DNA of 64,000 bases from an uncultured Burkholderiales bacterium (GTDB lineage Bacteria > Bacteroidota > Bacteroidia > UBA8524). A model generated the notes under the pieces. The model did no database searches, was not told the origin of the DNA, and saw nothing but the letters and a program-made list of their open reading frames with translations. The position numbers and the translations under genes were made by a program. Positions 1-64,000 of this stretch are shown in pieces. The stretch covers positions 45,652 through 109,651 of the forward strand of contig CAZUIT010000004.1 in NCBI GenBank assembly GCA_964620355.1, given 5' to 3'. The first letter of the stretch is position 1. Each line of letters starts with the position of its first letter.

Positions 1-340
1 ATTGGTTCAATTGCAAATCGAGCTGCACGCGCTGTTCCTTTTTTCTCAATGCATCAATCCGAATTCCAGTCCAAACACCAATGGAACGATAATAGGTACC
101 AATGCCGATACCCATTTTCGACCGTGGATTATAATTTGGCGAAGGAAGACTATCTGAACTGGTTCTGAGAATTAAGCTCAGTGGTTTATATACGCCGTGA
201 AGTCGAAAATTCCATGGATATTTAGGAATAGAAATATAGTTGCTATCGCGATTACCAATAATTTTTTTTTCACCCTCTAGTCCATAACTGGCGCTCGACA
301 CCAACAGGAGCAAGCAAAGGATGGAAAAGCTTTTTATCAT
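1..340 (-). CDS. Secreted or outer-membrane protein, 5' part only (continues past the window edge). It begins MIKSFSILCLLLLVSSASYG.
   Basis: Reverse-strand ORF starting ATG at 338-340. That ATG overlaps the sucA TGA stop by 4 nt (ATGA). The N-terminus is a hydrophobic signal peptide and the frame stays open to position 1. The ORF track omits it because it is truncated. Confidence 0.45.
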   Translation of the reverse strand, partial: MIKSFSILCLLLLVSSASYGLEGEKKIIGNRDSNYISIPKYPWNFRLHGVYKPLSLILRTSSDSLPSPNYNPRSKMGIGIGTYYRSIGVWTGIRIDALRKKEQRVQLDLQLNQ

Positions 341-3051
341 GAAAGGGTGAAAGCTCTATCTACAATGTCTTGTTGTTCTTTTGCGTGAACCTTGGCAAAG
401 CCTGTTGCAGGCGAAGCACTCGAGTTTCGCGAGAATAGTTTCAAACTGAAGTTTTCATCCCAACGCAATAAGAAGGTCCAGGCTCCCATATTTTTAGGCT
501 CTTCTTGTACCCATCCAAAATCGGCATTGCTATATTTCTTGCGAATTGCTTGCATTTGCTTTTCTGGATAGGGGAATAACTGCTCCAGACGAACAATCGC
601 AACATCCTTTCTCTCTTCGTCTTGTTGTTTTTTCAAGAGGTCGAAGTAGATTTTTCCACTACAGAATAAAACACGTTTAACGTTTTTAGCGCTTACATAA
701 GTATCGTCGATCAATTCTTGGAACCCACCCGTAGTAAAGTCCTTTTTTGTGCTGACACAGAGTGGGTGACGAAGCAAGCTTTTTGGGGTCATGACTACCA
801 AAGGAATTCTGAAATTCCGGGTCATCTGACGACGCAACAGGTGGAAAAAGTTTGCGGGGCTGGTAATATTGGTCACCTGCATATTCACATGCGCACAAAG
901 TTGCAAAAAGCGTTCGAGGCGAGCAGAAGAATGTTCAGGTCCCTGTCCTTCATATCCATGAGGCAAGAATAGGCTTAGTCCGCTAAAGGTCTTCCATTTG
1001 GCTTCAGCGGCCGCGATAAATTGGTCGATAATAATTTGGGCTCCATTGCCAAAATCGCCAAACTGAGCTTCCCAGATGGTAAGCGTTTTTGGAGTGGCCA
1101 TGGAATATCCATACTCAAAGCCCATTACCCCATATTCAGAAAGTAAGGAATTATAGATTTCAAATTTTCCTTGACCTTCGCGGATATTGGCTACGGGAGC
1201 ATACTCTTGTTCGGAGTCTTCGCTTTTAATGATGGCGTGCCGATGCGAGAAGGTTCCTCTTTCTACATCCTGACCGCTCATTCGTACGGCAAACTCTTGG
1301 TCTACCAAAGAAGCATAGGCCATCAATTCGCCCATCGCCCAATCGAGTTTATCCGTTGCCACCATATTGGCGCGGTCTTTAAAGAGCTTATCGATTTTTC
1401 TGAGTGGTTTGAAATCGTTTGGCATTTCCGTGATCTTGGCTGCCAATCGCTCAAAGTCCTTCGCGCTAATTGCTGTTTTCGGACTGCTCTCTACCGCCTT
1501 TTCTGTCACCGCCGAATAGTCTGACCAAATATCGCCAACAAAATTGCTCGCACGTTTTGGTCCATCGAGTTTCGACATTTCCAATTTGCCTTGCAATTCT
1601 GAGCGGAATTTTTTCTCCATTTCACGGGCTAAATCGGCTTCAATTTTTCCTTGAGAAAGCAAGTACTCATTGTAGATTTCACGTGGGTTTTTATGTTTTT
1701 CAATCGCTTTGTACAAGAGCGGCTGAGTAAAGCGTGGTTCGTCGCCTTCGTTATGCCCGTATTTTCGGTAACCCAATAGGTCGATGAAGATATCGCAGTC
1801 AAATTCTTGACGGTATTCCATTGCCAATTTCACAGTGTAGATGACCGCTTCCGCATCATCTGCATTCACATGGAATACAGGGCTTAAAGTGGTTTTTGCT
1901 ACGTCTGTGCAATAGGTTGAGCTTCGCCCGTCGGTATAGTTCGTGGTAAATCCTATTTGGTTATTTGTTGTGATATGGATGGTTCCTCCCACCTTATAGG
2001 CATCGAGGGTAGCCATTTGAACCACTTCATACACCAAGCCTTGACCAGCCATTGCTGCATCACCATGAATCATGATCGGAACCACTTTTTTCGCGTTTCC
2101 CTTGTATTTTTGGTCGATGAGTGCTCTCGCCATTCCTTGAACAACCGGATCAACGGCTTCGAGATGCGATGGATTTGGAAGTAGGGAAATAGCAACAGCT
2201 CTTCCAACTTCAGATTTATATTGCGACGAATAGCCAAGATGGTATTTTACGTCGCCTTCGAATAAAGCTTCTTCAAAAGCCTTGCCTTCAAATTCTCTAA
2301 AAATGTCTTCATATGATTTGCCTAAAATATTGGCCAATACGTTCAAGCGACCACGATGTGCCATGCCCAAAACGAATTCATCAACATCATGTTCAGAGCC
2401 AAATTGAATCACGGCATCCAAGGCAGGAATTAAGGTTTCTAAGCCTTCGAGTGAAAAACGTTTTTGTCCTACAAACTTAGTATGCAGGAAGCTTTCAAAC
2501 ACGACAGCCTTATTTAGTTTGTCTAAAAAATGACGTTTTTCATTGATGGTGAGCTGTGGAGTATTGCGCCCTTGTTCCATCTTGTCTTGCAACCATTTTA
2601 AACGTTCTGGATGGCGCATGTACATGTATTCCACTCCAATAGAACGACAATAAGTATCCTCTAGTAGTTGGATGATGTCCTTGAGCTTTGCAATACCAAG
2701 TCCTACTTCATGTCCTGCATTGAAGGTTTTCTCCATGTCAGATTTCTCCAAGCCGAAGTTTTCAATGTCCATGGTTGGACTGTATTTGCGGCGTTCACGA
2801 ACAGGATTGGTATGCGTGAATAAATGGCCACGTGTACGGTAACCATGAATGAGGTTCAGTACATTAATTTCTTTTAATGCATCTTCCGATACGGCTTGAC
2901 CAGCGCCGCCATTTTTTTGGCTGCCGAGTTCAAATCCTTCGAAGAACTTTTTCCATCCAAAATCAACGGATTCAGGATCGCTAGCATATTGTTGGTAAAG
3001 ATCGTCGATGGCCGCGACGTCGGCATTGCTCAAATAAGAATGTGCATCCAT
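337..3051 (-). CDS. sucA: 2-oxoglutarate dehydrogenase E1 component
   Basis: About 900 aa with a TPP-binding 2-oxoacid dehydrogenase E1 signature. Homology starts at MDAHSYLSNADVAAIDDLYQQY. The track's 3072 start is a TTG extension; ATG at 3049-3051 is more likely. Confidence 0.9.
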   Translation of the reverse strand: MDAHSYLSNADVAAIDDLYQQYASDPESVDFGWKKFFEGFELGSQKNGGAGQAVSEDALKEINVLNLIHGYRTRGHLFTHTNPVRERRKYSPTMDIENFGLEKSDMEKTFNAGHEVGLGIAKLKDIIQLLEDTYCRSIGVEYMYMRHPERLKWLQDKMEQGRNTPQLTINEKRHFLDKLNKAVVFESFLHTKFVGQKRFSLEGLETLIPALDAVIQFGSEHDVDEFVLGMAHRGRLNVLANILGKSYEDIFREFEGKAFEEALFEGDVKYHLGYSSQYKSEVGRAVAISLLPNPSHLEAVDPVVQGMARALIDQKYKGNAKKVVPIMIHGDAAMAGQGLVYEVVQMATLDAYKVGGTIHITTNNQIGFTTNYTDGRSSTYCTDVAKTTLSPVFHVNADDAEAVIYTVKLAMEYRQEFDCDIFIDLLGYRKYGHNEGDEPRFTQPLLYKAIEKHKNPREIYNEYLLSQGKIEADLAREMEKKFRSELQGKLEMSKLDGPKRASNFVGDIWSDYSAVTEKAVESSPKTAISAKDFERLAAKITEMPNDFKPLRKIDKLFKDRANMVATDKLDWAMGELMAYASLVDQEFAVRMSGQDVERGTFSHRHAIIKSEDSEQEYAPVANIREGQGKFEIYNSLLSEYGVMGFEYGYSMATPKTLTIWEAQFGDFGNGAQIIIDQFIAAAEAKWKTFSGLSLFLPHGYEGQGPEHSSARLERFLQLCAHVNMQVTNITSPANFFHLLRRQMTRNFRIPLVVMTPKSLLRHPLCVSTKKDFTTGGFQELIDDTYVSAKNVKRVLFCSGKIYFDLLKKQQDEERKDVAIVRLEQLFPYPEKQMQAIRKKYSNADFGWVQEEPKNMGAWTFLLRWDENFSLKLFSRNSSASPATGFAKVHAKEQQDIVDRAFTLS

Positions 3052-3163
3052 AGTACGTATTGTGATTCGCAAAAGGCGTGCAAAGATATGGAAAATGTGC
3101 TGGAGAAAATGGTCAAAAGCAACATGGTTTCAATCGATTAATTTTGAATGATTCTGAATTACA

Positions 3164-3175
3164 TGATTTAAATCA
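3164..3175. promoter_or_regulatory. Candidate FNR/CRP-family box TGATTTAAATCA (perfect 12 bp palindrome, matching TTGAT-N4-ATCAA in 4+4 positions). It lies about 80 bp upstream of ccoNO.
   Basis: Read directly in the sucA-ccoNO intergenic region. A TAATTTTG -7-like box sits at 3139-3146. cbb3 oxidase operons are classically FNR-regulated. Confidence 0.35.
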
Positions 3176-3252
3176 GGTTTCCACTTGAGTACCATCATTT
3201 TTTATAGCTTAGTGACAACGAACCTTTGTACACTAAAATAACGTTGACACAC

Positions 3253-5403
3253 ATGACGCAGATTGAGAAGTTCAGTTACGACAACAAGATTGTCAGGAAT
3301 TTCGGGGTTGCCACGGTAATTTGGGGAGTAATCGGAATGTTGGTGGGGCTTTTGGCTGCCATCCAGCTTTACGAACCTGCTGCCAACCTGGGTAATCCCT
3401 ACACTACTTTTGGTCGAATTCGGCCGCTCCACACCAATGCCGTAATTTTTGCTTTCGTAGGAAACGCCATCTTTATGGGCGTGTATTATTCCTTGCAAAG
3501 GCTATGTAAGGCAAGAATGTTCTCCGACCTCCTGAGTAATGTCCATTTCTGGGGTTGGCAGCTCATTATCTTATCGGCTGTGATTACCCTTCCTTTGGGT
3601 ATGACTAGTTCGCATGAGTATGCTGAACTTGAGTGGCCAATCGATATTGCCATTACCCTCATCTGGGTAGTTTTTGGTTGGAACATGTTTGGAACAATTC
3701 TGAAGCGTCGTGAGAAACATCTCTACGTAGCAATATGGTTCTATATTGCCACATTCGTTACCGTTGCAGTCTTGCATATTGTCAATTCATTCCAGCTGCC
3801 TATTGGCTTCATGAAAAGCTACTACTGGTATTCTGGCGTTCAAGATGCTTTGGTGCAATGGTGGTACGGACATAATGCGGTAGCATTCTTCTTGACTACA
3901 CCGTTCTTGGGATTGATGTATTATTATCTCCCAAAGGCCGCAAATCGTCCGGTATACTCCTATAAGCTATCGATTCTCCATTTCTGGACCCTCATTTTTA
4001 TCTATATCTGGGCAGGTCCACATCATTTGCTATACAGTACTTTGCCAAACTGGGCACAGTCGGTTGGAGTGGTATTTTCCATCATGCTCATTGCTCCATC
4101 TTGGGGAGGGATGATAAATGGGCTGCTCACCCTACGCGGTGCCTGGGATAAGGTGCGCGAAGATGCCATCTTGAAATTCTTTGTGGTAGGGGTTACTTGC
4201 TACGGGATGGCCACATTAGAAGGGCCTCTTCTTTCTTTGAAAAATGTAAATGCCATCGCTCACTTTACCGACTGGATCGTAGCCCACGTACATGTTGGAG
4301 CGCTCGGTTGGAATGGTTTGATGACTTTTGGTATCCTGTACTGGATCATGCCAAGAATCTATAACACAAAATTGTACAGTCAAAAATTGGCCAATGCACA
4401 TTTCTGGCTGGCTACTTTAGGAATAGCCTTTTATGCGATTCCAATGTACTGGTCAGGTTGGCAGCAAGGGCAAATGTGGAAGGACTTCGGCCCAGACGGC
4501 ATGTTAGTCTATCCAGAATTTATCAAAACAACCATCTCCATCCGACCCATGCATATTATGCGTTCACTCGGTGGTACGATTTACTTGGGAGGGGTGTTTG
4601 TGATGGTCTATAACCTGATTAAAACAGTAAAAAGTGGGTCCTTGGTGGCCAATGAAAATGCCGAAGCGCCGGCCTTGATGAAACATGTTCCGAAAGGAAA
4701 AGAGAATTGGCATCGGGTGATTGAGAGAAAACCTTTGATGATGCTGGTGCTTTCATTAATTGTGATCATGATTGGAGGAATTGTGGAAATGGTTCCAACC
4801 TTCTTGATTGAGTCGAACGTCCCCACAATTGCTGCGGTCAAACCGTATACTCCACTTGAATTGGAAGGTCGGGATCTGTATATCAAAGAGGGTTGTGTGG
4901 GCTGTCATAGTCAAACCGTTCGTCCATTCCGCTCAGAAACCATGCGCTATGGCGAATATTCGAAAGCAGGGGAGTTTGTGTATGATCATCCATTCCTGTG
5001 GGGGTCCAAACGTACCGGTCCGGATTTATCGCGTGAGGGAACCTTGAAACTGTACAAACAGGATTCATGGCATTATTATCACTTCATAAAACCGAGTGAA
5101 ATGACTTCTGGCTCCATCATGCCTTCCTATGCTTGGCTTACCACGAACGAGTTGGATGTGAGTAAAACAGGAACGAAGATAAAGGCCATGCGTACCTTAG
5201 GAGTTCCATATCCTGAGGGGTATGAAAATCAAGCTTTGGCAGATTTAGAAGCGCAGGCACAGGGAATTGCGGATAACCTAAATAATGAAGGGGTGCGCAC
5301 GAAAGAGGGCGAAAAAGTCCCTTCAAATACCGAGGTGATTGCACTCATTGCCTACCTCCAACGCTTAGGAACCGATATTACTAAAACTGAAACCGCTAAA
5401 TAA
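3253..5403 (+). CDS. ccoNO: cbb3-type cytochrome c oxidase, fused subunit I/II (CcoN-CcoO)
   Basis: Polytopic heme-copper oxidase N-terminal part. The C-terminal part has a CVGCHS heme-c motif typical of CcoO. This fusion is typical of Bacteroidota. ATG at 3253 (MTQIEKF) is preferred over the TTG at 3226. Confidence 0.9.
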   Translation: MTQIEKFSYDNKIVRNFGVATVIWGVIGMLVGLLAAIQLYEPAANLGNPYTTFGRIRPLHTNAVIFAFVGNAIFMGVYYSLQRLCKARMFSDLLSNVHFWGWQLIILSAVITLPLGMTSSHEYAELEWPIDIAITLIWVVFGWNMFGTILKRREKHLYVAIWFYIATFVTVAVLHIVNSFQLPIGFMKSYYWYSGVQDALVQWWYGHNAVAFFLTTPFLGLMYYYLPKAANRPVYSYKLSILHFWTLIFIYIWAGPHHLLYSTLPNWAQSVGVVFSIMLIAPSWGGMINGLLTLRGAWDKVREDAILKFFVVGVTCYGMATLEGPLLSLKNVNAIAHFTDWIVAHVHVGALGWNGLMTFGILYWIMPRIYNTKLYSQKLANAHFWLATLGIAFYAIPMYWSGWQQGQMWKDFGPDGMLVYPEFIKTTISIRPMHIMRSLGGTIYLGGVFVMVYNLIKTVKSGSLVANENAEAPALMKHVPKGKENWHRVIERKPLMMLVLSLIVIMIGGIVEMVPTFLIESNVPTIAAVKPYTPLELEGRDLYIKEGCVGCHSQTVRPFRSETMRYGEYSKAGEFVYDHPFLWGSKRTGPDLSREGTLKLYKQDSWHYYHFIKPSEMTSGSIMPSYAWLTTNELDVSKTGTKIKAMRTLGVPYPEGYENQALADLEAQAQGIADNLNNEGVRTKEGEKVPSNTEVIALIAYLQRLGTDITKTETAK

Positions 5404-5411
5404 CTAAAACG

Positions 5412-5597
5412 ATGTTCAAACAATTTGTAAGCGGAATAGAAGGAATGGATCAGTACCTGATTTTTTCCATGATTGTCTTCATCCTGTTTTTCTTAGGGAT
5501 CTTGATTTATGTCTTGCGCATGAAGAAAGAAGACATTCTCGAACTGTCTAATATTCCATTAACCGATAAAGAAGATAAGTCCAATGAAGAAGCATAG
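5412..5597 (+). CDS. ccoQ: CcoQ/FixQ-like small membrane subunit of cbb3 oxidase
   Basis: 61 aa with a single TM helix, sitting between ccoNO and ccoP as in characterised operons. Confidence 0.55.
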   Translation: MFKQFVSGIEGMDQYLIFSMIVFILFFLGILIYVLRMKKEDILELSNIPLTDKEDKSNEEA

Positions 5598-6492
5598 TTC
5601 AATCTCAAAATTAGCACTCGTCGTGCTTTTGTTTGTTGGTGCCTCTCAGGCTGCTCAAGCCCAAACGATTGCTGAATCCATGCCTTTTAGTATGGAAGAA
5701 TTTCTCTGGGGCATTACCTTGTTAATGGGGGCTATGCTCTTGTTTCTCATTTTTGTGATGATGCGTTTAATTCAAATGTTGAATGACGAAAAAGCGGGAA
5801 TTCCAAAAAAGGAACGACTGACAATTTGGGAAAAACTTCTTTCTCTGCGTCCCATGTCGGATGAGGAAGAGCTGGTGATGGATCATACCTATGATGGGAT
5901 TTATGAGCTCGATAACCCTACACCTCCTTGGTTTAATTTCTTGTTCTATGGAACCATCATCATCGGAATAATTTACATGGTGAACTATCATGTGATTGGC
6001 GACGGACGGGTACAAGAGAATGAATACGCCGCTGAAATGGCCGAATGGGAAGTTAAATCAGCAACATATCAAGCAAATCAAACAGATTTAATTGATGAGA
6101 CAAATGTAAAGCTTGTAACGGATCCAGCTTTGCTTGCTGAGGCAGCCAATATTTTTCAAGCTAAGTGTGTGGCTTGTCATGGTGATCAAGCGGAAGGTAA
6201 AAATGGCCCGAATCTCACGGATGAATATTGGATTCATGGTGGAGAACTTGGTCAAGTGTTTAAAACCATCACTCAAGGAGTGCCTGAAAAAGGAATGATC
6301 CCATGGAAGGGTTTATTAAAGCCGAATGAAATTCAGGTGATGGCGAGCTATATTCTTTCGCTGCAAGGAACCCTCCCTGCAGGGGTAGGTAAAGCTCCAG
6401 AAGGAGAAAAAATGAGTGGGGAAGCTCCTGTAGAAGAAGCTCCTACTATGGGTTCTACCATGAATGAAAGTGCAAGTTTGTTAGCTAAATAA
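5584..6492 (+). CDS. ccoP: cbb3 oxidase subunit III, membrane-anchored c-type cytochrome
   Basis: Signal/TM segment, a CVACHG heme-binding motif, and operon position. Confidence 0.8.
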   Translation: MKKHSSISKLALVVLLFVGASQAAQAQTIAESMPFSMEEFLWGITLLMGAMLLFLIFVMMRLIQMLNDEKAGIPKKERLTIWEKLLSLRPMSDEEELVMDHTYDGIYELDNPTPPWFNFLFYGTIIIGIIYMVNYHVIGDGRVQENEYAAEMAEWEVKSATYQANQTDLIDETNVKLVTDPALLAEAANIFQAKCVACHGDQAEGKNGPNLTDEYWIHGGELGQVFKTITQGVPEKGMIPWKGLLKPNEIQVMASYILSLQGTLPAGVGKAPEGEKMSGEAPVEEAPTMGSTMNESASLLAK

Positions 6493-6493
6493 T

Positions 6494-7903
6494 ATGGAAG
6501 CCGCAAAAGCTTTAGACGATCAACATTACCGCGACAGCCTCTCAAACGTGAATAAAAAGGGCAAACGTCTTTGGATATTCCCGAAGAAGCCAAGCGGTGG
6601 ATACTATAATGCGCGGTCAATCGTAGCCTGGGTATTGATGGCATTGATGTTTGTCGGTCCGTTCATGAAATGGAATGGTCACCCCTTAATGCTATTTAAT
6701 GTGTTAGAAAGGAAATTCATCATTTTCGGATTTCCCTTCTGGCCTCAGGATTTTGCCATATTTGCTATAGCCATGCTCACGGGAATTGTGTTCGTGGTTC
6801 TATTTACGGTCGTTTGGGGAAGGGTATTCTGCGGATGGGTTTGTCCGCAAACCATCTTCATGGAAATGCTCTTTCGCAAAATTGAGTATTGGATTGATGG
6901 GGATTGGAAACAGCAACAAAAGCTGGAAGCCATGCCTTGGAACAGCGAAAAGATTTGGAAAAGGTCTTTAAAGCATAGCCTTTTCTTTCTTCTTTCCTTT
7001 CTCATAGCCAATACCTTCCTCGCCTATATTATTGGGGTAGATGATTTGGGCTTGATGATCAAAGAAGGTCCTCTGGCACATATCGGAACTTTGGTTTCGC
7101 TCTTGATATTTACGGGTGTCTTCTATTTCGTTTTTGCCTTTTTTCGGGAACTGGTTTGCATCATTGTATGCCCTTACGGTCGTTTACAAGGAGTGATGCT
7201 CGATAAAAAATCGCTGGTTGTTACCTATGATCATGTGCGCGGTGAGCCAAGAGGAAAAATGAGCAAGAAGGAAGATACTTCGCATTTGGGCGATTGTATC
7301 GACTGCAACCTCTGTGTAAATGTCTGTCCTACGGGTATCGATATCCGAAATGGAATCCAACTCGAATGCATCAACTGCACCGCCTGTATCGATGCATGCG
7401 ATGATGTGATGGAGAAAATTAACCGTCCGAAAAGCCTTATTCGCTATGATACAGTGGAGGGAGTAGAGAAAGGTGAAAAGTGGAAACTCTCAGGAAGGGC
7501 GATGGCCTACAGTTCAGTATTAATTCTATTGGTGAGTGTATTGACCTTCTTTATCGCCTCCCGAGAAGATATTGAGGCCGTTTTGATCCGAACCACAGGC
7601 TCTACCTACCAATACCAAGGAAGTGATAAGATAAGTAACTTGTATAATGTAGAGTTTATCAATAAGACCTTCTCTGAAAAGCAAGTAACCCTGAAAATGG
7701 AGGATGACCGTGCTGAACTGGTTATTATTGGCGATAAAAACTTCATGGCTCCTCCGGGCGAGCAGAGCAAGGGGACCATCATGGTGGTTTTTCCAACGGC
7801 TCAAGTAAAAAGTAACCGATTTACGGTGCCCATTGGGGTGTATGTAGATGGGGAAAAAATTAAAACCTTCGAGGCGGGATTTGTCGCCCCGGTAACGAAC
7901 TAA
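6494..7903 (+). CDS. ccoG: CcoG/FixG 4Fe-4S ferredoxin-type cbb3 oxidase accessory protein
   Basis: Two cysteine clusters, CIDCNLCVNVCP and CINCTACIDAC. N-terminal TM helices. Operon context. Confidence 0.85.
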   Translation: MEAAKALDDQHYRDSLSNVNKKGKRLWIFPKKPSGGYYNARSIVAWVLMALMFVGPFMKWNGHPLMLFNVLERKFIIFGFPFWPQDFAIFAIAMLTGIVFVVLFTVVWGRVFCGWVCPQTIFMEMLFRKIEYWIDGDWKQQQKLEAMPWNSEKIWKRSLKHSLFFLLSFLIANTFLAYIIGVDDLGLMIKEGPLAHIGTLVSLLIFTGVFYFVFAFFRELVCIIVCPYGRLQGVMLDKKSLVVTYDHVRGEPRGKMSKKEDTSHLGDCIDCNLCVNVCPTGIDIRNGIQLECINCTACIDACDDVMEKINRPKSLIRYDTVEGVEKGEKWKLSGRAMAYSSVLILLVSVLTFFIASREDIEAVLIRTTGSTYQYQGSDKISNLYNVEFINKTFSEKQVTLKMEDDRAELVIIGDKNFMAPPGEQSKGTIMVVFPTAQVKSNRFTVPIGVYVDGEKIKTFEAGFVAPVTN

Positions 7904-7905
7904 TC

Positions 7906-8331
7906 ATGAAATTACATTTCGGTCACGGCGTTTTCCTCTTTGCAGGCTTGTTTGTGGTTTTTATCGTTTATCTCGTATCTCAGATGCTCGGACAAAAGAT
8001 AGACCTTGTTGAGCGTGATTATTATGAAAAAGGCTTAGAATATCAGGAGGTTATCAATCAGCAAACGAATGAAAAAATCAGCTTCGATGTGAGTCAGAAG
8101 GGAGCAGACTTCTTGATTCATGCAAAATCGGAGCTGACAACTTCCTCCTGTTTTATTGAGTTTTACCGTCCATCGAATTCGGAGTTAGATACGAGCCTCA
8201 TGGTACCATTAACAGCGGGAAATGCCAGCGCTACGAACCTCAATATGCAACACGGAATGTACCATTATACCCTTCGGTATAAGGAAGGAGAAACCTGGTA
8301 CCACCAAGAAGGCGAATTGCTATGGCGCTAA
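7906..8331 (+). CDS. ccoH: FixH/CcoH-like protein
   Basis: 141 aa with an N-terminal TM helix, directly after ccoG with a 2 nt gap. Confidence 0.55.
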   Translation: MKLHFGHGVFLFAGLFVVFIVYLVSQMLGQKIDLVERDYYEKGLEYQEVINQQTNEKISFDVSQKGADFLIHAKSELTTSSCFIEFYRPSNSELDTSLMVPLTAGNASATNLNMQHGMYHYTLRYKEGETWYHQEGELLWR

Positions 8332-8978
8332 TCTGGGCAGCCTTTCTAACTGGGTTATTTGGAAGTCTTCATTGCTTGGGCATGTGCGGGCCTTTGGTGA
8401 TGGCGCTACCCCAAAGTAGTGGCGCACGAGCAATTCTTTATCATTTCTCTCGCATCATTGCTTATGCCATTATGGGCCTCTTAATCGGACTCTTTGGTAA
8501 AGGACTCAATCTTGCAGGGTTTCAGCAAAGTATCAGCATTTTTAGTGGAGTCCTCGTATTGCTCTTTGCTTTCGGTTTACTCCGTAAGAAGAGTGCATGG
8601 CCTCCCTTTTTTATGAGACTTTACCAACGTTGGATGCAAAGTACCGATCTGGGATCTGTGGCCTTACTCGGTTTGCTAAACGGCTTCCTTCCATGCGGTA
8701 TGGTCTATGTGGCCATGGCTGGGGCCTTGGTGGAACAAGATGCTTTGATGGGTGCCGTATATATGTTGGTATTCGGCTTAGGCACGCTGCCAATGATGCT
8801 TGGAATTAGCTGGAGTAAAAAGCTCTGGAGTGTTTCCCTGCGCCAAAAACTCAATAAAGCTATTCCCATATTCACTATCCTAATCGGTATTCTCTTTATC
8901 CTACGAGGTCTCAATCTCGGTATTCCTTATATCAGTCCAAAAGTGGCAAATCAAGCAGTGGAAGACTGTTGTCGCTAA
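8322..8978 (+). CDS. DsbD_2 / TauE-like membrane protein. It has an HCLGMCGP motif and is often the last gene of Bacteroidota cco operons.
   Basis: The CxxxC motif sits in the first TM helix and the protein has six hydrophobic segments. It overlaps ccoH by 10 nt. Confidence 0.55.
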   Translation: MALIWAAFLTGLFGSLHCLGMCGPLVMALPQSSGARAILYHFSRIIAYAIMGLLIGLFGKGLNLAGFQQSISIFSGVLVLLFAFGLLRKKSAWPPFFMRLYQRWMQSTDLGSVALLGLLNGFLPCGMVYVAMAGALVEQDALMGAVYMLVFGLGTLPMMLGISWSKKLWSVSLRQKLNKAIPIFTILIGILFILRGLNLGIPYISPKVANQAVEDCCR

Positions 8979-9150
8979 ATCCTGCTTCCCAAGAGGAAGA
9001 ACATACACGGCTAATTTGAACTAGCGAATATATAAATAGTGATTCTCGAGTATTTCAAAAATACAAGTAGAATTTTCTCCATTTATAAAGCTTCTTGCGC
9101 GCCAATGGGATACCTAGTTATTGTGTTCCTATTCTAAACTAAATTATAAT

Positions 9151-11556
9151 ATGAACGTCAAACGGCTAATCCTACCATTTCTCCTTAGCTTTTTATTTAC
9201 CAATCTCTATTCTCAAACGACGCTTTATGCAGGTGATGTTGCCTTCATATCCATGCACCAGGCTCCTACAGGTGCAGATACATTTGCCATAGTATTACTC
9301 ACGGATATTGCCCAAGGTACACAGATTGGTTTTACAGATGGATGCTGGAAGGATGCCAATGGCTATCATATATTCACTTCTAATATGCTCGAGTGGTATT
9401 TCGTGTGGGAAGCTCCAACTGGTGGATTAAAAAAAGGCACAATTATCAAGTATTATTCATCAGCCACAGGAAATACAACCCATGGAACCACTGGCTTGGC
9501 ATCGATAGGAAGCGTTATTCGTGGTAAAGGGTTGAGCTCTAATGCGAATGGGGATCAAATATTCGCCTTTCAAGGCATCAATTCAATCGATACAACGACG
9601 AATTACCGTTTAGAAGTAACCCGACATTTGGCTGGGATTCACATGAATTTTATTTCAATAACCGGTGACGCGAACTGGGATGGTGCTTCTTCAGCGCCTG
9701 GACTGATTCAGTCTGAATTGCCCGATTCACTCGTCAATGGGGTGAGCGCTATTCGATTGGATTCGAGCAATGTAAAAAGACATAATGCTACCATGACGAG
9801 CAATATCCTCAGTCTGGATAAAACCGTAATCAATAATAAGGCGAACTGGACGGTGAGCAACACTCCTGAAATACCTGCCGTTCCCTTGCGGGCAACCTGG
9901 AACGGGACGGCTTGGGATGGCACAACCTCATCGAGCATGGATGCCATCATAAATTCAAATACAACGCCTGGAAGCTTTAGTGCTAAAAGTGTCAGGATAG
10001 ATGCGGGTTTTGAACTCGCTTTAGGAAGCGGAACAGTTACTATTTATGGTGATCTTTTGAATGCTGGAAATGGCGTAACGGGAAGCGGAAACTTGGTGTT
10101 TAGCAAAAACGGGACTTCCTCTCTTTTAACCAATTCTATTGAATTAAGTGGGGTTTTAGAAGTGACAAGTGGTTGTACTTTAACTACGAATGGTTTTCTG
10201 ACTTTGGCAGCAAGCTCAAGTACAAGTTATGGACAGGTTTCCCCAAACACGGCGGGTTCCATCTCGGGAAATGTCACTGTTCAAAAAGAAATGGGCAGTG
10301 TTTCAGCAGGCTGGAGACAGTATTCTTTTCCGGTTTCATCGCCAAGTGCTATTTCAAATGCACCTGTTTTTTTTATCAGCCATAGCCCAACAGCGCAAAG
10401 AAATGTCTTTTATTGGGATGCGACGGATGCAGGTTCTGGTGATGCCATCGGTTGGACATCTCCAGCAGACTTTTCTTCATCGGTATCAAAAGGTTATTCT
10501 ATCTATCATGATAACAGCAATTCCGTACATACGCTAGCAAGTTCCATTTCAGTTACCGGAATAGTAAATCTTGGCACACAGTCATCGATTAGCATTCCAA
10601 ATACGTATGACCCGGCCAATACGGGTAATTCAAGTTACCAAGGATGGTCTCTTGTAGGGAATCCATATCCATTTAACCTCGACATCGCAGAACTGGTTGC
10701 AAGTGGAGGGTTTGGTTCTGGAAATAAAAGTGTTCAAATATGGAATGGAACAAACTTTACCGGATTAAATACCGGAATCATTTCTCCCTTTCAGGCATTT
10801 TGGGTGAAAGCAGATGGCAGTTCACAAACCATTCAGTTGACCAATGCATCTGGTACGAATTCAACGGCAACTGCTTATATGAAAAATGAAAGAAACATTT
10901 TCCGATTGCGCATTGAAGATAGCGCGAATAGATTTGATGAGATGAGCATTCATTTTGAGTCTGAGGCGACCAATGACTATGAAGGCAGCTGGGATATCCC
11001 CAAGTTCAAATCCACCCGCATGGATGTTCCAAACCTCTATTCGAATGCAAACGGGGTTGCAGTAAGTCAGAATGCCTTGCCGCTGCAAATGGAATACAGC
11101 ATACCCGTATTTCTAGAATCTCAAGTAGATGGAATTGGTTATGTTTTTAGTGCAATAACTGACGACTACTCCTTGCAATTACCTGTGTCACTTGAAGATA
11201 AAAAAACAGGAGTGATTCATAATCTAGGACTTTCAGCTTATTCATTTATTCATGACCGCAGCTTTTCAACAGACCGCTTTACCCTGCATTTTGGAAATTC
11301 AACTCCTTCAAGCGTCCAAGTTCTGACCCTTACTCAACCAAATGTATATGTGGATGGAGCAAGTTTCATGGTTGATCTACAGGAGCTATCCGGAACGGCG
11401 AGTATTGAGGTTGTTGATCTTTTGGGCAGGATTTGGTATTCATCCATCTTGCAACAAGGCAAACAAGAAATTCCGCTCTCAGAAAATGCAAAAGGACTGT
11501 TAATTGTGAAGATTCTTAACGGAAGCCAAATCAATAGTTTTCGGGTATTCAAATAA
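9151..11556 (+). CDS. Secreted Ser/Thr/Asn/Gly-rich protein with a T9SS type-A C-terminal sorting domain
   Basis: Signal peptide MNVKRLILPFLLSFLFTNLYSQ. The C-terminus GLLIVKILNGSQINSFRVFK is a typical Por/T9SS CTD. Confidence 0.7.
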   Translation: MNVKRLILPFLLSFLFTNLYSQTTLYAGDVAFISMHQAPTGADTFAIVLLTDIAQGTQIGFTDGCWKDANGYHIFTSNMLEWYFVWEAPTGGLKKGTIIKYYSSATGNTTHGTTGLASIGSVIRGKGLSSNANGDQIFAFQGINSIDTTTNYRLEVTRHLAGIHMNFISITGDANWDGASSAPGLIQSELPDSLVNGVSAIRLDSSNVKRHNATMTSNILSLDKTVINNKANWTVSNTPEIPAVPLRATWNGTAWDGTTSSSMDAIINSNTTPGSFSAKSVRIDAGFELALGSGTVTIYGDLLNAGNGVTGSGNLVFSKNGTSSLLTNSIELSGVLEVTSGCTLTTNGFLTLAASSSTSYGQVSPNTAGSISGNVTVQKEMGSVSAGWRQYSFPVSSPSAISNAPVFFISHSPTAQRNVFYWDATDAGSGDAIGWTSPADFSSSVSKGYSIYHDNSNSVHTLASSISVTGIVNLGTQSSISIPNTYDPANTGNSSYQGWSLVGNPYPFNLDIAELVASGGFGSGNKSVQIWNGTNFTGLNTGIISPFQAFWVKADGSSQTIQLTNASGTNSTATAYMKNERNIFRLRIEDSANRFDEMSIHFESEATNDYEGSWDIPKFKSTRMDVPNLYSNANGVAVSQNALPLQMEYSIPVFLESQVDGIGYVFSAITDDYSLQLPVSLEDKKTGVIHNLGLSAYSFIHDRSFSTDRFTLHFGNSTPSSVQVLTLTQPNVYVDGASFMVDLQELSGTASIEVVDLLGRIWYSSILQQGKQEIPLSENAKGLLIVKILNGSQINSFRVFK

Positions 11557-11563
11557 ATTCTGG

Positions 11564-13168
11564 CTAATGGAAAAGCACCACCTTTTGTGTGCTTTTCATA
11601 CTTGCCGAACGCAACACGACAAGCACCATAGTATTTCCATGAAGTATGGCTGATTCGATGCGGTGGCTTTCTGCTCCTGGACTGAGGTTTGTCAATGTGT
11701 GAGCATAAAGTAATTTTCCTTGCATGTCGAATACTTCCACAACAATTGGCTCTGCAGTTAATGCATTGAAATGTAAGTCAAGCTTATTTTTTGCTGGATT
11801 AGGAAGAACCTGCAATCCAAAACTTTTATAGCTTTCATTGTTCAGCTGTTCCATCCCAGTTTTTACCCCTTTAATGAGGCTGATTTTATAGATCGTTGGA
11901 CTGGCGCTACTTTCATTTCCTGTATTGATGAAAAAGATATTCTTCGCTGTACTCTGAATGCCACCGACCATATAGCCAATCAACGTAGTGTCGGCAGTCA
12001 AATCATCATACTTAAGTACGCCATTACCGAATTCGGGTAAATTATCTGCTGGAATAAATTCAGCACTTGCACCTAGATAATCGGGTAGCTCAATGCCCAT
12101 ATTATATTCCTTGAGCAGGCCATTTTGGTCCATGGTAACGCGAGATATACTTTTTACAAAGGGAACATTATCATCCTTTACTAGGGTTCCTGCACTGTCG
12201 TAATATTGGCTTATCCCTCCCAAGAAGAGGGTATGCATGGCCTTGTTATTTTCAGAATACAAGGGGATATGGGCACAATGGTATTGTTGGTAATATTGAG
12301 AAAAGGAATTCTCTAAACGGTACGACTGGCTGTCGATCACTACAGCAGTAAGAAATGGCAAGTCGGCTTGGACCTGAAAAACACCAGAGAACGCAATAAG
12401 TCCTTCTCCTCCATTCGGGAAGATTTGGGGCACCACATTATAGTCGCGGCGATGAAACACCGCTGGGTCAAAATCTTCAGCCAAGAAGTTTACACTTAGA
12501 TTAGTTCCATCATCTGATAGCGTAAATTTTCGATCAGCATTGGTATAGGTTTGGGTATAGCTGGCATGGCCCATTGGATTATAGCGTCCATCAAAACGCT
12601 GTCCTCCCGTTAAATGATAGACACCGTTAAGCTCATTTAGATATCCTCCAGTTACAGCGAAATTGGTATCGCTAATCTGACGGAAATCGTTCTGGATAGA
12701 TTGGCCATTTACCACATGATTCAGCAAAGAAGGCAGATGAATGGCACTCATAACCGCATGAGTGATATGAGTACCTTTGGTCATGCTATAACCATAGCCT
12801 CCGACCACATACAGAAAACTATCCGCTTGAATAAATTCCATATTGGTAGAGAGTAACTGCTCTTGAATAGAGATGGCAAGGGTGCTGATGGAAGCGGTCC
12901 AAACTTGTGCTGTTATTGGGTCGACCACGGTAATGAAATCATTTTGTCCAGCCTGGTCAAAGGATGCATTGGCTTGGCGCTTATGTAGGCCGTCCGTCCG
13001 TCCGCCAAGCAGAATCCATTTGCCCTCGTATTTAGCCCAAGCGTAGGATTGAATTCCAGGCATATTAGAAATGCTCATTGGTTCAACGGTCAACGTAAAA
13101 TCCTGAGCCAATAGTCCGGTTGGAAGAAGGAAAAGAAGGGAGATAAAAATGAAGGGTAGTTGTTTCAT
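11564..13168 (-). CDS. Secreted protein, possibly a beta-propeller, with a T9SS type-A C-terminal sorting domain
   Basis: Signal peptide MKQLPFIFISLLFLLPTGLLAQ. The C-terminal approximately 80 aa resemble a T9SS CTD and end VVLFH. Confidence 0.65.
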   Translation of the reverse strand: MKQLPFIFISLLFLLPTGLLAQDFTLTVEPMSISNMPGIQSYAWAKYEGKWILLGGRTDGLHKRQANASFDQAGQNDFITVVDPITAQVWTASISTLAISIQEQLLSTNMEFIQADSFLYVVGGYGYSMTKGTHITHAVMSAIHLPSLLNHVVNGQSIQNDFRQISDTNFAVTGGYLNELNGVYHLTGGQRFDGRYNPMGHASYTQTYTNADRKFTLSDDGTNLSVNFLAEDFDPAVFHRRDYNVVPQIFPNGGEGLIAFSGVFQVQADLPFLTAVVIDSQSYRLENSFSQYYQQYHCAHIPLYSENNKAMHTLFLGGISQYYDSAGTLVKDDNVPFVKSISRVTMDQNGLLKEYNMGIELPDYLGASAEFIPADNLPEFGNGVLKYDDLTADTTLIGYMVGGIQSTAKNIFFINTGNESSASPTIYKISLIKGVKTGMEQLNNESYKSFGLQVLPNPAKNKLDLHFNALTAEPIVVEVFDMQGKLLYAHTLTNLSPGAESHRIESAILHGNTMVLVVLRSASMKSTQKVVLFH

Positions 13169-13235
13169 TACTTGCGAGTTATAGGTGCAAGGTCCCTCCT
13201 TTTGGGTATTAATTTAGTGACCCAAGTCACTTAAG

Positions 13236-13952
13236 TTAGTTTATTCTGATGCTCTCAGGATTCTGGATAAACACCAATAAGAGAATAGCCGAAACAAAGG
13301 CGCAAAAGGCCAAGAATTGAAAAAGCGTGTTCCGAGCGATTCGTAGTCGAGTTGGATTTGGGGTAAATACCCGGGCATCACCAATAAAAACAAGTAGTAG
13401 AAAAAGAAAAGCTGGATAAATATCAGTATCAAAGCCAGTAATAAGATAGAGAAAATCATTGAGAATGGTTAGGCTTATGAGAGTAGACGAACACAAATAA
13501 ATGGAACTTATCATATGTTCTGGAAACCCAATCTTTAGGCGCGGCATGCCTAGTAAAGAGCATAGAGACAAGGCCGGTATAAAAAATAGCAGAAAGGAAA
13601 CTTGGGCACTTATATTATCCGTGTCGAAGGTAAGTCCAACTAATGTTTTGTCAACAAAGGTTATATGCAATCCAGCTACAGTCACGGCATAAAAAAGAAT
13701 CTTTCCTGGACTAGGATAATAATGCCTAAAGCCGTCGAAGTAGTTCTTTACTATCTTCTTCGGATCTATAATTAAACGTATGCAGGTAGCAAATACGGAT
13801 TTTTCTAAAGAAAAGAGGTTCACCAAAAGATCGCTAAGTAGCCCGATGCTTGTCAGTTTTTTCGCGTCGTATTTTTGTCCGCAATTCGGACAATAATGTC
13901 GCTCTATTTCTGTTCCACAAATTGTACATGCTTGGTCATTAAGGTTCGACAT
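13236..13952 (-). CDS. Zinc-ribbon plus polytopic membrane protein (DUF3667-like)
   Basis: N-terminal CTICG...CPNCG zinc ribbon followed by about 5 TM helices. Confidence 0.5.
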   Translation of the reverse strand: MSNLNDQACTICGTEIERHYCPNCGQKYDAKKLTSIGLLSDLLVNLFSLEKSVFATCIRLIIDPKKIVKNYFDGFRHYYPSPGKILFYAVTVAGLHITFVDKTLVGLTFDTDNISAQVSFLLFFIPALSLCSLLGMPRLKIGFPEHMISSIYLCSSTLISLTILNDFLYLITGFDTDIYPAFLFLLLVFIGDARVFTPNPTRLRIARNTLFQFLAFCAFVSAILLLVFIQNPESIRIN

Positions 13953-14125
13953 AAGAGTGAGTAGATTTAGTTTTCATTACCAAGACATCATCAATAATAG
14001 CATGCAAGGTTTGCTAGATGATTTCCATTGATATTAATTGAAAGCAAAATACATGAAACTTCGGATTATTAATTCACAGCGACTTTGCTTCTTCGATAAA
14101 TCTGAATCCTTTCTATATTCGCCCC

Positions 14126-16252
14126 ATGACCATGCAGCTTACTTCATCCATCAGTGCGCAACTCCATATATCCGAACGTCAAGTAGCGGCAACCTTGAAG
14201 CTGCTCGAAGAAGGAGCGACCATTCCATTTATCTCGCGCTATAGAAAGGAAGCGACGGGCAGTTTGGATGAGGTGGAAGTGGGTGCTATCGAAGAGGCTT
14301 GGAAGAAATTGATTGAGCTGGAAAAACGTAAAGCGACCATTCTCAAAGCGATTGAAGAGCAGGGTAAATTGACTCCCGAACTGAAAGAGAAGATTGAAGG
14401 CTGTATGGATATGATCACCCTCGAAGACCTCTATCTTCCCTATAAGCAAAAACGAAAAACCCGGGCAACAGCTGCTCGTGAAAGAGGACTTGAGCCCCTT
14501 GCAAAAATCCTTATGGCGCAAAAGGAACAGACTCCCGAATATGCCGCCAAACGTTATATTAATAAGGATGTTCCCGATGTAGAAGCCGCTCTTGCAGGCG
14601 CGCGTGATATCATTGCTGAATGGGTGAGTGAGCATGCTGCAGCTAGGGCTTCACTGCGAAAATTATTTGAAAGATCCGGACTCCTAGAAACCAAAATGGT
14701 GAAAGGAAAGGAAACAGAAGGACAGAAATACCGCGACTACTTTACCTATTCAGAGCCATTAAAACGGGCGGCATCGCATCGTATCTTAGCTATTGATAGG
14801 GCAGAGAAAGAAGGAATTCTGCGGGTAAGTGTATCCATAGAAAAGGAAAAAGCCTTGGAGCAATTAGACCGCTTTTTCATCCGAGGAAATTCGGCTTCAA
14901 CTGATCAGGTGGAGATGGCTGTTGAAGATGCCTACAAACGTTTAATGGCGCCATCTTTAGAAACGGAATTTCGTCATGCTGCTCGTGAAAAGGCCGAAGA
15001 AGAATCCATCGCCATATTTGGTGAAAATCTAAAACAGTTGCTCTTGGAAGCACCGTTGGGTAAAAAGCGATTGATGGGCATTGATCCTGGTTTTCGGACC
15101 GGCTGTAAAGTGGTTTGTATGGATGAGTATGGAAATCTCCTGCATCATACGACCATCTATCCCCACGAACCGCAAAAGCGCTGGAAAGAATCCATCGAAA
15201 TGCTTCAAGCCCTTCAGAAGAAATACCAACTACAAGGTGCAGCTATCGGAAACGGAACGGCAGGAAGAGAATCAGAAAGCTTGGTGAAAGAAGCCTTTGC
15301 TGAGCATCAAGATTTTACCATATTCTTAGTTAGCGAATCAGGTGCCTCCATCTATTCGGCCTCCGAAATTGCGCGTGAAGAATTCCCTGATTTAGACCTC
15401 ACCATCCGTGGGGCCATATCCATAGGCAGACGTTTACTCGACCCTTTGGCGGAACTCGTAAAAATCGACCCGAAAAGCATCGGTGTCGGACAGTACCAGC
15501 ACGATGTTAACCAAGAACGGCTTCGCCAAGTATTGGAGCGTGTCGTTGTAAGCGCCGTAAATCAGGTGGGTGTGAATCTGAATACCGCTTCTCCTTGGTT
15601 GCTGCGTTATGTATCGGGTATTGGTCCAACGCTATCTGATAAGATTGTGAAGCACCGCCAAGGAATAGGAGCCTTTAAGTCGCGGAAAGAGTTATTGAAG
15701 GTAGCAGGACTTGGTCCCAAAGCCTTCGAACAAGCCGCTGGGTTTTTACGAATCCCTGATGCAAAGAACCCATTGGATAACTCGGCAGTGCATCCTGAAG
15801 CCTATCCTGTTGTCGAGAAAATGGCCAATGAGGTGAAAAAGCCCGTAGCGGATTTAATCGGACAAGAAGCCTGGCAAAAAGGACTTCACCTCGAATCTTT
15901 TGTGACTTCCTCCATTGGTTTACCCACCTTAACAGATATCCTGCAAGAACTCCTCAAACCTGGATTAGACCCAAGGGGAGAGGCTGAGGTATTTGCCTAT
16001 GATGCTCGAATCCGCGATATCAAGGATTTGCAAGTCGGCATGAAACTCCCCGGCATCATCACCAATATGGCCAAGTTTGGTGCCTTTGTCGATCTCGGAA
16101 TCAAAGAAAACGGTTTGCTCCATGTCTCTCAAATCAGCGATACTTTTATCAAGGACCCAGCGGAGGTATTACATATCAATCAAAAGGTAATGGTTCGGGT
16201 AACGGAAATTGACCTACCGAGAAAAAGGGTAGGCTTGAGTATGAAGGGGTAG
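14126..16252 (+). CDS. tex: Transcription accessory protein Tex (YqgF/HhH/S1 domains)
   Basis: 708 aa with an N-terminus like Tex (ISRYRKEATG) and a C-terminal S1 domain. Confidence 0.9.
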   Translation: MTMQLTSSISAQLHISERQVAATLKLLEEGATIPFISRYRKEATGSLDEVEVGAIEEAWKKLIELEKRKATILKAIEEQGKLTPELKEKIEGCMDMITLEDLYLPYKQKRKTRATAARERGLEPLAKILMAQKEQTPEYAAKRYINKDVPDVEAALAGARDIIAEWVSEHAAARASLRKLFERSGLLETKMVKGKETEGQKYRDYFTYSEPLKRAASHRILAIDRAEKEGILRVSVSIEKEKALEQLDRFFIRGNSASTDQVEMAVEDAYKRLMAPSLETEFRHAAREKAEEESIAIFGENLKQLLLEAPLGKKRLMGIDPGFRTGCKVVCMDEYGNLLHHTTIYPHEPQKRWKESIEMLQALQKKYQLQGAAIGNGTAGRESESLVKEAFAEHQDFTIFLVSESGASIYSASEIAREEFPDLDLTIRGAISIGRRLLDPLAELVKIDPKSIGVGQYQHDVNQERLRQVLERVVVSAVNQVGVNLNTASPWLLRYVSGIGPTLSDKIVKHRQGIGAFKSRKELLKVAGLGPKAFEQAAGFLRIPDAKNPLDNSAVHPEAYPVVEKMANEVKKPVADLIGQEAWQKGLHLESFVTSSIGLPTLTDILQELLKPGLDPRGEAEVFAYDARIRDIKDLQVGMKLPGIITNMAKFGAFVDLGIKENGLLHVSQISDTFIKDPAEVLHINQKVMVRVTEIDLPRKRVGLSMKG

Positions 16253-16317
16253 CTATTGTCTTGTAGCTAACGGCCTATTCCAATAATCCTATATTTGAAC
16301 CGAAACCTTAAACAACC

Positions 16318-17100
16318 GTGATAAATCCTCAATTCACTCTATTCAGTGTCTACTACAAGCCCTTTTATATTCCTGAGGTATCCTATGTACATCCCATTCA
16401 TGCAGGTAGGGCTATTCATGATGGCTTTGGGATTGAAGGCGATGATACGGGGGAGAATATCTCTCACCTAAATGATACCTGGGTGGAGTTGACCGCCTTG
16501 TATTATATCTGGAAGAACTATTCGAAGGAGCAGGTGCCCTATTTGGGTTTGGTGCATTATAGACGCTATTTTACTCTTCCCCTCAGTTTGAATCCTTTTA
16601 AACGGATGTATTATCTGAAGGCGTCAAAAGAAACCTACGAGCGCGTATTGAGTCCGAAATTGGAGGCTTATATCGCTAAACAGTTAGGAGATGGTAAAAT
16701 CATTTTGCCAAAGCGCTATCGGATGATTAAACTAAAAAAATGGAGTGCTAAACAGCAGTACGCACGCGACCATCATGCTGAGGATTGGAACCTGGCCGAA
16801 AAAGCGGTGAAATCTCTTTACCCCGAATATGCAGAAAGTTTTGATCGATTCGCAGGCGGATTAAGCCTCTGTGTGTTTAATATAATGATCGCCAGCTGGG
16901 GGTTTTGGGACGGCTATTGCACTTGGCTATTTCGCATTCTCGATGAAGTTAATAAAGAATACGTGCCTAAGGAAGACCCCAACCAGCGTAGAGTATTTGG
17001 CTTTCTATCGGAAAGACTATTGAATGTTTACGTGCTTCATCAGCAGCAGAACCATGGACAGAAAATCAAATACATGTCCGTGGCCCACTTTTCTGAGTAG
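16318..17100 (+). CDS. DUF4422 family protein (glycosyltransferase-like, often found in polysaccharide loci)
   Basis: Motifs YYKPF...PIHAG...GDDTGENIS...ELTALYYIWKN...GLVHYRRYF match the DUF4422 consensus as I recall it. Confidence 0.55.
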   Translation: MINPQFTLFSVYYKPFYIPEVSYVHPIHAGRAIHDGFGIEGDDTGENISHLNDTWVELTALYYIWKNYSKEQVPYLGLVHYRRYFTLPLSLNPFKRMYYLKASKETYERVLSPKLEAYIAKQLGDGKIILPKRYRMIKLKKWSAKQQYARDHHAEDWNLAEKAVKSLYPEYAESFDRFAGGLSLCVFNIMIASWGFWDGYCTWLFRILDEVNKEYVPKEDPNQRRVFGFLSERLLNVYVLHQQQNHGQKIKYMSVAHFSE

Positions 17101-17296
17101 CTTTCCATTCATGTAAGCTGTAAAATTGGAGTGACTAAAAAAGGTGTTGGGTTACGGGTTAGCGCATTTTATGTTAAGGGGCTCAATTATCTCGGTCTTC
17201 AAAATCTCTGTCCTTTCCTGAACGTTGAATTGCCAAATAAATAATCGCTCCTATGACTACGGCGAAAATCACTCCTTGTATGATGAAGAACATAGC

Positions 17297-17611
17297 TTAT
17301 TTCAATTTAACAGCTGTTCCAAATGCCAATATCTCGGCACAGCCCTGCATTATCATGGCGGTGGTAAAGCGTACATTCACCACGGCATCAGCACCAAGTT
17401 TTTGGGCGTCAGTGGTCATACGTTGCAAAGCTTGTTCGCGAGCATCAGCTTGAAGCTTGGTATACTCCTCAATTTCCCCTCCTACAATATTTTTTAGTCC
17501 AGCAAAAATGTCGCGGCCAATGTTTCGTGCTCTCACTGTACTGCCGCGAACAAGGCCCAATGATTCCGCTATTTCGCGCCCAGCAATTTGTTCTGTGTTG
17601 ACTATTATCAT
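17297..17611 (-). CDS. ybjQ: YbjQ/UPF0145 (DUF74) family protein
   Basis: 104 aa. MIIVNTEQIAGREI...GGEIEEYT...ADAVVNVRF is the canonical YbjQ fold sequence. Confidence 0.8.
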   Translation of the reverse strand: MIIVNTEQIAGREIAESLGLVRGSTVRARNIGRDIFAGLKNIVGGEIEEYTKLQADAREQALQRMTTDAQKLGADAVVNVRFTTAMIMQGCAEILAFGTAVKLK

Positions 17612-17953
17612 GTGTCTAATTTAAACAATTGATGATTCAAGTTTAAGCATATTCGGTAAACACCCAAGAATCTAAGGTAGAGTGATCTGTGGCGCTTGGT
17701 GCTCCAAGGTAACACGACATCTTGCACCACAAATTTCCAAAAAGGAAGTTTCAAATTCCAATAGTGACCGACTTGGAAGTGGTACGCTTAATTAAGAATG
17801 GAAGGCTTAGAGCTTTTTTCAATATAGTTTGCTCACGCCTTGTCATGCAGGTGGTGTATTGACTTTTGGATTTTGAAATTTGGAACTTATCGAAGATCCC
17901 TTGTCATTTTGACGAATTTTTTCTATAACTTTAATCTGCCAAACTGTATTATA

Positions 17954-18412
17954 ATGAACGTACTGACTCACCATTTACTCGAGTCTGCAAACTACCGTTT
18001 TCAAAAAGTGGTAGAAGAAGCAGATGCCAGTTTTTCTTCATTTTCTTTAGGTCATGATACCCGAAGTGCCTTAGAAATCATTAATCACCTCGTTAATGTA
18101 CTTGCCAATGCTGATGCCATCTTGCGTGAGACGGATAGAGTAGAGTGGCATACGTATAATTGGGAACAAGGAAAGCAGCAATTCAAGTTTGTTATTCAAG
18201 GCTTGCAAGATTTCTTAGATCAAAATGAGGTTGAAGAAGGAATGATGGAACTGATGATTCATGGTCCACTGAGCGATGTATTTGGTCATATTGGTCAACT
18301 TGCCATGATGCGCAGAGTTAGCGGTAAGCCAATGAATCGTGTGAATTACATGAAGGCTCCTGTTGGTCTAAGGAATCCAGCAGAAATAAAGGCAAGGCGG
18401 GTTAGCGGCTGA
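17954..18412 (+). CDS. DinB/YfiT-like (DinB_2 superfamily) metal-dependent protein, hypothetical
   Basis: An N-terminal THHLLES motif and a C-terminal FGHIGQLAMMRR motif resemble the His triad of DinB_2. The start is trimmed to MNVLTHH. The printed sequence and the ORF track disagree by 1 nt near 17940, so the start coordinate is approximate. Confidence 0.4.
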   Translation: MNVLTHHLLESANYRFQKVVEEADASFSSFSLGHDTRSALEIINHLVNVLANADAILRETDRVEWHTYNWEQGKQQFKFVIQGLQDFLDQNEVEEGMMELMIHGPLSDVFGHIGQLAMMRRVSGKPMNRVNYMKAPVGLRNPAEIKARRVSG

Positions 18413-18578
18413 GTTTATGCTAGCTGTTTTGAGGCAACATTATCGGCTTAAGTTCCAATAAATAAATTCCAAATTCCAATTGGGTATAAATAGCATTGGA
18501 ATTTGGAGCTTGGAATTTTCATAGGATTGATACGTATGCTTGTTTTATTATTACAATTCTTTTCTTCTCCTTTGCACT

Positions 18579-18962
18579 GTGAAAGAACTCAAAAAATATT
18601 TCCTACTTCCCGTGGATCCGGAGATGGTCTATGCTGCACTCACCCGTGAAGCTACAATCCAGTTATGGACAGGCGCGCACGCCGAAATGTCTGGCGAAGT
18701 TGGCTCTGAATTCTCCATGTGGGATGATGATATTGTCGGAAAAATTCTTGAGCTCGAACCCGGAAAGAAGATTGTTCAAGAGTGGTATTTCGGTGAGGAA
18801 GAAGATTCGATCGTCACCATCACATTACATCCCCATAAAAAAGGAACCTCTATCGAAATTCGCCAAACAGGCATTCCCGAGGAGCATTTTGAAAATATCG
18901 AAGAAGGTTGGGATGAAGTTTACATGGCTTCCCTGATTGATTTCTTTGATGAAGATGTTTAA
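18579..18962 (+). CDS. SRPBCC-fold protein of the Activator-of-Hsp90-ATPase (AHSA1) family
   Basis: Motifs PVDPEMVYAALTREATIQLW...IEIRQTGIPEE fit AHSA1/SRPBCC. The likely start is GTG at 18579, because the track's upstream residues MFYYYNSF look non-coding. Confidence 0.6.
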   Translation: MKELKKYFLLPVDPEMVYAALTREATIQLWTGAHAEMSGEVGSEFSMWDDDIVGKILELEPGKKIVQEWYFGEEEDSIVTITLHPHKKGTSIEIRQTGIPEEHFENIEEGWDEVYMASLIDFFDEDV

Positions 18963-19016
18963 GGTTGAGGTTGAGGCTAAGGTTGAGGCATTTTCTTTAA
19001 GCCCTAACTCCTTTTT

Positions 19017-20240
19017 TTAAACTAAGAGTTTAACCGGCTCCTCTATCAACTCTTTCAAGGTCAATAGGAACTGAGAACCCACAACACCATCCACTACACG
19101 ATGGTCGCAGCTGAGGGTTACTTTCATGGTTTTCCCAGGGCGCATTTCACCATTTTTCACGATAACGGTTTCTTTCACACCACCTACTGCAAGAATACAA
19201 GCGTCTGGTGGATTGATGATGGCGGTAAATTCTTCGATGCCGAACATGCCCAAATTAGAGATGGTGAAGGTGTTTCCCTCCCAGTCGCTTGGTTGGAGCT
19301 TTTTGTTTTTGGCTTTTTCTGAGAATACTTTCACCTCGCGGCTGATATCACTCAAGGCTTTATGGTCAGCGAATTTCACAACAGGAACCAAAAGTCCGTC
19401 TTCAACGGCCATGGCAACTCCAATATGGATATGGTGATTGAACCTAATTTTATCGCCTAACCAGCTGCTATTTACGGCTGGGTGCTTTCTTAAGGCAATG
19501 GCAGCTGCCTTCACAATCAAGTCATTCATAGAAATCTTCACATCAGCATATTCGTTGATGCTTGCGCGGGCCGCTACGATGCGATCCATTTCAATTTCCA
19601 TGGTCAGATAAAAATGAGGAGCGGTAAATTTGCTCTCTGCTAAACGACGTGCAATGGTTTTACGCATTTGAGAAACTTTCACTTCCTCGAAGCTTTCCTG
19701 TCCGAAACTTGCTATGGATGCTCCGGCGCCTGATGTGGCTGGAACAAAGTTTTCGATGTCTTTTTTGATGATTCGACCAAAATCGCCACTGCCTTGCACT
19801 TGAGCAAGGTCGATGCCTTTTTCTTCGGCCATTTTCTTAGCAAGTGGACTAGCCTTTAAACGAGTATTATCCGAAGCATTATTCGTTGCTGTCGGAGTTG
19901 AACTAGCTGGAGCCGGGCTTTCTTCAATCGGAGCGCTGGCAACTTCTTCTTCTGCTTTGCTTTCGTTCGCTGCTTCTTTCAAGATGGCTTCTATATCTTC
20001 TCCTTCTTTTCCTACTACTGCGATTACCGAATCAACCGGAACAGCATCTCCTTCAGCGATGCCGATATGCAAAAGAACGCCTTTCACATAGTTCTCAAGT
20101 TCCATGGTTGCTTTGTCGGTTTCAACCTCGGCTAGGATATCTCCCGGCGCAACGGTATCACCAACTTTTTTATTCCAAGCCACAATAACTCCTTCTGTCA
20201 TTGTATCACTCATCTTGGGCATGCGGATTACTTCGGCCAT
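19017..20240 (-). CDS. Dihydrolipoamide acyltransferase (E2) of a 2-oxoacid dehydrogenase complex, PDH-type
   Basis: N-terminal lipoyl domain MAEVIRMPKMSDTMTEG...ETDKATME, an Ala/Pro-rich linker, and a catalytic DHRVVDG motif. A TAATTTTG -7 box lies 25 nt upstream of the ATG. Confidence 0.85.
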   Translation of the reverse strand: MAEVIRMPKMSDTMTEGVIVAWNKKVGDTVAPGDILAEVETDKATMELENYVKGVLLHIGIAEGDAVPVDSVIAVVGKEGEDIEAILKEAANESKAEEEVASAPIEESPAPASSTPTATNNASDNTRLKASPLAKKMAEEKGIDLAQVQGSGDFGRIIKKDIENFVPATSGAGASIASFGQESFEEVKVSQMRKTIARRLAESKFTAPHFYLTMEIEMDRIVAARASINEYADVKISMNDLIVKAAAIALRKHPAVNSSWLGDKIRFNHHIHIGVAMAVEDGLLVPVVKFADHKALSDISREVKVFSEKAKNKKLQPSDWEGNTFTISNLGMFGIEEFTAIINPPDACILAVGGVKETVIVKNGEMRPGKTMKVTLSCDHRVVDGVVGSQFLLTLKELIEEPVKLLV

Positions 20241-20900
20241 CTCTTGATTTTTTTATAAGGTTGTGCAAAATTAATCCTTTGAGCCACAAATACCACCTGC
20301 GTTTGAACTTTCTCTAAGATGCCTGAGTATCAGATTAATTATTCGGATTCCTTCCGCAACTGTTCTTGATTGTTTCTTGAATGGATTTATTTGAAAGCGT
20401 AAAAATGCAGGAAGAATTGGGTTAATCTTAGCATACTGGAATGTATGGTAGAAGCCGAACCAATAGCTAGATCCTTGTCTTTTGCCTATACAACCAATAG
20501 GATTGAACTCCCCATAGGAGATTCTTCGTTTCGCAGGTTTAAGGAATGAGTAGTGAATACGACCGCATGCCCGACTGAAGTCTACGCAGATTATATTCAA
20601 CTGTGGAAGGATGTGTTGAGTAAGAATTTTTTTGTCGATTCTCGAAACTTAAATTGCACCCCAATAAATGGCGTGGTAGGGCTTGTGGAGGCCATCGCTT
20701 GAAGTGAGCCTACAGAGATACTTATCATCACCCCCTTTGATCATCCCGAATTTATAGATTTGATTCGGGACTTTCTGAAAGTATATGTGCTCCATACATC
20801 GGCCTCGAATCATTGGAAAATTACGGCTCAGCATTTGGAAACAGGGTGTCGAGAAAATGCTAATCTCACGGAAGGTGCCTTGATTTACTAGCCTGAATCT

Positions 20901-21464
20901 TTGTCCGGAATCAGTTGGAAGGCGTTTGAATTGAAGCGTTTAGCTGAAATAGCACTAAACTTCCCATTGATTTGTAGTCGAGAAACTTTTTTGCATACAA
21001 CAGCAGAAGAAAGCCTTTTTCATTTTCTTCCCAATTCAAGCATTTGCTACATAAATCCGTTTCAGTCTTTTCGAAGAGCCACTTGGAAAAAGGGAATTGT
21101 TAGCCTTCCAAAAGATTTAGATAAAGAACACTTCTTTGAGAAACAGGAGTGGGATTTATTTTGCTTGGATATTAATGAATTAGACTTCTATATTTTTAGT
21201 CTTAGTTGGAAGAGCATTTTTTCCAATTACGATATTTGCGAAGAAATTCAGCATGCATGTGGCGTCCAGCTCGTTCCTAGTAGCCACTTAGGGCTTTCGC
21301 CAAACACTTTGGTGGCGAATATGGGGCTAAGCAATATTGGCTCTCTTCATTGGGTGGAGTTTGTAGAAAATTACAAAGTGGACCCATCATTTTTGTACAA
21401 GCATTTTTGGAATTGTATCGATGGTGCACAAAAGCTGATGAAGTACTTGAATCACTTCCATTAA
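20901..21464 (+). CDS. Hypothetical protein
   Basis: ORF only; I recognise no motif. The start is not an ATG. Confidence 0.25.
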   Translation: MSGISWKAFELKRLAEIALNFPLICSRETFLHTTAEESLFHFLPNSSICYINPFQSFRRATWKKGIVSLPKDLDKEHFFEKQEWDLFCLDINELDFYIFSLSWKSIFSNYDICEEIQHACGVQLVPSSHLGLSPNTLVANMGLSNIGSLHWVEFVENYKVDPSFLYKHFWNCIDGAQKLMKYLNHFH

Positions 21465-21515
21465 ATGTTGAAAAAGGGAGCATAACCTTTGCTTCTATCC
21501 ACCTAATTTTGAGAC

Positions 21516-22310
21516 ATGGATCAGTACGAAAAACTGCTTCGTCACGTGTACGAAAACGGAGTTAGCAAAACCGATCGCACGGGCACAGGCACCCGCTCTG
21601 TTTTTGGTTATCAAATGCGCTTTAATTTACAAGATGGCTTTCCCCTTGTGAGCACTAAGAAGGTGCACCTCAAATCCATCATCCATGAATTGCTCTGGTT
21701 CCTCAAGGGAGAAACGAATACCGCCTATCTCAAAGAAAATGGAGTAAGCATTTGGAATGAGTGGGAAGATGAAAACGGCGATTTAGGTCCGGTGTACGGG
21801 TATCAATGGCGCAGCTGGCCCAAGGCAGATGGAACCCATATTGACCAGATGCAGCAGGTCTTAAATCAGATTAAAAGCACCCCGGATTCCCGCAGAATGA
21901 TTGTGAGCGCTTGGAATGTGTCTGACCTCGATAAGATGGCCCTAATGCCATGTCACGCATTCTTTCAGTTCTATGTTGCTGATGGAAAGCTAAGCTGTCA
22001 ACTTTACCAACGAAGTGCCGACCTCTTCTTAGGAGTTCCTTTTAATATCGCTTCTTATGCCCTGTTGACCATGATGGTGGCTCAGGAATGCGGACTCGAA
22101 TACGGCGATTTTATTCATACCTTGGGCGATGCTCATATCTACTCCAATCATTTTGAACAGGTGGAATTGCAATTGAGTAGAGCTCCCCATCCTTATCCAA
22201 AAATGAACATGAATCCTGATGTAAAGTCTGTATTCGATTTTGTTTTTGATGATTTTACATTAGAAAATTACCAGCCTCACCCTGCTATTAAAGCTCCGGT
22301 GGCAGTATAA
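21516..22310 (+). CDS. thyA: Thymidylate synthase
   Basis: [20 protein letters not shown]...[10 protein letters not shown] is the canonical ThyA sequence. Confidence 0.95.
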
Positions 22311-22340
22311 CACGAAACGCCGTCTTTCGGACGTTCTTCT

Positions 22341-23453
22341 ATGGTGAAGCCAAGCTTAATCCTCTTTTTTTGTCTATTTTTTTCTTCGCTGCTTAAAGGC
22401 CAAGTGGAGCTGGATACAAGTATTACGAAGGAGCGGCTTGCTGAGATTTTCCTTGGCGAAGGTGTTCGGATTTTAAATGTTAAAGTTCATGGCAATCCAT
22501 CAAGCATGGGTGCCTTCACTGCCAGGCGATCTAATTTTCCAATGGAAGAAGGAATAGTGCTTTCCACTGGTCGCGTGAGTGCCATTGCCAGGCAGAATGA
22601 GTCGGGAAAAACCACCACATCCATGAAGGAAGGCATGGGGGCAGATTACGATTTAAGCCGAATGGTGAGTCGTCAGGTATTTAATAGCACCGTGATTGAA
22701 TTCGACTTCGTGCCCATGTTTGATAGTCTGTATTTCGATTATGTATTCGCCTCAGAAGAGTATCCCGAATATGTGGGGAGTCCATATAACGATGTGTTTG
22801 CCTTGTTGATTCTGGGTCCAAATTTTAGGAAACCAACGAATTTGGCTAGGATAGGAAATCCAGCATCTATGGTGATGATTAACTCTGTGAATCATAAAAA
22901 AAATAGTGATCTCTTCATTCCTAACTACCGTTTTGATTCCACTGAATTTATTCCCTATACCGTTGAATTTGATGGGTTTACCAAGATGCTTACTGCTTCC
23001 TGCAAGGTAACCCGTGGAAAAATACATCACCTCAAAATTGCCATTGGAAACGTCAATGACTTTAGTTATGATTCGGGTGTCTTTCTACGTGCTGGCTCCT
23101 TTGGTAGTCGTGGCGGGCATATGCCACAACAATTGCCCTTCGACTTCGATGCACGGAATCCGGAAGAGGGGTATGAAAGGGTATTGGATAGTCTTGCTCT
23201 ACTCATGACCTCAAATCCTTCATGGAAAATGGCTGTTTTGGGCCATACCGATAGCTTCGGAACGGAAGAATACAACAAGAAATTATCTCAGGAAAGGGCC
23301 GATGAAGTTGCCAAGGCACTCATTGCAAGAGGTGTAAAGCCGAAGCAGCTTTTTGTTCGGGGCTACGGCGCTAGCAAACCCCTGCGCGACAATAAAGACG
23401 AGGAAGGAAGACGTAAAAACAGGCGCGTTGAAATCCTAATTCGGGAATTGTGA
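22341..23453 (+). CDS. Choice-of-anchor L domain protein with a C-terminal OmpA-family peptidoglycan-binding domain
   Basis: FASEEYPEYVGSPYNDVFALL is the choice-of-anchor L motif. C-terminal GHTDSFGTEEYNKKLSQERA...RRVEIL is an OmpA_C domain. Signal peptide present. Confidence 0.7.
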   Translation: MVKPSLILFFCLFFSSLLKGQVELDTSITKERLAEIFLGEGVRILNVKVHGNPSSMGAFTARRSNFPMEEGIVLSTGRVSAIARQNESGKTTTSMKEGMGADYDLSRMVSRQVFNSTVIEFDFVPMFDSLYFDYVFASEEYPEYVGSPYNDVFALLILGPNFRKPTNLARIGNPASMVMINSVNHKKNSDLFIPNYRFDSTEFIPYTVEFDGFTKMLTASCKVTRGKIHHLKIAIGNVNDFSYDSGVFLRAGSFGSRGGHMPQQLPFDFDARNPEEGYERVLDSLALLMTSNPSWKMAVLGHTDSFGTEEYNKKLSQERADEVAKALIARGVKPKQLFVRGYGASKPLRDNKDEEGRRKNRRVEILIREL

Positions 23454-23652
23454 ATTGTGATTTATGATTTGGGTTCAATCATCCACCGTAGGGGCAGAAA
23501 ACCTTCTGCCCTTTCTCGCATCAAATAAAACCCACCATCAAAACAACAACCCATCATCTACCCAACCCAAAATCCCACCGTCGCCATGTCGCATCATCGC
23601 CATGTCGAAAGTCGAAAAGTCGATGAGTCGAAACGTCGACCCGTCGCGAAGC

Positions 23653-23686
23653 AAAAAAAAGCGGATAGTCGAAACCATCCGCTTTA
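23653..23686. terminator. Bidirectional rho-independent terminator between the convergent OmpA-like gene and pckA
   Basis: A8-GCGGAT-loop-ATCCGC-TTT. On the minus strand the stem is followed by T8. Confidence 0.6.
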
Positions 23687-23703
23687 AATAAAGTATCGAA
23701 TTA

Positions 23704-25293
23704 TTAGTTCGAAGCGCTCGCTGCTTTAGGGGCAGCAGCCTTGATATCATCCGTTACGCCATCAGCAAATTGACCGAAGTTTTTCACGAATAAATCAGCG
23801 AGGTGAGCGGCTTTTGCATCATACGCAGCAGCATCCTTCCAAGTATTTCTTGGGTTCAAGATTTCTGAAGGTACATCTGGGCAACTTGTTGGAATACGCA
23901 TGCCGAATACTGGCAATGTATCATAGTTCACATTGTCAAGTTTTCCATCCAATGCAGCAGTAATCATGGCACGGGTATAAGAAAGTTTCATTCGATTACC
24001 TACTCCATAAGGGCCACCAGTCCAGCCCGTATTGATCAACCAAACGCGTGCTCCGCTTTCTTTCAATTTTTCGCCTAACATAGTTGCATACTTTCCAGGG
24101 TGCAATGGCAAGAACGCTTTTCCGAAACAAGCAGAGAATGTAGCTTGTGGCTCCGTAACGCCAGCCTCAGTTCCAGCAACTTTGGCGGTATATCCGCTGA
24201 TGAAGTGGTACATGGCTTGTTCTGGAGTTAGCTGAGAAATTGGAGGTAAAACACCAAAGGCATCAGCCGTTAAGAAGAAGATATTTTTAGGGGTATCTCC
24301 AACTGAAGGTACTGCAATATTGTCGACCAAATCAATTGGGTAGGCAGCACGGGTGTTTTCCGTTACGCTAACATTGGTATAGTCTACATCACGCGTTCCG
24401 TCAATCATACGCACGTTTTCAACGAGGGCACCAAAACGAATCGCATTGTAAATTTGTGGTTCTTTTTCTGCAGTTAGGTCAATACACTTGGCATAGCAAC
24501 CTCCTTCGAAATTGAATACAGATCCTTTCGCCCATCCGTGCTCGTCGTCACCGATAAGCTTACGCGTTGGATCAGCTGAAAGGGTGGTTTTTCCGGTACC
24601 AGAAAGACCGAAGAAAATGGCTGTGTCACCAGCTTGTCCAATATTTGCAGAACAATGCATGCTCAAAGTATTGCGCTCATGCGGAAGCACGTAGTTCAAT
24701 ACTGTGAAAATTCCCTTTTTAATTTCTCCAGTATATCCTGTTCCACCAATCAAAATAATCTTTTTGGTAAAATCGGTGATGGCGAAATTATGCTGACGTG
24801 TTCCATCAATAGTTGGACTAGCCATAAAAGAAGGAGCAGCCATGATTAACCAATCGTGTTGCTGTGTCTTTAATTCTTCTGTGCTAGGGCGCAAGAATAG
24901 GTTGTTAGCGAACAGATTTTGGTAAGCGGTTTCATTGATTACCTTGATGTTCAAGCGGTAGTTGTTGTCGGCACATGCGTAGGCATCGCGAACAAAAACT
25001 TCTTTGCCTTCGTAATGAGCAATCACCTTGTCGAGCAATTGATCAAATTTTTCACCTTCAAAACGGTTGTTTACATCACCCCACCAAACAGAATCTTTGG
25101 TATTGTCGTCGTAAACAACGAATTTGTCTTTGGGAGAACGACCCGTAAATTCACCGGTGTCTGCTGCCAATGCTCCTGTGCTAGTGAGTTCGCCCTCTCC
25201 GCGAAGGATGGCTTGCTCAACCAATTCGGCAGGCGACAAATTCATGTGCGCCTTGGATGCTTTACTGATAATTTTTTCTACGATTGAATTCAT
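23704..25293 (-). CDS. pckA: Phosphoenolpyruvate carboxykinase (ATP)
   Basis: 529 aa with the kinase-1a motif GLSGTGKTT and global PckA similarity. Confidence 0.95.
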   Translation of the reverse strand: MNSIVEKIISKASKAHMNLSPAELVEQAILRGEGELTSTGALAADTGEFTGRSPKDKFVVYDDNTKDSVWWGDVNNRFEGEKFDQLLDKVIAHYEGKEVFVRDAYACADNNYRLNIKVINETAYQNLFANNLFLRPSTEELKTQQHDWLIMAAPSFMASPTIDGTRQHNFAITDFTKKIILIGGTGYTGEIKKGIFTVLNYVLPHERNTLSMHCSANIGQAGDTAIFFGLSGTGKTTLSADPTRKLIGDDEHGWAKGSVFNFEGGCYAKCIDLTAEKEPQIYNAIRFGALVENVRMIDGTRDVDYTNVSVTENTRAAYPIDLVDNIAVPSVGDTPKNIFFLTADAFGVLPPISQLTPEQAMYHFISGYTAKVAGTEAGVTEPQATFSACFGKAFLPLHPGKYATMLGEKLKESGARVWLINTGWTGGPYGVGNRMKLSYTRAMITAALDGKLDNVNYDTLPVFGMRIPTSCPDVPSEILNPRNTWKDAAAYDAKAAHLADLFVKNFGQFADGVTDDIKAAAPKAASASN

Positions 25294-25320
25294 TACTTAA
25301 AGTAATTAATATAAAGGGGC

Positions 25321-25328
25321 AAAAATAG
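25321..25328 (-). promoter_or_regulatory. Candidate Bacteroidota -7 promoter element TATTTTTG for pckA
   Basis: The reverse complement of CAAAAATA matches TAnnTTTG, 25 nt upstream of the pckA ATG. Confidence 0.35.
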
Positions 25329-25420
25329 GCATTCATGTGAAATAGTGCTAATACAGATGCTATAGATTCTGATTTTTAATGCACAATGTCTATAATTATG
25401 GATGCATATCGCATTCTTGA

Positions 25421-25428
25421 AATTCCTA
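25421..25428 (+). promoter_or_regulatory. Candidate -7 promoter element TATATTTG for the 25457-29132 operon
   Basis: Exact TAnnTTTG, 28 nt upstream of the ATG at 25457. Confidence 0.35.
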
Positions 25429-25456
25429 TATTTGATAGTTAACTAACCTACTCGCT

Positions 25457-25738
25457 ATGGAACCAGCTACGATAAACAAAGAAGAAATTAAAGGTAAAGT
25501 GCGTTTCCCTTCTGTCGATGTCCTTGTAACCAAAGAGGCTAAAGAGGAGCGGAAAAAGAAATTGGACAAGGCCATGTTATTAGGAAATGGCTATAAAGGA
25601 AAGATTAAAATCATCTTCAATACAGAAGAGGGTGAACGTATGGTTGAAACTACTGTTTGGGCTACAACCGATTCAACTATTCAGCTAAAGGGCGATGTTT
25701 CTATCCCCATCCATGCCATCCGCGATGTGATTATTTAG
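25457..25738 (+). CDS. Small hypothetical protein (93 aa), first gene of the operon
   Basis: The ORF stop abuts the ATG of the next gene (TAG then ATG). The sequence is Lys-rich and beta-rich. Confidence 0.4.
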   Translation: MEPATINKEEIKGKVRFPSVDVLVTKEAKEERKKKLDKAMLLGNGYKGKIKIIFNTEEGERMVETTVWATTDSTIQLKGDVSIPIHAIRDVII

Positions 25739-26878
25739 ATGGTTCATGCCTTAAGTAAGCTCAGTTATGGGAATCAAGTCACCCTCTATCAAGGTGGAAA
25801 AGAGTACTTTGAGACGCTCTATGCACGGTTGAAAGAGGCGCATACTTTTATCCATATTCAGGTTTATATTCTGGCCAATGATCAAACGGGTCAGCGCTTA
25901 TTAGATGCCTTATTTGAGGCCGCTAGCCGGGGTGTTCAAGTATTTCTTATGTTGGATTCATTCGGTTGCTCTTGGGTACGAACGAAGCAAATTAAATTGT
26001 GGAAAGAAAGGGGGGTGCGCGTCAAATTATTCTCTCGAAGACTCCGTTTTCATAATTTGGTACTTGGACGTAGGCAGCATTCAAAACTTTTTATAATCGA
26101 TAATGAATGGATGAGTCTTGGTGGCTTAAACATGGCTGATCGATACAGTGGTTTTGATGGTTATACGCCATGGTTGGATATCGCATGCTGGGTGTATGGG
26201 CCCGCAGCTAAAGAGTTGAATGCACGTTGTGCGGTCTATTGGCCGAGGAAAATCAGGCGTTATTTAAGGAGTCAAAAGGGAATTGGGCCACAAAAAGAAG
26301 GAGTTAGCATTCAGATTCTTCTAAACGATTGGCTTAGGAATCGATTTGAAGTAAAAAACGCCTACCGAGAGGCGTTCGAGGGGGCGGAAAAGGAAATTTT
26401 AATTGTGGCGGCCTATTTTTTTCCAGCCCGACGCATGCTCAAACTATTAACAGAAAAGGCCAGATCAGGAGTCAAAGTCCGCTTGGTTTTTTCATCCGTG
26501 AGCGACGTTCCATTTGTGAAACCGGCGATGGAATATTTTTATAACCGGCTGCAGAAGGAAGGAGTGGAGATTCAAGAATGGCAAGAGAGCATTCTGCATG
26601 CAAAAGTGGCGGTGGTTGATAAGACTTGGTTTACTTTAGGTTCGTATAACCTTAATCAGTTGAGTGATTATGGAAGTTTAGAAACAAATTTAGGCATTCA
26701 TGATTCAGCGCTTACTGAACTTTTTCTCAATGAGTTAGAGTTGAGTGTATACCCCAAAAGCCGCGTGGTAAGGACGATAACCTCAAATTGGTATTGTCAA
26801 TTTAAGCGATACTTTTCCTATCTTGTGCTCCGATTTTCGCTGAATCTGATTTTATTATTGAACCGCCATAAACGGTAA
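25739..26878 (+). CDS. Phospholipase D / cardiolipin-synthase-like protein with two HKD motifs
   Basis: HSKLFIIDNEWMSLGGLN and HAKVAVVDKTWFTLGSYN are two H-x-K-x4-D motifs. Confidence 0.75.
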   Translation: MVHALSKLSYGNQVTLYQGGKEYFETLYARLKEAHTFIHIQVYILANDQTGQRLLDALFEAASRGVQVFLMLDSFGCSWVRTKQIKLWKERGVRVKLFSRRLRFHNLVLGRRQHSKLFIIDNEWMSLGGLNMADRYSGFDGYTPWLDIACWVYGPAAKELNARCAVYWPRKIRRYLRSQKGIGPQKEGVSIQILLNDWLRNRFEVKNAYREAFEGAEKEILIVAAYFFPARRMLKLLTEKARSGVKVRLVFSSVSDVPFVKPAMEYFYNRLQKEGVEIQEWQESILHAKVAVVDKTWFTLGSYNLNQLSDYGSLETNLGIHDSALTELFLNELELSVYPKSRVVRTITSNWYCQFKRYFSYLVLRFSLNLILLLNRHKR

Positions 26879-26880
26879 CT

Positions 26881-28503
26881 ATGTTTAAACACCTCAAAGA
26901 CGATTTACCGGCCTCATTGGTCGTGTATCTCGTGGCATTACCCTTATGTTTAGGGATTGCTATTGCATCTGATGCTCCTTTGTTTTCTGGTATGATCGCC
27001 GGAATCATTGGAGGAATTGTGGTCGGTAGCCTAAGTGGATCTTCTTTAAGTGTTAGTGGTCCTGCTGCTGGGCTTGCTGTGATAGTAGCAAGTGATATTC
27101 AAAACTTAGGAGACGTCGTCGCGCTTGACAAGATGGCTGCGTTGGATGGAGCGAAAAGCCTTGGCCTGGAAAGTGCTTTTGAGCTTTTCCTATTGTCTGT
27201 AGTCATTGCTGGAGTCTTTCAGTTTATTCTGGGTGCGCTGAAAGCCGGACGCATCGGTAATTATATTCCAAGCTCAGTTATTAAGGGAATGCTTGCTGCC
27301 ATTGGTTTGCTTCTTATTTTAAAACAAATTCCCCATGCTTTGGGAGTTGATACCGATTTTGAAGGGGATGAGTCTTTCATACAGGAAGATGGAGAAAACA
27401 CCCTTACTGAAATGTGGCATGCGTTTTTAGATTTTGCACCTGGTGCATTATTCATATCGCTCATTGCAGGCACAATCGTAATGGCGTGGGGGCTCAAATC
27501 ACTCAAACGCTATCTTTTATTTAAGTACATACCTGGCGCTTTGGTGGCAGTAATTTTGGGCGCATTAATCAATACGGCTTTTGGAATATGGATGCCTGAA
27601 TGGCAGCTTTCAGGGGATCATTTGGTTCGTTTACCACTCGATTCAGTACAAGGAAATCCTCAAGACCTTATCACATTGCCCGATTTTCGCGGCATTCAGC
27701 TACCCATTATTTGGAAAATTGCAGCCGTAATTGCCATCATCGCCTCCTTGGAATCTTTGCTATCGCTCGAAGCAAGTGATAAACTCGACCCTTTGCGTAG
27801 GATATCTCCACCAAATAAGGAGCTTAAGGCCCAAGGAATTGGAAATATAGTAAGTGGAATGATCGGTGGTTTACCGGTTACGGCAGTTATCGTGAGGAGT
27901 TCGGCGAATGTTGTTGCCGGAGCCCAGTCTCGACTTTCAGCAGTGGCACATGGTGTATTACTCCTCCTCTCCGTGCTATTGTTTCCGCAACTATTGAACT
28001 ATATCCCTAAATCAGCTCTTGCCGTTGTTTTGATTTTGGTTGGGTATAAATTGGTGAGCTGGGATGTTATTAAGCAGAATTATAATAAGGGGATTAATCA
28101 GTTTGCTCCATTTATAGTCACCGTCATTGCCATTGTGCTAACCGATTTGTTAAAAGGAATCGGGATAGGATTAATCGTCGGGGTAATTTTTGTTATTCGA
28201 TCCAACTACAATAGGGGAGTAACCTTTGTAAAGGAAGGAAATAACTGCCTCATCAAGCTTCGTGATAATGTTAGCTACTTGAATAAAGGATATTTGAGAA
28301 GTGAATTAGAAAAGCTTCCAAATGGAGTCAATGTGCTTATAGATGGCAGTGTGGCTCGATTTGTTGATCCAGACATCTATGAATTGATTGATGATTTTAT
28401 TCGCACCGCAAAGGAGAAGCAGATAAATATCGAGCTAAAAAGAACCATGACCAGCCAGAATGATTTATTTAAAATCGGAGGCAGAAAATTTGATAGTGAA
28501 TGA
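26881..28503 (+). CDS. SulP-family anion transporter with a STAS domain, a BicA-like bicarbonate transporter candidate
   Basis: The N-terminal sulfate-transporter signature and a C-terminal STAS domain. The gap to the upstream PLD gene is 2 nt, and the gene overlaps the downstream carbonic anhydrase by 4 nt (ATGA). Confidence 0.85.
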   Translation: MFKHLKDDLPASLVVYLVALPLCLGIAIASDAPLFSGMIAGIIGGIVVGSLSGSSLSVSGPAAGLAVIVASDIQNLGDVVALDKMAALDGAKSLGLESAFELFLLSVVIAGVFQFILGALKAGRIGNYIPSSVIKGMLAAIGLLLILKQIPHALGVDTDFEGDESFIQEDGENTLTEMWHAFLDFAPGALFISLIAGTIVMAWGLKSLKRYLLFKYIPGALVAVILGALINTAFGIWMPEWQLSGDHLVRLPLDSVQGNPQDLITLPDFRGIQLPIIWKIAAVIAIIASLESLLSLEASDKLDPLRRISPPNKELKAQGIGNIVSGMIGGLPVTAVIVRSSANVVAGAQSRLSAVAHGVLLLLSVLLFPQLLNYIPKSALAVVLILVGYKLVSWDVIKQNYNKGINQFAPFIVTVIAIVLTDLLKGIGIGLIVGVIFVIRSNYNRGVTFVKEGNNCLIKLRDNVSYLNKGYLRSELEKLPNGVNVLIDGSVARFVDPDIYELIDDFIRTAKEKQINIELKRTMTSQNDLFKIGGRKFDSE

Positions 28504-29132
28504 AAGATTACGAAAAACTCTTACTCGCCAATAAAGCCTGGGCAGCCGAAATGAATGAGGCAAACCCTAATTTCTTTGATAATCTAGCCAAAGCCCAAAC
28601 GCCTAAATTTCTATGGATTGGCTGCAGCGATTCACGGGTTCCCGCAAACCAGATTACCGGCACCGAGCCAGGTGAAATTTTCGTTCACCGTAATGTGGCA
28701 AATATGGTAGTTCATACTGATTTAAATATGCTCTCGGTATTGCAATATGCGGTTGAGGTATTGAAGGTAGAACATATTATGGTGGTTGGTCATTATGGTT
28801 GTGGTGGGGTGAAGGCTTCTTTGCAACAGAATCATCTCGGTCTGATAAATAAATGGCTTAGGAATATTAAAGAGGTCTATCAAATGCATAAAGAAGAGAT
28901 AGATATTACGGATGACCTAGACGAACGTGCAAGCCGCCTAGTAGAATTTAATATCCAAGAACAAGTAAAAAACCTGATGAAAACATCCATCATACAAAAG
29001 GCTTGGCAAACGGAACATAGACCCATGCTGCATGGTTGGGTGTATGGCATGGATAAGGGGGAGATCAGCGAAATAATTCGACTGGATCATACCCATGAAA
29101 TTGAGCCTATATTCAAATACACCTTTGACTAG
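28500..29132 (+). CDS. Beta-class carbonic anhydrase
   Basis: CSDSRVP and HYGCGG are zinc-ligand motifs of beta-CA. Confidence 0.9.
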   Translation: MKDYEKLLLANKAWAAEMNEANPNFFDNLAKAQTPKFLWIGCSDSRVPANQITGTEPGEIFVHRNVANMVVHTDLNMLSVLQYAVEVLKVEHIMVVGHYGCGGVKASLQQNHLGLINKWLRNIKEVYQMHKEEIDITDDLDERASRLVEFNIQEQVKNLMKTSIIQKAWQTEHRPMLHGWVYGMDKGEISEIIRLDHTHEIEPIFKYTFD

Positions 29133-29202
29133 TTTTCTAGTACAAAATTTGTTGTAGCCCAGTAAAGGTTTTACGTGGAATTTATTTAAAAAGATGTAAC
29201 CT

Positions 29203-29571
29203 TTGCGGTTGAAAATGAGTAGAAAAGAGCATCAAGCCATAAAATCCTGGCCCCAATATTTTGGGTTGTTCTTGCTATTGCTCATGCTTTCGGTCCAAAT
29301 GGTTTCTACCCAGTTCCTCAAAAAATCAGGAAACCTAGTAGACCTTGATGCAATTGCCTACTCAATTGAAACAGATGCTCCTTTAGAAGAACTGAATGGG
29401 AGTGAGGATAATTTCCTTTATTCACAGATTCTCTACTCCAAAAATCGCATGGAGGTGGCATTTCAATTGAATAATACGCTCATCTTTACCTGTGGTAGAG
29501 CCAATGTGCCCCATTTTAATCAGGCACGTTATATTCTATTCAGTAATCCCAAATTTGATTGTCTCGTCTAG
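29203..29571 (+). CDS. Hypothetical small membrane or secreted protein
   Basis: ORF with a hydrophobic N-terminal segment, located between the carbonic anhydrase and dabA. Confidence 0.3.
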   Translation: MRLKMSRKEHQAIKSWPQYFGLFLLLLMLSVQMVSTQFLKKSGNLVDLDAIAYSIETDAPLEELNGSEDNFLYSQILYSKNRMEVAFQLNNTLIFTCGRANVPHFNQARYILFSNPKFDCLV

Positions 29572-29724
29572 TCCCGGAAATTTAATCGGTTAACGCCGTA
29601 TTAGTATTTGGGCTTGATTATTCCGTTTTGCCATTAATTAATCACCGGTTCTGGCCGTTAAAGCGTTTTGGAACCGCCATCGGAATTCACGTAATCGTGG
29701 AACATTTTCAATCAAATTATATTC

Positions 29725-32229
29725 ATGTCACACAAGAAAGCATCGTTTTCTGAGCATGAGATTCTGCATAAGCTAAAGCATTATTTGCCGGCACAGTCCC
29801 CACTCAAAGACTTTATTCATCATAATACATTACATGCATTTCAAGACAGGCCTTTTCATGAGGCCGTTCACGAAGCATCTTCCTTATTTGGATACCATGT
29901 ATATCTGAGCCTCGAAGAATTCAGAGACCGTTATGCACAGGGTAAAATTAATCCAGACATCCTAACCCGCACCCTGATTGATAGCAAAGGAGCCGATTCG
30001 GTTGAAGCATGGATGGACAAATTACTTCATAAGACTTATGCGCTAGACCTAAGTCCTCGAGTAGGGGCCTTACGAAAGGAATGGAAGGAAAGGGCGCACG
30101 TAAACCTCGATAAAGAGGTGCATCCAATTTTGTTTCGACTTACTGGTGCCTATCTTGATCAAGGCATTGCAATCTGGCAATTTCCCAAGGTGAAAGGTGG
30201 TTTTTTAGCCTCCATTCGGGTTCTAGAATCTTCGGCGGTACGTGGGATTTTTAGAAGCCAACGGGTTAAAAAACTCTTGGAGGAAGAAAAGACTGGCCTT
30301 AGCGATTTACTCCAAATTATTGTTGGAAATGAGCATTACTACGACCAATATCTTTTCGACATGTCTTTCGCTCACCCGGGTTGGTCAGGCATGGTAGCCA
30401 TGGTGGAAGAAAAACCTGAGTCGTTGTTGGCAAGCAGACAAATTAGCCTGGAGTCTTTTATAATCTTAGAACTCCTTTTAGAAATCGATACCCTCGATCG
30501 GAAATGGGGGGAAAACTGGAAACCGCTGTTCCCTCGCTTAGAAATCCTTCCTCAACCTTTATTTGACCCGATTGAGCCTTCGGAATTATTTGAAGTCTAT
30601 GCCTTGTTTCAGGAAGCTCTGGAATGGACCTACTACGATGAGGTCATTCGTGGTCTCCAAAAAGGGCACGGTGCAGAGATTCGGAAGTCAACAGCTGACA
30701 ATCGATTTCAAGCCATGTTTTGTATCGATGATCGGGCATGTTCCTTGCGCCGACAGATAGAGGCAGAGGCCCCAAATAGTCAGACTTTCGGCACGGCGGG
30801 CTTTTTTAATGTGGCCTTTTATTTTCAGCCTGAGCACAGTAAATTCTATACAAAAGTTTGTCCGGCACCGGTCACACCCAAGCACCTCATCAAAGAATCG
30901 GAAGCTTCCATGCGCCACGAGAAAGATGCGCATTTTCACCGTCATTCTTCGGGCTTATTGGGTGGATGGATTATTTCGCAGACCCTCGGCTTTTGGTCGG
31001 CAATAAAGATGGCTGTGGGAATATTCCGTCCTGCCGAATCGCCGGCTATGGTTTCCTCTTTTAAGCATATGGATCCACAGGGTAAACTAACGATCGAATG
31101 CGATGCTGAATGCCCGAATGAAGGAAGTTTACAAGTGGGATACACGCTTTCGGAGATGGTCGATTGTATGGAAGGCCTCCTTAAAAGTATAGGACTCACC
31201 TCGGACTTTGCCCCATTGGTATACATTATTGGGCATGGAGCGAGTAGCGTAAATAATACCCATTATGCGGGATATGATTGTGGCGCATGTAGCGGCCGAG
31301 CAGGTTCCGTAAACGGGCGCGTGGCAGCATCCATGCTCAATCGGAGTGATGTTCAGCTGCTCTTGGGAGATAGAGGTATTTCCATCCCAAAAAACACCCA
31401 GTTTATAGGGGGCTTACATGATACTACTCGCGATGAAATGGACTTCTATGATCTGGATATTCTTTCTAAAGAGAACCTGATTCAACACTTGGCCCATGTA
31501 AAAGTATTCGACACCGCACTAGATAATAATGCCAAAGAACGTTCCCGCCGATTCTTATTGACCGATTCCAATAAAGATGCAGAGCAGGTGCATAAAAGCA
31601 TCAAACTTCGTGCGCTTTCTTTGTTTGAACCTCGTCCGGAATGGAACCATGCAACCAATAGCCTTTGTCTTGTAGGACGTCGCGCTACAAATAAGCACCT
31701 GTTTCTAGATCGCAGAGCCTTCTTAAACTCCTATGATTATCAGGTTGACCCTAATGGAGAGTGGCTCCTTGGAATTCTCAATGCCGTGGCCCCAGTTTGT
31801 GGAGGGATTAACTTGGAGTATTATTTCTCGCGGGTAGACAACTATCGTCTAGGTGCTGGTTCCAAGTTGCCTCATAATGTGGTGGGCTTAATTGGGGTTG
31901 CCAATGGAATGGATGGAGATTTACGTCCTGGTTTGCCCTTACAGATGATTAATATCCACGAGCCCCTGCGATTGATGGTGACGGTTGAACATCATCCGGA
32001 AATTGTTTTGGCAATCATCAAGAAGAACCCAGCTACGTATGAGTGGTTTGAAAATGATTGGGTGGCATTGGTCGTGAATGATCCTGACTCCGGAGAGGTT
32101 TTCCGCTTTAGAAATGGCGCATTTGAACCTTATTACCCATTAGGTCAAGAGCCTAAGATGATCGACAATTTGGTTGACGTATTCGAAAAAGAGGAGGATA
32201 ACCTTCCTGTTTACATACTAAGCGCATAA
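29725..32229 (+). CDS. dabA: DUF2309 / DabA-like subunit of a DAB-type CO2-uptake complex
   Basis: 834 aa. FCIDDRACS is a beta-CA-like CxDxR motif. GHGASSVNNTHYAGYDCGAC supplies a His with a Cys 15 residues later, matching the zinc ligands reported for DabA. A NuoL-like gene follows 2 nt downstream. Confidence 0.8.
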   Translation: MSHKKASFSEHEILHKLKHYLPAQSPLKDFIHHNTLHAFQDRPFHEAVHEASSLFGYHVYLSLEEFRDRYAQGKINPDILTRTLIDSKGADSVEAWMDKLLHKTYALDLSPRVGALRKEWKERAHVNLDKEVHPILFRLTGAYLDQGIAIWQFPKVKGGFLASIRVLESSAVRGIFRSQRVKKLLEEEKTGLSDLLQIIVGNEHYYDQYLFDMSFAHPGWSGMVAMVEEKPESLLASRQISLESFIILELLLEIDTLDRKWGENWKPLFPRLEILPQPLFDPIEPSELFEVYALFQEALEWTYYDEVIRGLQKGHGAEIRKSTADNRFQAMFCIDDRACSLRRQIEAEAPNSQTFGTAGFFNVAFYFQPEHSKFYTKVCPAPVTPKHLIKESEASMRHEKDAHFHRHSSGLLGGWIISQTLGFWSAIKMAVGIFRPAESPAMVSSFKHMDPQGKLTIECDAECPNEGSLQVGYTLSEMVDCMEGLLKSIGLTSDFAPLVYIIGHGASSVNNTHYAGYDCGACSGRAGSVNGRVAASMLNRSDVQLLLGDRGISIPKNTQFIGGLHDTTRDEMDFYDLDILSKENLIQHLAHVKVFDTALDNNAKERSRRFLLTDSNKDAEQVHKSIKLRALSLFEPRPEWNHATNSLCLVGRRATNKHLFLDRRAFLNSYDYQVDPNGEWLLGILNAVAPVCGGINLEYYFSRVDNYRLGAGSKLPHNVVGLIGVANGMDGDLRPGLPLQMINIHEPLRLMVTVEHHPEIVLAIIKKNPATYEWFENDWVALVVNDPDSGEVFRFRNGAFEPYYPLGQEPKMIDNLVDVFEKEEDNLPVYILSA

Positions 32230-32231
32230 AG

Positions 32232-34109
32232 ATGGAAGCCAATTATTTCATTGCCAGTTTTGTGCTGATTCCGATGTTTGGGTTTCTCATTTCGCTATTC
32301 CTGCCGGAAAGAAAAGAGATGGCCTTGTCGAGACTTGCTTTTTATACCGTAGGCTTGCAATTGCTCATTGCGGTGGGTTTCTCCCTTGTATGGTTATGGC
32401 AAGGTGCGGAGGCATTTAATATAAAGGAGCTGTCACTGTATGATTCAGAGGCTTATCGATTTCTGATTGATTTTTATTTCGACAAGGTCACAGCTGTATA
32501 CTTGATTGTGGGGTCATTCGTTACTTTCCTTATCACCCGTTACAGTGGCTATTACCTCCATATGGAGGCGGGGTATAAACGCTTTTTCAATACCATCCTA
32601 TTCTTTTATTTGGCCTATAACTTTACGGTGCTCTCAGGGAATTTTGAGACACTTTTTATTGGCTGGGAGATGCTCGGGATTTCTTCCTTTTTGCTGATTG
32701 CTTTTTACCGTGAACGCTATTTGCCTGTTCGGAATGCAGTAAAGGTTTTTTCAATCTACCGTATCGGGGATGTTGGGATACTGCTGGCCATGTGGGCAAT
32801 GCATCACCTATGGCACGACAATATCACATTCTCTCGCTTGCATAACTATGAGTTGGTCCATGATCAATTGATGGGGCATTCGGGTATTGGGATGTTCATC
32901 GCAATTTGTCTGCTCATTGCGGCAGCTGCGAAATCGGCACAATTGCCTTTTTCCTCTTGGCTTCCGCGTGCGATGGAAGGTCCAACCCCTTCGTCGGCCA
33001 TTTTTTATGGTTCTCTGTCGGTACATTTTGGCGTTTTCCTGCTCTTGCGCACCTTTCCGTTTTGGGAGCATCAACTCTCTGCTCGAATCTTAATCGGAGT
33101 ACTCGGCTTAACAACGGCAATTGTGGCCTTTCTTATCGCTCGGGTACAATCCACTATTAAGACGCAGATTGCCTATGCCTCCATCTCCCAAATTGGAATC
33201 ATGTTCATCGAAGTGGCACTCGGACTGGAGAATCTGGTTTTACTGCATTTTGCAGGCAATGCCTTTCTCAGAACATACCAGTTGCTGGTGTCTCCTTCGG
33301 TGGTGAGCTATATGATTCGCGACCAGTTCTATAATTACCAAAAAGAAGAGGTGGGCAGGAAGGTGAATTTACCAAGCCGCATCCAACGTTCGTTTTACCT
33401 GCTTTCACTTAAGGAGTGGAACCTTGATCGACTATTGAATAAATACATCTTCCGCTTCATTAAATTCTTAGGACGGAAGCTGGATTTCATCACGCCTAAA
33501 AATGCGCTATACGTAGTTGTTCCAATTTATTTATTGGGCATTTGGTTATACCTGAATCAGGAGTTTTTAAGCCAAGAAGTATTTGAAAACCTCCCTGAAA
33601 TTTTCTCGCTGTTTGGGTTGTTACTGGTATTTAAGTCCTTTTCAGAACGCCGTTATCCATGGCTTGCTTGGGTATTGGTAGCCATGGGGCATTTCTGGGT
33701 AGCCTTGGCAATTTCTTTCAATGAACATTTCGACTTCAACCATTCCGTACTCTACCTGAGTGGCGTCGTTGGTGGTGGCCTAGTAGGGCTCGTTTGCTTG
33801 AATCTGCTGAAGCAACGTGAACCAAATTATTATGACTTGAATACCTATTACGGCCATGTATATGAACATCCGAGATTGGCGATGATCTTTTTGATTTCCG
33901 CATTGTGTTTGATGGGATTTCCAATCAGCATGACTTTTATCGGAGAGGATTTGATCTTTAGTCATATCCATCAGGACCAGTACATCTTGGCTATTTTTAA
34001 TTCATTCAGTTACGTGATTGGCGGCATTGCGCTGGTACGCATTTATTCCCGGCTCTTTTTAGGGCCACATATTAAAACCTATCATTCTACTCCATTAAAA
34101 TCATCTTAA
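32232..34109 (+). CDS. dabB: NuoL/MnhA-like proton-pumping membrane subunit (Proton_antipo_M family), DabB-like
   Basis: 625 aa and polytopic, with the GWEMLGISSFLLIAFY motif of complex-I antiporter-like subunits. Confidence 0.75.
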   Translation: MEANYFIASFVLIPMFGFLISLFLPERKEMALSRLAFYTVGLQLLIAVGFSLVWLWQGAEAFNIKELSLYDSEAYRFLIDFYFDKVTAVYLIVGSFVTFLITRYSGYYLHMEAGYKRFFNTILFFYLAYNFTVLSGNFETLFIGWEMLGISSFLLIAFYRERYLPVRNAVKVFSIYRIGDVGILLAMWAMHHLWHDNITFSRLHNYELVHDQLMGHSGIGMFIAICLLIAAAAKSAQLPFSSWLPRAMEGPTPSSAIFYGSLSVHFGVFLLLRTFPFWEHQLSARILIGVLGLTTAIVAFLIARVQSTIKTQIAYASISQIGIMFIEVALGLENLVLLHFAGNAFLRTYQLLVSPSVVSYMIRDQFYNYQKEEVGRKVNLPSRIQRSFYLLSLKEWNLDRLLNKYIFRFIKFLGRKLDFITPKNALYVVVPIYLLGIWLYLNQEFLSQEVFENLPEIFSLFGLLLVFKSFSERRYPWLAWVLVAMGHFWVALAISFNEHFDFNHSVLYLSGVVGGGLVGLVCLNLLKQREPNYYDLNTYYGHVYEHPRLAMIFLISALCLMGFPISMTFIGEDLIFSHIHQDQYILAIFNSFSYVIGGIALVRIYSRLFLGPHIKTYHSTPLKSS

Positions 34110-34126
34110 CCCCAACCTAACGTATC

Positions 34127-35716
34127 ATGCATACAGATAATATAAAAGTTCCAGCTTCTGGACTTCAAGGATTCAAAGAAAATTGGAAATCCGATATTCT
34201 TCCGGGGTTCCTCGTATTTTTATTAGCATTACCCCTTAGCTTGGGAATTGCGAAGGCCAGCGGTTTCCCTGCTGCTATGGGTGTACTCACTGCCATGATT
34301 GGTGGAATATTCGTTAGCTTTTTTAAGGTTTCTGAACTTACTATCAAAGGCCCAGCTGCTGGATTGATTACCGTTTGTGCAGCGTCTATCGCAGCCATGG
34401 GGGGTGGCGATATTGGTTGGCATGCTACAGGTGCGATTATCGTAACGATGGCAGCGCTACAAATTGTATTCGCCTACCTCAAGTTTGGTTCGTTTAGTGA
34501 TTTTTTCCCCCATTCAGCGGTGCATGGAATGCTTGCGGCTATCGGCTTAATCATCATCGCCAAACAAATCCCAGTGCTCTTGGGTGATGACCCAATGACT
34601 TACAAAGGAGAAGGTCCTATTGAGTTGTTTATGGATATTCCTCGCTTTATTCAGGCCGCCCATTGGCATATTGCACTAATTGGAATTATAAGCTTAGTGA
34701 TTCTTTTCGGATTACCCATGCTCAAGATTAATTTCTTGAAAAAAGTTCCTGCACCAATGATTGTGCTATTGATGGCCATTCCTTTGGCTATTTCCATGCA
34801 TTTCAGGGAAGATGAGCCTGCATATTCTATGGTAACGGTGGGTGATTTCTGGGAAAACGTAAAGGTACAAGTCGATTTTTCTAGCATTGGAACCATGACC
34901 TTTTGGAAATTTGTGTTCATGTTCCTTTTTGTGAATAGTTTAGAGTCCTTACTTACAGTCAAGGCAATTGATAATCTGGATCCATTCAAGCGGGAATCGA
35001 GCTATAACGGTGACTTAAAAGCGCTGGGTGCCGGAAATGCACTTGCCGGCTTATTAGGTGGTTTGCCAATGATTTCTGAAGTGGTACGTAGCTCAGCTAA
35101 CGTTGGGTTTGGAGCGAGAACAAAATGGTCGAATTTCTTCCATGGGATTTTTCTTTTCCTCGCCATGCTTTTAGTGATTCCGGTAATTGAGATGATCCCG
35201 AATACAGCCTTAGCAGCTATGCTAATCTACGCGGGTTATCGCCTAGCTGCACCACGTGAATTCTTCAATACCTACAAAATTGGGAAGGAACAATTAGCGA
35301 TTTTCTTGGTTACCATTTTAGTGACTTTACTCGAAGACTTGCTCTTAGGAATTGCTGCCGGAATCCTAATGAAATTTATTTTCCACCTTGCCAATGGAGC
35401 ACCACTTGCCAGCTTGTTTAAAGCGAACTATGTGGTAGAACAAACAGAAAACAAAACGACGATTAACATTAGCGGGTCGGCCGTATTCTCCAATTTGCTG
35501 GGCTATAAAAAGGTCCTGAATAATTTGCCTGAGAAACAAAAAGTGGTAGTGAATTTTGCCACAACGCGTTTGGTGGATCATTCCTTTATGCATTTTGTAA
35601 ACCATTTCGAAAGAGAGTACAATTTTCGCGGTGGAAATTTTAGCATCGTCGGTCTTGAAAATCATACCGCACTTTCCGGTCATGAGCTTGCTACACGTAA
35701 ATTGAAAAAAGTATAA
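34127..35716 (+). CDS. Second SulP-family anion transporter with a STAS domain
   Basis: SulP N-terminal signature and a C-terminal STAS-like domain, 17 nt after dabB. Confidence 0.85.
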   Translation: MHTDNIKVPASGLQGFKENWKSDILPGFLVFLLALPLSLGIAKASGFPAAMGVLTAMIGGIFVSFFKVSELTIKGPAAGLITVCAASIAAMGGGDIGWHATGAIIVTMAALQIVFAYLKFGSFSDFFPHSAVHGMLAAIGLIIIAKQIPVLLGDDPMTYKGEGPIELFMDIPRFIQAAHWHIALIGIISLVILFGLPMLKINFLKKVPAPMIVLLMAIPLAISMHFREDEPAYSMVTVGDFWENVKVQVDFSSIGTMTFWKFVFMFLFVNSLESLLTVKAIDNLDPFKRESSYNGDLKALGAGNALAGLLGGLPMISEVVRSSANVGFGARTKWSNFFHGIFLFLAMLLVIPVIEMIPNTALAAMLIYAGYRLAAPREFFNTYKIGKEQLAIFLVTILVTLLEDLLLGIAAGILMKFIFHLANGAPLASLFKANYVVEQTENKTTINISGSAVFSNLLGYKKVLNNLPEKQKVVVNFATTRLVDHSFMHFVNHFEREYNFRGGNFSIVGLENHTALSGHELATRKLKKV

Positions 35717-35795
35717 TTGCTCAATGGAATCCTATCTAATGAGAATATTGACAAGAAAGAGGTCGTTGATAAAACAACGAATAATTTCAATTTCT

Positions 35796-37145
35796 ATGAA
35801 AAAAATTTTGATTTCGGTGCTTGCGCTGTTCCCTGCAGTGGCACTCGCACAAAACAAAGATTTGCGTGTAAATCTCAATGAAGACGGTTCACATTATTTC
35901 AAATTTATGGGTCTCTCCCAAGTCTGGTTGCGCTATGATCAAAGCAATCCAGGCTCGACTATGTATGGGGATGAGGTTGAATCCACCTACGATATAGGAA
36001 TTCGCCGACTTCGATTTCAGGCGTATGGACAACTGAGTGATCGGGTATTTGTCTATACCCAATTTGGACAAAACAACCTAAATCGTATGGCCTCGCGAAA
36101 AACGGGTGGATTTTTCCATGATGCCATTGTAGAATATGCCGCGGTCAAGAGAAAGCTTTCTTTGGGTGCTGGTATGACGGGCTGGAGCGGATTGAGTAGG
36201 TATGCCAGTCCGAGTGTGGGTAGTATTTTGAGTCTTGATGCTCCGCTTTACCAGCAAGCTACTAACGACATAAATGATATCTTCTTAAGGAAGCTCAGTG
36301 TTTATGCCAAGGGTAAATTGGGCAAATTGGATTACCGCGTTGCTATCACAAATCCATTCCCTGTGCAAAGTGCAACGACTGGGATTAATGGCTCCTTGGT
36401 TGGTGCGGTAGATACTATTATCACGACCAATTCAACCTTTAATCCGCGAAAAGCCAAAGCTCAATTTCAGGGTTATTTCATGTACCAGTTTAAGGATGAA
36501 GAGAGCAATCTCACTCCATATACCACTGGAACATACCACGGCAAAAAAGACGTGTTTAACATCGGGGTTGGCTTCATTTATCAAGCTCAAGCTACGAGAA
36601 GAGCACTGGAGTTTAATGACTCATTGGGCTTCCAGGGGGGAGAAACAAACGACATGCTTTTACTATGTGTCGATATGTTCTATGATCATCCAATAAACGA
36701 AGAAAAAGGAACGGCTCTAACCTTGTATGGATCGTTTTCTAGCTATGATTTTGGACCCGGCTACTTGCGTTATACCGGAGTAATGAATCCAACGAATGGA
36801 CTTACCACCGGCAATTACCAAAAAGGCAATAATGGAAATGCATTCCCAATGATTGGTACCGGTCAAATCATCTATATCCAAGGAGGCTATAAGTTAAAAA
36901 ACGAACTATTCGGCAAGCAAGGCACTTTGCAACCATACGCCGATATGATGCTTGCCAATTACGATCGATTGAACGGTCCTATGGCAGTCTATGAAGCGGG
37001 TATAAATTGGTTAATTACTGGACATAGCGCCAAGATGACTTTGGGCTTGCAAAACAGGCCAGTTTTTAATCCCGACCTGAATGGAACTTTAACAGAACAA
37101 GGAAGAAAGAGCATGATTACGCTCCAATACCAAATTAGCATTTAA
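35796..37145 (+). CDS. Predicted outer-membrane beta-barrel porin, possibly anion-selective (phosphate-porin-like)
   Basis: Signal peptide MKKILISVLALFPAVALAQ. The sequence has beta-strand-rich alternating hydrophobicity and an aromatic-rich C-terminus. The start is trimmed from the 35724 extension. Confidence 0.45.
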   Translation: MKKILISVLALFPAVALAQNKDLRVNLNEDGSHYFKFMGLSQVWLRYDQSNPGSTMYGDEVESTYDIGIRRLRFQAYGQLSDRVFVYTQFGQNNLNRMASRKTGGFFHDAIVEYAAVKRKLSLGAGMTGWSGLSRYASPSVGSILSLDAPLYQQATNDINDIFLRKLSVYAKGKLGKLDYRVAITNPFPVQSATTGINGSLVGAVDTIITTNSTFNPRKAKAQFQGYFMYQFKDEESNLTPYTTGTYHGKKDVFNIGVGFIYQAQATRRALEFNDSLGFQGGETNDMLLLCVDMFYDHPINEEKGTALTLYGSFSSYDFGPGYLRYTGVMNPTNGLTTGNYQKGNNGNAFPMIGTGQIIYIQGGYKLKNELFGKQGTLQPYADMMLANYDRLNGPMAVYEAGINWLITGHSAKMTLGLQNRPVFNPDLNGTLTEQGRKSMITLQYQISI

Positions 37146-37185
37146 GACTGAGGGTTTACCAGACAGCGAAAATCGGTTAATCCCT

Positions 37186-37219
37186 GAAGCCGCAACTTAG
37201 GTTGCGGCTTTTCTTTTTT
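37186..37219 (+). terminator. Rho-independent terminator after the porin gene
   Basis: GAAGCCGCAAC-TTAG-GTTGCGGCTT followed by TTCTTTTTTG. Confidence 0.6.
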
Positions 37220-37328
37220 GTACAGTCACCCTGACCGGTGATTTTTTTGCAGCGGACCGCGGTCTATCGACAGTCGACCTTTTTACAACAAAACCTTATC
37301 TTCGCCGCGCTAAAAACACAAAAAACAC

Positions 37329-37934
37329 ATGGCTCAACTCACAATTGTAAGACACGGACAATCAGAATGGAATTTGCAAAATCGCTTCACTGGATGGGAA
37401 GATGTTTCCCTCACCGATAAAGGACGTGAGGAAGCAAAAGCAGCAGGGGAGACCTTGAAAAACTATCAATTTGATGAAGCCTATACTTCCAACTTAAAAC
37501 GTGCGCAAAATACCTTGGCCATGATTTTAGAAGTGAGCGGACAACAAAATATTCCTACAACTCGCAATGAAGCTTTGAATGAACGTCATTATGGTGATCT
37601 TCAGGGATTAGATAAAGCAGAGACCGCCCTCAAGTTCGGAGATGATCAAGTGCATATCTGGAGAAGAAGTTTTGATGTAGCTCCTCCAAATGGAGAAAGC
37701 TTGAAAGATACTGCTGCTCGTGTTTTACCGTATTATGAAGCGGAAATTGAACCTAAATTGAAGGCTGGTGAAAACATCATCATTGCAGCTCATGGAAATA
37801 GTCTACGCGCATTGATTATGCATATCGAAAAACTAACTCCAGAGCAAATCTTGCAACGTGAAATTGGAACGGCGCGCCCTATCGTCTATACTTTTGATGC
37901 AGACTTGAACGTAGACGGTATCGAGGAATTTTAA
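37329..37934 (+). CDS. gpmA: Histidine-phosphatase-family phosphoglycerate mutase (2,3-BPG-dependent type)
   Basis: The N-terminus [25 protein letters not shown] is the dPGM signature. Confidence 0.7.
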
Positions 37935-37961
37935 TTGTTATAAATAGAAGGGGTAGTTGAA

Positions 37962-38528
37962 CTACTCCTTCCATTTAATCATATCTGCTACTGGTCTCCG
38001 AATGGACTGAGGGATCGTATCATAAGTGATTCCAGCCAAGAAATATCCGAGGGCTTTTTCGTTTTCGGCCAATTCAAAATAGGCGTGCATTTCTTCGCCA
38101 AAAACCCCATTTCCAGTGCTCCAATAGCCATGGTATCCTTGGTCCTGTAAACTTAGCCAGAAGTTCTGAATGGCAGCTGCAGTTGCGCAGGTTTCTTCCA
38201 CTTCTGGAACCATTCCGGTATAATGACAGGCCATCGCAATAATATGGCTCGATTTCTTCATGAATTGATATTTGGCTTGGTGGTCTACCGTCCAAATTTC
38301 TCCTTTGGCTTCCACATTTCTTCTAGCCATTTTTGCCCATTGGTCCACCAATTTAATCATTGAAGCACCTCCATAAACAATAAAACGCCATGGTTGGGTG
38401 CGTTTATGTGTAGGTGCCCAATTGGCTGCCTCAAAGGCTTTTTCTAGTGCTTCCTTTGGAATAGAATCACCACTGAATTGTCTCGGGTAAACCGAGCGTC
38501 TTTTTAAAAGTATCTCTTGAACTTCCAT
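37962..38528 (-). CDS. Nitroreductase-family protein
   Basis: LKRRSVYPRQF...ANWAPTHKRTQPWRF is the nitroreductase fold signature. Confidence 0.8.
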   Translation of the reverse strand: MEVQEILLKRRSVYPRQFSGDSIPKEALEKAFEAANWAPTHKRTQPWRFIVYGGASMIKLVDQWAKMARRNVEAKGEIWTVDHQAKYQFMKKSSHIIAMACHYTGMVPEVEETCATAAAIQNFWLSLQDQGYHGYWSTGNGVFGEEMHAYFELAENEKALGYFLAGITYDTIPQSIRRPVADMIKWKE

Positions 38529-38872
38529 TAATTTCCTCTTTTTGTGTGCTTGAATCCTTTGCCGAGCAAATACTTCACCACCTTATCCCGCTGGTCACCT
38601 TGAATGACAATTTCACCGTCTTTGGCAGAACCGCCGGTTCCACAGGTCGTTTTAAGTTTTTTTGTCAGCTCCTCTTTGTCATCCTGACTACCAATAAAGT
38701 TATGTACGATGGTTACGTCTTTCCCACCACGTCCTTTGCGTTCCAGCATCACGCGAAGCTTCTGTGATTCTGGCGAAAGCGTTTCTTCATCCGATTCTTC
38801 AAATCCTTGATATTCGAAATCAGGCTCCGTGGAGAATACTATGCCGTCGCGTTTTTTATTCTTATTACTCAT
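38528..38872 (-). CDS. yciH: Translation initiation factor SUI1 / YciH
   Basis: 114 aa. VMLERKGRGGKDVTIV...KLKTTCGTGGSAKDGEIVIQGDQRDKV is the SUI1 domain. Confidence 0.85.
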   Translation of the reverse strand: MSNKNKKRDGIVFSTEPDFEYQGFEESDEETLSPESQKLRVMLERKGRGGKDVTIVHNFIGSQDDKEELTKKLKTTCGTGGSAKDGEIVIQGDQRDKVVKYLLGKGFKHTKRGN

Positions 38873-39376
38873 TCTATTTGTGATTTATGAGTTGTGATTT
38901 GTGAATTAAAAGTTCTGGATGCTGTGTTGAATCGAGAACAAGTCGCAAGTTAGGAAAAAGAGATGAGGGGAGAGGTTTCGAGATTTCGAGGGGTTGGTCC
39001 CTGAGCTGCCAGATGTGGCTTTGACTTACTACAAATTTCACGGCTAGTCGAAGGGCAATTTTTCGGGCTTTCCGGTCACTGACTACGTGCGCCGAAGCTG
39101 ACGAAGGAAGCGAAGGTGCAGCGGCCTTACGTTTTTTCAGTCTTAACGAAAAAGTAATGGTCAGTCGAAGTGTGAGGAGGTCAGACTACTAGACTTTCAG
39201 ACAATCAGATACCAGACAAAAAGAACAAGGAATTTGGCTGGATGCTTCAGCTTCCAGCGTTTAATGCAGAAGAATAGCAGTTTTAAAAACGAAGCCTATT
39301 CGTCCATGTAAAAATGAAATTGTCTTTTGTCTAGCCATCTAGCTCTCACTGACTTTTACTATAATTTATATTCATC

Positions 39377-39552
39377 ATGCAAATCATTCAAGTCGAAATA
39401 TTAAGTGATCAGGGCTTAAGCTATTGAAGCAGCTCGAGAAATTGAATGGGCTCAATTTGTTGCGCTCAGATAGGAAAAAGGATTTGCCAAAACGCAAGTG
39501 GTCTGGTTCCATATTAAAGGAGACTGCTGAAAAAATGCTGGCTGAGATTTAA
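39377..39552 (+). pseudogene. Frameshifted antitoxin-like small ORF. MQIIQVEILSDQGL stops after 16 aa, then a +1 frame continues ...KLLKQLEKLNGL...AEKMLAEI.
   Basis: Two adjacent reading frames that join into one roughly 60 aa protein only if a frameshift is assumed. The second frame ends 14 nt before a PIN-like ORF. Confidence 0.3.
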
Positions 39553-39566
39553 CAAGAACGAGGTGA

Positions 39567-39713
39567 ATGGGAACCCAATACCTAGCCGATACCAATGCAA
39601 TAATCGAATTTCTTGGTGGCGCATTTAATTCTCATCTGCTCCTCACAAGGCGACTAAAATCAGTAATCGTTGAGACACAACCATTAGCTGCGACAGAGCC
39701 ATCTCCTGTCTAA
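39567..39713 (+). pseudogene. Truncated PIN-domain (VapC-like) toxin remnant. It is 48 aa, MGTQYLADTNAIIEFLGG..., where full-length PIN proteins are about 130 aa.
   Basis: YLaDTNaII is the hallmark N-terminal acidic/DTN motif of PIN nucleases. The ORF stops early. Confidence 0.4.
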
Positions 39714-39744
39714 CCATCTGACTGTCTAATTGTCTAAAAGTCTA
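39707..39744. repeat. Copy A of a GTCTAA-rich 38 nt intergenic motif (TGTCTAACCATCTGACTGTCTAATTGTCTAAAAGTCTA)
   Basis: It matches copy B at 58412-58449 in about 31 of 36 positions. Both copies lie about 40-110 nt upstream of + strand genes. Confidence 0.5.
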
Positions 39745-39746
39745 TT

Positions 39747-39754
39747 TATCTTTG
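39747..39754 (+). promoter_or_regulatory. Candidate -7 promoter element TATCTTTG for trhO
   Basis: Exact TAnnTTTG, 31 nt upstream of the ATG at 39785. Confidence 0.35.
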
Positions 39755-39784
39755 CTCCGTCCAACTTGAAATTGGAAGCCATTC

Positions 39785-40813
39785 ATGAATTTACACAATA
39801 AGGAAAATCGTGAGATCCTCAAGGAGAAGATCTTACAATCCAAAGAAGCACGGAATACCGTCTCTTTTTACAATTATTACCAACTCAAAAATCCGGCATT
39901 TGTCCGCGATTATCTCTTTATCGAATTTGAAAAATTAGGCGTTCTGGGTCGCATTTATGTGGCACATGAAGGCACCAATGCGCAGGCATCTGTTCCTCAA
40001 AAAAGGTGGGATGATTTTGTCGCATTTATGAATTCCATTTCCTTTTTAGAGGGACTTCGTTTGAATACTGCGGTAGAAAATGACGATAAATCCTTCTTTA
40101 AACTTATTGTGCGCCTCAAGGAAAAAATAGTGGCGGATGGCCTGAACGATTCAACCTTTGATGTAACCGATAAAGGCACGCACCTGAACGCTGCCGCCTT
40201 CAATGAATTGACTTCCGACCCAGAAACCATCTTGGTGGATATGCGCAATCATTATGAATCTGAGGTGGGTCACTTTGAGGGAGCCTGGTGCCCAGATGTA
40301 GATACTTTTCGTGAACAATTGCCGCTTGTGGTAGATGAACTAGCCGATAAAAAAGACAAGAATATTGTCATGTACTGCACCGGTGGTATCCGCTGTGAAA
40401 AGGCATCTGCCTGGCTCAAACACAATGGCTTTGGGAATGTATATCAGCTCGAAGGCGGTATCATCAAATATGCGAGAGACGCAAAAGCAGAAGGCTTACC
40501 CATCAAATTCCGGGGTAAAAACTTTGTCTTTGACGAACGCCTAGGCGAACGTATCAATGGAGAAGTAATCGCACAATGCCATCAATGCGGAAAGCCAGCT
40601 GATGTGCATACGAATTGCAAAAACAAGGCATGCAATCTCCTCTTTATCCAATGTGAGGAATGCGCCGAAAAAATGGAAGGCACCTGCTCAACAAAATGCC
40701 AAGACATTATCCATCTCCCAGAAGAGGAACAGGCCGCTCTTCGCAAGAATACAGACAGCGGCGTGAGGATTTTTTCGAAGGGTAGGTTTGATGACCTGTC
40801 AATAGGTAGATAA
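39785..40813 (+). CDS. trhO: Rhodanese-domain protein of the UPF0176/YceA family (tRNA uridine(34) hydroxylase TrhO-like)
   Basis: N-terminal YceA-like region, a central rhodanese domain with the active Cys in CTGGIRCE, and a C-terminal Cys-rich tail. Confidence 0.75.
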   Translation: MNLHNKENREILKEKILQSKEARNTVSFYNYYQLKNPAFVRDYLFIEFEKLGVLGRIYVAHEGTNAQASVPQKRWDDFVAFMNSISFLEGLRLNTAVENDDKSFFKLIVRLKEKIVADGLNDSTFDVTDKGTHLNAAAFNELTSDPETILVDMRNHYESEVGHFEGAWCPDVDTFREQLPLVVDELADKKDKNIVMYCTGGIRCEKASAWLKHNGFGNVYQLEGGIIKYARDAKAEGLPIKFRGKNFVFDERLGERINGEVIAQCHQCGKPADVHTNCKNKACNLLFIQCEECAEKMEGTCSTKCQDIIHLPEEEQAALRKNTDSGVRIFSKGRFDDLSIGR

Positions 40814-41046
40814 ATCGATGATTCAAATTTGCAAGGGTGAGAAATTGCGATAGTTAGCACATGATCTTCCAGTCACCCTGAGCGTAGCCGAAGCTAGGTT
40901 TAGCCCAAACGCTGTCTATAACTCAAATTCTCTGCATGCTTTCTGCCCAATTTTGAGTTTTGTCAGACCATAAAAAGTCCTTTAGCTATGGTATCTATGA
41001 AGGGTAATGTAAATTTTTCATTATTAGCTAATTGAAAAAAAACGCA

Positions 41047-41083
41047 TCGTAAAATTTTGCGCGTTTTGTAAACGTTCTCCCTC
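41047..41083 (-). terminator. Possible terminator downstream of the purD-DUF502-DUF1684 operon
   Basis: The minus-strand reading AACGCGC...GATGCGTT is followed by T8. The stem is imperfect. Confidence 0.35.
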
Positions 41084-41159
41084 AGGACGTCGGCAGAATC
41101 AAATTACAAATATGGATGAAGAACGAAGTCTCACATCTCAAATCTTAAATCTCTCGTCT

Positions 41160-41774
41160 CTAATGCTCTCTCCAACTCAGTACTCCAGCTTCAATGCGAA
41201 CGGGTAAATTATTTTCTTGGGGTGGAATCGGACAAGAGTAGCGACTATTATAAGCGCAGTATGGATTATATGCCCGATTAAAATCGAGAATAACCGTATC
41301 GCCAAGAGGGCCTTGAATATCGAGGTAACGGCCTCCTCCATAGGATTCAAAGCCATTGGTGGAGTCGTTGAATGGGATAAAAAGGTAGTTTTCATAGCCG
41401 GCTTTTTTACTCAAGTCAACATTTCGGTAAACGGATAAACGGCATTCGATTCCATCGAGAGTAAAAAATAGGTGGCCATGCTTGACATATTTAGGTGTGC
41501 GGTCTGTGCTCGTTGGCATCAGGAAGGGCCTTTCCTTTGGAGTAGCTTCGAATCGAGCGGCTACCACATACTTGGCATTGAAATCGAAATAGCTCAGTCC
41601 ATCAAAATGTTCTAGGTCTTCACGGGTCAGTGGAGATTGTTTTGGGTCGGCAAACTCCTCGTTATTGACCACGCGGATGGAGTCATTGATGGTCTGGTAC
41701 AACGCCGTGTCAATCTGACCAATCGCTTGGATACTCATCCATAGACAAAAAATACTAAGCAGGCTTTTCTTCAT
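41160..41774 (-). CDS. DUF1684-domain lipoprotein or secreted protein
   Basis: FDGLSYFDFNAKYVVAARFE...HLFFTLDGIECRLSVY...GGGRYL matches DUF1684. Signal peptide MKKSLLSIFCLWMSIQAIGQ. The start is trimmed from the 41825 extension. Confidence 0.7.
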   Translation of the reverse strand: MKKSLLSIFCLWMSIQAIGQIDTALYQTINDSIRVVNNEEFADPKQSPLTREDLEHFDGLSYFDFNAKYVVAARFEATPKERPFLMPTSTDRTPKYVKHGHLFFTLDGIECRLSVYRNVDLSKKAGYENYLFIPFNDSTNGFESYGGGRYLDIQGPLGDTVILDFNRAYNPYCAYNSRYSCPIPPQENNLPVRIEAGVLSWREH

Positions 41775-42375
41775 TTTTGGGCATTTTACGGATGGCTTCG
41801 GGATCGGTAACTCCTCCTGAAACAATAAATTTCATGAGTTCGGAAGAGTTTCCATTTAGTGGTTTGATTTTTTCTTTTGGAACTAAAAATAGATTTCCTG
41901 AAAAATTATAGGAGTGGGGAAAATATACTGCAACGAGCCCTTCTAGTTCGATGGCACTTAAGTCCTTACCGGTGACAAATCCCAGTTTATAGATGCCGTT
42001 GGTCATCTCCACAGCCACACCTTCCGTAAACTTCTTTTTATCGCCTACAAAAGCTTCAATAAAGTCTTTGATCATGGAATAAATCACCTTGATGCCTGGT
42101 GTTTTCTCCAAAAGATGGTCGAAGAAATCGAGGATGGGTTTGGTAAGAAGTCCTTCGCCAATGAAGCCAATAAAGGTGATAAAGCTCAGTACCAATACAA
42201 GGCCTAAGCCGGGAATGCTTAAGCCAAAGAAATATTGGGTATCGATGATATTGTCTACCAAATGAAAGGCGGTGACAAGGACATAGGCGGTTCCTGCGAT
42301 CGGAAGGGAAATCAATAAGCCTCCTAAGAAGTAATTGAAGAGTCTCCGGAAGGTAAGGGGGCGATTAATTCTCAT
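41755..42375 (-). CDS. DUF502-family membrane protein
   Basis: Two N-terminal TM helices followed by GEGLLTKPILDFFDHLLEKTPGIKVIYSMIKD, the DUF502 signature. The gene overlaps the purD stop by 4 nt. Confidence 0.7.
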   Translation of the reverse strand: MRINRPLTFRRLFNYFLGGLLISLPIAGTAYVLVTAFHLVDNIIDTQYFFGLSIPGLGLVLVLSFITFIGFIGEGLLTKPILDFFDHLLEKTPGIKVIYSMIKDFIEAFVGDKKKFTEGVAVEMTNGIYKLGFVTGKDLSAIELEGLVAVYFPHSYNFSGNLFLVPKEKIKPLNGNSSELMKFIVSGGVTDPEAIRKMPKNEEKPA

Positions 42376-43661
42376 GTTTGCTGAATTTTTAACAAATCTT
42401 GTCCAATGTCTTTACGGTAATTTTTCCCCTCAAAACCAATTGCTTCCGCTTGCTCGAAAGATTGGGATAAGGCTTCTGTTAAGGAATTGGCTAAGCTGGT
42501 TATAGCAAAAACCCGTCCTCCATTCGTAAGGCATTTTCCATCACTCATTTTGGTGCCTGAATGAAATACGAGCGATTTGCTTGGCGAGTCGAGTCCGATA
42601 ATTTCCTTGCCTTTTGCGTAGCTTTCTGGATAACCGCCTGAAACAAGAACAACTGTCGCAGCGGTTTTTGGAATAATCTTCAGTGATTTTGTCCCCAGGT
42701 TTTGTTCGCAAACGCCATTTAAGAGGTCAACAAGGTCGCAGTCCAAACGAGGGAATACGGCTTCCGTTTCAGGATCTCCCATGCGCACATTGTATTCTAT
42801 CACGTATGGATCTCCGCCTACGTTCATCAATCCAATAAAGATAAATCCACGGTAATCGATGCCGTCTTTCTGCAAGCCAGAGATGGTAGGCTTCACAATG
42901 CGCTCTTCCACTTTGTCCATAAAGGCTTGGTCGACGAATGGTACCGGGGAAATAGCGCCCATTCCACCTGTATTTAGGCCCGTATCTCCCTCACCAATGC
43001 GCTTATAGTCTTTGGCTTCTGGAAGTAGGAAATAATCCTTTCCATCAGTTAATACAAAAACAGAAACTTCAATTCCTTTTAAAAATTCTTCAATCACCAC
43101 CTGAGATGAAGCGGCTCCAAATTTAGCATCCGCTAGCATGGCATGTAACTCAGCTTTGGCCTCCTCTAAGGTTTCTGGAATTACAACGCCTTTCCCTGCG
43201 GCCAGTCCATCCGCCTTTAAAACATATGGGGCATGCAAAGTTTCTAAAAACTTCTTTCCCTCGTCTAAGTTCTCTGCATCAAAGGTCTGGTAGGCTGCAG
43301 TTGGTACACCGTGTTTGGCCATGAAGGCTTTGGCAAAATCTTTTGAGCCTTCTAATAGTGCTCCTTGTTTTTCAGGTCCAGCCACCTTTATTTGTTCCAG
43401 GCTTGGTGTATCGCGGAAATAATCAACAATGCCATGAACCAAAGGGTCTTCGCTGCCTGGTACCAGCATGTCGATCTCATGCTCAAGGCAAAAAGCACCA
43501 ATGCTTGCGAAGTCGAGAATGTTTAAACTTACATTTTCTCCATGCTGAGCAGTACCCGCATTTCCGGGTGCGATAAATAGATTTTCACATAGGGCGCTCT
43601 GAGAAAATTTCCAAGCAAATGCATGTTCCCGTCCGCCGGAACCAAGGATCAAAATATTCAT
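42372..43661 (-). CDS. purD: Phosphoribosylamine--glycine ligase
   Basis: MNILILGSGGREHAFAWK... is the ATP-grasp PurD signature, 429 aa. Confidence 0.95.
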   Translation of the reverse strand: MNILILGSGGREHAFAWKFSQSALCENLFIAPGNAGTAQHGENVSLNILDFASIGAFCLEHEIDMLVPGSEDPLVHGIVDYFRDTPSLEQIKVAGPEKQGALLEGSKDFAKAFMAKHGVPTAAYQTFDAENLDEGKKFLETLHAPYVLKADGLAAGKGVVIPETLEEAKAELHAMLADAKFGAASSQVVIEEFLKGIEVSVFVLTDGKDYFLLPEAKDYKRIGEGDTGLNTGGMGAISPVPFVDQAFMDKVEERIVKPTISGLQKDGIDYRGFIFIGLMNVGGDPYVIEYNVRMGDPETEAVFPRLDCDLVDLLNGVCEQNLGTKSLKIIPKTAATVVLVSGGYPESYAKGKEIIGLDSPSKSLVFHSGTKMSDGKCLTNGGRVFAITSLANSLTEALSQSFEQAEAIGFEGKNYRKDIGQDLLKIQQT

Positions 43662-43763
43662 GGCACAAAATTAGCCCATTTTGCCTTGCTATTGGGACAC
43701 AATTTTCGCAGCCCTTTGGCAAATTATATTAATTTTACGCCCCATTTTTAAGCGCAACAGTGC

Positions 43764-46700
43764 ATGATTGATTCGATAATTAAAGGGTTTTCCAAGCTTT
43801 TTGGAAACAAATCTGAGAAAGATATTAAGGATATTCTTCCTCGGATTGAAAAGATAAATGCTCATTATGCGAGCTATACCAACTTGAGCCATGATGAGCT
43901 CAGAGCCAAGACGGCAGAGTTTAAAAGTCGCATTGCTGACTATCTGTCAGACATTGAGGCAGAAATTAGCTCTCTGAAAAAAAGAGTAGACACGGAATTA
44001 GACATGGACATGCATGTCAAGGAAGATATCTATGAAAACCTCGACAGACTGAAAAAAGAACGCAACGAAAAACTCGAAGTGATTCTTGACGAGATCTTGG
44101 AAGAGGCTTTTGCCGTGGTAAAGGAAACTGCTAGAAGGTTCAAGGAGAATGAAGAGCTTGTGGTGAGTGCTAGCGAATTTGATCGTGATCTTGCTGCGCG
44201 CAAAGACTTTGTGACCATCAAAGGAAACGATGCTGTTTGGAAGAACGAATGGGATGCAGCGGGTAACCTAGTAAAATGGGATATGCTTCATTACGATGTG
44301 CAGCTTATTGGTGGTATTGTATTGCATCAAGGAAAAATTTCTGAGATGGCGACTGGTGAGGGTAAAACCTTGGTGTCGACTTTACCTGCTTATTTGAATG
44401 CTTTGAGTGGTCATGGCGTTCATTTGGTAACAGTGAATGATTACCTCGCTCGTCGTGACTGTGAATGGAATGGTCCCTTATTTCAGTTCCATGGAATAAG
44501 TACAGCTTGCCTCGATTATACGCAGCCAAATTCTGAGGAGCGTCGTGAAGCCTATAGGGCGGATATTGTTTATGGAACCAATAATGAATTCGGTTTCGAT
44601 TACCTCCGGGATAATATGGCGCGTGATACCGAAGATTTGGTGCAGCGTGAACATCATTATGCGATGATTGATGAGGTGGATTCTGTTTTGATTGATGATG
44701 CAAGAACTCCATTGATTATCTCCGGACCAGTTCCTCGGGGTGATCAACATGAATTTGCCGAATTGAAACCGCGTATCCAACGTTTGGTTGATGCCCAAAA
44801 GAAATATTTAAATACTGCCCTTAGTGATGCAAAACGCATGATTGAAGCAGGGGATGAGAAAAACGGAGGAATGCAATTATTCCGCGCTTACCGTGGTCTC
44901 CCGAAAATGAAGCCATTGATTAAATTCTTGGGAGAACCAGGAATGAAGGCTATCATGCAAAAAACAGAAAATATTCACCTGGCGGATAACCAAAAGGAAA
45001 TGCCGAAGGTGGATGCGGAACTGTTCTTTGTAATTGATGAAAAGAATAATAGTATTGAGCTTACAGAAAAAGGTATCGAGCTGATTACTGGATCAGGAGA
45101 AGATCAAAGTTTTTTCGTATTGCCAGATTTTGGTGGCGAAATGGCTGAAATTGAAAAATCTCAATTAGATGAAGCCAGCAAAGCAAAACGCAAAGAAGAG
45201 CTGATTCAAGATTTCTCAGAAAAATCAGAACGTATTCATTCCATCAATCAATTGCTCAAGGCATATTGTCTCTTTGAAAATGATATTGATTATATCATCG
45301 TTGATGGCAAGATTAAAATTGTGGATGAGCAAACTGGTCGTGTATTGGATGGACGTCGTTATTCTGACGGACTGCATCAAGCGATAGAAGCCAAAGAAAA
45401 TGTGAAGGTAGAAGCGGCGACACAAACTTTTGCGACCGTTACCTTACAGAATTACTTCAGAATGTACCATAAGCTTTCCGGGATGACCGGAACAGCCGAA
45501 ACGGAAGCAGGAGAATTCTGGGAAATCTATAAATTGGATGTGGTGGTAATTCCTACCAACCGTCCGATTGTAAGAAATGACGACAATGATCTCGTCTTTA
45601 AAACAACGCGTGAGAAATTTAATGCGGTAATTGATGAAGTGGTCAAACTGAGTGAATCAGGCCGACCAGTATTGGTGGGTACTACTTCAGTGGAGATATC
45701 TGAGCTACTTGCTCGGATGCTTACTATGCGCAAAATAAAACACAATGTATTGAATGCCAAACAGAACCAACGTGAGGCTGAAATTGTGGCTGCAGCGGGT
45801 CAATCTGGGGCGGTTACCATTGCCACCAATATGGCCGGTCGTGGTACGGATATCAAGCTTGGTCCGGATGTGAAGCAAGCCGGTGGTTTAGCGATTGTTG
45901 GTACCGAACGACATGATTCACGCCGCGTGGATCGTCAGTTGCGTGGTCGTGCCGGTCGTCAGGGAGATCCAGGTAGTTCACAGTTTTTTGTGTCATTGGA
46001 AGATAACCTCATGCGCCTGTTTGGTTCAGAGCGTATTTCGAAGGTTATGGACCGTTTCGGGCATGAAGAAGGCGAAGTGATTCAACATGGAATGATTTCA
46101 AAGTCCATCGAGAATGCACAGAAAAAAGTAGAGCAGAATAACTTCGGCATCAGGAAGCGTTTGTTGGAATATGATGATGTCATGAATAGCCAACGCGAAG
46201 TGGTGTATTCAAAACGACGCAATGCTTTGTTCGGTGATAAACTGTCGTTAGACATCAATAATATGATGTTTGGAATGTGCAATTCACTGGCTGGAGAATA
46301 TCATACAACTGGAGATTTCGAAGGTTTGAAGGTTGAGCTATTACGCTTGTTGGCCTTTGATATTAAGATGGATGAGGAGCAATTTCTCGGAATGAAAACC
46401 GACAAGTTTGCTGAAGCACTTTTCCATGAACTAAGCTCCGAATACCAACGAAGAAGTAAGGCTATTGCGGCACAAGCAATGCCTGTGTTTAAAGATATCT
46501 TTACTACACGTGGTGAGACTGTTGAGAATATTTCTGTTCCATTTACAGATGGAAAACGTGGCTTGCAAGTTATCGCAAACCTGAAGAAGACGGTTGAATC
46601 AGATGGACGTGAATTGATTAATGCATATCAAAAAGCAGTTACGCTTGCCATCATCGACGAGGAGTGGAAAGAGCATCTACGTGAGATGGATGATCTAAAG

Positions 46701-47084
46701 CAGTCAGTTCAACAAGCTGTTTATGAGCAAAAAGATCCCCTCTTGATTTATAAACTTGAGTCGTTTAAATTATTTGAAGGGTTGGTTGATCGTTTAAATA
46801 GAGATACCGTGAGTTTGCTCGTTAAGGGGCATATCATGACCAACGATGGCGACCAAGAAGTACGTGAGGCCCAGGCTGAACGCCCGAAAACCGACATGAG
46901 TAAACTGCAAATGAGTCGGGAGGATCGAATGAATGCACCGCAACAGGAGCCAAGAGCAGAAGGACAAGCCCAACAGCGCGTTCATCAAAATCCAATGAAA
47001 GCGGACTTGAAAGTGGGAAGAAATGATGCTTGTCCATGCGGAAGCGGAAAGAAATTTAAAAATTGCCACGGTAAGGAAGCCTAA
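43764..47084 (+). CDS. secA: Preprotein translocase ATPase SecA
   Basis: 1106 aa with a DEAD-like motor domain, GEGKTLVSTLPAYLNAL, and a C-terminal zinc finger CPCGSGKKFKNCHG. Confidence 0.95.
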   Translation: MIDSIIKGFSKLFGNKSEKDIKDILPRIEKINAHYASYTNLSHDELRAKTAEFKSRIADYLSDIEAEISSLKKRVDTELDMDMHVKEDIYENLDRLKKERNEKLEVILDEILEEAFAVVKETARRFKENEELVVSASEFDRDLAARKDFVTIKGNDAVWKNEWDAAGNLVKWDMLHYDVQLIGGIVLHQGKISEMATGEGKTLVSTLPAYLNALSGHGVHLVTVNDYLARRDCEWNGPLFQFHGISTACLDYTQPNSEERREAYRADIVYGTNNEFGFDYLRDNMARDTEDLVQREHHYAMIDEVDSVLIDDARTPLIISGPVPRGDQHEFAELKPRIQRLVDAQKKYLNTALSDAKRMIEAGDEKNGGMQLFRAYRGLPKMKPLIKFLGEPGMKAIMQKTENIHLADNQKEMPKVDAELFFVIDEKNNSIELTEKGIELITGSGEDQSFFVLPDFGGEMAEIEKSQLDEASKAKRKEELIQDFSEKSERIHSINQLLKAYCLFENDIDYIIVDGKIKIVDEQTGRVLDGRRYSDGLHQAIEAKENVKVEAATQTFATVTLQNYFRMYHKLSGMTGTAETEAGEFWEIYKLDVVVIPTNRPIVRNDDNDLVFKTTREKFNAVIDEVVKLSESGRPVLVGTTSVEISELLARMLTMRKIKHNVLNAKQNQREAEIVAAAGQSGAVTIATNMAGRGTDIKLGPDVKQAGGLAIVGTERHDSRRVDRQLRGRAGRQGDPGSSQFFVSLEDNLMRLFGSERISKVMDRFGHEEGEVIQHGMISKSIENAQKKVEQNNFGIRKRLLEYDDVMNSQREVVYSKRRNALFGDKLSLDINNMMFGMCNSLAGEYHTTGDFEGLKVELLRLLAFDIKMDEEQFLGMKTDKFAEALFHELSSEYQRRSKAIAAQAMPVFKDIFTTRGETVENISVPFTDGKRGLQVIANLKKTVESDGRELINAYQKAVTLAIIDEEWKEHLREMDDLKQSVQQAVYEQKDPLLIYKLESFKLFEGLVDRLNRDTVSLLVKGHIMTNDGDQEVREAQAERPKTDMSKLQMSREDRMNAPQQEPRAEGQAQQRVHQNPMKADLKVGRNDACPCGSGKKFKNCHGKEA

Positions 47085-47725
47085 TGCCAAGTTTTGAGAG
47101 CCATATAGAATACACTCTTTTGAAGGCAAACACTTCATGGGAAGACGTCACGCATCTATTGGCAACGGCACAGAAGAAGGGGTATTGCGGCATTTGTGTT
47201 TCGCCATACTTCGTGAAGGCTGCTGCCCGCCATATTCGTGAAAACGAATTAAAATTGAAATTAATCACCGTGGTAGGTTTTCCTATGGGCTATAGTGCAG
47301 TGAGCGCTAAAGTCGAAGAGGTCAAGAAAGCAGTGATGGAGGGAGCAGACGAGTTGGATATAGTCGTCAACCTTTCTGCTTTCTTCTCGAAAGATATGGC
47401 GGTATTGAAAAATGATATCAATAGTGTCGTGACGGCCTGTCACTTGCACAATAAAAAAGCAAAAATCATCTTAGAAACGGGTGCGCTTGACGAAAAGGAA
47501 ATGCTTAAATTGGCAGAGATATGCGTTCAGGCAGGTGCAAACTTTGTAAAAACCTCGACCGGTTATTTTGAAATTGGAGCGGAGTTAGAAAAGGTGAAAG
47601 CATTAAAAGCATACTTACCAGAAACCGTTAAGATTAAAGCGTCTGCGGGTATTAAAACGAGAGTACAGGCAGAAGCATTTATTGCAGCCGGAGCTTCTCG
47701 AATTGGAACGTCAACAGCATTATAG
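47084..47725 (+). CDS. deoC: Deoxyribose-phosphate aldolase
   Basis: DeoC TIM-barrel motifs: a Lys in KIKASAGIKT, and VVGFPMGYS. The start ATG overlaps the secA TAA by 1 nt (TAATG). Confidence 0.9.
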   Translation: MPSFESHIEYTLLKANTSWEDVTHLLATAQKKGYCGICVSPYFVKAAARHIRENELKLKLITVVGFPMGYSAVSAKVEEVKKAVMEGADELDIVVNLSAFFSKDMAVLKNDINSVVTACHLHNKKAKIILETGALDEKEMLKLAEICVQAGANFVKTSTGYFEIGAELEKVKALKAYLPETVKIKASAGIKTRVQAEAFIAAGASRIGTSTAL

Positions 47726-47733
47726 GTACTACC

Positions 47734-48138
47734 ATGAAGCGACTAATATATGTGATCCTGTTTAGTATTCCTTTGCCCTTAATGGCTCAGGATAACAGCG
47801 GAAGCGGAAAAGTTACGGTGAAGGCAGATCCACGTATCGAGAAGATTTTAAATCGACGTGTGGAGTTTTTTAATTTAGACTCCAGCCAACAAGGATACCG
47901 ACTTCAAATAATGTCGATAACAGACAGGAAGGAAGCGATGCTAGAGATGGAAAATTTCCAACTGAAATATCCTCAAATTCCTATCTATCTCAAGTATGAT
48001 TCACCTAATTTTAAATTAAGAATTGGAGATTTTTCAAATAAAATTGAGGCGCATTATTGGTTTATGAAGTTGCAAGAAGATTACCCGCATCTCTTTGTAG
48101 TGCCCGATAAAGTCTATCCCAAACAAATTGCAGAGTGA
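47734..48138 (+). CDS. SPOR-domain-like secreted protein
   Basis: Signal peptide. The C-terminal GYRLQIMSITDRKEAMLEMENFQLKYP resembles the SPOR repeat. Confidence 0.45.
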   Translation: MKRLIYVILFSIPLPLMAQDNSGSGKVTVKADPRIEKILNRRVEFFNLDSSQQGYRLQIMSITDRKEAMLEMENFQLKYPQIPIYLKYDSPNFKLRIGDFSNKIEAHYWFMKLQEDYPHLFVVPDKVYPKQIAE

Positions 48139-48172
48139 TTTTCTGAAAATCATTTTTAATTCTAATATCTCC

Positions 48173-48180
48173 GTACTATC
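48173..48180 (+). promoter_or_regulatory. Candidate -7 promoter element TATCTTTG for rplS
   Basis: Exact TAnnTTTG, 28 nt upstream of the ATG at 48208. Confidence 0.35.
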
Positions 48181-48207
48181 TTTGCAGTCCTTTTAAGAAA
48201 TCGAGCA

Positions 48208-48555
48208 ATGGATTTGATAAAATTAGTTGAAGCAGAATTTGCTACCAATACAGAAACTCCAGCATTTAATCCGGGAGATACGGTTACCGTTTCTTACCGA
48301 ATTAAAGAGGGAGCTAAGGAACGTATTCAGCAGTTCCAAGGTGTTGTTATTCAACGCAGAAATAGCGGAATGAGCGAAACCTTTACAGTTCGTAAAGTGT
48401 CGAATGGTGTAGGTGTAGAGCGTATCTTCCCAGTGAGAAGCCCTTTCATTGAGAAAGTAGAAATTAACAAGAGAGGTAAAGTTAGAAGAGCACGTTTGTT
48501 CTATCTTAGAAAACTTACTGGTAAAGCTGCTCGTATCAAAGAGAGAAGAGTTTAG
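48208..48555 (+). CDS. rplS: 50S ribosomal protein L19
   Basis: Canonical L19 sequence, 115 aa. Confidence 0.95.
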
Positions 48556-48582
48556 TTTTCTTATACCAGAAAAATATAGAAT

Positions 48583-48616
48583 CCCGGTTGGCCAAATGGC
48601 TAATCGGGTTTTTTTA
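48583..48616. terminator. Rho-independent terminator after rplS, possibly bidirectional for the convergent lipoprotein gene
   Basis: CCCGGTTGGCCA-AAA-TGGCTAATCGGG is a 12 bp stem with two G-U pairs, followed by T7. Confidence 0.6.
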
Positions 48617-48624
48617 TGCCATGG

Positions 48625-49335
48625 CTAATAATAGCTGAATTCTTTACGAATAAATGTTTTGCTCCTATTGCTTGATCGGGTTTCAATGAGCTCGCTCGCA
48701 TTTCCTAGAACATCGCGTTTCAAAATCTCCACCCAAATCGTATCTGTCTTCCCGGTAAGAACGTCCAATTCAACTCGGTAATTGCTTCCATCGATAGCAA
48801 TCATATTGAAAATTTTCTCGTCGGAAACAAGTGTAGCGTTCGCATACTGTTTAATTTCAGCAATGCGCTCCTCATAATCCTGACTATCTAGCTCAGTGAT
48901 GATTTCATAGGTCAACTGATTATCACTTGAGTATTTTCTTTCGTAGAGGTGAGTCTGATCTAAATTTTCAATGGTGCCATAGGAAGTGTCTTTCGTGAGC
49001 ATATTCACCTCTTGCCAGCCGGTTTTTCTTCCGCCTTTAATCTTATATGCATAATTCACGGCCATACTTGTTTGATTTTGACGTGAACGGTTCAGTACAA
49101 ATTGCATAAAGCTTACATGACCATCCTTATTATAATCATACAAGGTGCGGTAATTGAAGCTGGCTGAATCAAGAGGGATGCTATCGCTAAAATTGAGGTA
49201 TTTGAAGGTGATTAAACGTTTTACATCGCCAAGGTATCCATAGCGTGACAAATCATTTTTATATGCCTGCTGTGTTGTACAAGCGCACAGAATAAAGATT
49301 CCAGCCAAGAGGGAGAATGGTTTCATGACAAGCAA
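48625..49335 (-). CDS. Hypothetical lipoprotein
   Basis: Signal peptide with a lipobox-like AGIFILCAC. No domain that I recognise. Confidence 0.4.
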   Translation of the reverse strand: MLVMKPFSLLAGIFILCACTTQQAYKNDLSRYGYLGDVKRLITFKYLNFSDSIPLDSASFNYRTLYDYNKDGHVSFMQFVLNRSRQNQTSMAVNYAYKIKGGRKTGWQEVNMLTKDTSYGTIENLDQTHLYERKYSSDNQLTYEIITELDSQDYEERIAEIKQYANATLVSDEKIFNMIAIDGSNYRVELDVLTGKTDTIWVEILKRDVLGNASELIETRSSNRSKTFIRKEFSYY

Positions 49336-49378
49336 GATAAATCAAAGAATACAGATAGTGAAAAGCCTAGGGATTGAA

Positions 49379-50146
49379 TCAACCCCTATCGGCTCTTCCT
49401 GGGATTAATGAATGAATTTCATCTTCAAATTCCTGCTTTCTATGACGTGAAAGAGGGATATGGGCACCACCGACCATTTCAATTTCTGAAGTCCCACGCG
49501 TGAAACTGTTCATATGATCAAGGTTGATGATGTATTTGCGGTGAACCTTGAAGAAGCTCTTGTTTTCAATAAGGAGTCTTTCAAAGTCAACCAATGGTTT
49601 ACTGACTAAAATGGTTTCTCCGGTTCGCAGAGAAAGGTGGGTGTACATGCCATCGGCTTCTAGATAAAGGATGTCTCTAATCTCTACAAATTGAAATCCG
49701 CTGCTATTTGGCAAAGCAATCCGACTGAAAGGCCTTTCGTAATGTGCCTTTAGAACTTCCACGCGCTTACTTCGATGTGTAGAGTTTTTTTCTACTTTCT
49801 TTATAACGTCCTCCAAGGCTTCAATGGTGGCCGGTTTGAGAATATAATCTAAGGCTGATAGTTTGAGCGCCTGCATGGCAAACTCATTATAGGCGGTAAC
49901 AAAAACCAATTCGCAGGGAAGCTCTTTATCGGGATAGAAGTCGAGAATTTGCAAGCCACTATGCTGGGGCATTTCAATATCGAGGAAAAGGATATCCGGC
50001 TTTTTCTCATTCACTGCAATGACTGCATCAGGCAAATTATTTGCTTCTGCAACCACCTCAATGGGTGTTTGACATTCTTCCAAGAGATGCTTTAAAAGTC
50101 TCCTGGCTTTGTCTTCATCGTCGCATATTACCGCTCGCAGAGTCAT
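49379..50146 (-). CDS. LytTR-family two-component response regulator
   Basis: N-terminal REC domain with D-D-K residues and a C-terminal LytTR DNA-binding domain. Confidence 0.85.
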   Translation of the reverse strand: MTLRAVICDDEDKARRLLKHLLEECQTPIEVVAEANNLPDAVIAVNEKKPDILFLDIEMPQHSGLQILDFYPDKELPCELVFVTAYNEFAMQALKLSALDYILKPATIEALEDVIKKVEKNSTHRSKRVEVLKAHYERPFSRIALPNSSGFQFVEIRDILYLEADGMYTHLSLRTGETILVSKPLVDFERLLIENKSFFKVHRKYIINLDHMNSFTRGTSEIEMVGGAHIPLSRHRKQEFEDEIHSLIPGRADRG

Positions 50147-50226
50147 CCAAAAGCAAATCTAGGTTTTGTCTCGGGCATTCAGTAAAATAATGTACGACTG
50201 GTGAAATTAAACTGCTGAAAGTCTAT

Positions 50227-53133
50227 CTAATCTTCTATAAATAAACGTACTTCAGTTCCTGCGGCTGATCCATTTGGGAATTCAAGGTCTTCAATTTCTA
50301 ATCGGATTTCATATTTCCCTGAGCTATTTAACATTTCAATACGTCGATTGATTGCGCCAGTAGCAAATGAGGTATGATTTTTCGGCCGGGCATTTCTGAT
50401 TTTTGCGGCCCTAGTTCTACCTATTCCATTGTCACGAATTATTGATCTTAATGTGTCATTTTCTTCAGAAAATTCAATTTCAATACGTTTTATCCCTTGT
50501 TTGTGAAGTAGTCCATGTTTTACAGCATTTTCCACAAAGGGTTGTAGGAGCATAGTAGGTACAACAGTATTTACTGGGTCGCTCACTGAGTCGAGGTTAA
50601 TTTGGTAACTGAAATCTGCCCCAAAACGCAATTTTTCCAGTTCAAGATAAAGCCCCAACCATTCACATTCTTCGGTTAGAGGAATGGATTCTTTTTCGGA
50701 ATTTTCGAGCACCTTTCGCAATAGAACAGCAAATTTATTTAGATAGGTAGCCGCTTCCTTGGTCTCTGAGAAAATGATAAGTTCATAGATCGAGTTTAAG
50801 GAATTGAAGATAAAATGAGGATTCATCTGGGCCTTCAAGGCAGTCAATTGTGACTCAATCAGGTTGGTTTTCAATTCTGCCCTTTCTAATACGTTTTCCT
50901 GCTGTTTCCTGACCTGCCTTAGGTAAATGGTGAATAGGAGAAGCATTACCCCAAAGGTGAGCACTACAAGTGCCACATAAAACCAACTTCTTTGCCAGTA
51001 AGGCGGGAATACAACCAGCGGTATATAGATGGAATTGGAGTATTGTCCTTTTGCATCCATTGCACGGATATGAATTCCCTTGGATCCTTTTGCTAGATTA
51101 GTCAGCACAAGATCGTGTTGCCCTTCCTGAAGCTTGTTCCAATTCCTGTCATCATAGGAGTATGAAATAATATACTTTCCCTGAGAATAATAACTCAAAA
51201 CTGAAAAGGCGAGTGTCAATTCATCTGTTGAAATGATATGCTCTTGACTCGCCGCTGGCTTTGCTCCATTTATTTCAAGTTTGAGCAGGTGAAGTAAGGG
51301 GGCATTCGCATTTTGTTCAAGGTTTGCTGGTAGGCATTGTAAACCATTTCCTGTTGCAAGCCATAGATGATTTTTCAAAAAATGAAGATCGTAAATCACA
51401 TTTGCACTGAGTCCGTCGCGGGTGCTGAACCAGGTTTCCTTCTGCTTGGCGACATCAATTTTCACCAGTCCTTTGCTGCTAGCTAACCATAAGTTCCCAT
51501 CGTGCCATTTCATCCGATAGATTAGAAATCCTTCTGGGAATTTGGGATGAAATAAGGTCGTTTTATTGTCTTTAACTAGATAGATTTCGCCGGAGGTAAG
51601 TGTGCAGTACAATTGGTCTTCCTCTGCCACCCAGAGAATGTCTTGAATGCCCTGCCCCTTGAATAAATGCCGCAAAACCGTGCTGTCTTTTACTTCATAT
51701 AAGCCATTTGAAGCTGCCACCCAGACATGATCTGCTTCTTTTGCACGGCTGATTCTTCGGCACCAAGGCGTAATAATAGGATTGATCTCTTTGAAATCAT
51801 GGAATGAACGGCTGTAATATAGACCGGAAGAAGAGGCGATATACAGGGTATTGCCATTGATATATAAATCTTTTGTTGAGGGAAAACTATAATTGAGTCG
51901 CTTGAGCTTATTGCCCTTTACCTCGAATATGTCATTGTTAAAGGCAGTAAAGACTTTTCCTGACTTTGTGCGGACTAAGGCGCTGATGTCAGACTCCATG
52001 GGGCCTTGGATTTCGATCATCTCTTTGGAGCCTTCTTTAATCCATCCAATTCCACCGCTGAGCCGAGAATAGTAAATCCCTCCATTTCCATCATTGGTCA
52101 GATAAGTAAATTTATAAGTGCTTCCCCCCATACGATTACTTGGGAAAGAGCGGATTTCTAATGATGGACAATACAATAATCCATAACCTAGCGTGCTAAA
52201 CCACAAGCTCCCTTCTGGATCAAATACCATGTCGGTAATGGGTAAGCCATCGAAGAGGGATTCCGTTTTTTTACTAGCGAGATGATGACGGACGAGTCCG
52301 CCATAAGACATAAAATAGAGGTAGCCATCGAACAATTTGATATTCGTGAATTTCCTTCCTTTTAGTGATTTCTTGAGTTGCTCGTCCTCATAGGGGATAA
52401 AGATATTGCCTGATTTTCGGTAAACAGATCCTTCGGTAATATGACAAATCCAGGTTTCTTCATTCCTATGGGTTAGGATATAACCTGAAAGGGTTTGGTC
52501 ATCCGTTGGCCTAAAAGCGACGGAGAACTTTCTTGTTGAATCAGCTGCTATGGAGAAGATATTTGATTCTGTGGTAAACCAAAGATTCTTATCAAAGTAG
52601 CGAAGACTTTTAGAAAAGCTAAAATCATTAGGGTCTAAATACTCAGGTCGGCGATCTGACCATCCGGCAGTTTGGGGGTTATAGCTGAAAATTCCATTAT
52701 GAGTACTCACCCAAAGTTCGTCATCATAACCGGCAGAGAGTAAAGCATAATTTCGGTTTAGTACCCATTTCGGAACTGGGATATCAATCAGGCTATCTCC
52801 TTGAATTTCATAAATATTCCCTAAAAAGTTCAATACATATAGTTTTCCACCAATGGAGGTTAGGCCGGTCAGAGGTTGACTTCCTGCCTGTTGCGATGTA
52901 ATGCTCGTGTATTCTTGGCCATCATATCGAAAAATACCAATCTCGGTTCCCATCCAGAGATAGCCTTTATCGTCGAAATGAAGGTTGTAAATTTCATTAC
53001 AAGGAAGGTTCTCTAAATCACTTATTTGTCGGAATTCTGGGGTTTGTCCTTTCGCATTGAGCAAACCAGTGCAAAGCAGTAGAGCGAATAGCCAATAGCG
53101 AACCATCTGTCGAATGTAGAAAATAATCGTCAA
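50227..53133 (-). CDS. Sensor histidine kinase with a periplasmic two-component-regulator propeller (Y_Y_Y) domain and a LytS/YehU-type kinase core
   Basis: 968 aa. Signal peptide, beta-propeller repeats, a TM segment, the NPHFIFNSLNSI His-kinase motif, and an HATPase_c domain. Confidence 0.85.
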   Translation of the reverse strand: MTIIFYIRQMVRYWLFALLLCTGLLNAKGQTPEFRQISDLENLPCNEIYNLHFDDKGYLWMGTEIGIFRYDGQEYTSITSQQAGSQPLTGLTSIGGKLYVLNFLGNIYEIQGDSLIDIPVPKWVLNRNYALLSAGYDDELWVSTHNGIFSYNPQTAGWSDRRPEYLDPNDFSFSKSLRYFDKNLWFTTESNIFSIAADSTRKFSVAFRPTDDQTLSGYILTHRNEETWICHITEGSVYRKSGNIFIPYEDEQLKKSLKGRKFTNIKLFDGYLYFMSYGGLVRHHLASKKTESLFDGLPITDMVFDPEGSLWFSTLGYGLLYCPSLEIRSFPSNRMGGSTYKFTYLTNDGNGGIYYSRLSGGIGWIKEGSKEMIEIQGPMESDISALVRTKSGKVFTAFNNDIFEVKGNKLKRLNYSFPSTKDLYINGNTLYIASSSGLYYSRSFHDFKEINPIITPWCRRISRAKEADHVWVAASNGLYEVKDSTVLRHLFKGQGIQDILWVAEEDQLYCTLTSGEIYLVKDNKTTLFHPKFPEGFLIYRMKWHDGNLWLASSKGLVKIDVAKQKETWFSTRDGLSANVIYDLHFLKNHLWLATGNGLQCLPANLEQNANAPLLHLLKLEINGAKPAASQEHIISTDELTLAFSVLSYYSQGKYIISYSYDDRNWNKLQEGQHDLVLTNLAKGSKGIHIRAMDAKGQYSNSIYIPLVVFPPYWQRSWFYVALVVLTFGVMLLLFTIYLRQVRKQQENVLERAELKTNLIESQLTALKAQMNPHFIFNSLNSIYELIIFSETKEAATYLNKFAVLLRKVLENSEKESIPLTEECEWLGLYLELEKLRFGADFSYQINLDSVSDPVNTVVPTMLLQPFVENAVKHGLLHKQGIKRIEIEFSEENDTLRSIIRDNGIGRTRAAKIRNARPKNHTSFATGAINRRIEMLNSSGKYEIRLEIEDLEFPNGSAAGTEVRLFIED

Positions 53134-53706
53134 TCAAAGACGCTCAGCAAGCATCAAAAGTGCTGCGCCAAATGCAATGCCGCTTAAAAACAAGTTCCAA
53201 TCTCTGGGTTTGGTCTTCAAGCTTCTATCAGCAATAAAAAAGAAAAGCAACATGCCAGCAACGATGCAAAGTTGACCAAGTTCTATTCCTAAGTTAAAGG
53301 ATAGTAGAGGAAGGACAAGTGAGTCATCACGCCCTAAAAGTTGTCTGAAATAGGTCGAAAAGCCCATGCCATGGAAGAGTCCGAAGATAAGTGCAGCGGC
53401 ATATTTTAAGCGATGTGCAGTTAAGTCGGGTTTGTTTATGATGATGTTTTGAAGAGCCGTGATGGCGATGGTCAGTGCGATGATGATCTCAACAATATCT
53501 TGATCGACTTTGAGCAAATTGAGTGCGGATAGAGCCAAGGTCAATGAATGGCCTAGTGTGAAGGCAGTAACCAAAATCAAGATTCTTTTCCAGCTTTTGA
53601 TATCGTAAGCAGCACATAAAGCAATGACGAACAAAATATGATCGAGCCCTTTATAATCTAAGATATGATCGAATCCTAGTTCGAGGTAGGTGCTAAAGGC
53701 AGACAT
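53134..53706 (-). CDS. HupE/UreJ-family membrane protein (putative secondary Ni/Co transporter)
   Basis: 190 aa with six TM helices and an HxxxH-type motif, typical of HupE/UreJ. Confidence 0.65.
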   Translation of the reverse strand: MSAFSTYLELGFDHILDYKGLDHILFVIALCAAYDIKSWKRILILVTAFTLGHSLTLALSALNLLKVDQDIVEIIIALTIAITALQNIIINKPDLTAHRLKYAAALIFGLFHGMGFSTYFRQLLGRDDSLVLPLLSFNLGIELGQLCIVAGMLLFFFIADRSLKTKPRDWNLFLSGIAFGAALLMLAERL

Positions 53707-53707
53707 A

Positions 53708-54226
53708 TTAGGGAATCAATGACCAAGTGAGTTTATCTCCTACCTGTAAACCATATTTCGCAGCAAGGCCAGCATTCACTTCAAGGACATATTTGGCCGG
53801 GGCACTTGATGGAATGGATGCCTCTGAATAAGGCTTGGTGTCTCGTTGGATGGTCACAATCCGTTGGTCTTCACCTATAAAAATGATATCGAGTGGGATG
53901 ATGGTATTTCTCATCCAAAAAGAGCGCATATCAACATCTGGAAAGATGAAGAGCATTCCTCGGTTTTCGTCCATTTGTTTACGAAACATCAATCCACGTG
54001 TGATACCGTATTCGTCATCAACAATCTCAATCTCCAACGATTTCAGGGTGTCTTGTGCACGCGTTACAACCATGTTCGCTTCATGGGTGAAGGGAGGGTC
54101 GGGCTGAACATATTCGGGCGTCTTCGTCTTTGGTTTATGAGGTGTTCTGAAAGTGCTATACATATAAAAAGCACCAAACATCAAGAGTACGAGCAAGAGA
54201 GAATAGGATATCCACTTATTTTTCAT
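53708..54226 (-). CDS. DUF192-domain secreted protein
   Basis: RGLMFRKQMDENRGMLFIFPDVDMRSFWMRNTIIPLDIIFI matches DUF192. Signal anchor present. Confidence 0.7.
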   Translation of the reverse strand: MKNKWISYSLLLVLLMFGAFYMYSTFRTPHKPKTKTPEYVQPDPPFTHEANMVVTRAQDTLKSLEIEIVDDEYGITRGLMFRKQMDENRGMLFIFPDVDMRSFWMRNTIIPLDIIFIGEDQRIVTIQRDTKPYSEASIPSSAPAKYVLEVNAGLAAKYGLQVGDKLTWSLIP

Positions 54227-54262
54227 GCGGAGGCAAATTAATAGATTCTTGGTAATCGATGC

Positions 54263-54502
54263 TTAGCTTTTTTGCTTTTTCGACCCATTTTTTGGTACCG
54301 GATCATAGCCATGTGAGCCCCAAGGGTGACAATGCGATAAGCGTTTCAATCCCATTCCTAGTCCTTTTATCGGTCCCCATTCTTCAATCGCCTCAGCTGT
54401 ATATTCCGAGCAAGTGGGTGTATGCCGACAATTCTGGCCAAGCAAGGGGCTGATAAGGTATTGATACAGCCGAATGGGGAGTTTAAATAGAAACTTCAGC
54501 AT
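54263..54502 (-). CDS. yidD: Membrane protein insertion efficiency factor YidD
   Basis: [39 protein letters not shown] is the canonical YidD sequence. The track's N-terminal extension into fumC was discarded. Confidence 0.85.
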
Positions 54503-54570
54503 GAAGGGGTTCTGGGTTCCGGGTGATAGGCTATGGGCTCTAACCCGTAACCTATAACCTAAAAACCATT

Positions 54571-55968
54571 TTATTTCAAGGTTCCAACCATGTCTTCCGG
54601 ACGTACCCACTCATCGAATTGCTCGGCGGTGAGAAGTCCTAAGTCAACTGCTGCTTCCTTGAGGGTCTTATTTTCTTTGTGTGCAGTTTTTGCGATTTTA
54701 GCCGCATTCTCGTAGCCGATATGCGTGTTCAATGCTGTTACCAACATCAATGAATTATTCAAGTGTTGTTTAATGACAGGCAAATTCGCTGTGATGCCAA
54801 TGGCACATTTTTCTGTGAAGGATACGCAGGCATCGCCAATTAAACGGGCGGATTGCAATACGTTAGAAGCGATCACCGGCTTGAATACGTTCAATTCAAA
54901 CTGTCCGGTAGCTCCACCCATTGTAACAGCCACATCATTACCCATTACTTGGGCAGCTACCATGGTCATGGCTTCTGGCTGAGTTGGGTTGACTTTTCCA
55001 GGCATGATGGATGAACCTGGTTCGTTATCTGGAATTACAATTTCTCCAATTCCACAACGCGGACCACTGCTGAGCATCCGGATATCATTCGCGATTTTCA
55101 TCAAGGATACAGCGGCTCTTTTAAATGCGCCAGATAGCTCAACCATGGCGTCATGGGCCGCCAAGGCTTCGAATTTGTTTGGTGCAGTTACGAAAGGCAT
55201 GCCCGTAAATTCTGCGATTTTGCTGGCAACCAATACGTCGTAACCTGCTGGAGTATTCAATCCAGTACCCACAGCCGTTCCGCCTAAAGCAAGTTCTTTG
55301 ACCATTTCGAGTGCATTATTGATTGCACGTATGCCATTATCAAGCTGTTGCACGTATCCTGAGAATTCTTGTCCTAAGGTTAATGGAGTCGCATCCATAA
55401 AATGGGTACGGCCAGTTTTGGTAATATTCGCAAATTCTTTCGCCTTATTATTTAAGGTGTCGCGCAGAAGTTGGATCCCTGGCAATGTTACTTGCACTGT
55501 TTGCATATAGGCGGCAATATGCATGGCTGTTGGGAAGGTATCGTTTGATGACTGCGATTTATTTACGTCATCATTCGGGTGAAGTACTTTCTGCTCGTCG
55601 TTTAATGTTCCGCCATTCATCACATGAGCACGGTAGGCAACGACTTCGTTCACATTCATGTTGCTTTGTGTTCCAGAACCGGTTTGCCAAATGACTAGTG
55701 GGAATTCTCCATCTAATGATCCGGTCAATATTTCTTCGCAGGCCGCTGATATGAGGTCGCGTTTTTCGGCATTTAATACCCCGAGATCATGGTTTGCATG
55801 TGCTGCCGCCTTCTTTAGGTAGGCAAAGGCATGGATGATTTCTTTAGGCATTGAAGCCTCTGGTCCGATTTTAAAGTTGTTACGAGAGCGTTCGGTTTGT
55901 GCTCCCCAATAACGGTTGGCAGGCACTTTTACCTCGCCCATGGTATCGCGTTCTATTCTGAATTCCAT
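54571..55968 (-). CDS. fumC: Class II fumarate hydratase
   Basis: [16 protein letters not shown], the fumarase/aspartase signature, plus an N-terminus like FumC. ATG at 55968 is preferred. Confidence 0.95.
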
Positions 55969-56088
55969 TGCGTGTTGTATGATGGTTTTTGGTGCCGCGA
56001 AGATAGCCAAAAGAGCCGCGACTAAAAAGGGAGGAGAGAAGCTTTTCTATATGGAAAATCTAGCTAGGCTTTCTCTTTCGAAGGTGTG

Positions 56089-56979
56089 CTATTCTCCAAT
56101 TTTGAAGCTGGTCATGGTAAAGCTGCCAGCGATTGCATCGTCATTAAAGAAGCTCAGCTCTTCCTGGTCATCCCGCATGGCCATGGCATAGAGCATGGGT
56201 AAATAATGTTCATTCGTAGGAATTGCTTTTCGTACCGACTCACCTAATTGGCCATAATTCGACAAGGCCTGATAATCATTTTCTAGAATTTTCTTCTTAA
56301 AGATTTCATTTGCCTCCCAGGCCCAATCATGACCAAATGAGGCATTAAAGTCTTCGCCATCCATCTGCGCATATCGGAAACTATGCACCATATTTCCGCT
56401 GCCAATCACAAGCACTCCCTTTTCTCGAAGTGTGGTCAACTCACGTGCGAGTTCATAATGTTCGATGGGTTTTTTATTGACATCCAAGCTCAACTGAATC
56501 ATCGGAATATTTGCCTCTGGATACAGGTTGATCGCCACACTCCAAGCACCATGGTCAAAACCCCATTGGTCGTTGAGGTCAACATGGTGAAGTTGTGCTT
56601 CTTTCCTAGTTTCTTCAGCGAGCCAACTGCTTCCAGCCGCAGGATATTCTACTTCAAATAGTTGACGTGGGAATCCGCCGAAATCATGAATGGTTGGTGG
56701 AAGTTGCTGCTGGGTCACAAAAGAGCCCTGCGTTTCCCAATGTGCGGAAATCATCAAAATGGCCTTGGGGGTCGGTAATGATTTCCCAATCTCTTTCATT
56801 TCACGCGTAAAGCGGTTGTCTTCAATTGCATTCATGGGCGAACCATGCCCAATAAATAAGGCTGGCATTTTTTCACTTGGTTCAAATGAATCAGTCAAAT
56901 TATCAAGTGCATTGAGTTTCATAGCAGCAGGAATTAACGGACTTAAAGCCAGATAACGGAGGAACTTTTTTCTTTCCAT
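56089..56979 (-). CDS. Class III extradiol dioxygenase family protein (LigB/YgiD, 4,5-DOPA-dioxygenase-like)
   Basis: FIGHGSPMNAIEDN...ILMISAHWET is the LigB-family signature. The N-terminus ERKKFLRYLALSPLIPAA resembles a Tat/Sec signal. Confidence 0.65.
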   Translation of the reverse strand: MERKKFLRYLALSPLIPAAMKLNALDNLTDSFEPSEKMPALFIGHGSPMNAIEDNRFTREMKEIGKSLPTPKAILMISAHWETQGSFVTQQQLPPTIHDFGGFPRQLFEVEYPAAGSSWLAEETRKEAQLHHVDLNDQWGFDHGAWSVAINLYPEANIPMIQLSLDVNKKPIEHYELARELTTLREKGVLVIGSGNMVHSFRYAQMDGEDFNASFGHDWAWEANEIFKKKILENDYQALSNYGQLGESVRKAIPTNEHYLPMLYAMAMRDDQEELSFFNDDAIAGSFTMTSFKIGE

Positions 56980-57085
56980 TCGTCATATTTCTATATAGAT
57001 GTATAGACAACTATCGGGCCGATTTGTAGGGATTCATATTAAGGTACAATGGGTGAAGTTGCAATGGAGAAAAGCGCAGGGCGCC

Positions 57086-57116
57086 GGGCTCAGAGCTCAG
57101 GGCTCAGGGCTGTCGA
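57086..57116. repeat. GC-rich tandem heptamer/octamer repeat (GGGCTCAG AGCTCAG GGCTCAG GGCT) ending in GTCGAC
   Basis: Read directly. It sits between the dioxygenase gene and msrB. Confidence 0.5.
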
Positions 57117-57156
57117 CACCGCCTGTTGGGGTACGGAGTACGTAAACTACCTAGGC

Positions 57157-57639
57157 TTATTTCTTCCTAAACCCTAGGGAAAGCGAATTGACACAGTAGC
57201 GTAATCCTTCTTCTTCTGGTCCATCATTGAAAACATGGCCAAGATGACCGCCACAGCGTGCGCATTGAATTTCTATGCGGGTCATTCCGTGACTGGTATC
57301 GCGCACTTCTTTGATATTCTTTTTATCGATGCCTTGATAGAAGCTTGGCCAGCCGCAGCCTGCATCGAATTTGGTGGAGGAGCGAAAAAGTTCTAGCCCA
57401 CATGCCTTGCAAACATAAATGCCGGTATCCCAAAGTTGATCGTACTCTCCGGTATAGGGTGATTCTGTCGCTTTTTCCCGTAGCACGGCATATTCATCTG
57501 GTGTAAGCTCTGTTTTCCATGCAGAATCAGTTTTGGTGATTTTTTCGCCTTCAAAAGCGGGATTTCGACTGGGCTGTACACTGTTACTGCAGGAGCTTAT
57601 GCCACTAATAATGAATAAGAAAAAGAGTATTTTTTTCAT
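57157..57639 (-). CDS. msrB: Peptide-methionine (R)-S-oxide reductase MsrB with a lipoprotein signal peptide
   Basis: CxxC...CxxC and the GCGWPSF...RYCVNS SelR signature. The N-terminus MKKILFFLFIISGISSCS is a lipoprotein signal. Confidence 0.85.
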   Translation of the reverse strand: MKKILFFLFIISGISSCSNSVQPSRNPAFEGEKITKTDSAWKTELTPDEYAVLREKATESPYTGEYDQLWDTGIYVCKACGLELFRSSTKFDAGCGWPSFYQGIDKKNIKEVRDTSHGMTRIEIQCARCGGHLGHVFNDGPEEEGLRYCVNSLSLGFRKK

Positions 57640-57660
57640 GATGGGGCAATTTGAAAGGCA

Positions 57661-57687
57661 AAAAAAAGGCCCGGGGAGACCCAGGCC
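57661..57687 (-). terminator. Rho-independent terminator after the fasciclin gene
   Basis: Minus-strand GGCC-U-GGG-UCUC-CCG-GGCC followed by U7-8. Confidence 0.5.
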
Positions 57688-57706
57688 TAGGATGATAAGG
57701 TAATAA

Positions 57707-58255
57707 TTAAGGGAGAAGAACCGTATCAATAACATGGATTACTCCGTTTTTTTGACGGACATCGTAAGTCGTGATATTAGCCGTATTGCCATTTTTATCT
57801 GTCACAGTGATGTTTCTTGGACCATTCATTTTGAAGGTCAACTCTTCACCGGCTACCGTTTTTAAACTCGCCTGACCTTTTCCTTTTTTGATGGCCTTTT
57901 CAAGCGTTGTAAAGTCATAATTTCCGGCCACCACGTGGTAAGTCAATACCTTGGTTAGTTTTGCTTTGTTTTCAGGTTTAAGAAGTTCTCCGACCGTTCC
58001 TTCTGGAAGATTCTCAAAAGCATCATTAACAGGTGCAAAGACCGTAAATGGACCAGCTGTTTGAAGGGTTTCCACCAAATCGGCAGCCTTCACCGCCGCA
58101 ACAAGGGTTGTGTGGTCTTTTGAGTTTACTGCATTTTCTACGATGTTTTTAGCTGGATACATGTTTTCGCCTCCAACAACTGTTGTTTGAGCGAACACCG
58201 TGCTGCCTGTAAAAAGTAAAGCGGCGACAAATAAGGATTGAGATAATTTTTTCAT
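57707..58255 (-). CDS. Fasciclin (FAS1)-domain secreted protein
   Basis: Signal peptide, then TVFAPVNDAFENLPEGTV...VLTYHVV, the FAS1 H1/H2 motifs. Confidence 0.8.
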   Translation of the reverse strand: MKKLSQSLFVAALLFTGSTVFAQTTVVGGENMYPAKNIVENAVNSKDHTTLVAAVKAADLVETLQTAGPFTVFAPVNDAFENLPEGTVGELLKPENKAKLTKVLTYHVVAGNYDFTTLEKAIKKGKGQASLKTVAGEELTFKMNGPRNITVTDKNGNTANITTYDVRQKNGVIHVIDTVLLP

Positions 58256-58411
58256 GGTATGTTTAATTAGCGTTGTTTGATGTCATATACGCAGCTTTAT
58301 AAGTCCTTGGATTTCCAGATTAAAAAAAAACTTTTTAAACCCATCCCTTCGACAGGCCTGGCAAGTGCAGCATTACAACAATTTTAATCACAGGCCGCTC
58401 AGGGACCAGAT

Positions 58412-58449
58412 CGTCTAACCATCTCATTGTCTAATTGTCAATAAGTCGA
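58412..58449. repeat. Copy B of the GTCTAA-rich motif (CGTCTAACCATCTCATTGTCTAATTGTCAATAAGTCGA)
   Basis: See copy A. It lies upstream of the gldA-like gene. Confidence 0.5.
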
Positions 58450-58555
58450 CGATTCGATTTGTCGACCAAAAGGCAACTAAAACCAAAGACAGCTCGTTTC
58501 ACTAAGAACACATTTTTCCATTAACTTCGAACCCTCAAAAAAACGGAGCATAGTC

Positions 58556-59500
58556 TTGTCAGTAATCGTTGATCATATCTCAAAAATCTACGGCGAACAA
58601 AAAGCAGTAGATGATATTAGTTTTCAGGTAAACAAAGGCGAAATCGTAGGTTTCCTCGGTCCGAATGGTGCCGGGAAAAGTACGACCATGAAAATTCTTA
58701 CCTGCTTTTTGCCTCAAACTTTTGGTCAGGCCAGTGTTTGCGGACATGATGTGGTGAATGAAACCATGGAAGTACGCCGTAAAGTGGGGTACCTGCCGGA
58801 GCAAAACCCATTGTACCTCGACATGTACGTGAAGGAATACCTGCTCTTTATGGCCTCTTTAAGGAAGCTAGGTCCTGGTTCTCAAAAGCGTGTAGAAAGC
58901 ATGATAGAACGTACCGGGCTTACACAAGAGCGGAAGAAGAAAATCGGACAGCTTTCCAAAGGCTACCGTCAAAGAGTAGGTTTGGCTCAAGCCATGTTGC
59001 ATGAGCCCGAAGTACTGATTTTAGACGAGCCTACCTCCGGACTTGATCCCAACCAATTGGTGGAAATTCGCAGTTTGATTCGTCAGATTGGAAAAGACAA
59101 AACGGTGATTCTGAGTTCGCATATTATGCAGGAAGTGGAAGCCCTCTGCAGTCGAGCGATCATCATCAATAAAGGGAAAATTGTAGCGGATGATAGCATG
59201 GCGAAGCTTCAAGGAAGCGTGAGCGTAAGTGCTAAGCTTACAGTAGAATTCCGCGATCCCGTACACAGTGATTTATTAAGAAAAATAGAAGGCGTGAGTC
59301 AGGTGGAAAATTTAGGTGAGAAGAAATTCGCCATCCATGGGTCATCCATCGACAAAACCAAGGAACAGGTTTTTGCCATCGCCGTAGAAGCCAAAACAAT
59401 CATTTTATCCATGCAGGAGGATGAGCAAAAACTCGAATCCGTATTCCGTGAGTTGACCAAAAGTGCTCCTGCAAAATCTCAAAAAGCTAATAGCAAATAA
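58556..59500 (+). CDS. gldA: ABC transporter ATP-binding protein, GldA-like
   Basis: Walker A GPNGAGKST, an LSKGYRQRV signature, and Walker B ILDEPTSGLD. ABC-2 permease and GldG-like genes follow. TTG start. Confidence 0.65.
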   Translation: MSVIVDHISKIYGEQKAVDDISFQVNKGEIVGFLGPNGAGKSTTMKILTCFLPQTFGQASVCGHDVVNETMEVRRKVGYLPEQNPLYLDMYVKEYLLFMASLRKLGPGSQKRVESMIERTGLTQERKKKIGQLSKGYRQRVGLAQAMLHEPEVLILDEPTSGLDPNQLVEIRSLIRQIGKDKTVILSSHIMQEVEALCSRAIIINKGKIVADDSMAKLQGSVSVSAKLTVEFRDPVHSDLLRKIEGVSQVENLGEKKFAIHGSSIDKTKEQVFAIAVEAKTIILSMQEDEQKLESVFRELTKSAPAKSQKANSK

Positions 59501-59502
59501 GG

Positions 59503-60231
59503 ATGTTCGTGATCTATATCAAAGAAATCCGGAGCTTCCTCAGCTCGTTAATTGCCTATATCGTGATCATCACGTTTTTGTTGGCAATTGGCTTGTTCAT
59601 GTGGATTTTCCCAGACACCAATGTTTTGGATATAGGGTATTCCAACCTGGATCCACTTTTTTTTGTTGCCCCTTGGGTATTCATATTCTTGGTATCAGCC
59701 ATCACCATGCGCTCCTTTGCGGATGAAAAAAGGGCTGGTACGATTGAAACTTTAACCACGAGTCCGGTAAGTGACTTGAGCATCATACTTGGGAAATTCT
59801 TTGCGGGTGTGACCCTCTTGCTCTTTGCCTTGATTCCAACAATTGTCTACTATCTGAGTGTTCGTTATCTCGCTTATCCTGTTGGGAATATTGATTCAGG
59901 TGCCATACTCGGATCCTATATCGGTTTATTGATGGTAGGCGCCACCTTTGTTTCCATAGGCATGTTTGCGAGTAGCATCACGGATAATCAGATTTCTGCG
60001 TTTATCATATCTACCTTTCTTTGCTTTTTCTTTTTCTCTGCCTTTCATTACCTCGGTGAACTAAAAGTGCTGGGTGACTTGGATTATGTTATTTCTTGGC
60101 TCGGAATGTTTGCGCATTATGAGTCTATCTCTCGTGGAGTGCTTGATACGCGAGATGCTTTTTACTTCTTGAGTGTCATCGTGTTTTTCATTTTATTAAC
60201 GAAAACGGTTTTCGGAAGCCGCAAATGGTAA
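59503..60231 (+). CDS. gldF: ABC-2 family permease, GldF-like
   Basis: Six TM helices, 3 nt after the ATPase gene. Confidence 0.6.
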   Translation: MFVIYIKEIRSFLSSLIAYIVIITFLLAIGLFMWIFPDTNVLDIGYSNLDPLFFVAPWVFIFLVSAITMRSFADEKRAGTIETLTTSPVSDLSIILGKFFAGVTLLLFALIPTIVYYLSVRYLAYPVGNIDSGAILGSYIGLLMVGATFVSIGMFASSITDNQISAFIISTFLCFFFFSAFHYLGELKVLGDLDYVISWLGMFAHYESISRGVLDTRDAFYFLSVIVFFILLTKTVFGSRKW

Positions 60232-60235
60232 GGAT

Positions 60236-61999
60236 ATGAAGAAAAGGAATTTGCGCTCACAATCGATCTTAGAACTGGTGCTTGCCCTTGCGCTTATTGG
60301 GGTATTGAATTATTTGTCGTCACGGGTTTTTCACCGTTTCGACTTCACCAAAGAAAAACGCTATACGCTATCTGATGCTTCTGAAAAGTTAGCGGAGGCC
60401 TTGGATGATGTCTTCTATGTGAAGATTTACCTCGATGGCGACGACCTACCTCCTGCCTATAAAAACTTGCGAAACTCTACCAAAGAGATGCTCGATGAGT
60501 TTCGTTATGCTTCGGGAGATAATATCGAATATGAAATCTATAACCCACTTGAAGGACTCGATGGGGAAGACCTAAAAAATGTCTTAATCGAGCTTCGAGA
60601 ATCGGGAATCCAAGTTACCGACCTCTACGAAAAAACCAATGATGGTTCTCGGCAGAAACTAATTGTACCTGGAGCCCATGTATTTTATAAGGGCCAGCAA
60701 TATCCTATGTATTTGATTGATCCGAGCATGACGGTCAATAATCCGGCGACCTTAAATAAGGCGGTCGAAGCATTGGAATTTACCATCGCGAATACCCTCC
60801 GCCGTTGTGTGCAGCCAAGCAGGAAGACCATTGGTTTTATGGATGGTCATGGTGAGTTGGCCGACCTACAATTGCTTGATGCCAAGCGTCTGCTCGATGA
60901 ATACTATGACGCCGAACGGATGAATCTCAACTTTGATGATTCCGCTTTCTATGGTCAAATTTTGGATAAGCTGAATGATGTTCCTGAAGACTCGCTTGGT
61001 TTTGCAGTCGATCGATTAATCAAGGCCAAGTTAAATGCCTTTGATGCCATCGTATTTGCCAAGCCAAGACTGGCCTTCGCTGAGCGCGAAAAATATTGGA
61101 TAGATCAGTATATCATGCAAGGAGGGAAGGTCATGTGGATGATTGATCCGCTCATGATTGAGACGGATACGCTAGCCCGTTACGGAAAAGTATTTACGGC
61201 AGATTATGATCTAAATTTAACGGACTTGCTCTTTAAATATGGCGTTCGTGTGAACCTTGATTTGGTGCAAGATTACAATAGTTTAATTGTTCCATTTGGC
61301 CGTGAGGGTGGAGGAGTTGATCCAAAACCTTGGTTCTACTTTCCGGTTCTTCCAAGCATGAACAACCACGCCATCAATCGTAATATTGATTTGGTATGGC
61401 TTCAGTATCCTGCAAGTATTGATACAGTGGGTTCTCCAAATCTTAAGAAAACGGTTTTGCTACAATCTACTGGTCTCTCGAGGCGAAGCAATCATCCGGT
61501 AGAAATCGACATGCAGGTTGTGCGGAAGCCTCCGGCAGAGGACTATTTCCCGAATAGTGAGGAGCCTTTGGCCGTGTTGGTAGAAGGAAAGTTCGAGTCG
61601 CCATACACCATGGCTAACCGAAAGGAGCTTGATCCAGAGAAAACCTTTATTGATCATATCGATAACGGCAAAATGATTGTGGTGGGAGACGGCGATCTGA
61701 TGCTGAACCTGGTGCGTCAAGATGGACAATATTATCCAGCAGGCTACGACCGTTTGTCCAAAAAGACATTCGGGAATCGTCAGTTTTTTATGAATTGCAT
61801 CGATTATTTGGTGGATGACTATGGCTTGATTGAAGTGCGGAACAAAGACATCCAACTCCGTCTATTGGATAAGGATAAAATCAATCTTCCAAAAGAACAG
61901 AATAAATGGAAAGCATTAAATATGGTGCTTCCAGTAGTAATCATCCTCCTTTTTGGATTGATTAATGGCGTGATTAGAAAAAGAAAATATGAGCGATAA
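60236..61999 (+). CDS. gldG: GldG-like ABC transporter accessory protein
   Basis: N- and C-terminal TM anchors around a large periplasmic domain. Size and gene order match gldF-gldG. Confidence 0.65.
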   Translation: MKKRNLRSQSILELVLALALIGVLNYLSSRVFHRFDFTKEKRYTLSDASEKLAEALDDVFYVKIYLDGDDLPPAYKNLRNSTKEMLDEFRYASGDNIEYEIYNPLEGLDGEDLKNVLIELRESGIQVTDLYEKTNDGSRQKLIVPGAHVFYKGQQYPMYLIDPSMTVNNPATLNKAVEALEFTIANTLRRCVQPSRKTIGFMDGHGELADLQLLDAKRLLDEYYDAERMNLNFDDSAFYGQILDKLNDVPEDSLGFAVDRLIKAKLNAFDAIVFAKPRLAFAEREKYWIDQYIMQGGKVMWMIDPLMIETDTLARYGKVFTADYDLNLTDLLFKYGVRVNLDLVQDYNSLIVPFGREGGGVDPKPWFYFPVLPSMNNHAINRNIDLVWLQYPASIDTVGSPNLKKTVLLQSTGLSRRSNHPVEIDMQVVRKPPAEDYFPNSEEPLAVLVEGKFESPYTMANRKELDPEKTFIDHIDNGKMIVVGDGDLMLNLVRQDGQYYPAGYDRLSKKTFGNRQFFMNCIDYLVDDYGLIEVRNKDIQLRLLDKDKINLPKEQNKWKALNMVLPVVIILLFGLINGVIRKRKYER

Positions 62000-63053
62000 G
62001 AAGAAAAAATCAATTTGGTCAAAAACCCTCTTGGCCCTGTCGATGCTGTTGGTATTGGCGGTGATTTTTATACCCATCATCGATAAAAATTTTAAGTCGA
62101 CCTTGAAGCCGGAATTGAAGAATTTCGCTCTTGAAGACCCTGAAGAAGTGACCGAGATCTTTATGGCTACCAAGAACAGCACTACTTCTTTTGTGAAGCT
62201 GAGTCTAAACGATAAAGGCGTTTGGATGGTAAATGATGAATTCCCTGCCGAGCCGGAAAAGATTAAAATGCTGCTGAACGAGTATTTGGCACGTTTGATT
62301 GTGAAGAATCCAATTCCCAATGGAGGAATAGATAATGTGGTAAAATCCATGGCATCTAACGCCATCAAGGTAGAAATTTACAAGGGAACGCATAAGGATA
62401 AGGTTATTTATGTAGGGGGCAACTCAGCGGATGAGATGGGAACCCACATGATGTTGGAGAATTCCTCCCGGCCTTTTGTGGTGCATATTCCCGGATTTAT
62501 GGGGTATCCATCCGCTATCTTCAATATGAACCCGAAGAAATGGAAGAGCCTGAATATATTTCAAACAAGTATTGTGGATTTAAAGTCGGTATCTGTGTTC
62601 TACCCTGCTGATGCTGGCGGTTCTTTTACCATCCATAAAGAAGAACGTACGCTTCGATTAGAACCGTATATCGTGGGCGATTTAAAGGACCCTAAGGCAT
62701 TGGATATGGCCTTGCTCAAACAATATGCAGCGACCTTCGAAAGCCTAAACTATGAAAGTATTTACGAAGGTTTGGCAGCCCAGCTCGCAGACTCGGTTAT
62801 CAGGGTAGATCAACCGTATGCGGTTATTAATCTAGACCGAGTGGATGGAACAGATCATGAATTGAAAATCTATAAAAAGCCCGTTACGGCCGATTCACCA
62901 CAGTTGGATAATTTTGGTAATCCAGTGAATTATGATCTCGACCGTTTCTATGGAGTTCTAGATGGAAATACCTCTGATATTCTTTCAGTGCAAAGTTTTG
63001 TGTTTAAGAATATTTTTAAGAAGTACGGAGCGTTTTACGGAGAGAAGTATTAG
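61989..63053 (+). CDS. DUF4340-like protein, commonly encoded after gldG
   Basis: An N-terminal TM anchor. It overlaps gldG by 11 nt. Confidence 0.5.
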   Translation: MSDKKKKSIWSKTLLALSMLLVLAVIFIPIIDKNFKSTLKPELKNFALEDPEEVTEIFMATKNSTTSFVKLSLNDKGVWMVNDEFPAEPEKIKMLLNEYLARLIVKNPIPNGGIDNVVKSMASNAIKVEIYKGTHKDKVIYVGGNSADEMGTHMMLENSSRPFVVHIPGFMGYPSAIFNMNPKKWKSLNIFQTSIVDLKSVSVFYPADAGGSFTIHKEERTLRLEPYIVGDLKDPKALDMALLKQYAATFESLNYESIYEGLAAQLADSVIRVDQPYAVINLDRVDGTDHELKIYKKPVTADSPQLDNFGNPVNYDLDRFYGVLDGNTSDILSVQSFVFKNIFKKYGAFYGEKY

Positions 63054-63074
63054 CTTTTTCTTTCCTTAAATCAC

Positions 63075-64000
63075 CTACTTAATGAGCGTAACTGTGCCGG
63101 TGTATTTTACAGGCTGCGAATAGTAAAATTTGTAGTTGAAGATGACATAATAGACTCCAGCTGGAAGGGTATAGCCATTTAAATCACTGCCCGACCAGTT
63201 TATCCCATCACGTCCATTTCCATCTGTTGTACTTTCATAAACAAGTAGACCAAAACGATCGAAAATTTTAAGGTCGTAGTCTTCTTCCCCTAATATATCA
63301 ATGTCGAATGCATCATTCAATCCATCGATATCACCGGGAGTAAATACATTAGGGATAAAGATATGTTTGGGGTTTTTGAGGTGAAATGTCTTGCACAACT
63401 CATCTTCACATCCAAGCTCGTTTCTTGCTTTCAAGCAGACTTTAAAATAGCCTTGATTGGGGTAGAATTTTACAAATGGATCTCGGTCCTTCGAGGTTTT
63501 AAAGAAGTTGGTGGAGTCTATTCCTTCAAAAGTCCAATCGAAGGCAACTCCGCTGATAGAGGTGTTTTTAAACTGAATGTCTAATGGTTTCGAGCGGGAA
63601 GAGTCGATTTCAAAATTCGCCTCAATATCGATAACCTCAATTTGTTTTGTGGCCGAATCATAACAGCCCTTGCCATACCGAGGGTCAGGAGTATAGGTTG
63701 GTAAATACGAAATCATATAAGTGCCAGCTTTACCATAGCTATAGATGAAGAATTTCGAACTGCTACTTTTCGAATTCCCATCACCAAAAGCAAATGAATG
63801 ATTGGTATACTTTGGGTCGGCTGTGGAAATAATATTGAAGATTTGGTCAACACATACCTTATTCGGAATATTGAAACTCACAGTCGGACGAGGCAGAACT
63901 ACTACTTGCTTTTCAACCTGTCCGGGAACGGCCAAATCAGGATAGGTTGCAGAGCAAAATTGTTTGTTCTGAGTGGCTGGGTTATAGATGCTATCTGCAC
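63075..64000 (-). CDS. Large secreted protein with a T9SS type-B (gliding-motility-associated, CHU_C) C-terminal domain. Only the 3' part is in the window; the frame stays open to position 64000.
   Basis: C-terminal IFIPNVFTPGDIDGLNDAFDI...YKFYYSQPVKYTGTVTLIK is a type-B CTD. The track's start at 63935 is a TTG. I translated the upstream codons and found no in-frame stop. Confidence 0.7.
   Translation of the reverse strand, partial: ADSIYNPATQNKQFCSATYPDLAVPGQVEKQVVVLPRPTVSFNIPNKVCVDQIFNIISTADPKYTNHSFAFGDGNSKSSSSKFFIYSYGKAGTYMISYLPTYTPDPRYGKGCYDSATKQIEVIDIEANFEIDSSRSKPLDIQFKNTSISGVAFDWTFEGIDSTNFFKTSKDRDPFVKFYPNQGYFKVCLKARNELGCEDELCKTFHLKNPKHIFIPNVFTPGDIDGLNDAFDIDILGEEDYDLKIFDRFGLLVYESTTDGNGRDGINWSGSDLNGYTLPAGVYYVIFNYKFYYSQPVKYTGTVTLIK

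Follow-up and report, generated by a model that had tools for sequence, protein, structure and literature searches.

The DAB family of inorganic carbon pumps, the same as DAC and named MpsAB in Staphylococcus aureus, has been described from both heterotrophs and autotrophs, and pairs of a SulP transporter with a carbonic anhydrase (CA) are also established. In the DAB2 pump of Halothiobacillus neapolitanus, the zinc ligands and the Asp-Arg dyad of DabA2 were identified structurally and by mutagenesis, Glu444 is essential, its replacement by Ala or Gln abolishing activity, and DabB2 was reported with Ile151 in place of the NuoL-type Glu. A SulP-type bicarbonate transporter together with CA has long been proposed to feed anaplerosis in flavobacteria (PMC3595038, PMC4148732), and the transcription unit of the Synechocystis bicarbonate transporter cmpABCD includes a porin gene, slr0042 (PMC4195498), of the SLH/OprB type (PMC8707739). 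Here we describe a locus in the window, the whole 64,000-nt stretch of DNA that was analysed, in which a predicted CO2-hydrating DabAB pump is encoded beside an anion transporter of the SulP family and a porin of the outer membrane, a combination that recurs across Bacteroidota. This architecture of DabAB, SulP and outer-membrane protein appears to be undescribed in the searchable literature, in agreement with the remark of a first-pass annotation of this DNA that a porin was not a known part of DAB systems.

Genes and signals of the locus

ORF and domain checks placed all ten genes where the first-pass annotation had them, and profile matches to PF10070, PF00361, PF00916 and PF00484 confirmed the identities it had given. 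The gene for ATP-dependent PEP carboxykinase, pckA (23704-25293, minus strand; PEPCK_ATP PF01293, 2e-222; NF006820, 850 bits, with the cut-off at 636), has its own terminator (23685-23658) and is separated by 163 nt from a divergent 93-aa ORF. Between them is a region (25320-25434) with a putative promoter role, based on its Bacteroidota-type -7 boxes, TATTTTTG for pckA (25320-25327, minus strand) and TATATTTG ahead of the first block (25427-25434, plus strand). In five relatives neither box shows any change, while the intervening spacer varies. Following the plus-strand box, module A (25457-29132) consists of four tightly coupled plus-strand genes, encoding the 93-aa protein (25457-25738), which has no Pfam or NCBIfam match, a PLD-superfamily protein (25739-26878; PLDc_2, 3.4e-39), SulP1 (26881-28503; Sulfate_transp PF00916, 6.2e-59) and a cytoplasmic, Can-like beta-CA (28500-29132; Pro_CA PF00484, 1e-55), the last two overlapping by 4 nt. 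The beta-CA translation shows CSDSR and HYGCGG zinc motifs and scored 246.8 bits with NF007756 (cut-off 251).

The next plus-strand gene encodes a predicted single-pass membrane protein, most likely starting at the ATG at 29215 to give a product of 118 aa (29215-29571, within the ORF 29203-29571). Spacers of 82 nt on its CA side and 153 nt on its dabA side divide the nine plus-strand genes into three tight blocks instead of a single one. Between module A and dabA, neither a -7 box nor a terminator could be recognised in the window, making one long read-through transcript possible. Module B (29725-37211), also on the plus strand, contains dabA (29725-32229; PF10070 over its full length, 2.7e-216), dabB (32232-34109; Proton_antipo_M/N, PF00361 and PF00662, 1.3e-39), sulP2 (34127-35716; Sulfate_transp PF00916, 2e-49) and the porin gene (35796-37145, within the ORF 35724-37145), followed by a strong intrinsic terminator (37186-37211) with an 11-bp stem of which 6 pairs are GC, and then a T run, TTTCTTTTTT. 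Spacings of 2 nt between dabA and dabB and 17 nt between dabB and sulP2 were measured, and these, like the 163-nt spacing, the 4-nt overlap, both -7 boxes and the terminator, match what the first-pass annotation had described. For the porin, the most likely start is 35796, which gives a protein of 449 aa with the signal peptide MKKILISVLALFPAVALA, so that its gap from SulP2 is 79 nt, not 7. Gene calls on public contigs agree with this start.

Residues and folds of the encoded proteins

DabA matched DabA2 (9rd0_A) at 9e-70, and its residues C333/D335/R337/H504/C519 align to C351/D353/R355/H524/C539 of the H. neapolitanus protein, so that the Cys/Asp/Arg/His/Cys set anticipated from the first reading is kept. 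All of 80 relatives keep these zinc ligands and the Asp-Arg dyad unchanged, and DabA is predicted to form the beta-CA-like part of a DAB/DAC complex on the cytoplasmic side. DabB, a predicted NuoL/NdhF-like membrane subunit, matched DabB2 (9rd0_B) at 5e-29 and NdhF at 3e-40, with E146, R177, D180 and K234 invariant in 75 of 75 orthologues. DabA proteins of this clade carry Lys or Arg in the membrane-inserted finger at the position of DabA2 Glu444, and the clade's DabB keeps the NuoL-type Glu in a TM5 WE motif, suggesting that proton coupling in this clade may be more NuoL-like. Among named organisms, the closest DabA relatives, at 60-62% identity, belong to the Cyclobacteriaceae (Cytophagales) instead of the Flavobacteriia that had been put forward as the comparison group.

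Both SulP proteins, 31% identical to one another in a pairwise comparison, resemble the solved bicarbonate transporter BicA, which is the best solved relative of SulP1 (6ki1, 6e-24), and score 132.6 and 103.7 bits with the BicA equivalog model, whose cut-off is 880. Their first-pass label of SulP/STAS stands for the SulP domain and not for STAS, as both fell short of the Pfam threshold for STAS (best E = 0.16); the alignments of both to full-length SLC26Dg extend into its C-terminal domain. Proteins of the SulP/SLC26 group carry many different anions. The porin has the fold of a 16-strand outer-membrane barrel and belongs to a family without a Pfam model, with no match to the Porin_O_P Pfam model. 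Its top fold matches include the anion-selective OprP and Omp32, the non-selective porin Omp-Pst1 scoring slightly above these, and its invariant acidic residues are about as numerous as the basic ones.

Three genes of the locus would be specific to its lineage. The 93-aa gene differs from a 76%-identical orthologue by 10/7/51 at the three codon positions, indicating that it is coding and strongly constrained, and its family comprises 441 representative clusters, in some of which it is fused to CBS pairs, with homologues located in contexts unrelated to inorganic carbon; it is probably a lineage-specific passenger heading the first block. The PLD gene, for which no homologue was found in 160 related loci, appears to be a passenger of the same kind, and its product has two PLD-like (PLDc_2) stretches and is cardiolipin-synthase-B-like, scoring 223 bits with the ClsB model NF008427, under its cut-off of 281. 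The 118-aa protein keeps its length and a C-terminal motif, GRAxVPxxNQxRYILFxNPKxDC, in four relatives, with codon-position differences of 23/14/49. A profile built from it found no match in other DabA or porin loci and the gene is missing in the related locus L171, which points to restriction to the source lineage.

Conserved linkages and their interpretation

Linkage was compared across 80 genomes, counted at species level, that encode a DabA relative. DabA has DabB as its direct neighbour in 78 of the 80 loci, and a SulP2-type transporter is near dabAB in 54 (34 of the 47 fully flanked loci). A porin homologue was present at 21 of the 80 DabA loci and a DUF2490 protein at 17, with one or other outer-membrane candidate in 36 of the 54 loci that have SulP2. 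The adjacency of SulP2 and porin is kept whether the pair stands downstream of, upstream of or divergent from dabAB, as illustrated by four loci. In a reciprocal scan from the porin family, 50 loci could be evaluated for the immediate upstream neighbour, which was SulP2 in 18, a degenerate 179-aa beta-CA-like gene (Pro_CA, 1.2e-4) in 9, a canonical beta-CA in 2 and another gene in 21, including an HMA-domain gene in 7, indicating that porins of this family do not keep company with inorganic-carbon genes alone. In L171 the porin pairs with beta-CA, not SulP2. A beta-CA follows SulP1-type genes at other loci, nine of them given as examples, so SulP1 and beta-CA are a conserved pair, as first supposed. 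This pair, the only part of module A that recurs elsewhere, is predicted to be separate from the DabAB module.

The first-pass annotation had read the nine genes as a single co-regulated island divergent from pckA, with the PLD and porin genes as integral parts, feeding the anaplerotic PEP carboxykinase. In its favour, the nine genes share one strand, with one conserved -7 box at the head, a strong terminator at the end and no clear box or terminator in between, and relatives with a DabA identity as low as 67% retain the entire order, pckA included. However, the full nine-gene order is kept only in close relatives, and there the order of unrelated flanking genes (2-oxoacid dehydrogenase E2, thymidylate synthase, OmpA, histidine phosphatase, nitroreductase, SUI1) is just as well conserved, indicating plain synteny rather than selection for linkage of this gene set. 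Farther out, pckA and the PLD, 93-aa and 118-aa genes were found at none of the 80 related DabA loci, which are from other genera, and at none of 80 porin loci, with a sole exception from the same lineage, so the expected linkage held for DabA-DabB-SulP2-porin and failed for these four genes. L171 has also lost SulP2 along with the 118-aa gene, and its porin is relocated, and 93-aa homologues occur in unrelated contexts. ATP-dependent PEP carboxykinase takes CO2 and not bicarbonate, an established point of enzymology, and would thus not naturally be served by a system that accumulates bicarbonate. Genes in the window for 2-oxoglutarate dehydrogenase, fumarase and a cbb3 oxidase also point to an aerobic TCA cycle, with which PckA is normally gluconeogenic. 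The gene identities, ligands, linkages, boxes and terminator of the first reading thus hold, the nine-gene unit tied to pckA is quite improbable, and pckA is best regarded as a divergent neighbour outside the conserved module.

Probably, then, the locus comprises two independently conserved inorganic-carbon modules, juxtaposed beside pckA, plus three lineage-specific passengers. From homology and gene neighbourhood we infer substrates, transport direction, co-transcription and physiological role: bicarbonate would pass the outer membrane through the porin and be carried over the inner membrane by SulP2, DabAB would hydrate cytoplasmic CO2 irreversibly to bicarbonate, driven by the proton motive force, as in the solved and genetically tested DAB2, and SulP1 with beta-CA would move bicarbonate across the inner membrane and equilibrate it with CO2. 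The cell could thereby draw on both CO2 and HCO3- and supply bicarbonate-dependent carboxylases when CO2 is scarce. Against this two-module reading, a co-expressed cytoplasmic beta-CA would dissipate the bicarbonate pool accumulated by the adjoining pump, MpsAB/DAB and CA are reported to coexist rarely in one species (PMC8567241), and the change of Glu444 to Lys/Arg affects a residue essential in DAB2. The conflict between CA and accumulator would disappear if module B instead served pH or ion homeostasis, acidifying the cytoplasm in alkaline water, with DabAB making H+ and HCO3-, SulP2 exporting or exchanging the HCO3- and the porin letting it leave the periplasm. The Cyclobacteriaceae that are the nearest named DabA relatives include Rhodonellum, Lunatimonas, Aquiflexum and Cyclobacterium, many of them from alkaline or saline waters, there are anion exchangers among the SLC26 proteins, and the DAB paper raises pH regulation as a possible role of CA in heterotrophs. 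We nevertheless consider this rather unlikely, given that the architecture is also present in many freshwater genera (Runella, Emticicia, Arcicella, Flavobacterium, Aquirufa), that nothing in the sequence points to a transport direction and that the characterised DAB/MpsAB systems all act in DIC supply. Import of sulfate, another anion or an organic acid by SulP2 and the porin, with a functionally meaningless adjacency to dabAB, would fit the primarily sulfate-permease family PF00916, the match to the fumarate transporter SLC26Dg, which is as good as that to BicA, the scores far under the BicA cut-off and the roughly 40% of porin-family loci with no inorganic-carbon neighbour directly upstream. 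It is most improbable with dabAB adjacent in 54 of 80 species of many families and in three orientations, the SulP2-porin pair also recruiting beta-CA or beta-CA-like genes and no sulfate-assimilation genes among the recurrent neighbours.

Comparison with described systems

Like DAB2 of H. neapolitanus, the pump described here is a two-gene dabA-dabB unit of PF10070 with PF00361, having in common a Cys2His zinc site and Asp-Arg dyad in DabA and a NuoL-like DabB with a conserved Lys/Asp pair. The similarity to the solved proteins is remote (DabA 9e-70, DabB 5e-29), DabB is 625 aa compared to 551 aa for DabB2 and scores better on NdhF/NuoL than on DabB2, the DabA finger has Lys/Arg where Glu444 is essential, and DabB keeps the TM5 Glu where Ile151 was reported. 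DAB1 and DAB2 are not described with a SulP transporter or an outer-membrane protein, whereas the putative operon here has both. The cmpABCD unit likewise has an outer-membrane porin gene within a bicarbonate-uptake gene set, although its inner-membrane transporter is of another type, Synechocystis is an autotroph and the organism here a heterotroph, and slr0042 differs in family from the present porin, which has a general-porin fold and no Pfam model. The anion-selective 16-strand porins OprP (Pseudomonas) and Omp32 (Comamonas/Delftia) are 10-13% identical to it. With BicA, both SulP proteins share the SLC26/SulP membrane domain and a short C-terminal STAS-like domain, their bicarbonate substrate being putative given scores far below the equivalog threshold, and, as in known SulP-CA pairs, SulP1 is translationally coupled to beta-CA. 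Compared to BicA systems, this locus has two paralogues, each with fixed partners of its own: beta-CA for SulP1, and dabAB and the porin for SulP2.

Gene content and boundaries of the region

Gene calls were taken from a six-frame ORF list, with families assigned by Pfam and NCBIfam, and every gene named in the first-pass annotation was recovered from it. The minus-strand gene pckA (23704-25293), encoding an ATP-PEP carboxykinase, is separated by 163 nt from a first block comprising a 93-aa ORF (25457-25738), a gene for a two-domain PLD-superfamily protein (25739-26878), a SulP permease gene (sulP1, 26881-28503) and, overlapping it by 4 nt, a gene for a Can-like beta-carbonic anhydrase (beta-CA, 28500-29132). 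A small ORF (29203-29571) precedes the second block, which consists of dabA (29725-32229), dabB, beginning 2 nt past the dabA stop codon (32232-34109), another SulP permease gene 17 nt further on (sulP2, 34127-35716) and a last ORF encoding a predicted porin. These junctions, a terminator at 37186-37211 and two TAnnTTTG boxes are present as originally described. The 93-aa ORF, the small ORF and the last ORF received no family assignment from Pfam or NCBIfam. The porin most likely starts at 35796, giving a signal peptide and a length of 449 aa that matches the calls on public contigs, and the small ORF most likely encodes 118 aa from 29215.

The promoter box at the start of the first block is conserved in five relatives. 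TANNTTTG was missing from both gaps flanking the 118-aa gene, no box or terminator was recognisable 5′ of dabA in the window, and the sequence upstream of dabA is poorly conserved among relatives. A sigma-70 scan was uninformative, returning 26 sites where 31 were expected, and an Rfam search of the whole window, as well as of 25200-29800 at a relaxed threshold, revealed no riboswitch or other RNA, the sole match being a chance snoRNA hit (E = 0.6).

The remaining genes of the window include those for 2-oxoglutarate dehydrogenase, a cbb3 oxidase, fumarase, SecA and ABC components of the gliding type, a gene content that fits an aerobic heterotrophic member of the Bacteroidota, with 64 kb leaving autotrophy possible. 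The nearest named relatives are Cytophagales, not Flavobacteriia. CcoN and CcoO of the cbb3 oxidase are fused in a single 725-aa ORF (3226-5403), the genes for the E1 (337-3072) and E2 (19017-20240) components of 2-oxoglutarate dehydrogenase are separated by 16 kb, and two large ORFs of 811 and 534 aa (9121-11556 and 11564-13168) have no Pfam family.

Genes that travel with dabAB

Linkage was sampled in 80 loci around relatives of DabA (53-62% identity), drawn from one-genome-per-species contigs of nearly all Bacteroidota origin and queried with all window proteins. DabB was adjacent to DabA in 78/80 loci. A SulP2-type gene was found in 54/80, or 34 of the 47 that were fully flanked, and a porin homologue in 21/80, beside SulP2 in 20 of these, while a gene for a DUF2490 protein after SulP2 was counted in 17/80. 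Taken together, 36 of the 54 SulP2-carrying loci, about two-thirds, contain one of these two outer-membrane candidates. The SulP2-porin adjacency is kept in three placements (3′ of dabB, 5′ of dabA and divergent from dabA). Culturable relatives with the order DabAB-SulP2-porin include Arcicella rigui (L037) and Flavobacterium sp. 9AF (L073). SulP1-type genes (9/80) and beta-CA (8/80) were less frequent companions, and pckA, the PLD gene, the 93-aa gene and the 118-aa gene were present in 0/80 DabA loci.

Of the original interpretation, the readings of DabAB, the SulP transporters and the carbonic anhydrase and the linkage of the porin stand, and the parts that fall away are the inclusion of pckA and the PLD gene and the reading of all nine genes as a single unit. 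The full order, including pckA, is kept only in close relatives (DabA 85% and 67-68% identity), and the same genomes also retain unrelated genes on either flank, so that conservation of the full order is general synteny inside one lineage. In a somewhat more distant locus (L171), SulP2 and the 118-aa gene have been lost and the porin lies on the opposite strand beside a canonical beta-CA.

A contig labelled Planctomycetota (L074, 5412-14500) has two divergent dabA-dabB pairs placed back to back, and one pair shares just 30-34% identity with its window counterparts. A Bacteroidota-type dabA-dabB-sulP2 set (54% identity) occurs in two Proteobacteria-labelled records, Azotobacter chroococcum DSM 2286 (L069) and a MAG labelled Variovorax paradoxus (L066), the latter additionally with an HMA-domain gene upstream; these records could reflect contamination, mis-binning or horizontal transfer.

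The three remaining genes of the region appear to be passengers. Two stretches of the PLD protein match PLDc_2, PF00614 recognises its PLDc active-site motif (E = 1.5e-12), and its nearest equivalog is ClsB (NF008427), for which it scores 223 bits, under the 281 cut-off; it is a member of the PLD superfamily, short of a ClsB identity. None of 160 loci contains a homologue of its gene, which was therefore rejected as a component of the SulP1-CA pair. Constraint on the 93-aa protein is very strong (86% amino acid identity at 76% nucleotide identity), and the protein belongs to an unannotated family of ~95-aa proteins with 441 representative clusters, some members of which carry it as a C-terminal domain behind a CBS pair. 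This breadth, in unrelated neighbourhoods, ruled it out as a partner specific to dissolved inorganic carbon. The 118-aa gene is truly coding (codon-position differences 23/14/49), and a profile built from its product found relatives in its own lineage only, with no NCBIfam match. The idea that it groups with HYC_CC_PP, or with the small membrane ORFs that precede dabA or the porin in other loci, was likewise rejected.

Catalytic and coupling residues

DabA matches PF10070 (DabA/DUF2309) over its full length, residues 15-780 corresponding to profile positions 2-747 of 747 (E = 2.7e-216). In the solved structure of DAB2, the DabA2/DabB2 complex of Halothiobacillus neapolitanus (PDB 9rd0), the zinc ligands of DabA2 are Cys351, His524 and Cys539 and an Asp353-Arg355 dyad holds the bound water; alanine substitution at any of these residues results in poorer growth at low CO2. 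The HMMER alignment with 9rd0_A (E = 9e-70) places C333, H504 and C519 of the window DabA at the three ligands and D335 and R337 at the dyad, and C333, D335 and R337 were matched again in a MAFFT fragment alignment. Since all five positions align with DabA2 and are unchanged in 80 DabA relatives, the loss of zinc ligands that would have counted against the original interpretation is not observed.

Two residues associated with proton coupling appear to differ. The DabA finger that enters the membrane carries Glu444 at its tip in DAB2, an indispensable residue assigned to the proton relay. The counterpart of this glutamate in the window is K428 (31006-31008), on which HMMER and MAFFT agree, with local similarity low enough for a shift of 1-2 residues, and this lysine is the sole charged residue within the hydrophobic hairpin of DabA. 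Across the 80 relatives the position is occupied by K (47), R (27), Q (3), S (2) or P (1) and never by Asp or Glu. DabB, matched by both PF00361 and PF00662, is 625 aa long compared to 551 aa for DabB2, and scores higher against NdhF/NuoL than against DabB2, which ranks only 31 among matches with solved structures. Its residues E146 (in the WE motif of TM5; 32667-32669), R177, D180 and K234 are constant in 75 orthologues and line up with the corresponding residues of NdhF. In DabB2 the ion pair of the proton path is Lys235/Asp185 and NuoL Glu144 is reported to be replaced by Ile151; the presumed equivalence of E146 with Ile151 is taken from the published description. These differences, in a region of low similarity, suggest that the window DabAB is a distinct DAB subtype with coupling residues closer to NuoL, in which a Lys/Arg finger and an invariant DabB glutamate may form a charge-swapped, NuoL-like proton relay.

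Both transporters match the SulP membrane domain (PF00916; SulP1, 6.2e-59; SulP2, 2e-49), and their alignments to full-length SLC26Dg (5da0) reach chain residues 470-475 of 505. A C-terminal STAS domain stays below the Pfam threshold in both, with only a weak match in SulP2 (E = 0.16) and none in SulP1, and both proteins fail the NCBIfam BicA equivalog NF050096 (132.6 and 103.7 bits, cut-off 880). Some Cyclobacteriaceae and Cytophagales MAGs encode a SulP2 orthologue of 730-766 aa (L031, 6272-8572; L035, 6724-8916, minus strand), with an additional C-terminal domain of ~200 aa that has no assigned family. The beta-CA matches PF00484 (E = 1e-55), has the zinc motifs CxDxR and HxxC in its translation as CSDSR and HYGCGG, and scores 246.8 bits against the Can equivalog NF007756, slightly below the cut-off of 251.

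Candidate outer-membrane partners and the proposed uptake route

The porin has a signal peptide and is predicted to fold as a 16-strand beta-barrel; an AlphaFold2 model based on 32 homologues is a beta-barrel with pLDDT 79 and pTM 0.80. Its invariant arginines and lysines include R70, R71, R73, R135, R165, K166, K172, R181, K413 and R421. Its sequence family of 2401 homologues has no Pfam model, the porin itself matched no Pfam or NCBIfam family, including curated porins such as Porin_O_P (PF07396), up to E 10, and a precomputed PF07396 match was present on 1 of the 120 homologues listed. A reciprocal scan from the porin side covered metagenome contigs, 50 loci of which had sufficient upstream sequence. 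The gene directly upstream was SulP2 in 18, a degenerate beta-CA-like ORF of 179 aa in nine, an HMA-domain gene in seven, a canonical beta-CA in two and another gene in 14. Given these counts, the porin family is strongly, though not exclusively, tied to inorganic-carbon genes.

The 179-aa ORF sits between SulP2 and the porin, directly 5′ of the latter, in 12 metagenome loci (L112, L128, L132, L133, L140, L142, L145, L146, L148, L152, L153 and L158). Its similarity to the C-terminal region of beta-carbonic anhydrase is weak and below threshold (Pro_CA, E = 1.2e-4), and neither a CxDxR nor an HxxC zinc motif is evident in the representative sequence. In L120, L125, L141, L150, L151, L162 and L165 the HMA gene is the immediate 5′ neighbour of the porin, without an intervening dabAB-sulP2, and in Flavobacterium-like genomes (L025, L033, L066, L067, L073 and L075) genes for a TonB-dependent receptor, a small HMA-domain protein carrying a signal peptide and a HYC_CC_PP protein lie shortly before dabA. 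The HMA-gene contexts look like gain or loss of the dabAB-sulP2 cassette, or a connection with a metal, perhaps zinc.

The DUF2490 protein (PF10677, E = 2.5e-45), of ~250 aa and with a signal peptide, is carried by 17 DabA loci, none of which has a homologue of the 450-aa porin, and looks like an alternative outer-membrane partner. Its gene lies ~0-200 nt past SulP2 in L019, L024, L025, L036, L045, L053, L058, L062, L063, L066, L075, L080 and L084 and between dabB and sulP2 in L070 and L076, and L029 carries it without a SulP2-type gene.

By analogy with DAB2, DabAB would spend proton motive force on hydrating CO2 in the cytoplasm to bicarbonate, the porin and SulP2 would route the charged species over both membranes, and SulP1 with beta-CA, conserved separately, would form a second bicarbonate/CO2 unit. 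Placing a cytoplasmic carbonic anhydrase beside a pump that accumulates bicarbonate would serve no purpose if both were expressed at once, and carbonic anhydrase and MpsAB/DAB (alternative names within one family) are said seldom to occur together within one species (PMC8567241). Both points speak either for independent control of the two blocks or for a role in pH homeostasis instead of carbon supply. If the role is carbon supply, the system bears on inorganic-carbon incorporation by abundant freshwater and soil heterotrophs; if it is pH homeostasis, it would represent a new use of vectorial carbonic anhydrase. We regard it as possible, if rather doubtful, that many Bacteroidota have an undescribed envelope-spanning carbon system, consisting of an outer-membrane channel (porin or DUF2490 protein), a dedicated SulP and a charge-swapped DAB subtype, with which non-autotrophs harvest CO2 and HCO3- from dilute waters.

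DAB/DAC/MpsAB is already established in heterotrophs, with pumps known from autotrophs and a few pathogens, and a SulP-type bicarbonate transporter with carbonic anhydrase, serving anaplerotic reactions, was proposed for flavobacteria more than 10 years ago (PMC3595038, PMC4148732). Searches of the literature, thin on subscription journals, returned no description of DAB in Bacteroidota, nor one in which dabAB is connected with both SulP and a protein of the outer membrane, and queries for DabA/DUF2309 with Bacteroidetes, Flavobacteria or SulP gave nothing relevant past the papers cited here. What appears to be new is the company that dabAB keeps in a large set of Bacteroidota from the environment: one particular SulP paralogue and, in most loci with this paralogue, an outer-membrane protein as well. 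Two uptake routes commonly seen as alternatives are joined in this way. The replacement of Glu444 by Lys/Arg also provides a natural variant for probing the proposed proton-coupling mechanism of DAB. The porin and the DUF2490 protein are the first candidates for an outer-membrane step of bicarbonate entry outside cyanobacteria, where the precedent is the porin gene slr0042 within the cmpABCD bicarbonate-uptake operon (PMC4195498); slr0042 comes from a porin family other than that of the window porin (PMC8707739).
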